Source: Candidatus Bathyarchaeota archaeon (GTDB lineage Archaea; Thermoproteota; Bathyarchaeia; Bathyarchaeales; Bathyarchaeaceae). Taken from it: a stretch of DNA of 35,832 nt. The DNA lies in NCBI GenBank assembly GCA_029879825.1, contig JAOUPL010000002.1, positions 1-35,832 on the forward strand, in the 5' to 3' direction. Under the pieces are notes generated by a model. The model saw nothing but the letters and a program-made list of their open reading frames with translations. It made no database searches and was not told where the DNA came from. Position 1 is the stretch's first letter; the number at the start of each line of letters is the position of its first letter. The translations under genes and the position numbers were made by a program. Below, one piece after another: positions 1-35,832 of the stretch.

Positions 1-267
1 TCGAAGAGAAAAGGAGAACCAACAGGTGCTAAGGTTGATAACCGTTTACTCGCTGAGGCTCTAAAGAAAGCGGGATTAAGAAGCCTTCTGCCCTCAAGGA
101 TTGACCGCCACAAACAGGCGGATGCCGTTGAAGCTTTAATCGTATATGCCTGGGTACGAGGTTTGATGACGATGCAAGAGGGAGTTAGCATTCTGGAACA
201 AGGCGAAGACACGGTCGAAGCCTTCTGCTCCTTCCTCCTCACAGCAAAGAGAAAGCTTGACTTATGA
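1..267 (+). CDS. Partial (3' end) archaeal RNase III-like domain protein
   Basis: Not in ORF track. Frame 1 is open from the window edge: SKRKGEPTGAKVDNRLLAEALKKAGLR...HKQADAVEALIVYAW...KLDL*, TGA at 265-267. ADAVEAL resembles the RNase III signature. Confidence 0.65.
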   Translation, partial: SKRKGEPTGAKVDNRLLAEALKKAGLRSLLPSRIDRHKQADAVEALIVYAWVRGLMTMQEGVSILEQGEDTVEAFCSFLLTAKRKLDL

Positions 268-298
268 AACGGGCATAGATGAAACAGCTAGATTCGAT

Positions 299-592
299 CT
301 ATTTCCGTTGCCAATCTTTAAGCGCTTTCTTAAAGGACTTTCTGAACTCCTTGTTTCGGCTCAGAATTTTTTCCGTTGCTTCTTTTAAAGCGGCTTCCGG
401 CCTTCGCTTTCCCTTTGTGTGAACATACACTATTGTGCTGTCGAAGAGCGGATGCGGCACATTGTACCCAGCCATCTCGATGGTGTCGTCCTCCAGAAGC
501 GCTTTTTGTAGCACGTTGCAAAGGGTGTGACCTTCTCCTTCGACTTCGATTTTCAATTCGTTGGATGTTCTTTTCAGAACCTTAACTTTCAT
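299..592 (-). CDS. rpoL: DNA-directed RNA polymerase subunit L (Rpo11)
   Basis: GEGHTLCNVL and AGYNVPHPL motifs, 97 aa, downstream of csl4 as is usual in archaea. Confidence 0.95.
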   Translation of the reverse strand: MKVKVLKRTSNELKIEVEGEGHTLCNVLQKALLEDDTIEMAGYNVPHPLFDSTIVYVHTKGKRRPEAALKEATEKILSRNKEFRKSFKKALKDWQRK

Positions 593-604
593 TTCTGCCC
601 CCTC

Positions 605-1177
605 TTACGCTGCTTCTCCGTAGTCTGGTGGTACTTTCCGCCTTTCAATGTTTCCACATCTGGAGCATTGCATCTCTTGTTTTCCCAATCGTAATACGTG
701 CCCACATCTTGAGCAGAGGGCGTAGATAACTCCCAAATTTTTCTCCGCTGTCGACAAATAGAATGTTCTGTTTTTGTCGCTGATGACCTTTGCTTTCATT
801 ATGTCACCTGTTTTGCACACACTAAACATGGTATCGACGTAGCTTGGACTCACGTCAGAGATGTGTAAAACGCCTGTGAAAAAGCCGGATAGTGGTCTTT
901 TTCCTACCTGTGATATGCGTAAAACGGCTTTTTTGTTTTTCACGTCTAACACTTGTCCGGAGACTATGCTCCCTGTCTGCGGGACGTTTGCTGTTTGAAC
1001 AAGAGGGTACACTGAAACCTTTTTGTTCAGCATATCTAGAAGCGTACGTCCAGTGATTTTAGAATGTATGGTTCCATGTTCTACGTAGGTTCCGGGTCCC
1101 GGCGTAAACTCTTCGATAACGCCTAAACGGTCTCCGGGCACAACGAAAAGTCCACTTTTTCTTTCAGACCTACTCAT
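605..1177 (-). CDS. csl4: Exosome complex RNA-binding protein Csl4
   Basis: VVPGDRLG N-terminus, S1-like core, C-terminal CSRCG...CSRCG zinc ribbon and ERRK. Confidence 0.93.
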   Translation of the reverse strand: MSRSERKSGLFVVPGDRLGVIEEFTPGPGTYVEHGTIHSKITGRTLLDMLNKKVSVYPLVQTANVPQTGSIVSGQVLDVKNKKAVLRISQVGKRPLSGFFTGVLHISDVSPSYVDTMFSVCKTGDIMKAKVISDKNRTFYLSTAEKNLGVIYALCSRCGHVLRLGKQEMQCSRCGNIERRKVPPDYGEAA

Positions 1178-1809
1178 AGGCTCTTCCCTTCTATTCGATA
1201 CAGGTCAACTTGGACACTACGCTTCTTTTTCGTGTGAAATTCAAACATCCTCGGAATATCCATTTTCATAGGAAATATACCCGTAACTTTTCCTCCATGC
1301 CTCTCAATAAACCTTTTGATAAATTCTCGGTTGCGCTCTCCACCCTTGTGAAGCGAGTATATCCTACGCCCCAACTCTAAAGATTTCTCTATGAATTTCC
1401 GATCCGCACTTCTTCTCTGCACACCAAATGGAGGATTCTGCAGAACCGTGTCAAAGGTTCCTTGTATAACGTCGATGTCTGCCACGAACCAATGAGTATT
1501 TTGCTTCATATTCCTTTTTTCCGCATTTTTTCGCGCCAAATTCACAGCTACTTTGTCCACATCAACCCCAAAGATTTCTCTCGCTCCGAGAAGAGCAGCA
1601 CCTATCGCAAGTCTCCCTGTGCCGCAACCCAAATCCACGACTGTCTTACCGATGATGTCATTGTAAACGTATGTTGCTACAAAGAGCACTTCCGAAGCGA
1701 CTCGCGAAGAAATTGTGTATTGTTCGAGGGAAGCCTTAGGCATCGGATGGGTTTCGATCTCTGAGATTGCCTTTTCTAGGTCTAGTTTTCGAACCAGCCT
1801 TTTCTGCAT
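1174..1809 (-). CDS. METTL5-like N6-adenine RNA methyltransferase
   Basis: LEQY, SAM-binding DLGCGTG and catalytic NPPFG motifs. Start uncertain because it overlaps the dph2 3' end. Confidence 0.88.
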   Translation of the reverse strand: MQKRLVRKLDLEKAISEIETHPMPKASLEQYTISSRVASEVLFVATYVYNDIIGKTVVDLGCGTGRLAIGAALLGAREIFGVDVDKVAVNLARKNAEKRNMKQNTHWFVADIDVIQGTFDTVLQNPPFGVQRRSADRKFIEKSLELGRRIYSLHKGGERNREFIKRFIERHGGKVTGIFPMKMDIPRMFEFHTKKKRSVQVDLYRIEGKSL

Positions 1810-2789
1810 AGTTCTTCCCAGTCCATCTCTTCCAGCATCACAAGTGCTTCGCTTAGGGATAGAATTGGCTTAAGAAAATTCGGCGTATCGTCTAGGGAAA
1901 GTCGAGGGCAAGCAGTGTTCACAAACGCATCTATGTTTGGGAACTGCATGAACGCGTTAGATGTGATTTCTCTGAGCGCAAGCAAGGTAGCCTTTCTGCC
2001 ACTTTTCTGGAGCTTCTCTTTGATTTTCACGGCTTCCTTGAGCCTCTTCTGTCCACTTTTCAAGCCTATTAATACTCCAAAGTTCTCGGCCCCTTTTGCT
2101 TCAGAGATACTCGCCCATCGCTGTTTGAGTATCCTCGGAACTTCATCGTGAATAGGATACGCTCTTTTTTCGTAGGGATCAGCAATTATCGTCGGCTTTG
2201 CCGTGGCTAACGCCACGCCTATGGCGTGGAATCTGCCTCCTCCAATGAAAAGAAAAGCTTCAACCTCTTCTGAAATTGATTGGGCGTTGCTAAAATTACA
2301 GCCTATCACCTGTCCAGGATATTTAACTAGGCCAGCATCTCCTATTGCAACGGTTTTTCCAGCTTTGAGAAGTAAAATTTTTGCTTCATCGAGTTTGTGG
2401 ACGTGTTGAACCGTCGCTACTAAACCGATGTTACTCCAAGGCTCAAGGAGGGGTATCGCTTTCTCTACTGCCTCTTTAACGCTGATTTTTGCTCTTGCCT
2501 CCATGTAAATCGTTGGCACTCTTTCCTGTTTGGTTTGTGGACTGTGCCCGTAATGGACTATGAGATCCGCGCCTAGGTTTTCAGCGTCGGACAGAGCTAG
2601 GTCACAGGCGCCGTAACATGGATCGGCGGAAACTATTGCGAGGGCTCCAGCGTCTTCGATGAGGGCTGCGAGACGCGTTCCTTCGGCTTTTAATCCCTCT
2701 GGAAGCTGTACTAAGACGATCTTAGTCTTCCCTTTGCTTACTTCTTTCTTCAGTCTTTTCTCTTCAAGGTCAAAGGATGTTGTTTTCAT
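1782..2789 (-). CDS. dph2: Diphthamide biosynthesis enzyme Dph2 (2-(3-amino-3-carboxypropyl)histidine synthase)
   Basis: QLPEGLK, CYGACD, HYGHS, GQVIGCN and TACPRL motifs, including the three Fe-S cysteines. Confidence 0.95.
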   Translation of the reverse strand: MKTTSFDLEEKRLKKEVSKGKTKIVLVQLPEGLKAEGTRLAALIEDAGALAIVSADPCYGACDLALSDAENLGADLIVHYGHSPQTKQERVPTIYMEARAKISVKEAVEKAIPLLEPWSNIGLVATVQHVHKLDEAKILLLKAGKTVAIGDAGLVKYPGQVIGCNFSNAQSISEEVEAFLFIGGGRFHAIGVALATAKPTIIADPYEKRAYPIHDEVPRILKQRWASISEAKGAENFGVLIGLKSGQKRLKEAVKIKEKLQKSGRKATLLALREITSNAFMQFPNIDAFVNTACPRLSLDDTPNFLKPILSLSEALVMLEEMDWEELCRKGWFEN

Positions 2790-2857
2790 CTACATTTACC
2801 ACTGCACCATGAAAAAGGATGGTCACATAGGTTACTGGCGAAAACTTTCTGACGGAC

Positions 2858-5332
2858 TCATTCCCACATGGGAGTCCATTCCCAGTCCTGTTTAGGTTTC
2901 TGAGTTGCTTGACCCTTGCTGCGTTCGCGCAGTTCAGCTAACTCTACGAGTAGCATTTTCTGTTCGAGGCTTGCAACCAACTTTCTCGTGCTGATCACGG
3001 CATCGGCGTTCACAGAAATGCTGTCGATTCCACAGCGAACTAGGAATTCGGTAAAGTCTGGAAGGTTTGAGGGACCTTCCCCACAGATGGATACGGTGCA
3101 GCCATGTTCATGAGCCACTTTGATTAGGTGGGCGAGTATCCGCTTGATGGCGGGGTCCCTCTCGTCAAAGTATCCCATCAATCCTAGTCGTTCCGAGTCG
3201 CGGTCGATCATGAGGATGCCTTGAGTCATGTCGTTTGAGCCTATTGAGTAGCCGTCGCAGAGTTTCGAGAATTCGTCGGCCATTATGGCGATGGCTGGAG
3301 TTTCAGCCATAAACCATACCTGGAAGTCTCTAGACCTTTCAAGTCCCTCGTCCTTCATTATTTCTAGGCATTTCTTTGCTTCCCATACTGTTCTGATCAT
3401 TGGAAGCATAACCCACACATTTTTGAGTCCCCATTCTTCTCTGCATTTTTTGATGGCCTTGCATTCCAGTCTGAAGGCTTTTTCGTACCATTCGCTTATG
3501 TATCGGCTGGCACCACGCCAACCCAGCATAGGATTCGCCTCCACTATCTCGTATTTTTCCCCGCCCTTCAATTCTCTATATTCGTTTGTTTTGAAGTCGC
3601 TGAGCCTCACGACCACGGGTCGCGGCTGTATGACCCTTGCAACTGTGGCTATTCCCTCAGCCAACTTGTTTACAAACTTGTTGCCTTGTCCAATTTCTAA
3701 GAGATATAATGGGTGCTCTCCTATGTAGCTAGCTAGAATAAACTCGAGGCGCATGAGACCTATCCCATCGAAAGGAAGATCCTTATATTCTTCAATCATT
3801 TCGGGAACGCCTAAATTGAGGTGGATTTTGGTGGCTGTTATTGGAGCGGATGTAATCACTGTTGAAGCAGGCGCGGTCGCTGAGGAAGTTAGCTCCGTAA
3901 CTTCACTCATAATTCCTTCGTAAACAACGCCGCTTTTTGCGTCTATGGTGTATTCTTGACCAGTTACCATCAATTTTGTGGCATTTTCCGTTCCAACGAT
4001 ACAGGGGATGCCAAATTCTCGGCTCACTATAGCTGCGTGACAAGTGACTCCACCCTTGTCAGTGACTATGGCCCCTGACAACCTCATGAAGGGCACGTAG
4101 TCTGGGTTAGTCATGGGGGTTACAAGCACGTCGCCTTTTTTCACAAGTTTCGAAGCATCTTCAGGTGTGAGGACGACTTTTGCTAAGCCTGCTCCTACGG
4201 CTCTTTTGCCAGCCGCTATTCCTCTAACAACAACCTTCCGTTCTACTAGCTGGGCAGGAGCTGGTGGCTTTGGAGCCTCTATTTTTGGTGGCGCCTTTTC
4301 TAAACTCCACACGGTTTCGGGTCTTGACTGAACAATGAAAACATTCTCCGGGAAAGGAAGGCCGCTGTCAACGGCAAATTCAATGTCTTGAGGGTTACCT
4401 CCATAGTGTTCCTCGATGCGTTTGGCAAGTTCAGCGAGCCTAGTTATCTCTTCGTCTGTTAGGCACTGTTGTTCCTGCCTGTCAGCGGACACATCAGCAT
4501 GAATCGTTTTGCCTGTTTTTGGGTCACGAATATACTCCACCGCTTTCTTGGCTATTTTCTTTTCCAAGATTTTCAGTGTCTTCTTGTCCACCACGTAGTT
4601 GTCCGGGGTTACGGAGCCTGAAACGACCGACTCGCCGATTCCCCAGTTGGCTTCGATGACCATCTGGTCTGATTCTCCGGTAACGGGGTTTATGGTAAAC
4701 ATGACGCCGGCAGCCTTTGCGTTGACCATTTTTTGTACGCCAACGCTGATGAGAACTTGTTCATGTTTGAAGCCTTTTTCGGTTCGATAGAAGATGGCCC
4801 TCGGCGTGAACAAGCTTGACCAGCATTTTATGGTTTTTTCAAAAAGTTCCTTGGCTCCAATCACGTTTAGATAAGTTTCTTGCTGTCCGGCGAAGGAGGC
4901 ATCAGGTAGATCTTCAGCCGTTGCGCTTGATCGCACGGCCACGAGTGCTTCAGTTGATTTGGTTCTTTTACTGAGGGTTGTGTATGCTTTCTTGATAGCC
5001 GTTTCTATGTCGCGTGGCATAGGGGTTGCTTCGATGAGTTTCCGAATTTCTTTTGAAGCTTTCTCAAACTGCTGGGGGTTGCTCACGGCGGTAACGGTTT
5101 CCTCGATGGTTTTGTATATTTTTTCGGCGAGACCAGTTTTCGTTATGAATTTGTTATATGTATAGGCGGTGACAGCGAAGCCCGGCGGGACAGGTATTCC
5201 AGCTTGAAGCATTTCACCTAGGTTTGCGTTTTTGCCTCCAACAAGTGGAATGTCTTCTTTTCTCAAATCTTCAAACCATGCGATATGTTTCTTTTTCTTG
5301 GACTGTTTCGTCGTTTTGCTTGAACCCTGCAA
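2858..5332 (-). CDS. ppsA: Phosphoenolpyruvate synthase (pyruvate, water dikinase)
   Basis: VGGKNANLGE, AVRSSATAEDLPDASFAGQQET, phospho-His GGVTCHAAIVSRE, EANPMLGWRG and SIGSND motifs. TTG start after a GAGGTGA SD. Confidence 0.96.
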   Translation of the reverse strand: MQGSSKTTKQSKKKKHIAWFEDLRKEDIPLVGGKNANLGEMLQAGIPVPPGFAVTAYTYNKFITKTGLAEKIYKTIEETVTAVSNPQQFEKASKEIRKLIEATPMPRDIETAIKKAYTTLSKRTKSTEALVAVRSSATAEDLPDASFAGQQETYLNVIGAKELFEKTIKCWSSLFTPRAIFYRTEKGFKHEQVLISVGVQKMVNAKAAGVMFTINPVTGESDQMVIEANWGIGESVVSGSVTPDNYVVDKKTLKILEKKIAKKAVEYIRDPKTGKTIHADVSADRQEQQCLTDEEITRLAELAKRIEEHYGGNPQDIEFAVDSGLPFPENVFIVQSRPETVWSLEKAPPKIEAPKPPAPAQLVERKVVVRGIAAGKRAVGAGLAKVVLTPEDASKLVKKGDVLVTPMTNPDYVPFMRLSGAIVTDKGGVTCHAAIVSREFGIPCIVGTENATKLMVTGQEYTIDAKSGVVYEGIMSEVTELTSSATAPASTVITSAPITATKIHLNLGVPEMIEEYKDLPFDGIGLMRLEFILASYIGEHPLYLLEIGQGNKFVNKLAEGIATVARVIQPRPVVVRLSDFKTNEYRELKGGEKYEIVEANPMLGWRGASRYISEWYEKAFRLECKAIKKCREEWGLKNVWVMLPMIRTVWEAKKCLEIMKDEGLERSRDFQVWFMAETPAIAIMADEFSKLCDGYSIGSNDMTQGILMIDRDSERLGLMGYFDERDPAIKRILAHLIKVAHEHGCTVSICGEGPSNLPDFTEFLVRCGIDSISVNADAVISTRKLVASLEQKMLLVELAELRERSKGQATQKPKQDWEWTPMWE

Positions 5333-5347
5333 CCTGATTCACCTCAG

Positions 5348-5845
5348 TTAGCCTCCAATTTTCTCAATAGTTATTCGGCAGGGTATGGGTAGTTTGGCGC
5401 CTCCCCGCTTTAAGGCCTCCTTTGCGACTTCGAGGCCATCCTCATTCACGTTAACCATTATGACCGCTTGGTCCGATTTCACTCGTGCCGCGGTTCCTAT
5501 GGGTTTCCCGAAGGCCTTTCTCATTCCGTCTTGAAGTCGATCTGCGTGCGCTCCAAAAATCATTTTGTTTTCACGCAACACGACATGGGGATAAGGCAAG
5601 ATTTGTAAAAGGTAACTGCTTCCCAATTTTTCTGAAAGCAGTCTATTTGTTGCTACGCGTGCTGCCTCCAAGGCGTTATGTCGAATTTGGGCTTCCTTCC
5701 GGGCGACCAAAAGAGCTTGATACTCAAAACTACCTGTGGGGTCTCCCATGGTGAATTTTGTTATTTTTGGCGAGGGAGAGCCTCGCATATACTCTTTCCT
5801 TGTGTAGGACTGGCCCTTTGCCTTTCGATAGTTGCGTGCCTTCAT
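5348..5845 (-). CDS. rpl10e: 50S ribosomal protein L10e (uL16)
   Basis: QIRHNALEAAR, PHVVLRENK and ADRLQDGMRKAFGKP motifs. Confidence 0.96.
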   Translation of the reverse strand: MKARNYRKAKGQSYTRKEYMRGSPSPKITKFTMGDPTGSFEYQALLVARKEAQIRHNALEAARVATNRLLSEKLGSSYLLQILPYPHVVLRENKMIFGAHADRLQDGMRKAFGKPIGTAARVKSDQAVIMVNVNEDGLEVAKEALKRGGAKLPIPCRITIEKIGG

Positions 5846-5960
5846 GGTTTATCCCTCAATGGCCTCCAACCATGATATTTAAGCCTTTGTTAATAAACCA
5901 TTCCTTACTGAAAGAATTGATTTGAAATCCGAATCATCAAAACAAAAGTTCTCGTAATTT

Positions 5961-6476
5961 CTATGGGTTTTCATTTTTGAACCATATTTTGGCTAATTCA
6001 TCAAAGTTTGGAAAAACGTTCTTCAGGATTGGAAGGTACATTTTTTTCTCGTCTTCGGTTACGTACTGGAATTGATATTGTCCCATGTAGGGGGATGGCT
6101 CGCCTTCTCTGGTTACGAACTCGATGTGCATGAAGGGGTCTCCTCTCTTAATCGTTATTGGTTGCCTGTCGTTGTTTAGGTTAACGAGTTCCAAGGCTAG
6201 TCTTCCAATGAAGCCGCTGTGAACCTTTGCAGCGTTGAGAAAGGATAATCCTCTCCTTCCATACTTACTCTTTGCTGTGAGATGAGCCACGTAGTCCGGT
6301 GGCGTGAACACAACTTCATAGGAAATGAGGTTTTTATGTTCAAGATAATGTAACGTGGTTTCTTCTTTCACGGTTAGGATGTAACTCTCGCCGTCTAGGA
6401 GATTGTAGTCGAAGGGATAAATTATCTTATACTTTTCGATAAGTTCCATCAGCTTGTCTTTGCCGAGAATACACAT
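5961..6476 (-). CDS. dCTP deaminase / trimeric dUTPase family protein (divergent)
   Basis: AKSKYGRRGL and VHSGFIGRLALELVN correspond to the family motifs; C-terminal Y.G.YQ.Q. ATG at 6476 chosen because an AGGTGA SD precedes it. Confidence 0.75.
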   Translation of the reverse strand: MCILGKDKLMELIEKYKIIYPFDYNLLDGESYILTVKEETTLHYLEHKNLISYEVVFTPPDYVAHLTAKSKYGRRGLSFLNAAKVHSGFIGRLALELVNLNNDRQPITIKRGDPFMHIEFVTREGEPSPYMGQYQFQYVTEDEKKMYLPILKNVFPNFDELAKIWFKNENP

Positions 6477-6503
6477 ACAATTCTTCACCTTACCTTAGCA
6501 ATA

Positions 6504-7364
6504 CTACGCCTTTACATTTATACTTCTTTTGGATATGCCATACCAAGGCTTTCGAACGATTTCGTTGGTTAGAATTCCGAAGTCTTCAGGCGCTAGTCCT
6601 CGCACCCGGTTATTATAAAAGGGCAAAGAATCCGCCAGTCTTACAGCATTTTCGCTTTTTACTCCCTGCTTATACAGGAAGGGAATGATGGCGTTTCTCA
6701 CCTTCTTGTTACGTTGAGTGAAGAGTGTTCGCACGAGTTCTAGAAAGGTTTCTTCATCTTCTACCTGGAAGGGAGGCTCCCTTGGCCTCAAACGCACGAC
6801 CATGGAATCCACGTCTGGCTGGGGGTAAAACATTTCTTTGGGCGCGTAGTCCAAAAGCTCCGCTTCAGCTCGGTAATAGGTGGTGACGGTTAACCTCCCA
6901 TAATCCTTGGTACCCACGGAAGCAACGAGCCTCTTAGCAAACTCCTTCTGGAAAGTTAAAACTGCGCAGTCAAATTTCCTTTCTAGAAGCCAGAACAGGA
7001 GTGGAGATGAAATCGAGTAGGGAGGGGTAGAAACAAACTTGCTAAATGGAGGAACATAAACCTTCATTATATCTCCCTCTATCAAGTCCACGTTCTGCAG
7101 GTCTTGAAGTTGCTTTCTCAGTATCCTTATCAGTTTAGGATCAACCTCAACCGCAATAACCCTTTTGCATTCACGAGAAAGAAGCTGCGTCAAAAAACCA
7201 AGCCCGGCTCCTACCTCCAAAACAACGTCATCGTCGGTTACAGACGCATACGATACCATTCTCTCCAACAGATCAGCGTTAACCACAAAATTTTGTCCCA
7301 AGCGTTTTTTAGGCAGAAACCTGTAAAGACGAAGGAGGCGCCTCGCCCTTTGAAGAAAACTCAT
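6504..7364 (-). CDS. ksgA: 16S rRNA m6,2A dimethyltransferase (KsgA/RsmA/Dim1)
   Basis: KKRLGQNF, VLEVGAGLG, PPYSISS, FQKEFA.RL, YGRLTV and F.QRNKK motifs. Confidence 0.95.
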   Translation of the reverse strand: MSFLQRARRLLRLYRFLPKKRLGQNFVVNADLLERMVSYASVTDDDVVLEVGAGLGFLTQLLSRECKRVIAVEVDPKLIRILRKQLQDLQNVDLIEGDIMKVYVPPFSKFVSTPPYSISSPLLFWLLERKFDCAVLTFQKEFAKRLVASVGTKDYGRLTVTTYYRAEAELLDYAPKEMFYPQPDVDSMVVRLRPREPPFQVEDEETFLELVRTLFTQRNKKVRNAIIPFLYKQGVKSENAVRLADSLPFYNNRVRGLAPEDFGILTNEIVRKPWYGISKRSINVKA

Positions 7365-7374
7365 ATGTCTACCA

Positions 7375-7938
7375 CTAGGGTGCTCTTGTAAACAGTCTAT
7401 ATTTGCTTTCGCCAGCTAACTCCTCCAGAACCCTTTTCGCGACGAGTTTGGCGGGGTTAGGCATGTTAGCGCGTTGCTGCAAATCGTCGAAGCTTTGGAA
7501 AGGCCTTTTCTCTCTTTCATCAAGAATCTGCCACATGTATTTTTTTCCAATTCCCGGAATCAATTCCAACGCATGCATTCTAGGCGTTATCGCCTGGGCT
7601 GTGTTAAAGAAAATCACAAACCAGTTCTCTCGATTAAACACCATTTTCTCCACCACCGCGGGGAGTTCCATCTTGGCGTTGCTTGTTAATTCATCATAGC
7701 TTATCCGACCAATGATATAGGCTATTTTTTCACGGGCATCTTTACCAACGTAAACTCTGTCATAAGTTTTGAGGACGAGACCTTCCTTCGCGATTGCTTC
7801 GAGAAGGGTGAAATATTCTTCTCCCACAACTTGAACAAGTGCGCCTGCTCGGTATCCTGGCCGGGATCCAGGCCTTCCATGGGGAAAATAATCGAGAACG
7901 TAAGCGTATTCTTCGTATCTTTTCTCGCTTTTTTCCAT
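7375..7938 (-). CDS. DUF655 family putative RNA-binding protein
   Basis: EEYAYVLDY, FTLLE and RMHALELIPGIGKK (HhH) motifs; conserved position between rpoF and ksgA. Confidence 0.9.
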   Translation of the reverse strand: MEKSEKRYEEYAYVLDYFPHGRPGSRPGYRAGALVQVVGEEYFTLLEAIAKEGLVLKTYDRVYVGKDAREKIAYIIGRISYDELTSNAKMELPAVVEKMVFNRENWFVIFFNTAQAITPRMHALELIPGIGKKYMWQILDEREKRPFQSFDDLQQRANMPNPAKLVAKRVLEELAGESKYRLFTRAP

Positions 7939-7982
7939 TCTTTCCCCATCCGAGCTGTAATAAATATGTTTAGAAGAAGACC

Positions 7983-8321
7983 TTATTCCCTCTTTCTATA
8001 CTCATCTAAGAAAGCCAGCATTCTTTTCAGCTTGGAAGTTTCCATTATCCTGCGTCCACTGGCTAAAAAAACTCTAATTTCTTGGATGCTTTCCGGCATG
8101 CAGTTTGTGATTTGAACAGCCTCTTCTTCTTCCAATTCAAACTGCTCCACGAGTTTGTTCACGAGGGTTTCTGCCATGCTAGGGTCGACTTTGGAGAATT
8201 TTGCCGCGTAATCCAGTGACCTTCTCTGGAATTGATCTAATCGTTCTTCGCCTACGGCTTCTAGGGTTTCTTTTACCTGCGGAATCGTGATGGGCCGTTC
8301 CTTTAAGGCCTTTCTTGACAC
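7983..8321 (-). CDS. rpoF: DNA-directed RNA polymerase subunit F (Rpo4)
   Basis: LDYAAKFSK and AVQITNCMPES.QEIR motifs; follows rpl21e. Confidence 0.9.
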   Translation of the reverse strand: MSRKALKERPITIPQVKETLEAVGEERLDQFQRRSLDYAAKFSKVDPSMAETLVNKLVEQFELEEEEAVQITNCMPESIQEIRVFLASGRRIMETSKLKRMLAFLDEYRKRE

Positions 8322-8323
8322 TT

Positions 8324-8623
8324 TTATCCCTCTGCATGGGGTATTATATGCTCTGGGCGAACAATTATCTCTTTAACTGCGTTCCCTTGCGTTACATTCA
8401 CGATATAACTTCTGCCTTTCTTATTAACTATAACGCCGATTTTTCCATGATACCTCCGATGAGGCATGCCTTTATGAACGCTGGGATCGACCTTAACCAC
8501 AACTTTCTCTCCGGGTTTATACTCATAAAGTATTTTGCTGAGCCCGACTTTTCCCCGTTCTCGAGGTTTTTTCTTTAAGAGGGAACGGGTTTTTCTGCGA
8601 TATCCTTTCGCCTTCCTTCCCAT
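8324..8623 (-). CDS. rpl21e: 50S ribosomal protein L21e
   Basis: GYRRKTR, DPSVHKGMPHRRYHGKIG and VRPEHI motifs. Confidence 0.97.
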   Translation of the reverse strand: MGRKAKGYRRKTRSLLKKKPRERGKVGLSKILYEYKPGEKVVVKVDPSVHKGMPHRRYHGKIGVIVNKKGRSYIVNVTQGNAVKEIIVRPEHIIPHAEG

Positions 8624-8625
8624 TT

Positions 8626-9954
8626 TCAGGATTCCCTCATAACGACGTTTAAAACGTCTAACTCGAGAGGTTTAGCTTCAGCGTTGACGATCTTGGCTAC
8701 GCAGGGATCTGTTCGGCCTTCATCTCCGGTTATTAACTCTTTGATATAAAGTCCTCCTTGACAACGTATCCTCATTTCTGCGCTGTTCGGCGTCAACCTC
8801 TTTATTTTCGCCTCATATATGTACTTTTCCCGAACTAGATCTGCCCTTCTATGTAGAACACGTAAGGGTGTTTGCTGACGAACAACAGTGTTTGTGAAGG
8901 TTTTCTCTACAGTCTCCAACTCTTCATCCGAAACGTTTCTGTCAAACTCAACGGTCGCCTTGTAAACCTTCTCGGATGCCTCTGCCTTCTTCAATTTTCT
9001 AACATCGTCTTTGCCAGCGAAACGAAGATTCAAAACCTCGACTTTACCCTGCGCTTGTTTATCGATGGTGTGCGCGAGATCCTGTAAATCTATGAATCGT
9101 CTCTTGGGTTTTTTAATTTCCACAATGAAGGGTCTCCCCGGTCCCAGCATGCGAGCATCTACGTCTTCTCGTCCAGCCGCGTGGAATGCAATATCCTCTC
9201 CCCCAGTTTTTTCTAACGTGGGTCCTGCAACGATTTCTTCAACGGACTCTGGATACATCTTTCCAGTCCAGTTGCATCTTGGGCATCCATTTCCCCTACA
9301 TTTTCTGCAAACCCATTTTGACTGGGGTATCCCGCGAAGCAGTTTCCTGTATCTTCCTTCAACGTAGAGTGGGTTCGCTTGAAGTGTAACTTGTCCAGTG
9401 AAGGGGTTGAGGAGAACCACGACATCCGGTTTGTTGTATTCAGCCGCCTTCTTTGTGATTTCGGAGATTTCTTTTCCGATATCCCGGCTGAACTCGTTCC
9501 GCATGCTTTCTCCGTGTCTCACCTCAAACTCAGCCTTAAACTCGTCTTCCCTTTCCTCCGTGTCGGTTGGCAATTCTACGCCAACGAGGAACGTGGTATA
9601 TTCGTAAGGCTTCAGTTTTTCCAACGCGGTGTCTACTACCTCTTCTAGGTGTTTGAATCGTCCCTGACAGAGGTAACATTCCCACTTTTTCCCCATCCTC
9701 TTCCTCATTTTCCTCAATATCTCAGCGGCCATGTCGAAGGACCCATTTGTTGCTATGGTTTTGAGGAGTGAGAACCCAGCTTTCTTTCCGGATAACGCTA
9801 GCTGATGACCTCTCATGGTTAGGAGAAGTTTAAGGGCTTCGCCTCGCTTCTGATTGTCCAGTCCGTAGCCTAGAAGGGCAAATTGCCTCCCCAAGCAGTG
9901 ATTGCAAAGGGGGTATTTTTCAAGCATTTTTTGCGCCTTTTTAAGCATCTCCAT
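8626..9954 (-). CDS. pus10: tRNA pseudouridine(54/55) synthase Pus10
   Basis: N-terminal CNHC/CYLC, GRYRKL.RGIPQ, catalytic GREDVDARMLG and GGLYIKELI.GD.GRT motifs. Confidence 0.95.
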   Translation of the reverse strand: MEMLKKAQKMLEKYPLCNHCLGRQFALLGYGLDNQKRGEALKLLLTMRGHQLALSGKKAGFSLLKTIATNGSFDMAAEILRKMRKRMGKKWECYLCQGRFKHLEEVVDTALEKLKPYEYTTFLVGVELPTDTEEREDEFKAEFEVRHGESMRNEFSRDIGKEISEITKKAAEYNKPDVVVLLNPFTGQVTLQANPLYVEGRYRKLLRGIPQSKWVCRKCRGNGCPRCNWTGKMYPESVEEIVAGPTLEKTGGEDIAFHAAGREDVDARMLGPGRPFIVEIKKPKRRFIDLQDLAHTIDKQAQGKVEVLNLRFAGKDDVRKLKKAEASEKVYKATVEFDRNVSDEELETVEKTFTNTVVRQQTPLRVLHRRADLVREKYIYEAKIKRLTPNSAEMRIRCQGGLYIKELITGDEGRTDPCVAKIVNAEAKPLELDVLNVVMRES

Positions 9955-10012
9955 AGAAGATTTCCTCTTTCCTCACCGTGTATTCTGTGGCGTTGAGGTT
10001 TCGATTCTTTAC

Positions 10013-11341
10013 TTAGGTTAATGGAAGTCCCTTTTTTCCAAAAAAGGGAAGTCTTTTCCTCCTCAATGTCTTCATCATCTTTCTCAACATGTTGTATCGT
10101 TCCAGCAATTCCTTCACTTCCTTTTCTTTGGTGCCTGATCCGCGGGCTACCCTCCGAATTCTGGATGCTGAGAGAATCTTGGGTTTCTCTCTTTCTTCCG
10201 GTGTCATGGACTGGATGATTACTCGCCATTTTTTAAGGGCATCCTCAGCCATCTCCATCATTTCTTCAGGTATATTATAGGTCATTCCCGGAATCATTTT
10301 TAGGACATGTCTTAGCGGTCCCATGCTTTTCATGGATTCAAACTGTTCGTACATGTCCGTGAGGGTAAATCTTCCACTTAGAAAGGCGCGCATTTTTCTT
10401 TCAGGCACCTTCACTTCTGCCTCGCGCACTTTCTCGATGAGACTTTGGAGGTCTCCCATGCCTAACAGTCGGCCAACAAATCTGGATGGAACGAAGGGTT
10501 CTATGTCACCGATTTTTTCGCCCGTGCTGATGAATCTTATAGGTGCTCCGATGGCAGCGACTGCTGAGAGGGCGCCTCCTCCCCTTGCAGAGCCGTCGAG
10601 TTTTGCCACTAAAATGGATCCTATGGGGGTGGCTTCGTGAAACGCTTTAGCTTGCAGAGCGGCTTGTTGGCCAATGGTCCCGTCGATGACCAAAATCACT
10701 TCGTTGGGTTGTATGGCTTTTTCTAGCTTCTTCATTTCTTCGATTAGACTCTTCTCTTCTTTATGTCGGCCCGCGGTGTCGATTATGACAACGTCATGGT
10801 CGCTAAATTGTTTCAATCCGTTCAAGGCGATTTTTGCAGATTTCTTTTCTTTTGGATCTCCGTATACGGGAACGTTTGCGCGCTTTGCCAGTTGTTGTAG
10901 TTGAGCGTAGGCTCCTGGTCTGTAGGTGTCTGTGCAAACTAGGGCTGGTTTTAACCCTCTTTTTTGGAAGTATTTTGCTAATTTTGCGGAGGCGGTAGTT
11001 TTGCCTGACCCTTGGATTCCCACGAGCATAAGGACTTTTCTTTTCCCGGGTTCTGTTTTTAATGGAGCTGGCTTTTCGCCTAGAAAACGCGTTAATTCTT
11101 CGTAAACCACTTTTGTTATGTGTTCTCTTCTGGAAATTCCCGGCGGAACCTTCTCTTTTAACGCTCTCTCCTCTATTCTCTTTGAGGTTTCGAGAACCAG
11201 CTTTACGTTGACATCTGCTTGGAGAAGTGCTCTTTGGATGTCGCGAACCAGTTCCTTGACGGTTTTCTCATCCATAACTGGGGCTTTCAAAACCTTCCTT
11301 AGTGCTTCGTATAGTGAAGAGCCGAGACGTTCCATAGCCAT
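10013..11341 (-). CDS. srp54: Signal recognition particle protein SRP54
   Basis: [22 protein letters not shown] and [10 protein letters not shown] motifs; M-domain with [11 protein letters not shown]. Confidence 0.97.
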
Positions 11342-11445
11342 AATTTTTCTCCAACTTAAAACTAGATTTGCCCTTTAATAGATATTTAGTTTGTTACCGT
11401 AACTCTTTTTTCTCAGTCAACGAAATTTAGGTAGAGGAACGATCT

Positions 11446-12189
11446 TTGTCGGAATTAGTTAAAATTGTGGAGAAGAAGCCTATACCTTCTGGGGCTACGA
11501 TGCTTTATGGGCTTCCTGACGTAGGCCTCGTGGGCCTCATAGCAACTTCCTACTTAATATCTGAACTTGATTCAGAAGAGATAGCCTACATGGACTCAGA
11601 CCTTCTTCCTCCAGTCGTCGTCTTACACGAAGGTCTTCCCCATGCTCCTCTGCGAATCTATGGAAACAAAAACTTTATCGCAGTGATCTCTGAGTTGGCG
11701 ATCCCCACCCGAGCCCTTCACAGGGTCATGCGAAAACTTGTCGATTGGGGGCAAGCAAAAAAGGTTAAAATGATGGTGTCGATGGGAGGGATTCCCATAG
11801 AAAATAGGCAGGTCATTGCGGAACCTAAGGTTTATGGTGCCGCTTCCACCAAGGAGCTTCTTGACATGCTAAGCAAAAAGGGACTAAGCACACTGAATGA
11901 AGGCTACATGGTTGGTCCCCAAGCCCTTACCATGCGATACTGCGCCGAGAAGAAAATTCCAGCCATAGCTCTCTTAGCCCAATCATTCTATAACTATCCC
12001 GACCCGGAAGCAGCCGCTATGGTGCTAAAAGAACTCTCAAAAATCACCGAAACTAAGATAGATGTTTCCAAACTCCTTGAGAAGGGAGAGGAAATTCGAT
12101 TGAAGGCAAGAGACATAATGAAGCGAACTCAGCAAGAAATGACCCACATGAAAAAGTCGCAGGAGTACGACCTTCCGCTGTACGTTTAG
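11446..12189 (+). CDS. PAC2-family proteasome assembly chaperone/activator (PbaA/PbaB-like)
   Basis: GLPDVGLVG.IA and YPDPEAA motifs; C-terminal LYV fits an HbYX motif. Confidence 0.88.
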   Translation: MSELVKIVEKKPIPSGATMLYGLPDVGLVGLIATSYLISELDSEEIAYMDSDLLPPVVVLHEGLPHAPLRIYGNKNFIAVISELAIPTRALHRVMRKLVDWGQAKKVKMMVSMGGIPIENRQVIAEPKVYGAASTKELLDMLSKKGLSTLNEGYMVGPQALTMRYCAEKKIPAIALLAQSFYNYPDPEAAAMVLKELSKITETKIDVSKLLEKGEEIRLKARDIMKRTQQEMTHMKKSQEYDLPLYV

Positions 12190-12198
12190 GAGAGAGCC

Positions 12199-12651
12199 TT
12201 GATGTATAAGAAACGGAGAAAACGTTCAATTTTTGACCTAATGAGCGAATACATGGAAGAGTTCGAGACCCTAGCAGACGAACTAATAGAGTCCACCTTC
12301 GCTGAACGCCCCAGCTGGAACACAGAATCCTGCTGCCTTGAACCACTCTGCAATGTTTTTGTCACTCCTGACGAAGTTGTAATCACCGCTGATCTTCCCA
12401 ACGCCGAACACGAATCTGTAAAGGTTGAAGCGTTAAGCGAAGACCTTATCGAAATCACGGCGAAAATGAAAAGAAAGATGCGATTTGACGATTTCGGCAT
12501 AACCCATCGAGAGGGAGAGTTTTCCTTCCTTCGTTGCCAACCCCGCATGCCAGTACCCGTTGACACCAAACGAATGAAGATCTCCTTCAAACACGGCATT
12601 CTAGAGATACGTTTCCCGAGAAAACGAGGTCACGAGATTCAAGTTGAATAA
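12199..12651 (+). CDS. Small heat-shock protein (Hsp20/alpha-crystallin)
   Basis: EPL..V....DEVVITADLP and FKHGILEIRFP alpha-crystallin motifs. Confidence 0.9.
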   Translation: MMYKKRRKRSIFDLMSEYMEEFETLADELIESTFAERPSWNTESCCLEPLCNVFVTPDEVVITADLPNAEHESVKVEALSEDLIEITAKMKRKMRFDDFGITHREGEFSFLRCQPRMPVPVDTKRMKISFKHGILEIRFPRKRGHEIQVE

Positions 12652-12741
12652 CCACAGAAGCCTCAGCCCTCATAAAGGGTCTTCATAAATCCGACGGCTC
12701 TTCTTGCATCATCGGCTTCACTAAAACTGCCCTTCAACTTC

Positions 12742-13677
12742 CTAATGAATCTTTCCGAGACTTTCCAACGCTGAGGCAACTATCAAGGGAAAAGCTATAG
12801 TCACGTCGCAGATGACCGTCACCGCTTTTCCCTCAGGCTTTACCTTTCCCCAGCTGACCGCCTCTTCCAAGGTAGCTCCGCTCAGGCCTCCGGGCTCCGG
12901 CCTATCCATGGTGATTTGAATTGCAAGGTCTACGCCTTCTCGAAACGTGTTGGCAAATAAGGCGAAGTGTTTAGGCCAGCCTCCCCCGAGAATGATGACG
13001 CCTACCTTTTTGGCTTCATAAACCTTGTCCATCAGCTTGTTCACATCAAGGAGTGGGTCTATTCCCATCTTTTTGTCTTGCCCAAACACCCAGAGGTGGA
13101 AACCAGCTATGGAATCTATGAAGCCTGGACTTATGATGGGAACTCCTTTCTTTGCTGCTGTAGCGAGTATAGATTCTGGGTCCTGGATTTGTTTACCTAC
13201 CTCAAACAGAAGATCTACTGTGGATATGCGTTCCCTTTTCTCTTCAGGAATATTTTCTAGTATTTTGTACATCCATTTTTCTAAACTCCTGAACGCCTTT
13301 TGCTCGATGTAAATGTCGCCTATTCTCCCAATGTCTTTAGCCCTAAGCTCCTTGTCTTCAGCAAGGAAGGTGCCTACCAAGTGTTTGTAGCCAAGGGCTT
13401 CAACCATATCGTGCACCATGTTAGCCCCGGTGGTGACAACCACTTCCACGTACTCTTGATCGATTAAATCGCTGATGATTCGTCTCAGTCCTCCCGGAAC
13501 CATGGGTCCGGCTAGGGTTAGGAACACCGTGTAGTCTTTGTCACCAAACATTTCAGCCGCCAGTTCGGCTGCCTTACCAATTTTTCCAGCGCCAAGTACG
13601 CCACATTCTTTCATCTCAGAGACCAGATCGCCTACGGTTAATCCCCGCCTCAGCCGCATCTGTTTAACGCGCTTCAA
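12742..13677 (-). CDS. dhs: Deoxyhypusine synthase
   Basis: TTGANMVHD, GGGWPKH and GGLSGATLEEAVSWGK (active-site Lys) motifs; adjacent to aIF5A. Confidence 0.95.
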   Translation of the reverse strand: MKRVKQMRLRRGLTVGDLVSEMKECGVLGAGKIGKAAELAAEMFGDKDYTVFLTLAGPMVPGGLRRIISDLIDQEYVEVVVTTGANMVHDMVEALGYKHLVGTFLAEDKELRAKDIGRIGDIYIEQKAFRSLEKWMYKILENIPEEKRERISTVDLLFEVGKQIQDPESILATAAKKGVPIISPGFIDSIAGFHLWVFGQDKKMGIDPLLDVNKLMDKVYEAKKVGVIILGGGWPKHFALFANTFREGVDLAIQITMDRPEPGGLSGATLEEAVSWGKVKPEGKAVTVICDVTIAFPLIVASALESLGKIH

Positions 13678-13777
13678 TCCTTCACCCCGTAATTACAGAC
13701 CACTCTAGCGATTCAAGGATGTAGATTAACGTTTTAAAAGGTAATTGCAGAAACTGAAAATTTCAACCAGAAGGAAG

Positions 13778-14170
13778 CTAACCTTTCGTTCGCATTATTC
13801 TTGTTCTGCCCAAAATGCGCCAGTACTCAACCTCGATGCCGGAAGCGAGTTTAGATGTTATTTCTTCTTCAGGTAAGGGCGCCTCGAGTATTTCGTATGT
13901 TTCTAGGTCCATCACCTGAACAGCCGCTGGCAACAGCGCTATGACTTGGCCGCCTCTTTTCTCGATAATAGGCACTTCAACCTGTGCATCCACTGGCTTC
14001 ACAAGGGTTCTTTTCGCTTCGTCAAAAACGCCTACGGCAACAATTCGAGCCTTTGCAGAGCCGTGTTTTCCTGGCTTTGATTTGGTGTAGTCCATGACGC
14101 GGCATGGTTCACCGTCGATAATTATGTAACTTCCAACCTTCAGGGCTCTCAAATCCATGGGTTTGCTCAT
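13778..14170 (-). CDS. eif5a: Translation factor aIF5A
   Basis: Hypusine-site motif [10 protein letters not shown]. Confidence 0.97.
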
Positions 14171-14346
14171 TTTACCTCGCCTCTCTTGAACAGCAGACTT
14201 TCACGCAATTCATGGTTAATAAGTTATCGTCTAAATATCTCTAACAGTCCCAGAACACCTAGTCAAATGTAAAATAGCCAATTTATACATTTCTCTTATA
14301 TCGGGCTTAGGCAGTAAATGTTATCGTTGCTGCTGGAGGAATAGCA

Positions 14347-14538
14347 CTGTTTAACGCTGTTGGTGTAGTCGCACGGGTCGATCGTGAAGAAGCATTGAAG
14401 TTTGTAACAAAACTGATAGCTCTTTTAGGAGATAAGGGGCTCTCCTTGCTTCTTGAGCAGAAGTTGGCGGAGCACGTCAAAAAAATTGAGACGGCTTTTG
14501 TTCGATTGCGCGCGCGCGCACCAACGCCTGAAAGGTAG
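14347..14538 (+). pseudogene. Truncated NAD(+) kinase-like remnant (63 aa)
   Basis: GGAGGA SD at 14335-14340, CTG start, then FNAVGVVARVDREEALKFVTKLIALLGDKGLSLLLEQKLAEH, which resembles an NAD kinase N-terminus. It stops at TAG 14536-14538 without the GGDGT motif. Confidence 0.5.
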
Positions 14539-14565
14539 ACTTCTCTTCTCAGGAGGTGAAAGCTT

Positions 14566-15087
14566 CTGACAACGAGGGCCATCGTTCTGGACACATCCGC
14601 TTTAATCGCGGGCTTTAATCCCCTTTCAATCACTGAGACACAATATTCTGTTCCCGCAGTTAAGAAGGAGCTTGCTCCAAACTCCATGCCTTGGACGCGA
14701 TTCAGCGCCGCGGTGGAGAACAGGAGGTTGATGGTTAGGACACCGAGAAATTCCTCTCTCCAAGAGGTTAGGGAAGCTTCTAGAAGGGTTGGCGATGCGC
14801 GTTATCTTTCCGAGGCGGATTTGCAGGTCTTGGCTCTGGCTTTAGAGTTAAAAAGGGCGGGTTTGCACCCATTAATTGTTACAGACGATTATTCCATCCA
14901 AAATGTAGCCAACCAAATTGGCGTAAACTTCACCTCGCTTATGACTTATGGGATAAGGTTTCGCTTTAACTGGATTCTATATTGCCCTGCGTGCCATCGG
15001 AAATATCCTTCAGACTACAAGTTCAAGTCTTGCGAAGTCTGCGGCACCAAACTTAAGAGAAAGCCCCTGAGAAAAACTCCGCTATGA
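14566..15087 (+). CDS. nob1: Nob1-like PIN-domain rRNA maturation endonuclease
   Basis: Extending the track ORF in frame to CTG 14566 (SD AGGAGGTGA at 14551-14559) restores PIN motif IVLDTSA. Also LSEAD, TDDYSIQNVA and CPAC...CEVCG zinc ribbon. Confidence 0.9.
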   Translation: MTTRAIVLDTSALIAGFNPLSITETQYSVPAVKKELAPNSMPWTRFSAAVENRRLMVRTPRNSSLQEVREASRRVGDARYLSEADLQVLALALELKRAGLHPLIVTDDYSIQNVANQIGVNFTSLMTYGIRFRFNWILYCPACHRKYPSDYKFKSCEVCGTKLKRKPLRKTPL

Positions 15088-15101
15088 ACGGAGGTCTTGA
15101 A

Positions 15102-15671
15102 ATGATTGAACGGAAAATCGTCTATTTTGAGGCTCCTGGAAAACAGAATACAGAATCTGTGCTGGAATTGGTAAAGAATTACGCTCAAGCTAAGGGGATA
15201 AGGGACATCGTGGTTGCCTCCACCACCGGCGAAACTGGAGTAAAGGCTTCTAAAATTTTTAGGACCTTCAACGTGGTGGTGGTTTCCCATCATGTAGGCT
15301 TTCAAGAGCCCGGAGTGTGGGAATTGAAAGAAGAGAATCGTAGGAAGATTTTGGAGAATGGAGCCAAGATCTTGACGGCAACCCATGCCCTTAGCGGCGT
15401 GGAGAGGGCCGTCCGAAAGAAGTTTGGAACCATCATGCCCCTCGAACTCATAGCTCACACCCTTAGGTTATTCGGCGAGGGAACCAAAGTCTGCGTCGAG
15501 ATTACTATCATGGCCGCTGACGCCGGCCTCATCCCAGTGGACAGGGAGGCCATAGCCGTAGGAGGAACTGGCAGAGGAGCAGACACCGCCTTGGTTATAA
15601 AGCCAGCAACAGCGTCCCGCTTTTTCGACCTTGAAATCAGAGAAATAATAGCCAAACCAAGAAGCATCTAG
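15102..15671 (+). CDS. COG1751/DUF1867-type pyruvate-kinase C-terminal-like protein
   Basis: YFEAPGKQNT, VVASTTGETG, G.GTKVCVEI..MAADAG and GGTGRGADTA motifs. ATG 15102 follows a GGAGGT SD. Confidence 0.82.
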   Translation: MIERKIVYFEAPGKQNTESVLELVKNYAQAKGIRDIVVASTTGETGVKASKIFRTFNVVVVSHHVGFQEPGVWELKEENRRKILENGAKILTATHALSGVERAVRKKFGTIMPLELIAHTLRLFGEGTKVCVEITIMAADAGLIPVDREAIAVGGTGRGADTALVIKPATASRFFDLEIREIIAKPRSI

Positions 15672-15691
15672 AGATTAGCCTTGTATTAAAA

Positions 15692-15802
15692 TGGCGCCGG
15701 GGAAGGGATTTGAACCCTTGAGGCGCAAAGCGCCACCGGCTGTCTTCTGACCCCATATTTGTACATCTCGAGGCCGGCACATTACCGCTCTGTCACCCCG
15801 GC
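15692..15802 (-). tRNA. tRNA-Ser(CGA) with 25-nt intron (15742-15766) and encoded CCA
   Basis: Reverse complement folds as a tRNA: acceptor GCCGGGG/CCCCGGC, discriminator G plus CCA, anticodon stem CCGGC/GCCGG with loop CT-CGA-G|A, long variable arm GGCGC-TTT-GCGCC, T-arm AAGGG-TTCAAAT-CCCTT. Confidence 0.93.
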
Positions 15803-16072
15803 GCCTAATTTTGTTAGAGCCTATTGCCATTAATAAAAGTGCTCTCACCAGAGTGGCGCATCAGCCTTCATTTGGGTCCCAAAAGATTACTATCTTTCAT
15901 GAAACATACCTGCTCCGCTATTTCCTCCAGAAACTTCCCTTCGCTATCCTCGGTCAAGGAATAGAGAGGTTGCAGTGATCACAAAAAGTAATGTAACACG
16001 ATCGGTTGCTGCTTTGTCTAAAAACGCAACCTAAATAAGCGACAAAAATCATGCAACCAGAATGGTGAAAAC

Positions 16073-16636
16073 ATGACGAATAAGGCAGTTATAATCGTTG
16101 ACATGTTGAACGACTTCGTCACCGGCGATTTAAAAACCGAACGCGCCGCAAGAATAGTTCCAAACCTCAAGAAACTAATTGAAGCAGCTAGAAAGCATGG
16201 CGTGCCAGTGATATATTCCAACGATGCCCACTATAAACATGATTTTGAAGTTGTTCACAAGTGGGGTGGCCACGCTATAAAGGGAACGCCAGGCGCTCAG
16301 GTTATTCCAGAACTCGCGCCAAGAGAAGAAGATTTTATCGTTGAGAAGAGAGCCTACAGCGGCTTTTACGAAACTGGCCTTGAACCACTTCTCCGAAGTC
16401 TTTACAGAGGCAAGGGCGTGGAAACGGTTATTTTGGGCGGATTGCACACCCACATATGTGTCAGACACACGTCTGCTGACGCCTTTTTCAGAGGCTACAA
16501 AATAATAATAACCAGCGACGGCGTGGAAGCCTTCACCCAAAAAGACCATGAAGAAGGATTGAAATACCTTAAAGACGTCTACAATGCAGAAATAAAGACC
16601 GTGAACGAAATAATAGAAGATTTCGAGAAGAGTTAA
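16073..16636 (+). CDS. Isochorismatase-family cysteine hydrolase (nicotinamidase-like)
   Basis: Catalytic D-K-C triad: IIVDMLNDF, EKRAYSGF, HICV. Also the NDAH metal-site region. Confidence 0.88.
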   Translation: MTNKAVIIVDMLNDFVTGDLKTERAARIVPNLKKLIEAARKHGVPVIYSNDAHYKHDFEVVHKWGGHAIKGTPGAQVIPELAPREEDFIVEKRAYSGFYETGLEPLLRSLYRGKGVETVILGGLHTHICVRHTSADAFFRGYKIIITSDGVEAFTQKDHEEGLKYLKDVYNAEIKTVNEIIEDFEKS

Positions 16637-16770
16637 TTTTCACTGCTTGAATCATGAGAGCTTGCCTTATAGAGAGTTTTAAGCACAGCTACTGGAAAGT
16701 TTCTTGCAAGGCATTTAGCAGCCTAACCGTTTCTCATTTGCCCTTAAGAACGATTAATTGAAGCCGATTC

Positions 16771-17751
16771 TTACAGAAGCTCTGGCATGACAAGGTCGGC
16801 TATGTCTAGACTATTGTCGTAAATTCGGTTTATTGAGGAAGCAACGGCAAGAATGTGAGGACCAACCTCCGCAGGCTGGTCACGAACGGCTGTTTCAATC
16901 TCATGAAACATAGCTGCGACCTTCTCTCCTTCATCTCTCACAGATTCCGCCATAGAAACATCACGAGAAAACACGGCGTTTATGGCATTTTCGTGAGATC
17001 CATAAGCAACTGTGTGAAATTTTAGGATACGTTGCGAAAGGTTTTCTGCTATTTTTGTGCCCCCTAATTTTATTGCCTTTTCACCGATGCAAGCAGATTG
17101 ATCGCCTATGGACTCAACCAAACTCGCTGTTAAGCGGTAGTCCAAACAATCAATGGGAAGAATCCCAAGTTTTTCACTCAAGCCCGGATTTTGAATCACT
17201 GTCCGAAGAATACGTACCAAAAGAAAATACAAGCGGTTGACCTCGTTGTCCCTCGCAACCACATTTTTAGCTAGCTGTACGTCGCTCTCGATCAGGGCAG
17301 TCGCAGCATCACGATGCATCCCTGAGGCAATAGAGTACTCACGTCGAAGAATCTTTTGAGGCGGAAAAGTAGAGGGCTCTAAGAGACATTGCATAACGAT
17401 TTTGGAATAATTTTCCTCGATAATCTCTAGACCAACCAAGTGACTTGATGCCTGTTTGACACGTTCACGATTGACGGGGCTTATTCTTTCCTTCGCTTCA
17501 ACTTGGATGATGTCGTAGCCCAGCAGATACTTCTCAACGATTTCACGATCCAGAAGGGGAGTGGGTTTAATCACCGCCACCCGCAGAGCCCGTTCTACAC
17601 CATATTTTGGGTTAATGGCAAGCTGTCCATCAGCCGTCTCAGTGACAGAAACAATGGATCCACGGTCAAGTCCGTTTCGCACAGCCCAGTCTTTAGGGAC
17701 ACAAACGAAAAAGGTTCCGCCACTCGTTCTTTGAATCTTGCGGAGATCCAT
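16771..17751 (-). CDS. phoU: AbrB-PhoU phosphate uptake regulator
   Basis: N-terminal AbrB-like RKIQRTSGGTFFVCVPKDW, then PhoU repeats (RDNEVNRLYFL, ESIGD, RIYD...DIAD). Start may be 17766. Confidence 0.85.
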   Translation of the reverse strand: MDLRKIQRTSGGTFFVCVPKDWAVRNGLDRGSIVSVTETADGQLAINPKYGVERALRVAVIKPTPLLDREIVEKYLLGYDIIQVEAKERISPVNRERVKQASSHLVGLEIIEENYSKIVMQCLLEPSTFPPQKILRREYSIASGMHRDAATALIESDVQLAKNVVARDNEVNRLYFLLVRILRTVIQNPGLSEKLGILPIDCLDYRLTASLVESIGDQSACIGEKAIKLGGTKIAENLSQRILKFHTVAYGSHENAINAVFSRDVSMAESVRDEGEKVAAMFHEIETAVRDQPAEVGPHILAVASSINRIYDNSLDIADLVMPELL

Positions 17752-17828
17752 ACTCTGAACTCTCAACAGACATATTAACTCATCTAAATAAAAATGTATT
17801 ATTAAAAGTTGGGCAGAGAATATCAGAA

Positions 17829-18416
17829 ATGCAGGAAAAGGTTATAATAGGTATAGACTTGGCCGGAGTGGAAAAAAATCCAACCGGATGGGCTTTGTGG
17901 AAAAACAAATTTATCTCCACCTGTCATCTTTACGAGGATCAGGAAATCTTGGAGCATCTAACAAAGTTTGAACCAACCTTAATCACGATAGACGCCCCTC
18001 TAAGCCTACCTAAAAAGGGAACCATGAGAAAAGCGGACAGAGAAATGTATAGACAAGGATATCCGGTTTTTCCCCCACGTTTTCCAACCATGGAAAAGTT
18101 GACCTTACGCGCCATCAAAATAACTCAACAATTTAAAAGAGAGAAAGTACACATAATCGAGGTCCACCCAACATCCACCCGTAAGGCGCTAAAGATTCCT
18201 ACGAAAAATTGGAAAAGAATTCAAGGCATCTTCATACATATGGGTCTGAAAGGGGACCTAGAAACGCGTGCTTTAACGTCCCATGAGATTGACGCTGTAA
18301 CGGCGGCGTTAACAGGATATCTTTACCTGCAGGAAAAAACAGACTTAATAGGAGATGGAGAAGAAGGCTATATTGTTGTTCCAACGAAGGGAGACTGGAG
18401 GAGGCTGAAGTTGTGA
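17829..18416 (+). CDS. DUF429-family predicted nuclease (RNase H-like fold)
   Basis: IGIDLAG, IDAPLSLP, R.ADR, IEVHP and HEIDAV.AA motifs. Confidence 0.85.
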   Translation: MQEKVIIGIDLAGVEKNPTGWALWKNKFISTCHLYEDQEILEHLTKFEPTLITIDAPLSLPKKGTMRKADREMYRQGYPVFPPRFPTMEKLTLRAIKITQQFKREKVHIIEVHPTSTRKALKIPTKNWKRIQGIFIHMGLKGDLETRALTSHEIDAVTAALTGYLYLQEKTDLIGDGEEGYIVVPTKGDWRRLKL

Positions 18417-19954
18417 GTGAAGACGAGAGGCTTCAAAGAGCCGTTTCCTTCACGATAGCATCCGGCTATCAATTGAATAAAGAAGCCTTCGAGTTTTTGA
18501 ACACAATTTCTAAAACAGAAGACCCCCTCAGTTTGATGGAAGAAACCATCAGAAAAATCGAGGGTCTGCCTGAAAAACCGCTGTTCATAAATCGAAGTTT
18601 TCTGGAGGAGATGATGAAAGAAACGCTCCCTGAAGAGGAGAAGCCGTCTCCGCCTTTTTCTCCCTCACCTATCTTTGATGCGAGGAAAGTTTTTCGGGCC
18701 TATGCAAAAGACGTTGATGCTGACATAAAAGTGATTGACGACCCAACGGATAAAATCTGTACAACAGGATCTGTTGAGGAATATTTAGAATACTTTCAAG
18801 ATCGCTTCAAAAGAATGAAGAAAATTCTCAGAAGTAGGATAGACGCCAAGAACGCCATATCCATCTCAGAGGCTCTTAAGTTGTCAGTTAACTCAAAAGT
18901 TAAAATCATCGGCATGGTCACGGAAAAAAGAGAATCTAAAGGAAGAATCTTCTTGAGATTCGAGGATCTAGAAGCCAGCGTCACCGTGCTTGTACCCCAA
19001 AACGTAAGCAAAGAGGGCATGGCAAAAGCCCGGTCTTTGCTACTAGACCAAGTTGTTTGCGTAAGCGCCATAAAAGGAAGGAATGACCTGCTTATCGCAG
19101 AAGACTTCATCTGGCCAGATGTGCCTCAGAAAACCCCCCGCAAGGCTCCAATACCAGTCTACGCAGCTCTCATATCGGACTTGCACGTAGGAAGCAAAAT
19201 GTTTATGGAAAAGGAATTCAACCGATTTATGCTCTGGCTAAACGGAAAATTTGGAAACGAAAACACGCGGAACATAGCTGGCCACGTCAAATACGTAGTT
19301 ATCGCCGGCGATCTCGTGGACGGGATAGGTGTCTATCCAGGACAGATGAAGGAACTGGCGATAAAAGACATTTATGAACAATATCGAGAAGTGGCAAAAC
19401 TCATCGAACAAATTCCAGATTACATCGAACTAATAATCATACCGGGCAATCACGACGCGGCTCGAAAGGCGTTACCACAACCAGCCATACCGCGAAAATA
19501 CGCAGAACCGTTATACGAAGCGCGAAGGATGTACTCGCTAGGAAATCCTTGCACAGTTAGCCTCCACGAAGTGGAACTACTTCTATACCATGGGCGCAGC
19601 TTGGACGACGTCGCTGCTGTTGCTCCAAACGTAAGTTTCCAGACCCCAGACAAAGCCATGAAGCTCCTGTTGCAGAGCAGACACCTTGCGCCTATTTATG
19701 GAGAAAGAACTCCTATCGCCCCGGAAAACCGAGACTTCACAGTCATAGAAAGAGTACCAGATATCTTTCACGCCGGCCACGTACATGTACTAAAATGCGA
19801 CACATACAGAGGAACTCTCATAGTGAACTCAGGTGCTTGGCAGGGACAAACAGAATACCAAAAGAAGATGGGACTCGTTCCCACGCCTGGAATCGCGCCA
19901 ATCGTAAATCTCCAAACAATGCAAGTTGCAACCATCAATTTTACAGCATCCTAG
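18413..19954 (+). CDS. polB: DNA polymerase D small (proofreading) subunit DP1
   Basis: OB fold plus calcineurin-like motifs SDLHVGS, AGDLVDGIGVYP, PGNHD, YHGRS, RHLAP and GHVH. Confidence 0.96.
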   Translation: MSEDERLQRAVSFTIASGYQLNKEAFEFLNTISKTEDPLSLMEETIRKIEGLPEKPLFINRSFLEEMMKETLPEEEKPSPPFSPSPIFDARKVFRAYAKDVDADIKVIDDPTDKICTTGSVEEYLEYFQDRFKRMKKILRSRIDAKNAISISEALKLSVNSKVKIIGMVTEKRESKGRIFLRFEDLEASVTVLVPQNVSKEGMAKARSLLLDQVVCVSAIKGRNDLLIAEDFIWPDVPQKTPRKAPIPVYAALISDLHVGSKMFMEKEFNRFMLWLNGKFGNENTRNIAGHVKYVVIAGDLVDGIGVYPGQMKELAIKDIYEQYREVAKLIEQIPDYIELIIIPGNHDAARKALPQPAIPRKYAEPLYEARRMYSLGNPCTVSLHEVELLLYHGRSLDDVAAVAPNVSFQTPDKAMKLLLQSRHLAPIYGERTPIAPENRDFTVIERVPDIFHAGHVHVLKCDTYRGTLIVNSGAWQGQTEYQKKMGLVPTPGIAPIVNLQTMQVATINFTAS

Positions 19955-20519
19955 TGAGCCCACGAGCAACAAGTCTAGCCACCCTTATGGGTTCAGGAAC
20001 CCTGCAACAAACAGATGTAGCGCGGATCAACCTGCTCGCCCAGTTCATTTCGGCGCCAACAACCTCCACATAAACGGGCGGCTCAGCGGGCATCGAAACA
20101 ACTTCGTATACGGAACCAAGCTTCTCAAAGACCCTCCAGCGAATCCGCCAGTCTTCAAAATGCTGACGAAGGGCATTTTTTACAGCGATATTGTTTGGTT
20201 TCGTTCTCGAAATTACGATGACGGGGTTGCTGAACTCTTCGAAAACAATTGTGGGATCCACCAGATTGAAGCCTGCAAAAGAAACTCCCGCCAGCATAAC
20301 AGCGTCAAAAGACCATCGGTGCAGCATGGAGGTTAATTTCTCTGTAGCGTCCAAACCGTCTACGGTTATCATATCCGCTTGAAAATCGTTGATCCATTTT
20401 CCTCTTAGTAAAACACAAACGAAAAGGGCTTTCTGAATGCCACAACTTTGTAGTTTCCTAGAGAAACCTCCGTCTTCAACTCCTACTACCCGAAACTCCC
20501 GCCAAACATTTAGGGACAT
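19941..20519 (-). CDS. DUF99-family endonuclease V-like protein
   Basis: VGVEDG, ITVDGLDAT, GVSFAGFN.VD and VPEPIRVA motifs. The 5' end overlaps the cdc6 3' end. Confidence 0.85.
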   Translation of the reverse strand: MSLNVWREFRVVGVEDGGFSRKLQSCGIQKALFVCVLLRGKWINDFQADMITVDGLDATEKLTSMLHRWSFDAVMLAGVSFAGFNLVDPTIVFEEFSNPVIVISRTKPNNIAVKNALRQHFEDWRIRWRVFEKLGSVYEVVSMPAEPPVYVEVVGAEMNWASRLIRATSVCCRVPEPIRVARLVARGLTRML

Positions 20520-21726
20520 AATCAATCAAACGCCCGAGTCTATCGTCAGTAGTAAATACTTCTCTAATAAGACTGCGGCCGATACCCAAACGAATTTTTT
20601 TCGTACGTCCATATCGTCCCATGCTTACAACCCTCGCGTTCAACAAGCCTATCATGTCTAATTCGTTAATCAGACCACTAACCCGCCTCTGAGTCAGCGG
20701 AGAAAGGCCAAACTGATCGCAGAGTTCACAATAAATTTCATAAATGTCACCAGTGATGGCACAGCCAACTTTCGCCTTGCCCAACAGATAAACGCTGCAT
20801 AAAACCAATTTTGAGTATAAGGGGAGGTTTACCAAAACTTCTACAATTCGATCATGCTCAACCCTCTTCTCAGCCTGCCTTACGTGATCTTCAGTAACAC
20901 AGGACGATCCCTCCCGCTCTGCTAACTCGCCTGCAACGCGAAGGAGATCTAAGGCCCGTCTAGCGTCACCATGTTCCGCGGCAGCTAAGGCAGCGCACAA
21001 ACTTACAGCACCATCAAGAAGCACCCCCTCAAAAAAGGCCAGTTGAGCACGTTCCCAGAGGATGTCCTGAAGTTCAGCTGCGTCGTAAGGTCTAAAAACT
21101 ATTTCCTCCTCGCTTAGGGAACTCAAAACTCTAGGATCTAGAAACTCCTTGAATCGAAGGTCGTTTGATATCCCCACTATCGCGGTTTTACCGTGGCGAA
21201 GAGTTTCGTTTACTCGGGTTAATTCGTAAAGCAACACATCGCCCCGAACCTTTATTAGCGCATCGATTTCGTCAAGGACAACGATGAAAATATTTTTCTG
21301 TAAGTCCAATCCTTCTTTAAATCTATCAAAAACTTCTCCCACAGCCAAGCCCGTGAAGGGAACCTTCACGCCTAAGGCATCACATAAGCTTGAAAGGACC
21401 CTGTACTCTGTGCCAGCTAAGCGACAGTTTACATAACAAACCTCAACAGGAGCCCCCAATTCACTTGCTTTAACAGAAAGCCTGTTCAGCATATATTTCG
21501 TAGCTGCCGTTTTTCCTGTACCAGTTTTACCGTAGATAAAGATATTGGAGCATCGAGAACTTTTCAAAACAGGAGCAACTATTTCGCCCAGACAATTAAT
21601 CTGTCTCTCACGATGCGGAAGCTTGTCGGGAACATAATCGTGCCGCAGCACTTCCCTGTCCTTAAAAATATGAGTGCCCCTTAGAAATCGTTCAAAAACA
21701 TCATCGAGCACGTCGAGTTCGTCCAT
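20476..21726 (-). CDS. cdc6: Orc1/Cdc6 replication initiator
   Basis: LPHRE, Walker A GKTGTGKT, Walker B VLDEID, LDPRV.SSL, GDARRALDLLR and wHTH GRYGRTK motifs. Confidence 0.97.
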   Translation of the reverse strand: MDELDVLDDVFERFLRGTHIFKDREVLRHDYVPDKLPHRERQINCLGEIVAPVLKSSRCSNIFIYGKTGTGKTAATKYMLNRLSVKASELGAPVEVCYVNCRLAGTEYRVLSSLCDALGVKVPFTGLAVGEVFDRFKEGLDLQKNIFIVVLDEIDALIKVRGDVLLYELTRVNETLRHGKTAIVGISNDLRFKEFLDPRVLSSLSEEEIVFRPYDAAELQDILWERAQLAFFEGVLLDGAVSLCAALAAAEHGDARRALDLLRVAGELAEREGSSCVTEDHVRQAEKRVEHDRIVEVLVNLPLYSKLVLCSVYLLGKAKVGCAITGDIYEIYCELCDQFGLSPLTQRRVSGLINELDMIGLLNARVVSMGRYGRTKKIRLGIGRSLIREVFTTDDRLGRLIDYVPKCLAGVSGSRS

Positions 21727-21905
21727 ACAACAATCACCTACAGGTAAGTGCAGAGGTGATGCCTCAGTTTCAACTCCGACAGATAAAAACTCTCGTACAA
21801 AAAACTAGACGTACCACACACAAAAACAAAGAAAAACGACACTCTCTCAGCAAAAACAATTTGAAGCTGTTTTGTCGACGTAGGAGTCGACTCTCACACC
21901 CTCAC

Positions 21906-21927
21906 ACCCCTATATTTCTTCTGGAAA
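21906..21927 (-). promoter_or_regulatory. ORB element 1
   Basis: Minus strand reads TTTCCAGAAGAAATATAGGGGT, matching the TCCA...GAAA...GGGG ORB pattern. Confidence 0.8.
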
Positions 21928-22088
21928 TAAGTCTCGAAGAAATATGGTATGGCTATTCTTTTATAAGAATAAGTCTCCGCTTGGTTTTTGACTTTTCTAT
22001 ACTTAATGATTATTGTAAAAGACTTTTGAGTATATCCTACAAATTTTTATTTAAAAAGCCAGTCTACGTGTTGGTCACCAGTTCATGA

Positions 22089-22109
22089 GTCCAATGGAAA
22101 TAAAGGGGT
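22089..22109 (+). promoter_or_regulatory. ORB element 2
   Basis: GTCCAATGGAAATAAAGGGGT, close to the canonical ORB with G-string. Confidence 0.85.
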
Positions 22110-22332
22110 AGGAGTGTCAACTTTGACGGAGAATCCTGATGAAAAGACGCAAGTATGCATAACCTTACACTGGATACCTACGGTCAAGGGCAGCTTACAC
22201 ACTCTTTTAATGATTGTGTTAAACATTTAACTTGTTGTAGAATGTTGTGAAGTTAACTTCTAAATGCCTCCTTTTTTCCTCCTTTACTAGGAAAATTAAC
22301 TCCATTATGTGTCGTTGTGCGTTGAAATACGT

Positions 22333-22353
22333 CCCCTAGGCTTCTACTGGAAA
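22333..22353 (-). promoter_or_regulatory. ORB element 3
   Basis: Minus strand reads TTTCCAGTAGAAGCCTAGGGG. Confidence 0.7.
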
Positions 22354-22553
22354 AAGGAGTTCATCAACCGTCTATTCTCCATTTTGAGAAAGTAGGCCTA
22401 AGTGAAGTTTGTGAACCTAATAAACTGCAAATTTTCGTTGATTTCTGCTTTGCGTCGATTTTTCGGTTGTTTTATCGGCGCCCTCTTTACCGTAATTTCT
22501 ATAACTTGTGAAGTGTTAACTTGTAAAGACTTTCGGGGTCATGGGTGCATGGA

Positions 22554-22976
22554 ATGCCGGCTAGAAAAATGCGGGTGGAGATCTTCAACGGCAGCGGGGA
22601 CCGCTACACCATAACTTTTGAGGGCCAGGTGACGAGAGAAAAGGCTCTTCGCCTACTAGACCTCGTTGAGCTCTTAGGAGGTGTGCCCACGGGTAATCCT
22701 GGTTTGAATCGCCCCACATCCGAGTTGTCCAAAATTGACAAAATCCGCCTAGTCGTTGAAAAAAGTTTTCCAATCGGATGGTTTTCTTGTAGGGATGTTC
22801 AATGCACATATGAAGAAGAGTTTAAGGAACCCATCAGCCTGAGCACAGTTTCCACTTACCTGTCTCGAATGGCTGATCGCGGGGTCCTCACCAAAAGCAG
22901 GACTTCCAACCGCCGACGTTATAGGATCATGACTGAAGTGTCCAAAGTATCAAGTTTTATGAAAGATAATAAATAG
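22554..22976 (+). CDS. Origin-adjacent uncharacterised protein with C-terminal winged HTH
   Basis: Small N-domain, G/P linker, then wHTH-like ISLSTVSTYLSRMADRGVL...RRRYRI. Divergent from cdc6. ATG at 22554 preferred. Confidence 0.75.
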   Translation: MPARKMRVEIFNGSGDRYTITFEGQVTREKALRLLDLVELLGGVPTGNPGLNRPTSELSKIDKIRLVVEKSFPIGWFSCRDVQCTYEEEFKEPISLSTVSTYLSRMADRGVLTKSRTSNRRRYRIMTEVSKVSSFMKDNK

Positions 22977-23050
22977 CAGTCAGTTTTTATGATAAATGAC
23001 GTTTCGGTTCCGAATTAGAATCTTTGCATGTTTCTTGAGGGAGAACACAA

Positions 23051-24037
23051 ATGAGTAAAATAAGTGAGGACTTGGCAGAGATGAAGAAAAAACTTGGTGA
23101 ATATGTTAACAAGGGGCGCGTAATAGGTTTTCATGAAGTTAGGAAGGAGCCTGTTATAGCAGTTACGCCTGATAAGTCTAAAATAAAGCCTTTGAGAAAA
23201 ATGAAAAGTTGCGACGTACATTTCATGGCTGTAGACTGTTCAACGAGGACCTTGAAGAGGGCTAATAATTGGGGAATCTACCTATTTCGCACGGCATACG
23301 CTCTAGTGAGGAGACGCGACGTGCATTGGGACTACGAAGAGAGAATTCACACTGTAGTGGGGGATGCCTATGTACGTCGCAAGATATTGCAAGATGTTAG
23401 GCTTAATCTGGAAAGTGAGATAGCTTTAAGGTTGGTTCGTGATGCCGGTGAAAGTAATTACCTACTCCTAGATGGCGCTAGCTACTTTGGTGGAGAGAGA
23501 AAGTTCTGGGTGGAGTTATATGAAAAATGCAAAGAAGAAGGGCTCAAACTTTTAACAATAAGCAAGCAGTCTCCAATGCTTCATGATGAGAAAGGGCGGG
23601 ACTTGATGGCTGCGACGTGCATGCTTTCTCCTTCTTATCCGCTATGGGTCTACTACCCAGTCAAACCAGCAAACATACATGAACATCAGTATGGCGACGT
23701 ATCTATGGTCAAACTTAGTGGAGAAAGTCCACGCATTTTCCGATGCGATATAATGGAATATTTACGCAACTGTGAAATCACTGAGTTACTTTCTCCACTT
23801 ACCTTCGTATCAGAAGATCCTAGATGTCTTGGCTATCCAGTTACTCTTTGGCTGGCTCACGATTTTTCGACTCCATCCGACTCGATGCTTCTTCACTATC
23901 ATGATCAAGTTGAGGAAACGCTAGCCAGTGCCGGGTTGTTAAATGTACTTCGCGTTGAAGAACTCTCATGCAGCTTTCCAGACGAACTTCATGGGGTAAA
24001 ACACCCGTTTCAGCGGGAGTGGATTGAGCATGTCTGA
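23051..24037 (+). CDS. nurA: NurA-like 5'-3' nuclease
   Basis: MAVDCS, LLLDGA, ISKQS and GYP..L.LAH motifs of the NurA family; overlaps the downstream ATPase. Confidence 0.78.
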   Translation: MSKISEDLAEMKKKLGEYVNKGRVIGFHEVRKEPVIAVTPDKSKIKPLRKMKSCDVHFMAVDCSTRTLKRANNWGIYLFRTAYALVRRRDVHWDYEERIHTVVGDAYVRRKILQDVRLNLESEIALRLVRDAGESNYLLLDGASYFGGERKFWVELYEKCKEEGLKLLTISKQSPMLHDEKGRDLMAATCMLSPSYPLWVYYPVKPANIHEHQYGDVSMVKLSGESPRIFRCDIMEYLRNCEITELLSPLTFVSEDPRCLGYPVTLWLAHDFSTPSDSMLLHYHDQVEETLASAGLLNVLRVEELSCSFPDELHGVKHPFQREWIEHV

Positions 24038-25583
24038 GCCTGTAGGGTTTATTCGTGAGGTACGAGGGGATAAGGTTTCGTTCTTCCTTAATCGAGGAGT
24101 CAACCTTTCGTTTGGTCAGATGGTTAGAATAGACTCTGGCAACAGAAGCTTCTATGCCCGTGTGGTGGATGCCGGGAGTTGCTCTACATTAAAAACGGAT
24201 GAGCAACTTCGTGAAGCCGAAGGGAAGGAATCTTTTGGGCCTTACTCCAGCTATAGGCATGTTGACGCCATTCTTTTCCTTGAGAAGGATGCTGGAAGAA
24301 TTCGTTCTCCAACCTTTAATCCTGATTATATGGACAGGGTATACGCAACCAGTCAGGAAGACTATTCGGTTTTGAGGCTTGCAGGGGAGTTAGAGATAGG
24401 ACGTTTGCGTTCTGGAGAGCATGTGCTTGGCTCTGTAGGCATAAGTGTTGAAGCCATACCTTTGATGATGGGCATGTTTGGAATGACAGGCTCTGGGAAA
24501 ACGAATTGTGAATTAATGCTTAACGCACGGATCGTAGATTCTAGTCCAAGGACTGTCGGTCTAATTTTCGATTTTGCAGGTCAACTTCTAGAGGGAAAAG
24601 GAATAAGGCCTCAACAAGGTCTGCGGGATCATCCCCTTTTTCACACCAAGGTTCGCTACTACTCGGTTAGAGAACGGAAGATGCTTATTGGCTTGTATAC
24701 GATTCAACCCCAAAAACTTTACACATTTTTCCCCGACATAACCCATCATCAAGTCAGACTGGCTCATAAACTTTACAACAGATTGGGAAGCACTTGGATA
24801 GAACAGTCGCGAGAAGCCTATGGTAGAGACGGGTATAAAGGAGTGGCTGCGTTCACTGATTACAAAAGCAAAGCTGTGATAGATGCTCTTATGCTTAAGC
24901 TCTCCAGTTTATCCCCAGACCTCTTCCCGCCTTCTGACTACAGTTTTGTCGATGATGTGGTTCAGAATGTAAGTAAAGGCGTCACCTGTCTCATCGACAT
25001 TTCAGGAATCAGTTTTGAGGAGCAGCATCACGTGACTTGCCTTACTGCTTCTAGTGTGGCTTTCCACTACAAGCGGATGTGGGAAGGCAATTTTGAGGAG
25101 TGGAAAAAGCTTCCAACCCTCCTGATAACTCTTGAGGAGGCCCATGAATTCCTTGACCCCAACCTACCTAAAACCATATTTTCTGACATCGCCCTCACAT
25201 ACCGAAAGTATCGGGTCGGACTGAATGCTGTGACTCCGCGGCCTTCAAGAATAAACCCTAACGTCTTCGCCGAGCTTTGGACCAAGGTCATTATGAAGAC
25301 AGAATTGCGCCGCGACAGGGACTACCTTACCCAAAACACGCCCTACCTTGAATACAGCGACACCGAGATAAAAATGCTAGATGTTGGAGAAGCATTACTT
25401 ATCTCAGAACCGCAAATCCGATTCGCTGTTCCGATAAAGGTCATTCACTACCCTGACTACTTGGACGAGAGGGGACGGGTCGAATATGATTTGCCACCGT
25501 CAAAACCACTTTCTGAGATGGACGAAAAACTGAGGAGAATTCAGCAGGCTGGGAAGTCTCTCACTGCGAAAGGTGAAGGCTAA
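24030..25583 (+). CDS. herA: HerA-like ATPase/DNA translocase (FtsK-HerA superfamily)
   Basis: N-terminal beta-rich HAS-barrel-like region, Walker A GMTGSGKT, Walker B ITLEEAHEF, then RKYRVGL..VTPRPS and LDVGEAL. Confidence 0.82.
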   Translation: MSEPVGFIREVRGDKVSFFLNRGVNLSFGQMVRIDSGNRSFYARVVDAGSCSTLKTDEQLREAEGKESFGPYSSYRHVDAILFLEKDAGRIRSPTFNPDYMDRVYATSQEDYSVLRLAGELEIGRLRSGEHVLGSVGISVEAIPLMMGMFGMTGSGKTNCELMLNARIVDSSPRTVGLIFDFAGQLLEGKGIRPQQGLRDHPLFHTKVRYYSVRERKMLIGLYTIQPQKLYTFFPDITHHQVRLAHKLYNRLGSTWIEQSREAYGRDGYKGVAAFTDYKSKAVIDALMLKLSSLSPDLFPPSDYSFVDDVVQNVSKGVTCLIDISGISFEEQHHVTCLTASSVAFHYKRMWEGNFEEWKKLPTLLITLEEAHEFLDPNLPKTIFSDIALTYRKYRVGLNAVTPRPSRINPNVFAELWTKVIMKTELRRDRDYLTQNTPYLEYSDTEIKMLDVGEALLISEPQIRFAVPIKVIHYPDYLDERGRVEYDLPPSKPLSEMDEKLRRIQQAGKSLTAKGEG

Positions 25584-26290
25584 GCCATAGCTTCCCTCTT
25601 CTTCAGGATTTTCTGCATTTCTTCCTTTAGGCGGTAAGTATAGGGCATTTTATGGGTGTCTCTCTCCAAATAGCCGTCTTCATAAAGCTTTTTCATTAGA
25701 CGAGCAGTGTGCTCCCTCGTAAGTTTTATTTTTTCTCTGATTTCAGGCGCCGTTTTTTCACCCTCTTTGGCGATGGTTTCAAGCGCAGTTAGTTCGGTTT
25801 CTGTTAGCGGAGCCAAGGCTTTTTCCTTTTTGATGGGAATAGCCGCCTCTATTCTCGCTTCAGGCACTTGGACTTTATATTTTAGTTTTTCAACCTCCTC
25901 AATTCTTTGTACTATCTTATTTTCCGTCGCTTTTATGTCGTCAACTTTCTTGTTCATCTCCTCGATCTGCGTAGACAATTTCTGTTCAATTGCGGGGGCA
26001 TCTTCAACTATGTTGGCAAGAGTCGCTAATCGCTTATCGTATTCTTCTACCTTCTTCACAACTTTTTCGTTCTCGGAAGAAATTATCTCTATTTTATGGG
26101 TGACTGCACGGAGGCCAGCCGCTTGTCTTTGAAATTGTCTGTTGACGCTCATGGTGATGTCACCCACGGTGTTCTTTGCCTCTTCGTATTCCTCGTGAAC
26201 CCTTCTTATTCGCTTATAGTAAAGGGCAGACGCACCCATTGTGACAAGCAATAGGGCTGTTACAACTATTAGAAGAAGATAGGTGTACAC
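25580..26290 (-). CDS. Membrane-anchored coiled-coil protein with C-terminal winged HTH
   Basis: Hydrophobic N-terminal helix (YLLLIVVTALLLVTMGASALYY) followed by KRIRR, ~110 aa of E/K-rich heptads, then LTETELTAL...TAPEIREKIKLTREHTARLMKKLYEDGYLER. GTG start with a G-rich SD. Confidence 0.82.
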   Translation of the reverse strand: MYTYLLLIVVTALLLVTMGASALYYKRIRRVHEEYEEAKNTVGDITMSVNRQFQRQAAGLRAVTHKIEIISSENEKVVKKVEEYDKRLATLANIVEDAPAIEQKLSTQIEEMNKKVDDIKATENKIVQRIEEVEKLKYKVQVPEARIEAAIPIKKEKALAPLTETELTALETIAKEGEKTAPEIREKIKLTREHTARLMKKLYEDGYLERDTHKMPYTYRLKEEMQKILKKREAMA

Positions 26291-26364
26291 TAAGCCCCCT
26301 CCTCTAATCGTTTAGAAAAAACGAGACGCGCGTTGTAAGGTATAAAATACGGCGTTGACGCAAC

Positions 26365-26496
26365 TGTGATTCGAGTGTGATCCCTTGTGATCTGCATAAT
26401 GTGATCACACATCACATTATCGTATAGATGAACTTAAATTTTATGTTAGAATGGGGGAGAATAACGATAATCAAAATCGTGACATCACACGTCACA
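26365..26496. repeat. TGTGAT/ATCACA repeat clusters A and B
   Basis: TGTGAT at 26365, 26376, 26386, 26400; ATCACA at 26404, 26411, 26484; variants CGTGAC 26478 and GTCACA 26491. Confidence 0.85.
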
Positions 26497-26714
26497 ACAC
26501 GGCCGTAAAAACTCTGCGAGTTCAAAGGACCACATAAGCGTAACTTCTCTTCAACGTTGCTCATTCTTCCTCCATCTACCAAACTGAATCAATGCGAAAG
26601 ATGCTTTGTTTATTTAAAAGGGGCTCAAATTCGAGCTTAAATTACTGTGGTGCGTGTTTACCCTGTGAAGCATCCCAATTCTGGTACTGTGGGATTAATG
26701 CGTCGCGTCTCCGC

Positions 26715-26744
26715 TGTTATACGGTTGTGATTTGTGATATCACA
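26715..26744. repeat. TGTGAT/ATCACA repeat cluster C
   Basis: TGTGATTTGTGATATCACA at 26726-26744, plus variant TGTTAT at 26715. Confidence 0.8.
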
Positions 26745-27213
26745 GCTTTTCTGACATAGTTCTTGGTTTAGATAATTGTTCTAGACTCATTTTCAATTCT
26801 TCATGGAGCATGCTTATTATTCTTAAATGTTCATCTGTTGCTTTTTTCCCAAGGCCTCTATTCGCTTTCATGTAGGCTTGCAATTTGTTTGCAACTTCCA
26901 GATAGGGATCTAGGCGAGTATCCTCAAAAACTCCCAAATATCCTAGAAGAAGAATCGTGTAGATGGATTGAATGACGTTCCACCTAGCTTGCCTCAAAGT
27001 TCTGTTGAAAGCACCACGACTTACGGCTGAAAGCCTTAATCTGGCTTTTTCATCGTATTTTAATGACTTTCCGGATATATTCTCAGCCAAAATGTCAATT
27101 AAAAGTGTTTCTAACTGTGTTTTAGTCAAAATACTGTTTTTCGCTAGTGTTTTTACAATCGGGTCATCTAAAGAGCGTATTAACCATTTTTGCGCCTCCT
27201 CCTTCAAGCGCAA
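26740..27213 (-). CDS. Uncharacterised helical protein with probable HTH
   Basis: LTKTQLETL...YDEKARLR..VSRGAFNRTLRQAR resembles an HTH with recognition helix. TTG at 27213 follows a GAGGTG SD; the track start at 27291 is probably too long. Confidence 0.7.
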   Translation of the reverse strand: MRLKEEAQKWLIRSLDDPIVKTLAKNSILTKTQLETLLIDILAENISGKSLKYDEKARLRLSAVSRGAFNRTLRQARWNVIQSIYTILLLGYLGVFEDTRLDPYLEVANKLQAYMKANRGLGKKATDEHLRIISMLHEELKMSLEQLSKPRTMSEKL

Positions 27214-27247
27214 TATTTCCACCTCAGAGCAGTGTCTAGGGGATACA

Positions 27248-27271
27248 CTTTTGTATACAAGCATACAAAAG
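27248..27271. promoter_or_regulatory. Inverted repeat / putative operator upstream of the HTH gene
   Basis: CTTTTGTAT-ACAAGC-ATACAAAAG (9-bp arms), overlapping palindrome TTGTATACAA at 27251-27260. Confidence 0.5.
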
Positions 27272-27544
27272 GTTTGTGGTTTCTTCCTCAACGGGCCGTA
27301 TGCATTTGTTTAACTCAATACTGTGAAAATATACAAATATGAAAAAACTTTGTACGGAAAAAATCGAAGTAACAAAAAGACTCTTTTTTTTCAAACACTC
27401 TCAAAAACGATCATGGAGCATCATGGCCTTTGTTGTTCATTATTCTTTCTTCCTCACGCAATGTGTTTTGGTGTTATTCGTCTGGGTTAGAATTGCGAAA
27501 CTCACAGGGCTTGGTGGTCCCCCTCGTTGGGGAAAGGAAACGCG

Positions 27545-27700
27545 GTCACGTTTTGTCCTGTGACTCGAACGTGTGGCGATGTTACAGGTGTGATGGTATA
27601 TTTGAGAAAAATGACTTTAGGGTATGCTGATGGTGTGATTTTTTTCTGATCACAGGAAGATCACGTGTGATTGTCACAAATGTCAAAACCGTGATATCAC
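27545..27700. repeat. TGTGAT/ATCACA repeat cluster D
   Basis: TGTGAT at 27589, 27634, 27666; ATCACA 27649; variants GTCACG 27545, TGTGAC 27559, ATCACG 27660, GTCACA 27673; palindrome GTGATATCAC 27691-27700. Confidence 0.82.
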
Positions 27701-28033
27701 TTAGATGGAGAGCTCCCCTCTTTCAAGAAGTTCTTTCAATTCTCTCTCCACCTTCTCGTTCTTTCTAGGCGTTTCAAGCAATTGATGCACAGCATACCCA
27801 TCTTTTCGTAGGTCCGCCGTTAACGTCCTCATTTCAAGCTCTTGGGCGCGAATACTCGGATGCGTCTTCACGGTTGTGTAAACCCGTAGGATGTTTGCTA
27901 TGGTGGCCTCTTGAAAAATTAGAACTAGTCCGTTTTTCAGTTTCATAGAGATCCGCAGGTGCTTATGACCTTCCGGCACTCCTACCAATATTTTGTTCAC
28001 GTCCTCGTTGCGAATTATGCGAATTTTGTTCAT
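27701..28033 (-). CDS. Hypothetical protein, last gene of the nadE-nitrilase string
   Basis: 110-aa ORF starting 9 bp after the nitrilase stop; protein-like segments PEGHKHLR and FQEATIANI.R...VKTHP. Confidence 0.75.
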   Translation of the reverse strand: MNKIRIIRNEDVNKILVGVPEGHKHLRISMKLKNGLVLIFQEATIANILRVYTTVKTHPSIRAQELEMRTLTADLRKDGYAVHQLLETPRKNEKVERELKELLERGELSI

Positions 28034-28042
28034 GAAGGCGCC

Positions 28043-28876
28043 TCACAGTTTTTCTGCTTGTTCCCGTAAGGAATTGAATAGTTCGGGTCTTAAGTCGCGT
28101 AGTGTGGGCACAAAGGCTTCTGCGCGTTCCAAATCCGCGTAGTCGATGGTTCCTATGACTAGATCTTCTTCGTCGTAATTGGCTTTTGCAAGGATACTCC
28201 CGTCGGGGGCTATTATTCTGCTTCCCCCCCAAAATTGTAATCCATTTTCAACTCCAACGAGGTTCACGTAGGCTAGAAAAACAGTGTTTTCAAGAGCTCT
28301 CGCAGCAGTAAACACCTCAAAGAACCTGCTTCTCACAGCTGGCGAGGCTGATATGCAGACTATAAGTTGTGAGCCTTTCAATCTTAGCAAGCGGGATATT
28401 TCCGGGAAAAACATGTCGTAACAAATCGTCAACCCCATTTTTCCGATTTCTGTTTCGAAAACTGGCGCCTCGTATCCTAGTCGAAAATAGCGTTTCTCTT
28501 CAAAAACGCTGTGGGTTGGCAGATGCATCTTTCGGTACTTACCGATCAATCCGTCAGGACCCAACAAAACCGCTGTATTGTAGAGGACGGCGTGTGCCTT
28601 CTCGCTTTGTTCAGGCATTCCAAAAACTATGTATATGTTCTCTTTCTTTGCTGTCTCTTCCAAGGAGTAAATGGAAGAGCCTGGAATGGGCTCCGCCAAC
28701 TCATACGCGAGGTCCCGGTTTAAGTAGCCGGTTAATGAGAGTTCTGGGAAAATAACGAGGTTTGCGCCTTTTTCCTTTGCCCGTTTAATATTGTTCTTCA
28801 TGACGTTAATGTTGTGTTTCTTATCTCCAACTTTACAACTTATTTGTGCAAGAGCCACGTTAACTTTTTCTGGCAT
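28043..28876 (-). CDS. Carbon-nitrogen hydrolase (nitrilase superfamily)
   Basis: E-K-C triad: FPELSLTGY, YRKMHLP, ICYD. Also RALEN and GGSRII.PDG. Confidence 0.92.
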   Translation of the reverse strand: MPEKVNVALAQISCKVGDKKHNINVMKNNIKRAKEKGANLVIFPELSLTGYLNRDLAYELAEPIPGSSIYSLEETAKKENIYIVFGMPEQSEKAHAVLYNTAVLLGPDGLIGKYRKMHLPTHSVFEEKRYFRLGYEAPVFETEIGKMGLTICYDMFFPEISRLLRLKGSQLIVCISASPAVRSRFFEVFTAARALENTVFLAYVNLVGVENGLQFWGGSRIIAPDGSILAKANYDEEDLVIGTIDYADLERAEAFVPTLRDLRPELFNSLREQAEKL

Positions 28877-28920
28877 ACAGTCTCCCTCCTAGTTTAAATT
28901 TGCAGGGGTTTAGAAAAAGT

Positions 28921-29772
28921 TTAGTATGGTTTATGGGGAAGTCTGAAGTCTTTTCCAATGGTTCTGTATCCAAGTTTCGTTGTTAAAGGTAGTCGCCGCT
29001 TGTGTTCTGTGACTAGCCACCGTCTTTTAACGTCCTCAACGAGTTTTATGGGTAGCTTTAGTTGCTCGGCGATTTCTTTAGATTTCATAAAATGTTCTAA
29101 GCCGAACAGAATTAAATCTAGGGTCTCGTACTTAATGCCTAACTCTTTTTCTGCTAGTTGGTTTGGCCAAAGTCTAGGAGACGGAGGTTTCGCCACGATC
29201 TCGGCGGGAACACCTATATGTAGGGCCAGCTGCCTAACTTGAGTCTTGTAAAGGTCCATGATGGGTGAGATATCTGCGGCTCCGTCTCCCCACTTTGTGA
29301 AATACCCCACCATGATTTCAGACTTATCTGAAGCGCCGCACACTAGCCTGTTAAGTTTGTTGGCATAATAATACAGGTAAACCATTCTAATTCTCGCCTT
29401 TACGTTGCCCTTGCTAAGCTTGTCTGCGACATCATAAATTGGAAGAGATTGGAAGCATGCTTTCAATGTAGAGGAAATGTCAACTATCTGCAGATTGAAA
29501 TCGAATTTTTTTGCAAGAAGTTTTGCATGTTGAATATCGGTGACGTCGTACGTTTCCTCCTCGGGCATTGCGATACCTAGCACCTTATGACCTCCCAAAG
29601 AAAGGGAGGCGAGAGCCGCCGTTGCGGAACTGTCAAGCCCACCGGATGCCCCTAAAACTACCCCATCCGCTCCACATTTCTCCACGTAATCTTTGACGAA
29701 CCGCTTGATTCTGTTTTCAACTGATGGCAAGTCTAATTTTAGGACGTCACTCGTCAATTTCAACGTGCTCAC
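28921..29772 (-). CDS. nadE: NAD+ synthetase (single-domain)
   Basis: SGGLDS, GNVKARIRM, KSE..VGYFTKWGDG, DLYKTQV, KPPSP.L and EHKR motifs. Confidence 0.95.
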   Translation of the reverse strand: MSTLKLTSDVLKLDLPSVENRIKRFVKDYVEKCGADGVVLGASGGLDSSATAALASLSLGGHKVLGIAMPEEETYDVTDIQHAKLLAKKFDFNLQIVDISSTLKACFQSLPIYDVADKLSKGNVKARIRMVYLYYYANKLNRLVCGASDKSEIMVGYFTKWGDGAADISPIMDLYKTQVRQLALHIGVPAEIVAKPPSPRLWPNQLAEKELGIKYETLDLILFGLEHFMKSKEIAEQLKLPIKLVEDVKRRWLVTEHKRRLPLTTKLGYRTIGKDFRLPHKPY

Positions 29773-29942
29773 CCTGCATCTCTACTATTGAGTCCCCTCT
29801 TTAATAGCTCATATTTTTCTTCCATTTCTAGTTTCGTTAAATGCCGCGTTTAGGACAAATATTTAAGCCATTACGATGTACTTGGACACGTGTGGTTAAA
29901 GGTAGCAGCTTTAAATGTTATATTCATAACAGGGGACTTGAC

Positions 29943-30185
29943 ATGGGTAGAAGGCGAAGAAAAGTAGCTCGAATCCCTAAAACGAAGTTGCCCAAGGTTT
30001 ACCTATGCCCCAAATGTGGAAAAGAAGCAATTAGGGTTGAGATATCGCCAGGTAAAGAACGCGCTAGAGTGCGGTGTGGAAGTTGCGGCTTAACGGATGA
30101 ACTATCCATTAGACCTGCTTTTCGAGAAATCGACATATACTGTCAATTCACCGACAAATTCTACTCAAGAGCAATTAGTACCTAG
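29943..30185 (+). CDS. elf1: Transcription elongation factor Elf1
   Basis: MGRRRRK start, CPKC...CGSCG zinc ribbon and IDIY..F.D. True start is ATG 29943. Confidence 0.88.
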
Positions 30186-30196
30186 TGGGGTCATGC

Positions 30197-30943
30197 ATGG
30201 TTGGGCAAGTGGAAAAATATCTGCTAGAAAAGATTGAGGAAGAAGGAACTATTCATATTACTCTCATCGATCCCGAAAAGGTAACTCCCTCCTCCGCATC
30301 CCATATAGTTCATGACGCGGAATCTTGCCAAACAGCAGCTATTATGGTTGGCGGATCAACAATTGTTTCAACTTCCAATCTGGACAGTGTTGTAAAAGCG
30401 ATAAAAACGACAGTGAACATTCCGGTAATTCTTTTTCCCAACAACGTAACCGGCATTAGCAAGTACGCTGATGCCATATGGTTCATGTCACTCCTCAATT
30501 CATCAGATCCCTACTTTATTATAGGCGCCCATGTTTTGGGTGCGCCCATCATCAAGGAATTCGGTTTGGAACCCATTCCCCTTGGTTATATAATCGTGGG
30601 AGAGGGCAGTGCAGCCAGCGTCGTAGGAAAGGCTGTTCCAATTCCATACGACAAACCTGAACTTGCTGTCGCCCATGCCTTAGTAGCAGAGTATTTTGGC
30701 ATGCGCTTCGTTTACCTAGAGGCGGGATCCGGCGCCAAACAATCCGTGCCTAGCGAAATGATAAGAATGGTGAAGAGTATTATCAGTCTTCCCTTGATTG
30801 TAGGCGGCGGCATAAAAACCGGTGAACAAGTGAAAGAAGTAGTAGAGGCTGGGGCAGACATAATTGTGACAGGCAACGTTTTAGAAGAGTATGACGTGAA
30901 AGACAAAATCAGGGAACTAGTGAAAAATATGAAACGCCCATGA
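30197..30943 (+). CDS. Geranylgeranylglyceryl phosphate synthase
   Basis: TLIDPEK, MVGGST, FMSLLNS, YLEAGSGA, VGGGI and IVTGN motifs of group II GGGPS. Confidence 0.93.
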   Translation: MVGQVEKYLLEKIEEEGTIHITLIDPEKVTPSSASHIVHDAESCQTAAIMVGGSTIVSTSNLDSVVKAIKTTVNIPVILFPNNVTGISKYADAIWFMSLLNSSDPYFIIGAHVLGAPIIKEFGLEPIPLGYIIVGEGSAASVVGKAVPIPYDKPELAVAHALVAEYFGMRFVYLEAGSGAKQSVPSEMIRMVKSIISLPLIVGGGIKTGEQVKEVVEAGADIIVTGNVLEEYDVKDKIRELVKNMKRP

Positions 30944-31088
30944 GAGGATACACGAGGGGTCCTCAAACAGGAACCGTGTCAACTTTCATTTTTTTTGAAC
31001 TCACGAAGAGCCTTCTTCTCTTTTTATCTATTTTGTGTTAGAAAGACTCAATATCCGCTTCCGAGAATCGTAGTGAAGGAGGACGATT

Positions 31089-34000
31089 TTGGACATCGAG
31101 ATGAGCAAAGAGTATCAGCAATACACGGCTGTTTTAGAAAAAAGCCTCGAGAGCGTGTATGCTGTTGCAAGAAAGGCGAGAGAGAGGGGGCTAGACCCTG
31201 CCCTCAGTCCTGAGCCTGAAGTAGCGAAGGATCTAGCCGAACTCGTCGAAGGACTTGTTGGTCCTCCCGGAGTTGCTGAAAGTATACGAGATTTGAGCAA
31301 AAAGTTACCTCGAGACGAACTTGCTTTCAAGATTGCCGAGCAAATTGTTTATGGAAAATTTGGGCACATGGATGCACGTGAAGCAGCCGAGCAAGCGATA
31401 AGAACCGCCCTCGCCATATTAACCGAAGGAATTACTGCGGCTCCCCTGCAGGGTGTAGCGCGAGTAGCTGTCAAATCCAATCCTGATCGAACAAAGTATC
31501 TCGCAATTTATTACGCTGGTCCAATACGCTCTGCAGGCGGCACTGAGCAAGCCTTAACCTTGGTGATCGGAGATTTTGTTCGCCGCCTGCTCGGGTTGGA
31601 CCGTTATAAACCAACCGAGGAGGAGATTAGCCGTTTCATAGAAGAAGTGCGGTTATTTGAGCGGGCAGTAGCTAGATTTCAGTATCATGTTTCAGACGAG
31701 GAATTGAGAAGGGCTGTTCAGTTTATTCCAGTGGAAGTCACCGGCACAGAATCCGACCCAATTGAGGTTTCATCCTTCCGTAACCTACCTCGAATTGAAA
31801 CAAACCGAGTTCGAGGCGGGGCTCTTCGAGTTGTAAATGATGGGGTCGTGGGACGCTCTGCAAAAGTGTGGACGATCGTTGAGAAACTGGGACTCGAGGG
31901 ATGGGATTGGTTAGGAAGAATAAGGGAAATCGAGGAAAAAAGGACAGCTGGGTTTATGGAAGATGTCATCGCCGGCCGCCCAATTTTCTCATTTCCGTCT
32001 ACACGTGGGGGCTTCAGGCTTCGCTATGGGAGAGCAAGGAACACAGGCCTTGCAGCAGTGGGCATCCACCCCGCGACCATGATGGTTCTTGGAAACTTTC
32101 TCGCCGCAGGAACGCAACTGCGCATAGAAGGGCCTGGAAAAGCCGGAGTTGTTGTCCCTGTGGATACGATAGAACCCCCGGTTGTGCGTCTAAAAAATGG
32201 GTCCGTTGTCCGTGTTTCACTTCAAAATTTTAAACAAATCCAAAACGTGATTGACAAAATTCTATTTATTGGGGACATTCTCATCGGATTTGGCGACTTT
32301 TTATACAATAATAAACCTCTGCTTCCGTCTGGTTTCACCGAAGAATGGTGGCGTGAAGAGCTTCGCGCGGTCATCAAACAAGATTTTAACGGCAGTTTAG
32401 AAAAGGCTGCTGCAGCCGTCAAGATTCCCACCCTCCGTCTCGAAGGCATGTTAGGCGACCCGTTCAAAAACAAGCCAAGCGCCAAGGAGGCAATAGCGTT
32501 GTCTTCAACGTTCAAGGTGCCTCTTCATCCTTTTTTCACCTTTTTTTGGTCCAGCATTTCCTCTGAAGAGTTTCAAACGTTAAGGAAATGGCTCTTGAAT
32601 TCCGAAAGGCAAATCGACGCCAGTGTTGTCCAAGAAATAACTGGCGTGAAGAACGAAACGACAAAAGTTCTGCTTGAAAGAATTTTGGTTCCACATGAAG
32701 TCGTTGAAAACAAAATTAAGATAGAAAGCGATGAGGCGCACATCTTCGCTTTTTGCCTTGGGCTACACGCCCCCAAAACGACAGTTCATTCAAAAAGCGT
32801 TTTTGAAATCATGCAGAAACTCGCGGGGGTCCCTATCAGAAAAAAGGCTCCTACCTTTCTCGGGGCCAGAATGGGACGCCCAGAAAAGGCTAAGAGGCGA
32901 GAGATGAGGCCGCTCGTTCACGTCCTGTTTCCCGTCGGGTTGGCTGGTGGCTCTCGACGAAATCTTATAGCGGCGTTGAGCAAAGTTGCGATAGAAGTTG
33001 ACCTCGTTAAGCGTCGTTGTTTGGGGTGTAATGAGTTAACCTTCAAAGCGAAATGTCCTCGGTGTGGCGCAGAAACCGTTGTGGAGAAATTTTGCCCTAG
33101 ATGCGGGAGGCGTCTAAAAGAAAGTTTTTGTCCGGTTTGCAGGGTTCCAACGAGAAGTTACGAGAAACAATTGGTTAATCTTAAAGAGTTGATGGACGAA
33201 GCCTGCAGAAAGCTTAATCTTCCTATCCCTGAACTCGTGAAGGGTGTAAAGGGTTTAATGAATGAAACAAAGACGGCGGAAATCCTTGAAAGGGGGATTC
33301 TACGAGCGAAACATGATCTGTCTGTCTTCAAGGATGGGACAATACGGTTCGACGTTACAAACGCTCCATTGACGCATTTTAAGGCAACAGAACTCGGCGT
33401 GCCTGTTGAAAAGCTTCGGCAACTTGGCTACTCCTACGACTGCGATGGAAACAGCTTGACCGATTCTAATCAGGTATGTGAGCTTAAAGTGCAGGACGTG
33501 ATTATTCCGTTGAAGAGCGCAGAATACTTTGTTCGCGTTGCCAACTTTCTAGACGAGCTTCTAGAAAAGGTATACGCGCTTCCTCCATACTACAACATTA
33601 AACGAGTTGATGACTTGATTGGGCATCTTGTTGTAGGTTTGGCACCCCACACTTCCGTAGGCATCCTTGGGAGGATCGTCGGCTTTACTCGTCTAAATGT
33701 TTGCTATGCTCATCCTCTATGGCATTCGGCGAAGCGCAGGGACTGCGACGGCGACGAAGACACGCTAATGCTGGCTTTGGACACGATCTTGAGCTTCTCT
33801 AAATCTTATCTGCCTGCTCAGATAGGGGGAATAATGGACGCTCCGCTGTTCATCATCCCGGTGGTAAATCCATTGGAAGTGCAGCGGCAAGCTCATGAAG
33901 TCGATGTTGCTGCAACGTATCCATCCCTTTTTTATGAAAAAACTTGGCAGAAGGCAGCGCCCCAGAAAGTGAGCGGACTCATAGACCTCATTGAACATCG

Positions 34001-34499
34001 ATTAAACACCCCCGCGCAGTTTCAGGGTTTCAAGTATACGATTCCCGTTTCCGATATCAATATGGGCAATGATGAGAGTGTATATAAGAAATTGGGGCAG
34101 ATGATTAATAAGTTACATAGCCAGCTTACATTGGCAGAAAAGATCGAGGCTGTCGACGCTAAGAGGGTTGCGAAGAAGGTTCTAACTACACACTTTATCC
34201 GCGACATAGCTGGCAACTTAAGAGCTTTCACCACCCAAAACTTTCGATGCAAATCCTGCAACAAACGGTTTAGAAGGCTACCTCTCCGTGGAAAGTGTCC
34301 AGACTGTGGAGGCGCCGTGACCCTAACCGTTTATCGTGGAGGGATTGAAAAATACTTGGAGGCGGCGCATCAACTCGTTCAGAAGTATGGTCTCTCTGAG
34401 TATTACGCTCAACGGCTTTTGTTGGTTGAAGAAGAAATCAGATCGTTGTTCGAAGGTAATAGACCTAGACAAGTCAGCTTGGCAGATTTCGTCGCTTAG
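31089..34499 (+). CDS. polC: DNA polymerase D large subunit DP2
   Basis: YAGPIRSAGGT, GGFRLRYGR.RNTG, RMGRPEKA, FKDGT.RFD, LAPHTS and catalytic KRRDCDGDED motifs; zinc fingers; no intein. Confidence 0.97.
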   Translation: MDIEMSKEYQQYTAVLEKSLESVYAVARKARERGLDPALSPEPEVAKDLAELVEGLVGPPGVAESIRDLSKKLPRDELAFKIAEQIVYGKFGHMDAREAAEQAIRTALAILTEGITAAPLQGVARVAVKSNPDRTKYLAIYYAGPIRSAGGTEQALTLVIGDFVRRLLGLDRYKPTEEEISRFIEEVRLFERAVARFQYHVSDEELRRAVQFIPVEVTGTESDPIEVSSFRNLPRIETNRVRGGALRVVNDGVVGRSAKVWTIVEKLGLEGWDWLGRIREIEEKRTAGFMEDVIAGRPIFSFPSTRGGFRLRYGRARNTGLAAVGIHPATMMVLGNFLAAGTQLRIEGPGKAGVVVPVDTIEPPVVRLKNGSVVRVSLQNFKQIQNVIDKILFIGDILIGFGDFLYNNKPLLPSGFTEEWWREELRAVIKQDFNGSLEKAAAAVKIPTLRLEGMLGDPFKNKPSAKEAIALSSTFKVPLHPFFTFFWSSISSEEFQTLRKWLLNSERQIDASVVQEITGVKNETTKVLLERILVPHEVVENKIKIESDEAHIFAFCLGLHAPKTTVHSKSVFEIMQKLAGVPIRKKAPTFLGARMGRPEKAKRREMRPLVHVLFPVGLAGGSRRNLIAALSKVAIEVDLVKRRCLGCNELTFKAKCPRCGAETVVEKFCPRCGRRLKESFCPVCRVPTRSYEKQLVNLKELMDEACRKLNLPIPELVKGVKGLMNETKTAEILERGILRAKHDLSVFKDGTIRFDVTNAPLTHFKATELGVPVEKLRQLGYSYDCDGNSLTDSNQVCELKVQDVIIPLKSAEYFVRVANFLDELLEKVYALPPYYNIKRVDDLIGHLVVGLAPHTSVGILGRIVGFTRLNVCYAHPLWHSAKRRDCDGDEDTLMLALDTILSFSKSYLPAQIGGIMDAPLFIIPVVNPLEVQRQAHEVDVAATYPSLFYEKTWQKAAPQKVSGLIDLIEHRLNTPAQFQGFKYTIPVSDINMGNDESVYKKLGQMINKLHSQLTLAEKIEAVDAKRVAKKVLTTHFIRDIAGNLRAFTTQNFRCKSCNKRFRRLPLRGKCPDCGGAVTLTVYRGGIEKYLEAAHQLVQKYGLSEYYAQRLLLVEEEIRSLFEGNRPRQVSLADFVA

Positions 34500-34552
34500 C
34501 AGAACTACTGGAAACCTTTTTTGTGTCAAAGAATAATTTGTTTTGAGGAACC

Positions 34553-34834
34553 ATGTTTAAAATGTCACACCATCCTAAGGCTTTTTTAACTCTAAAGAGA
34601 AATGTTCAAAGGGGCTTGTTGGCTAGGACACGGATAATTTTGATTCTTGAGAAGGAGGCGTCTAATGCCAAAAACCTTGCGCAAGAAACTGGTTTGAGCT
34701 ACGCTTCGGTTCTTTATCATCTTCATCTTCTCGAAGCTGAAAACATCCTCACCCGTAAGGGCAAGAGGTCTTACGTTTGGAAGTTAACTGGAGCTGGACA
34801 ACAGAGACTAACGGACGCAGGCAGCAAGAAATGA
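34553..34834 (+). CDS. ArsR-like winged-HTH protein
   Basis: RTRII..L...NAKNLAQETGLSYASVLYHLHLLEAENIL pattern. Confidence 0.8.
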   Translation: MFKMSHHPKAFLTLKRNVQRGLLARTRIILILEKEASNAKNLAQETGLSYASVLYHLHLLEAENILTRKGKRSYVWKLTGAGQQRLTDAGSKK

Positions 34835-34870
34835 ATTGTCTGTAGGCCGTGAAGCTTTTAATCCACTAGT

Positions 34871-35353
34871 TCACAATTTTCGTAGTGCAACTCCAAACAG
34901 CAACACCAAAAGACTCCTAACAACAAGCGACAGCCCTATGAACACAATCAACCAACCAAGAAAACCGAACCACTCGAGGGCTTCAGCTGCCAACAGGTTC
35001 GAAACGAAACCCACACCCAACCAAAAAACTATACCCGAAAACGTCCCAATCACCCTATTTAGGGGGTCTCTAAAAAAGAACCTCAAAACCAAAATGACGA
35101 TCTGAAATAGACTGAAGACAAAACAAAACCGCGCAACAGCTGTATAAACTACTGGATGATGGTGCGCCGGTGAAGGCAAGAAAACGTTCGGAAAAACCTC
35201 CTTTTCGAGCGTGAAGCTGTTGAAGAAGTCAGCAACTGCTTGGGAGAGGTTTGGCGTAATTAGCCAAATCACGCCAATAAGCAGGAGAAAAAATCCAAGG
35301 GAAGCGAAGCCAAGTTTGTCTTGTTCCTCGTGTCGCCTTTCACGTCGGGGCAT
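34871..35353 (-). CDS. Hypothetical integral membrane protein (~4 TM helices)
   Basis: Four long hydrophobic segments; ATG preceded by a GGAGAGAAGTGA purine-rich SD-like sequence. Confidence 0.75.
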   Translation of the reverse strand: MPRRERRHEEQDKLGFASLGFFLLLIGVIWLITPNLSQAVADFFNSFTLEKEVFPNVFLPSPAHHHPVVYTAVARFCFVFSLFQIVILVLRFFFRDPLNRVIGTFSGIVFWLGVGFVSNLLAAEALEWFGFLGWLIVFIGLSLVVRSLLVLLFGVALRKL

Positions 35354-35515
35354 CAGTCACTTCTCTCCAGTGTAAGTGAAAGATATTTGGCGTTTGCCCT
35401 ATTGAGTATTGGTTAAATTTTCCACGACAATTATCAACTTCCATATTTATAGAGAAGAACGAAAATGTAATCAGTAAAAGAACCGAGTTAGGATAATGAC
35501 GCATCGTTAATCGAG

Positions 35516-35832
35516 ATGGCTCAGGTGAAAGTGCTCTTCGTAGAACCTCCGAAGGATTACTGGTTTGTTATGGGAGAGTATCTGCCACCGCCCTATGGAA
35601 TTCTTCAACTTGCGGCTTTCCTTGAAAGCGAATGCAAGGATGTGGAGATAAATGTGTTGGATTGCAATGCCGAACGTTTGGATTGGAAGGGACTAGAAAG
35701 GCATGTTGAATCTTTTAACCCCGATGTTGTCGCTTCGAGCGCCCTTGCAACCTGCAATACTTACGTTGCCGTCCGAACCTTGGAAACAGCGAAAAAAGTG
35801 AAGCCAGATGTTCTGACTGTTGCCGGGGGGCA
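35516..35832 (+). CDS. Partial (5' end) cobalamin-binding domain protein, probably radical SAM
   Basis: Not in ORF track: MAQVKVLFVEPP...PPYGILQLAAFLE...VLDCN...PDVVASS...KKVKPDVLTVAGG, running off the window edge. Confidence 0.82.
   Translation, partial: MAQVKVLFVEPPKDYWFVMGEYLPPPYGILQLAAFLESECKDVEINVLDCNAERLDWKGLERHVESFNPDVVASSALATCNTYVAVRTLETAKKVKPDVLTVAGG

Follow-up and report, generated by a model that had tools for sequence, protein, structure and literature searches.

Genes and features at the origin region

The window, that is, the whole 35,832-nucleotide stretch of DNA analyzed in this study, covers positions 1 to 35,832 of contig JAOUPL010000002.1 of a Candidatus Bathyarchaeota archaeon, whose assembly (GCA_029879825.1) amounts to 1,279,306 bases and is 75.6% complete. 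The Pfam scan located cdc6/orc1 at positions 20476–21726 on the minus strand, and the adjacent origin region (21727–22544), compared with the Nitrosopumilaceae locus L041, comprises an AT-rich centre and three ORB-like elements (TCCA..GGAAA..GGGG, at about 21903–21927, 22089–22111, and 22333–22355), named after what we take to be the ORB consensus. A small winged-helix gene of 143 aa (22545–22976, plus strand; Pfam scan and locus comparison) follows on the origin side opposite cdc6, a position that it holds wherever the fetched loci include cdc6. Farther out, on the minus strand, lie gene A (25580–26290) and gene B (26740–27207) with two long spacers. The order PolD-DP2, GGGP synthase, B, A, small winged-helix gene, ORB origin, cdc6, PolD-DP1 was also found in Nitrosopumilaceae. 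Neither a ParA-type ATPase nor a ParM or TubZ motor gene was present among the 29 window ORFs scanned with Pfam, confirming the remark in the preliminary description that no ParA/SegA ATPase is seen in the window.

Gene A encodes a predicted membrane-anchored winged-helix protein

Gene A is single-copy in its genome and encodes a protein of 236 aa with 2415 homologues, almost all of the same length. A membrane helix, a long coiled coil, and a winged HTH had been read from the sequence, and this architecture was borne out by hydropathy, Pfam, and AlphaFold2. The protein carries a single hydrophobic segment at residues 5–23 (Kyte-Doolittle 19-residue mean of 2.55) followed by KRIRR; the membrane helix has just 4 residues ahead of it, and the remainder after KRIRR is predicted to face the cytoplasm. 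Residues 27–145 showed a heptad a/d hydrophobic occupancy of 5–7 of 8, and the AlphaFold2 model (pLDDT 83) consists of one helix (2–139), a disordered stretch (140–163), and a winged helix (164–235) of helix-helix-helix-wing form. In the model, a helix of ~115 residues thus separates the membrane helix from the linker, and the winged helix occupies the final 72 residues. The protein scored above the cut-offs of Pfam MarR (28.6 vs. 24.6 bits) and HTH_27 (26.2 vs. 22.2 bits), and slightly below that of TrmB (25.0 vs. 25.6 bits). No extracytoplasmic, ligand-binding, or effector domain was seen in the hydropathy profile or the AlphaFold2 model. The recognition helix, REHTAR.MKKL, does not vary even where overall identity falls to 26%, and it reads SREHTSRFMKKL in Nitrosopumilaceae; at the Nitrososphaeria-side locus L044, A has 149 aa and is nearly rodless. 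Alignment of 20 modules further revealed a conserved promoter-like box upstream of gene A (26423–26442, minus strand), reading AAAAYTTAAGTT and then a CTTATATA-like element in the sense strand, which would correspond to a BRE/TATA pair.

Gene B encodes a soluble helical protein with its own palindrome

The second gene had been described as encoding a soluble HTH-like protein, and the original ORF call (26740–27291, minus strand) is indeed real, with 3262 homologues and a family that forms 229 clusters at 50% identity, but its start had been misplaced. The relatives conserve TTGAAGGA, for which the corresponding start in the window is TTG at 27207, and some of them, by our own reading of the alignment, carry an in-frame stop ahead of the conserved start; the start was therefore set at 27207, giving a protein of 155 aa that homologues, alignment, and model describe as soluble and all-helical. 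Its N-terminal domain may resemble sigma-70 region 4 or a LuxR-type HTH, and its C-terminal part is a helical hairpin. No Pfam or NCBIfam family was assigned: among 50 family members no consistent family emerged, Sigma70_r4 or GerE matched 0/50, and the only Pfam matches were weak, one-off ones to DUF134 and HTH_16. No match to PDB sequences was obtained at E ≤ 0.7 and no membrane segment by hydropathy. Like gene A, gene B is single-copy in its genome.

About 35 bp upstream of the gene B start lies the palindrome GGATACAC-TTTTGTATAC (ATACA-N4-TGTAT; 27241–27258), hereafter the B-box. Its consensus, ATACR-N4-YGTAT, differs from the TGTGAY motif of the spacers, which makes it a second motif beside the one first described. 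Of 40 loci, 39 have the B-box no more than 140 bp upstream of B, as against 17 of 1950 random 161-bp pieces, and it is retained in loci without A. At L041–L043 it stands immediately 5′ of the B-like gene's ATG, with a perfect match in L041 and L042 and a single differing base in L043, and in Nitrosopumilaceae this putative operator adjoins the divergent GGGP-synthase/PolD-DP2 genes. This distribution suggests that the B-box is probably the operator of B.

TGTGAY half-sites form four clusters around genes A and B

The two spacers, IGR1 (26291–26739, 449 bp) and IGR2 (27208–27700, 493 bp given the corrected start of gene B), are TGTGAY-rich as first described, but the sites are gathered in four clusters, one of which sits on the stop of gene B. 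In total, about 20–22 GTGAY half-sites of the motif TGTGAY/RTCACA span 1.4 kb. TGTGAT occurs 23 times in the window, 14 of them in the two spacers (shuffle mean for the whole window, 14.1), and TGTGAY 34 times, with 17 in the spacers and 0 in the gene B coding sequence. In the assembly, at least 4 TGTGAY per 150 bp were reached at two places only, 26365–26491 (8 sites; Poisson P = 9e-14) and 27559–27673 (6 sites; P = 4e-10).

As defined by alignment, array A (26365–26417) contains six to seven TGTGAT/ATCACA half-sites at 3–14 bp spacing; it lies directly downstream, in the gene sense, of the promoter-like box, covers the 5′ leader of gene A and the point where its transcription is expected to start, and is kept in 20 of 20 aligned modules. 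Site B′ (26478–26497), 70 bp farther upstream, is the composite TGTGACGTGTGATGTCAC, in which two direct half-sites 7 bp apart are joined by an inverted one, and site C (26726–26744) is the composite TGTGATTTGTGATATCACA in the opposite orientation over the gene B stop codon, where Nitrosopumilaceae also carry GTGATA. Array D (27545–27700), with about ten GTGAY half-sites, ends in a GTGATATCAC adjoining the stop of the upstream ORF; it is about 340–490 bp upstream of gene B and has no promoter-like box of its own. GTGATATCAC has two copies in the genome, at 26734 and 27691, which flank gene B and IGR2.

Across 20 modules, a mean of 21.2 half-sites per 1.4 kb was counted (15.2 per kb, vs. 2.5 per kb elsewhere in the loci), in both orientations and with spacing peaks at 5, 7, and 10–11 bp. 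Half-sites are invariant, while the spacer between clusters is poorly conserved, and all 19 close loci have their clusters at the same two positions. The composite TGTGAYNTGTGAY has 3 copies in the genome, all at the module, and 3 in each of three near-complete relatives (G081, G141, and G008), none of them farther than about 0.8 kb from gene B; G144 has 2 near gene B and 1 elsewhere, and G020 none, with 0–1 matches for a reversed-pattern control. Among distant A-containing genomes, exact matches numbered 0 in G140, G131, G031, and G046 and 1 in G047. Judged from these genomes, the heptad composite is specific to the order of the window, so the absence of clusters elsewhere in the genome covers the assembly and its near relatives.

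Conservation and co-variation across archaea

Both genes are single-copy and near-universal, and share one contig in 100 of the 105 sampled Bathyarchaeia genomes holding both, 68 of these 100 with a start-to-start distance of 1.2 kb or less. In 14 of 20 diverse Bathyarchaeia loci, and in all 16 close loci whose contig extends that far, cdc6 and B are no more than 10 kb apart; in 3/3 Nitrosopumilaceae genomes, in which the B–A spacers are 125–170 bp long with 5–7 half-sites, the distance is about 2 kb. The proposed joint occurrence of both genes, the arrays, and the cdc6 linkage was thus found in related archaea and in Nitrosopumilaceae, and by this comparison the origin-proximal two-gene module is ancient.

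Of the 13 diverse loci with an A-like ORF, 9 carried TGTGAY clusters, as against none of the 6 loci that lack one; L038, with a weak A-like match only, had none. Four A-containing loci (L021, L023, L032, and L036) fell below the cluster threshold, L036 with four GTGATA in 156 bp. Most of the six A-less, B-keeping loci also retain the small winged-helix gene and cdc6. Five B-keeping families yielded no A in their sampled genomes (f8, 0/3; f17, 0/3; f20, 0/7; f21, 0/5; f19, 0/3), indicating that A is dispensable there.

In L041, B and A abut with no intervening ORF of 70 aa or more, and at other loci the only insertions are HypF and an HTH-CBS gene. NurA-HerA separates A from the small winged-helix gene in the 19 close loci only, with no match in the 20 diverse Bathyarchaeia loci or in 5 loci of other classes; on this distribution it is a lineage-specific insertion, which leaves the earlier suggestion of HerA as a motor unsupported.

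Comparison with known systems

RacA of sporulating Bacillus subtilis is a soluble, DivIVA-anchored protein with about 25 ram sites over hundreds of kb, and PopZ-ParB and HubP are other bacterial origin anchors. Like RacA, A is predicted to combine an HTH with a coiled coil and would tie origin-proximal DNA to the envelope, but its anchor would be its own membrane helix, and its site clusters are confined to 1.4 kb: no RacA-like dispersal was seen, with no further TGTGAY cluster in the assembly and no further composite in G081, G141, and G008. ToxR and CadC are single-pass membrane regulators that act on DNA while membrane-bound, with N-terminal OmpR-type domains and large periplasmic sensors; A is likewise predicted to be single-pass with a cytoplasmic DNA-binding domain, but oriented the other way round, with a long rod and without any outside domain. 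As in ParABS types I–III, the module has iterated sites at its own promoter; it lacks, however, an adjacent NTPase motor gene, and A has a MarR-type winged helix rather than a ParB-HTH or ribbon-helix-helix fold. A matches the winged-helix profile of MarR/TrmB regulators but is predicted to be neither a soluble dimer with flanking helices (MarR) nor equipped with an effector domain (TrmB).

According to the sections of PMC9499535 that deal with plasmid pSM19035, the ribbon-helix-helix protein Omega (ParB), partner of the ParA ATPase Delta, binds short iterated parS sites (WATCACW; direct and inverted, 7-bp phasing) that overlap the promoters of its own genes, one array serving as operator and centromere. 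The module arrays share the core ATCAC, the 7-bp phasing, both orientations, and the own-promoter overlap, but their heptads come in runs of 2–3 vs. 7–10 contiguous ones, the candidate binder is a membrane-anchored winged helix, and the module has no ATPase gene. SegB of Sulfolobales, as portrayed in part of PMC12139799, binds DNA site-specifically, with sites beside its own operon, a proposed centromere role, and a ParA-type partner, SegA. The module is similarly archaeal, with a candidate DNA-binding protein and sites adjoining its own genes; compared with the description of SegB, it differs in having no SegA-type ATPase gene. Finally, the relevant passages of PMC4158304 describe TrmBL1/Tgr of the TrmB family as soluble, effector-domain-bearing regulators that sense sugars and whose regulon extends genome-wide through N5-spaced inverted repeats (TATCAC-N5-GTGATA, the same hexamer as in the module half-site), and report for the Thermococcales glycolytic motif that a site positioned after the TATA box gives repression. 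By analogy only, this hexamer match is in keeping with A as the TGTGAY binder, although A has no effector domain, and no regulon beyond its own locus was found in scans of the assembly and near relatives.

Proposed role of the module and alternative explanations

We infer, with a probability of about 0.5, that A binds the arrays, represses its own promoter, and pins origin-proximal DNA at the membrane, B being a separate autoregulator. A would be inserted in the cytoplasmic membrane through its first ~23 residues with no part outside the cell, and its rod-like helix, probably a coiled coil of about 17 nm, would together with the flexible linker carry the winged helix that recognizes TGTGAY. 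A is the best-supported binder because the arrays track A and not B. Given the half-site spacing of 5, 7, and 10–11 bp, several A dimers would be expected to load side by side on the clusters, and the position of array A after the TATA-like box points to self-repression. Since each bound A molecule would be fixed in the membrane, the DNA segment 1–5 kb from the origin and cdc6 would be held there; the earlier proposal that the membrane protein binds the arrays thus stands as the best assignment, and the membrane proximity would follow from the predicted architecture of A. The HTH protein as adaptor for the same arrays is unsupported, as B has its own conserved palindrome and persists in families that yielded no A. 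B would instead be a soluble dimeric HTH protein that autoregulates by binding ATACR-N4-YGTAT, which stands after the TATA-like box and ahead of the start codon. Array D has no obvious regulatory target, and in the pinning model only membrane pinning or looping would explain it.

To our knowledge, chromosome placement and separation in archaea beyond Sulfolobales are largely unknown. Here, a single-copy gene pair lies within the core replication island (PolD subunits, cdc6, and ORB origin) from sediment Bathyarchaeia to marine ammonia oxidisers, and A joins a predicted sequence-specific DNA-binding domain directly to a membrane anchor, so the module may pin origin DNA to the membrane. Whatever the exact role, it predicts a defined origin-proximal DNA segment at the membrane, a prediction directly testable because cultured Nitrosopumilus maritimus has an A orthologue. 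The module further defines two cis-elements that are new and, in gene B, an HTH-like family that had no annotation, all useful for annotating two abundant archaeal classes. No description of a module of A, B, and arrays was found in the literature searched, and the passages of a 2024 review (PMC7617429) retrieved by search terms included none on a DNA–membrane tether.

A less probable, though still serious, explanation is pure regulation, in which A is a membrane-sequestered transcription factor controlling only itself and B, reading the membrane or envelope state or being freed by proteolysis, for instance by looping between the arrays bracketing gene B, and with origin closeness as inherited synteny of no mechanical significance. 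Autoregulation alone would explain the overlap of array A with the gene A promoter; gene B lies between arrays D and C, A carries a winged helix of MarR/TrmB regulator type, and both the absence of A from the sampled genomes of the five families and that of a motor gene from the module in the Pfam scan fit this explanation. On the other hand, A has no sensing domain and just those 4 residues ahead of its membrane helix, about 20 half-sites in four clusters far exceed an autoregulatory need, array D is 340–490 bp from any promoter-like box, and the place within the replication gene island is retained across two classes. Even so, DNA bound by uncleaved A would be at the membrane.

More doubtful is an extension of the pinning model, in which A would fasten the origin directly to the membrane and serve Bathyarchaeia and Nitrososphaeria as a centromere system without a motor. 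Membrane-fixed A dimers on the four arrays would then form a membrane-attached nucleoprotein patch 1–5 kb from oriC, and the replicated copies would be positioned or separated by membrane growth or the division machinery, along the lines of Jacob, Brenner, and Cuzin's replicon model. B, autoregulated and retained at its position even in loci that have lost A, would be a cell-cycle regulator linked to the origin and would set the timing. The segregation role proposed earlier is unsupported, with no ParA-type ATPase in the 29 ORFs, array A explicable by autoregulation, and A not found in five sampled families.

It is unlikely that B, the small winged-helix protein, or Cdc6 binds the TGTGAY arrays and that A targets something else. 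The assignment of A to the arrays does come from sequence comparison, and B and the small winged-helix gene are always close by, but the arrays are absent from all six A-less loci that keep B, B has a different palindrome, and the ORB elements are unlike TGTGAY. Less likely still, the long spacers would encode RNA, with the motif acting as a leader or 3′UTR hairpin, an attenuator, or a small RNA. GTGAT/ATCAC pairs could form hairpins, site B′ scores as terminator-like, and, weakly, an RNA-library contig of a relative, possibly DNA carry-over, spans 26436–26811 (the gene B 3′ end and IGR1); however, 26200–27800 gave no Rfam match up to E = 1, the half-sites are invariant amid poorly conserved spacer, in both orientations and with 7 and 10–11 bp phasing, and array D is upstream of the B promoter box. 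Most improbable is that the module is left over from the partition or regulatory cassette of an integrated plasmid or virus, with the two GTGATATCAC copies as its ends; these copies do flank gene B and IGR2 and occur nowhere else in the genome, but the composition is unremarkable, no integrase or tRNA target lies near the module, and its single-copy, near-universal genes keep an identical order in the core replication island of two classes.

Gene Order Around the Origin and Its Conservation

Contig C101, which constitutes the window, belongs to an assembly of 1.28 Mb (75.6% complete, 45% G+C), and homologues of the window's proteins carry the source names Bathyarchaeota or Bathyarchaeia. The PolD small subunit gene (18413–19954, +) is followed by an Endo_dU-family gene, cdc6 (20476–21726, −), an origin region of 818 bp with three ORB-like elements, called with the ORB consensus, a 143-aa winged-helix gene (22545–22976, +), and NurA and HerA (23051–25583, +). 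Gene A (25580–26290, −) comes next, then the spacer IGR1 (26291–26739), gene B, the spacer IGR2 (27208–27700) and a 110-aa ORF (27701–28033, −) that belongs to no Pfam or NCBIfam family, followed by CN-hydrolase, NAD synthase, Elf1, GGGP synthase and the PolD large subunit (31089–34499, +). The preliminary description of a membrane/coiled-coil winged-helix gene, an HTH-like partner and motif-rich spacers by the origin was confirmed and could be extended. As read from sequence, A would be a DNA-binding protein that is site-specific and attached to the membrane, and the spacers would supply its operator-centromere-like arrays; the module is conserved in two archaeal classes inside a replication island.

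In all 19 close loci, which come from named Bathyarchaeia genomes and have gene A at 49–91% identity, B is followed by A and by HerA and NurA in convergent orientation, and contigs long enough to show them also carry cdc6, the origin and the winged-helix gene. The linkage of both genes, the motif arrays and cdc6, which had been put forward for checking across related archaea, was borne out. Clusters of the motif TGTGAY were found at the same two places in 19/19 close loci, and three of these have one extra cluster each, at the gene B 3′-end, where site C lies, or beside the CN-hydrolase gene. Among 151 sampled Bathyarchaeia genomes, B was present in 126 (96/106 high-quality ones), A in 108 (80/106) and both in 105, on one contig in 100 of these, while the remaining five have A and B split between contigs of fragmented assemblies. 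Of the 100 genomes, 68 have A and B ≤1.2 kb apart, start to start, 31 have them at 1.2–4 kb, and one at 7.4 kb. All six 1.2–4 kb loci examined, from several families, have a HypF carbamoyltransferase gene separating B from A (L021, L024, L025, L027, L031, and L032, L-numbers denoting fetched loci; Pfam-confirmed in L027). An HTH_3+CBS gene adjoins A in L024 and L031 (Pfam-confirmed in L031).

In a diverse set of 20 loci representing 19 different families, cdc6 lies ≤10 kb from B in 14, and 13 have an A-like ORF, to which L038 adds one weak match. NurA and HerA were searched in the 20 diverse loci and matched in none; therefore, the NurA-HerA pair is an insertion of the window's order, and HerA, earlier considered a possible motor, proved to be a lineage-specific neighbor. 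The older order is cdc6, origin, winged-helix gene, A and B. The 110-aa ORF lies upstream of the array in IGR2 in the closest loci only (L001–L003), and beside B in L020.

The Two Proteins

Gene A encodes 236 aa from a GTG start with GGAGGGGG immediately before it. A single strongly hydrophobic segment (residues 5–23) is followed by KRIRR, and hydrophobic residues are spaced heptad-like to about residue 145; because the membrane helix has just four residues ahead of it, A has no outside domain. The C-terminal domain scored above cut-off for Pfam MarR and HTH_27, and slightly under it for TrmB. The AlphaFold2 model (31-row alignment, pLDDT 83) consists of a helix at 2–139, a low-confidence linker at 140–163 and a canonical winged helix at 164–235, the recognition helix of which is invariant through an alignment reaching down to 26% identity. 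Look-alikes of A, and likewise of B, in the ESM Atlas came from Bathyarchaeota and Nitrososphaerota only. In four genomes of one genus, g9 (G141:C1:607624–608373; G084, G090, and G117), the A match is split in two overlapping pieces within a single frame of 266–278 aa, a sign that the rod may have gained an insertion or been rearranged.

The start of gene B was overextended in the ORF list. TTGAAGGA is kept as the start across an alignment of 20 upstream regions, and some relatives have an in-frame stop upstream of it (alignment read by eye); therefore, gene B was corrected to 26740–27207 (−), encoding 155 aa. Its 3262 homologues, typically 157–158 aa, form 229 clusters at 50% identity; B belongs to no family in Pfam or NCBIfam, and a sequence search of PDB gave no relative. 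The model of B is all-helical and confident (pLDDT 91.7, pTM 0.81). When it was compared with 48,161 PDB representatives, the list was filled by generic matches to the C-terminal hairpin 94–155 with middling scores, which agree with a lead from the ESM Atlas, where a neighboring cluster has Sigma70_r4 on 14% of its members. B is taken, with moderate confidence, to be a putative HTH protein. Complex prediction of A residues 25–236 with B, run without controls, gave a score of 0.00 and a mark of 0.32, values that speak neither for nor against a complex.

TGTGAY Arrays in the Spacers

The half-site repeated in the spacers is (T)GTGA(T/C), present in both orientations, and GTGAY is found 12 times in IGR1 and 10 times in IGR2; the coding sequence of gene A has 4 copies and that of gene B none. 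The half-sites form array A (26365–26417), site B′ (26478–26497), site C (26726–26744), which lies on the gene B stop codon, and array D (27545–27700). A composite, TGTGAY-N-TGTGAY-(0–1)-RTCACA, is common to site B′, site C and the beginning of array A. In the aligned modules, a promoter-like box, made up of AAAAYTTAAGTT and a TATA-like hexamer, lies directly before array A; this box and the half-sites, unlike the DNA between clusters, are nearly invariant. Over 20 modules, half-sites averaged 21.2 per 1.4 kb, a density of 15.2 per kb vs. 2.5 per kb in the remainder of the loci, with spacing peaks at 5, 7, and 10–11 bp.

TGTGAY occurs 900 times in the own assembly, and at least four within 150 bp were found only in IGR1 and IGR2 (Poisson P for the two clusters, 9e-14 and 4e-10). 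The direct pair of the composite has 3 copies in the own genome, all at the module. The absence of clusters elsewhere applies genome-wide to the own assembly, and for the composite alone also to three near-complete relatives; two further relatives have one extra copy and none, respectively. The heptad composite is specific to the window's order. As a universal marker of A the composite was rejected, since none of five A-less genomes has it, yet only one of five distant A-containing genomes does.

Nothing in Rfam matched IGR1 or IGR2, and a scan for sigma-70 promoters and terminators, unsuited to an archaeon, is not meaningful here. In an RNA library (one run, searched as contigs, small share of query words), pieces from relatives cover A, B, and IGR1 and none covers IGR2, an absence of cover that proves nothing. 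At L024 (6200–9750, on G007:C15), a 3.3-kb stretch without long ORFs between HypF and gene B holds about three degenerate direct duplications of 1.0–1.2 kb, each with a TGTGAY cluster; the five clusters of this locus, spread over 6 kb, were read as a lineage-specific amplification of an array-bearing unit.

A Separate Palindrome Before Gene B

A different palindrome, the B-box ATACA-N4-TGTAT (27241–27258), lies about 35 bp ahead of the gene B start; it is the sole match in the window even at 3 mismatches and is unrelated in sequence to TGTGAY. Its relaxed form, ATACR-N4-YGTAT, was found ≤140 bp upstream of B in 39/40 loci (imperfect in L028) vs. 17/1950 random pieces. With a TATA-like box before it and the start codon after it, the B-box sits where archaeal repressors classically bind. 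TGM sites located after the TATA box lead to repression, according to PMC4158304.

The own genome has 2 copies of ATACA-N4-TGTAT vs. an estimated expectation of about 2. The second copy (G000:C129:404–417, locus L040) matches the B-box in 13/14 bases and lies within the 55 bp that separate two divergent ORFs, one amidotransferase-like and the other adenylosuccinate-lyase-like (names read off translations); B may have it as a second target, or the match may be due to chance. Extra B-boxes in five relatives did not exceed the control level, and none was found upstream of the Elf1-GGGPS-DP2 genes of the window. Two B-box palindromes 18 bp apart lie away from gene B in a g9 genome (G141:C9:426326–426357). 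In the window's order, TTTTGTATAC (27263–27275) and GTATACAAAA (27241–27250) stand ahead of gene B as an inverted pair, separated by a variable 4–13 bp; they could represent a pair of divergent TATA boxes or else a longer operator.

Which Protein Probably Reads Which Site

TGTGAY clusters were present in 9/13 diverse loci with A vs. 0/6 without A, a contrast that overstates the case, the loci being kin and not independent; L038, with its weak A match, has none, and in the other four A-containing loci no cluster was found at the threshold used. B is retained at all six A-less loci, most of which also have the winged-helix gene and cdc6, and the B-box persists at loci without A. Further, the invariant recognition helix of A matches the invariant half-site. 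We infer that the clusters go with A and the B-box with B. Of the earlier proposal that the membrane protein, alone or via the HTH protein, binds the arrays, the part concerning A gained support, as the clusters track A, and the part concerning B did not, as B has its own palindrome, kept where A is missing. The TrmB-family regulators TrmBL1/Tgr recognize TATCAC-N5-GTGATA (PMC4158304), and by analogy alone, a TrmB/MarR-type winged helix could plausibly read GTGAT.

Related Loci Outside the Class

The B profile matched 103/201 sampled genomes of the phylum, families of other classes included. Three complete genomes of one such family, f31, carry the PolD large subunit, GGGP synthase, a B-like gene, an A-like gene, a winged-helix gene, an ORB origin and cdc6, that is, the window order minus the window's insertions; the flanks were read in L041, which has the PolD large subunit and GGGP synthase ahead of B and the PolD small subunit beyond cdc6. 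The A-like protein has 3839 homologues, named by their sources as winged-helix or MarR regulators from Nitrosarchaeum and from Nitrosopumilus, N. maritimus among them, and from these source names f31 would be Nitrosopumilaceae. Its B-like protein has 138 aa, and its A-like protein has 199 aa with a membrane helix, a rod and a winged helix with the recognition helix SREHTSRFMKKL.

The B-A spacers of f31 (125–170 bp) contain 5–7 GTGAY half-sites, one of them on the B stop codon, and in L041 and L043 an ATCAC-N5-ATCAC pair lies immediately ahead of A. The B-box reads ATACAGATTTGTAT in L041 and L042 and ATACCGTTTTGTAT in L043; it is preceded by a TTTAAAGTTTAA box and followed directly by the ATG of the B-like gene. 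In a locus of another family (f38, L044), the A-like ORF is nearly without rod. Comparison of window 18413–34499 with L041 1144–10232 showed that the window lineage adds NurA-HerA, the 110-aa ORF, CN-hydrolase, NAD synthase, Elf1, and Endo_dU.

Proposed Mode of Action and Known Systems

With array A placed after the promoter-like box, bound A should block its own transcription. Since A is predicted to be anchored in the membrane with no part of it outside, DNA that it holds would stay within the length of rod plus linker from the membrane, the rod being about 17 nm of helix (estimated from 115 residues). The spread of the four clusters over 1.4 kb, in helical and heptad phase, suggests that many A dimers may load cooperatively, and looping is a further possibility because arrays D and C bracket gene B. 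Thus, of the tethering and segregation system first proposed, the holding of array DNA at the membrane is plausible on sequence grounds, while segregation gained no direct support, given that the window scan found no ParA-type gene, that HerA is a lineage-specific neighbor, that A was not found in five sampled Bathyarchaeia families, and that the A-like ORF of L044 is nearly rodless.

The site architecture is closest to the operator-centromeres of plasmid partition systems, above all pSM19035, in which 7-bp WATCACW heptads in mixed orientation lie over partition-gene promoters, as described in PMC9499535. The module nevertheless stands outside these systems because the protein fold differs and the ATPase is absent; in agreement with the preliminary description, no ParA-type gene was found among the 29 window ORFs scanned. 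The protein logic of A is closest to that of origin anchors, such as RacA/DivIVA, and of membrane-bound regulators, such as ToxR/CadC, and A fails one defining feature of each type. A literature search, supplements apart, found no description of the A-B module, and a term search of an archaeal cell-cycle review (PMC7617429) returned nothing on a DNA-membrane tether.

Other Features of the Loci

The small winged-helix protein (window 22545–22976, +; L041 6739–7125) has 128–143 aa with the winged helix C-terminal and gives only weak Pfam matches (Penicillinase_R, Cdc6_C, and PaaX); in NCBIfam, neither this protein nor the 110-aa ORF, A or B had a match above cut-off. Its gene flanks the ORB origin opposite cdc6 in the examined cdc6-containing loci of Bathyarchaeia and Nitrosopumilaceae, except L022 and L033, and it is a candidate origin-associated factor. 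Elsewhere in the window, a tRNA of 108 nt (15695–15802, −), scoring 47.3 bits in Rfam and unreported by ARAGORN, probably carries an intron.

Follow-up and report, generated by a model that had tools for sequence, protein, structure and literature searches.

Promoters that carry arrays of short protein-binding units are known. Among winged-helix regulators, those of the MarR family have ~150 aa, form soluble dimers and recognise one or two dyads of 16–20 bp. Heat-shock factor, a mechanistic analogy only, combines a winged helix with an oligomerising coiled coil and reads contiguous 5-bp units (nGAAn) in alternating orientation, at least three per site, being a eukaryotic, soluble activator of a stress regulon. 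Origin–membrane tethers of bacteria, such as RacA of B. subtilis, join DNA binding, a coiled coil and membrane targeting in one protein. For RicO of S. aureus, of the same functional class, a DNA-binding domain is described together with a coiled coil and a membrane-binding helix, and its sites are confined to the surroundings of oriC (bioRxiv 10.64898/2026.03.06.710092). The omega protein of plasmid pSM19035 binds parS sites built of 7-bp 5'-WATCACW-3' units, direct and inverted, overlapping promoters of the binder's genes; according to the cited text, a site comprises 7–10 consecutive gap-free heptads, and at least four are needed for ParA activation (PMC9499535). The glycolytic motif of Thermococcales, TATCAC-N5-GTGATA, is one dyad per promoter, spread over the sugar regulon of TrmBL1, a soluble protein with a sugar-binding domain.

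The window studied here, that is, the whole stretch of 35,832 bp from a Bathyarchaeia MAG (genome of 1,279,306 bp), is a chromosomal replication island with the order PolD DP1, Cdc6, ORB-type oriC, PolD DP2. ORB-like origin repeats (TCYAnTGGAAA with a G/C-string, 21907–22353; these repeats, the arrays and motif 2 below have no strand assigned) lie between cdc6 (20476–21726, minus strand) and a small winged-helix gene. At 4.0–5.8 kb from them, four clusters of units with the consensus (T/c)GTGA(T/c) frame two conserved uncharacterised genes, P0003 and P0004. These have only automatic labels, in the case of P0003 “MarR family regulator” or “membrane protein,” and literature searches, with supplementary files outside their scope, yielded no description of either. 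The order cdc6, winged-helix gene, P0003, P0004 is held from Bathyarchaeia to Nitrososphaeria. The distinctive features of the arrays are that they are genome-unique, lie beside a replication origin, and are conserved with a predicted membrane-anchored DNA-binding protein and a second protein without a known family, in a phylum whose members include sediment archaea of global abundance as well as marine and soil ammonia oxidisers. P-loop proteins encoded nearby comprise only Cdc6, a HerA-like ATPase and SRP54. Genes resembling HerA and NurA are located near the arrays; the search with a HerA-like query in five genomes (E ≤1e-20) gave no match and is uninformative.

Exact TGTGAT/ATCACA hexamers occur 23 times in the window, 14 of them inside 26365–27671 and nine in the remaining ~34.5 kb. 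The genome contains 499 copies, yielding an expectation of 0.51 per 1336 bp against the observed 14 (Poisson 5e-16), and the largest count in any other 1336-bp genome window is five. The GTGAY/RTCAC core, less specific than the hexamer, is found 112 times in the window, with 22 cores within 26291–27700 (expected 3.5; 2.6e-11), distributed as six in array A, three in B, three in C and ten in D, and none at 26745–27544. Tight clusters (at least four cores within 40 bp) are observed at two places genome-wide, both in the array locus. One other genome window, on C155, has 18 cores in the coding sequence of a repeat-domain protein, with wide irregular spacing. This window and a three-hexamer group on C137 were rejected and treated as chance, since both are coding sequence with irregular spacing. 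A genome-wide scan of motif density demonstrates that such clusters are not common elsewhere and are confined to one locus 4.0–5.8 kb from the ORB-type origin. The site clusters are real, statistically exceptional, unique to one locus, and under strong constraint. The counts given in the earlier note on this DNA hold well: a recount of its 14 exact copies returns identical coordinates, its “about 22 units” in four clusters are the 22 GTGAY cores of A–D, and against its chance expectation of about one copy the genome-wide rate gives ~0.5, compared to 14 seen. Its estimate of ~940 bp of intergenic DNA is correct in length (449 + 493 = 942 bp), but cluster C overlaps a stop codon of a gene.

Array A (26365–26416) consists of six units, which in the gene sense are two units in direct orientation plus an overlapping inverted one (TGTGAT-n-TGTGATCACA), followed by three same-sense ATCACA at 10–11-bp steps; the helical phasing noted earlier for the copies at 26365, 26376, and 26386 corresponds to start-to-start steps of 11 and 10 bp. 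Array B (26478–26496) and array C (26726–26744, overlapping the TGA stop of P0004) are compound three-unit elements, reading in the gene sense TGTGAC-n-TGTGAT-GTCAC and TGTGAT-ATCACA-A-ATCACA, respectively. The recurrence of a compound element reported previously is indeed found, at 26400–26416, 26478–26496, and 26726–26744. Array D (27545–27700) has ten units in both orientations, 340–495 bp upstream of the P0004 start. Among 639 units from 34 loci, direct pairs are spaced by 7 bp in 94 cases, by 8 bp in 26, and by 10–11 bp in 94. The commonest inverted pair is the abutting convergent GTGAY|RTCAC (84 cases), and RTCAC-nn-GTGAY pairs occur 48 times. This geometry fits none of the other candidates considered, i.e., C/D-box sRNA, CRISPR-like repeats, ORB elements, or a CRP-like TGTGA-N6-TCACA dyad. 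The units are unlike the ORB-like repeats, and the arrays do not qualify as an archaeal oriC of the kind bound by Orc1/Cdc6, with ORB consensus repeats on both sides of an A/T-rich unwinding element.

The likeness to the WATCACW heptads, proposed in the earlier note, stands at the DNA level: the units have the same ATCAC/GTGAT core, 7-bp direct neighbours (94 pairs), mixed orientations, and a location at the promoter of an adjacent DNA-binding gene. As in the omega system, several clusters overlap promoters of the putative binder's own genes, and one unit would be read per protein module (PMC9499535). In contrast to omega, which the same source describes as a ribbon-helix-helix dimer from a Firmicute plasmid with a ParA ATPase as a partner, the units here are in an archaeal chromosome, form frequent abutting dyads and 10–11-bp phased series, and likely have a winged-helix binder. 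Scanning of the 48 ORF translations of the window against Pfam detects no ribbon-helix-helix family, as previously stated, and no ParA-type ATPase. Contiguous gap-free units number at most three in the window (in A, B, C, and at 27660–27677 in D) and up to six in related genomes, in array D. Membership in the omega/parS system, be it type Ib partition or the omega regulon, is not supported, and convergence, already considered in the earlier note, is the better reading given the lack of both proteins, the short gap-free runs, and GTGAY|RTCAC as the commonest inverted pair.

With TrmBL1 the locus would share an archaeal winged-helix regulator, the identical half-site hexamer, and a position-dependent effect relative to TATA, as described for TrmBL1 in the cited text (PMC4706686). 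Unlike TrmBL1, P0003 combines a predicted membrane anchor with a coiled coil, and its candidate sites are at a single locus. The TATCAC-N5-GTGATA geometry is absent, as none of the RTCAC-to-GTGAY pairs in 34 loci shows a start-to-start distance of 10 bp, compared to 48 pairs at 7 bp and six at 11 bp. Dispersal of the regulon type is not observed either, the sites being at a single locus in the source genome and in five well-assembled relatives. In these five genomes, 14 out of 24 GTGAYRTCAC palindromes are at the locus (two to four in each), the remaining ten being single; the control with the reversed pattern yields 17 sites.

All four clusters hold their position in 33 related Bathyarchaeia loci: they can be followed at the family level in all 19 loci and, beyond it, in 14 of 15 loci (all but L046) with P0003 identities as low as 36%. 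In the P0004–P0003 spacer of the 19 loci, the mean majority fraction is 0.96 for unit columns, 48 of 58 being at least 90% conserved, compared to 0.49 and 37 of 431 for non-unit columns. Array A is conserved column by column in the 19 loci, and in 13 of them it ends ~20–25 nt before the P0003 start codon, and it fills the gap that separates the TATA-like box from the Shine-Dalgarno sequence in 13 of 19. The array B element is near-invariant in the 19 loci, the position of array C is held at the order level, and array D travels with P0004 even where the upstream genes differ. In most relatives array D is located between the divergent elf1 and P0004; the window clade has nadE, a CN-hydrolase gene and ORF110 as insertions beyond it. 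Three Nitrososphaeria loci have GTGAT units at matching places of the same gene pair, including GTGAT overlapping the P0004 stop, with far fewer units than in Bathyarchaeia and no array D seen. Hence the arrays are present in orthologous intergenic regions of Bathyarchaeia, and in weaker form in Nitrososphaeria. Two small open reading frames were rejected, a 50-codon one on the minus strand across array B, where the DNA motif alone is conserved, and one on the plus strand at 26592–26759; neither reading frame is conserved.

P0003 (25580–26290, minus strand) encodes a protein of 236 aa with an N-terminal hydrophobic segment, KRIRR, a ~110-aa coiled coil and a C-terminal winged helix, and the anchor, coiled-coil and winged-helix sequence features are common to 31 aligned orthologues. 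Judging by hydrophobicity and flanking charges, it is likely a single-pass membrane-anchored protein. Residues 162–213 match Pfam MarR PF01047 (28.6 bits, cut-off 24.6), TrmB PF01978 scores 25.0 bits (cut-off 25.6), and many orthologues carry a precomputed PF01978 hit. The gene is found in 35 of 41 genomes at 36–92% identity. From Bathyarchaeia to Nitrososphaeria, no variation is seen in the recognition helix REHT(A/S)RLMKKLY or in the GTGAT core. Directly between arrays B and A, a conserved A/T-rich element at 26421–26440 (minus strand; TTTAAGT-N6-TATA-like), in which TTAAGT is nearly invariant in the alignment and followed by TATA(T/C), is the putative BRE/TATA of the P0003 promoter, so that array A has this element on one side and the P0003 start on the other. 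An insertion of ~55 bp between array A and the P0003 Shine-Dalgarno/GTG is seen only in the window and its closest relatives (L013–L015). As it contains a second TATA-like element (26341–26354, minus strand), presumably functional, array A may be upstream of the active promoter in this clade.

Considering these data, the reading we favour, with a probability of about one half, is that the four clusters are multi-unit P0003 operators which bracket the core promoter of P0003 and mediate its autorepression. We infer that P0003 binds the units, that it reads them as an oligomer, that the promoter is assigned correctly, and that the outcome is repression. The GTGAY units would be recognition units of the adjacent P0003, one winged helix of the oligomer reading one unit of 5–6 bp. 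The three-unit compound element would present two direct units at 7 bp and one abutting inverted unit, with other units helically phased at 10–11 bp. With arrays B and A on either side of the TATA-like element and the P0003 5' leader, their occupancy should shut the P0003 promoter; in archaea, as stated for TrmBL1, a protein bound downstream of TATA keeps RNA polymerase from being recruited (PMC4706686). Arrays C and D, framing P0004, could join the same cooperative, possibly looped, complex, and P0004 would be under a separate operator, motif 2. If autoregulation alone is true, the locus is a well-defined two-regulator cassette with two operators.

Similarly to MarR autoregulators, P0003 has a winged helix above the Pfam cut-off and candidate sites overlapping the regulator's own promoter; unlike them, it adds a predicted membrane anchor and a ~110-aa coiled coil, is not a soluble compact dimer, and faces ~22 units. 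Several observations count against autoregulation by P0003. Half-sites 6–7 bp apart are unusual for MarR-type dimers, array D is 340–495 bp from the nearest start codon and array C is at a gene 3' end, both being odd for simple operators, and autoregulation alone leaves unexplained a regulator with detectable sites solely at its own locus.

The sites co-occur with P0003. In the 690 bp behind P0004, where ~1.8 GTGAY cores are expected, we observe 13 (L057), 11 (L058), 8 (L059), 9 (L063), 14 (L066), 16 (L069), and 13 cores (L071) in loci where full P0003 follows, and one core each in four loci (L060, L062, L064, L067) with no P0003 in the genome by profile A3, with L062 having only a weak 62-aa winged-helix match (tblastn). 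All four array-less loci retain P0004, and three of them (L060, L062, L067) have the winged-helix gene beside cdc6. Five genomes lacking P0003 have two GTGAYRTCAC altogether, none clustered. L065 and L068 fit the co-occurrence imperfectly (divergent gene order; P0003 7 kb distant), and the whole comparison is drawn from related, non-independent genomes.

This distribution bears on the alternative that the units are bound by another protein, namely P0004 or an unlinked factor such as an omega-type ribbon-helix-helix protein. P0004 is adjacent in every case and shows higher conservation than P0003 (identity 51–94% versus 36–92%), a segment of its model resembles a LuxR-type DNA-binding domain, and 7-bp unit spacing is classic for ribbon-helix-helix proteins, as the cited source presents them (PMC9499535). 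However, lineages with P0004 and without P0003 have no arrays, the units being at the background level, a plausible separate operator for P0004 already exists and accompanies the gene wherever it occurs, and the ribbon-helix-helix option meets neither such a family among the 48 ORF translations nor a beta strand in the P0004 model. We therefore consider another binder improbable.

P0004 (26740–27207, minus strand) encodes a protein of 155 aa with a TTG start, which 17 of 20 loci share at the aligned position, and is present in 133 of 251 Thermoproteota genomes. It has no credible sequence match in Pfam or PDB and belongs to no known family. The structure model built with an alignment of 80 sequences (pLDDT 89.7; an earlier one from 15 close sequences, with pLDDT 56, was unusable) is all-helical, with a C-terminal helical hairpin. 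Residues ~24–97 are possibly a helix-turn-helix domain of the sigma-70 region 4/LuxR-like type. Foldseek comparison of the model with PDB gave no match at E ≤0.001, and VIA-align returned mostly generic helical hairpins, the LuxR-type domain 7vim_A having Z 7.3, within the noise range of helical models. Upstream of P0004, 35–65 bp from its start, an ATACA-A-rich-TGTAT dyad (motif 2, 27241–27270) is an invariant block in 20 loci, reading in the gene sense GTATAC-N6-GTATCC plus a flanking TTTTGTAT arm. The genome has one full copy, plus a loose look-alike on C86 and two half-sites, and all 11 distant loci that were read, some of them lacking P0003, have a variant of it upstream of P0004. Motif 2 is probably a separate palindromic operator, of P0004 itself.

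The position of the locus suggests another role for P0003 binding. The set of 22 units in 1.3 kb may be an origin-proximal membrane anchor or a centromere-like site in origin positioning or segregation, coated by oligomers of membrane-anchored P0003. Promoter occlusion would then be a by-product, as with plasmid centromere-binding proteins, and P0004 would be a co-evolving regulatory partner in a system extending from Bathyarchaeia to ammonia-oxidising Nitrososphaeria. We know of no described origin-positioning or segregation machinery in these two groups, and literature searches found none. This role would agree with the combination of predicted anchor, coiled coil and DNA-binding domain in P0003, with sites unique in the genome at 4.0–5.8 kb from the ORB cluster, with the gene order from cdc6 to P0004 held across both groups, and with the placement of arrays C and D, poor for promoter control. 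RicO of S. aureus, as described, is a bacterial precedent with the same combination of a DNA-binding domain, a coiled coil and a membrane element and with origin-proximal sites only, but it has an amphipathic helix and nine 18-bp sites over ~700 kb, whereas P0003 has a hydrophobic N-terminal anchor and ~22 short units within 1.3 kb (bioRxiv 10.64898/2026.03.06.710092); the comparison with RicO and RacA concerns domain layout and site placement, the archaeal side being read from sequence alone. On the other hand, there is no motor or ParA-like partner in the window, a single ~1.3-kb locus is a small handle, and in Nitrososphaeria array D is absent and units are much scarcer. Moreover, several lineages have the same origin neighbourhood without P0003 and arrays, and hence the system is dispensable there. 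Origin anchoring is on balance unlikely; if true, it would provide archaeal chromosome biology with a directly testable origin-anchoring system, with orthologues in cultured strains.

The arrays also resemble iterons, lying beside an A/T-rich stretch of ~330 bp (27208–27545) and genes of DNA-binding proteins, with the HerA- and NurA-like genes nearby, and could in principle mark a second origin or a remnant of an integrated plasmid or virus. Such an origin of the arrays is very improbable, given that the neighbourhood is core chromosomal and syntenic across the phylum, an initiator, an integrase and a partition ATPase are all missing from the module, cdc6 and a canonical ORB-type origin are found 4–6 kb away, and the composition is unremarkable.

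One RNA library, available as contigs only and in a small share, contains five contigs, 85–99% alike, that cover parts of P0003 and P0004, DNA carry-over being possible. The contig of 377 nt spans 26436–26811; none covers array A, array D or 27153–28100, and transcript ends are not readable from contigs. This contig, together with the location of array C at the P0004 3' end and of the three same-sense ATCACA of array A in the P0003 5' leader if the distal promoter is used, could hint at units acting in RNA, as sites of an RNA-binding protein or as structure. We give this very little credence, as both orientations and dyads occur in every array, B and D are outside any evident transcript, and the library may contain DNA. 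Rfam likewise yields no match in the region, neither at gathering thresholds over the whole window nor at E up to 5 in 26200–27800, the one hit being an intron-bearing tRNA far away.

At the other end of the locus, array D is reached by the stop of ORF110 (27701–28033, minus strand), a lineage-specific small gene without a Pfam family. Judging by tblastn, which finds it in the window and in three of 19 loci, ORF110 is outside the conserved module.

Fourteen exact copies of the hexamer TGTGAT/ATCACA lie between 26365 and 27671, as the earlier note had counted, and its estimate of about 22 units in four clusters corresponds to 22 GTGAY cores within 26291–27700, with 6, 3, 3, and 10 cores in arrays A (26365–26416), B (26478–26496), C (26726–26744), and D (27545–27700), respectively; no GTGAY core falls in the 800-bp interval separating C from D. 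The helical phasing and the recurring compound unit claimed in that note are present, the former as starts at 26365, 26376, and 26386 (steps of 11 and 10 bp), the latter as a three-unit element found at three places. A genome-wide density scan yields 14 exact hexamers at the locus vs. 0.51 expected (Poisson 5e-16), while the densest other window of the same size has five. The 5-mer core is not unique: 18 irregularly spaced copies fall in a same-size window on contig C155, in the gene of a repeat-domain, probably surface, protein of 569 aa (19312–21021, minus strand), with many GTGAC in its coding sequence (Val-Thr codons), and this is the sole other site genome-wide with a core count near that of the arrays. 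Groups of at least four GTGAY cores in 40 bp are confined to positions 26154–27700 of the window's contig, when the whole genome is searched, and so are the GTGAYRTCAC dyads, of which the genome has four. In five well-assembled relatives, 14 out of 24 dyads are at the array locus, the other ten being scattered, single, and fewer than the 17 matches of a reversed-pattern control. The second motif, an ATACA-A-rich-TGTAT dyad upstream of P0004 (27241–27270), has one copy in the window's genome. As the dyads concentrate at one locus and the second motif is single-copy, neither defines a detectable regulon.

The window comes from a MAG (1.28 Mb, 155 contigs, 76% complete), and related loci from named records belong without exception to Bathyarchaeia MAGs. 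Comparison of orthologous regions, suggested in the earlier note, bears the arrays out: every one of 19 named Bathyarchaeia loci has all four at matching relative places, and so do 14 of 15 more loci taken from other families in the order, with L046 as the one ambiguous case. In the P0004–P0003 spacer, unit columns are on average 96% conserved vs. 49% for the remaining spacer; for array D, where the alignment is poorer, the values are 67 and 57%. The consensus derived from 639 units in 34 loci is (T/c)GTGA(T/c), with direct pairs preferentially spaced by 7 bp or 10–11 bp, convergent pairs abutting, and divergent pairs having two bases between them. The arrays are a real, strongly constrained, and locus-unique set of predicted protein-binding sites.

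In the gene sense, array D (about ten units) is followed by an A/T-rich spacer of about 400 bp, the second motif, the P0004 gene (26740–27207, minus strand), array C over the P0004 stop codon, a stretch of about 230 bp that includes an oligo-T tract, array B, and then, after 20–40 bp, a TTAAGT-N6-TATA element, array A, the Shine-Dalgarno sequence, and the start of P0003 (25580–26290, minus strand). ORF110 (27701–28033, minus strand) is found in the closest kin only. The distance from the end of array A to the P0003 start codon is 20–25 nt in 13 of the 19 loci; an insertion of approximately 55 bp with a second TATA-like box separates the two (26291–26364) in just the window and its three nearest relatives, and hence the promoter layout in this clade may differ from that of the majority. 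A 377-nt RNA-library contig from a relative (40 differences, three gaps) spans 26436–26811, covering the 3′ end of P0004, array C, the spacer, and array B; it is possibly a read-through transcript or, alternatively, DNA carry-over.

The family and order are represented by 41 genomes, of which 35 have P0003 and 37 have P0004; the genes are neighbors in every genome where both turn up, and both are absent from G002, G033, G034, and G035. We counted GTGAY cores in 690 bp behind P0004, where about 1.8 are expected by chance. Seven loci with a full P0003 behind P0004 have 8–16 cores, loci in which nothing more than a short winged helix resembling P0003 is present have three, and loci from genomes where the P0003 search profile A3 finds no P0003 have one each (L067, L060, and L064 from families f14, f39, and f41, with two genomes searched and one locus read per family, and L062 from f21, with one genome searched, where tblastn gave just a weak winged-helix match). 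Five P0003-less genomes have 0–2 GTGAYRTCAC dyads, none paired. The four array-less loci retain P0004 (4/4) and the cdc6-adjacent winged-helix gene (3/4), so neither needs the arrays. Each of the 11 distant loci read has a variant of the second motif, ATACA-(A/T)4-TGTAT, ahead of P0004, whether P0003 is present or not. In the simplest assignment, the GTGAY arrays would belong to P0003 and the second motif to P0004; based on this co-occurrence among non-independent kin, we put the probability that P0003 binds the arrays at roughly three in four. L065 and L068 fit the co-occurrence imperfectly. In L068 (G210:C15), from one Bathyarchaeia family, P0003 is approximately 7 kb from P0004 rather than adjacent, with two GTGAY groups between them.

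The N-terminus of P0003 is hydrophobic and runs into KRIRR; a long coiled coil comes next, and then a C-terminal winged helix of the MarR/TrmB-like type. The arrays are most probably the operator or anchor set of this uncharacterized, putatively membrane-tethered protein. P0004 has no credible sequence relative in Pfam or PDB. Its predicted structure (pLDDT 89.7, 80-sequence alignment) is all-helical, with residues 24–97 of the model superposing on the LuxR-type DNA-binding domain 7vim_A (Z 7.3, rmsd 2.7, 64 aligned), and Sigma70_r4 occurs in 14% of members of its language-model look-alike cluster (score 0.82); both are leads rather than proof. The P0004 start is TTG, conserved in 17 of 20 loci. 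An ATG behind GGAGGAGG a few codons in (27185–27207, minus strand) is out of frame, opening an 8-codon frame only, and would therefore mislead gene callers.

A classical dimer cannot, with its two wings, read units 6–7 bp apart from a single face of the DNA. The preferred model is therefore one in which a P0003 coiled-coil oligomer would present several winged helices to the array, each unit being read by one DNA-binding module; the compound element, with its three units, suggests that a site may take three modules. Heat-shock factor trimers likewise assign one module to each 5-bp unit. Omega dimers do the same on heptads, according to the excerpted source (PMC9499535), and the likeness to omega of pSM19035 proposed in the earlier note is apt for the DNA, but membership in that system fails, as the 48 ORF translations scanned include no RHH protein and no ParA and the runs are short. 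The TATA-like box and the leader are flanked by B and A, so occupancy of these arrays should repress P0003 by the rule described for TrmBL1, which, when bound downstream of TATA, keeps RNA polymerase from being recruited (PMC4706686, in excerpt); C and D, framing P0004, could join the complex via looping. The TrmBL1 half-site, as given there, is the same hexamer as the array unit, whereas the dyad geometry, protein architecture, and regulon differ. An abstract-level literature search returned nothing on the P0003–P0004 pair or the arrays in archaea.

The order cdc6, winged-helix gene, P0003, P0004, pcrB/elf1 recurs far beyond Bathyarchaeia, and the P0004 family is present in 133 of 251 sampled Thermoproteota genomes. 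One distant locus encodes proteins of Nitrosarchaeum koreense MY1 recorded as a hypothetical protein and a “winged helix DNA-binding protein.” Three distant loci have GTGAT units across the P0004 stop, within the spacer, and ahead of the P0003 start, and their P0003 retains the anchor, the coiled coil, and the helix REHTSRLMKKLY. In L071 (4080–4210), L058, and L057 (Nitrososphaeria), the P0004 orthologue has four in-frame GTGAT within its final ~40 codons as Val-Ile or Asp-Ile codon pairs, in otherwise A/T-rich genomes; here the array may extend into the coding sequence.

The cdc6 gene (20476–21726, minus strand) is separated from a small winged-helix gene by three ORB-like repeats (21907–22353) of the form TCYAnTGGAAA plus a G/C-string, two being direct copies of CCCCTA-N6-TCTnCTGGAAA and the third, in the opposite sense, TCCAATGGAAA followed by GGGG. 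This region is probably the chromosomal oriC, and the arrays are 4.0–5.8 kb from it. Autoregulation by P0003 alone leaves unexplained its membrane anchor, the absence of other P0003 sites, and the persistence of the cassette beside oriC across the phylum; for these reasons a tether or centromere-like system stays alive as a less likely alternative, with RicO of S. aureus, which has the same domain logic in the excerpted preprint (bioRxiv 10.64898/2026.03.06.710092), as a bacterial precedent.

The winged-helix gene (143 aa; 22545–22976, plus strand), with weak Penicillinase_R and Cdc6_C matches, adjoins cdc6 not only in Bathyarchaeia but also in 9 of 15 distant Thermoproteota loci, Nitrososphaeria included, and may encode an origin-associated factor. 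Between it and P0003, convergent with the latter, lies a NurA-like and HerA-like gene pair (23051–25583, plus strand), a Bathyarchaeia addition that is kept in 19 of 19 family-level loci, whereas none of the 15 distant loci inspected has it. The window belongs to a core archaeal chromosome, as it carries Cdc6/Orc1, both PolD subunits, Elf1, GGGP synthase, many translation and transcription genes, and an intron-bearing tRNA. The latter (108 nt; 15695–15802, minus strand) matches Rfam with 47.3 bits, was missed by ARAGORN, and probably carries its intron like many archaeal tRNAs.
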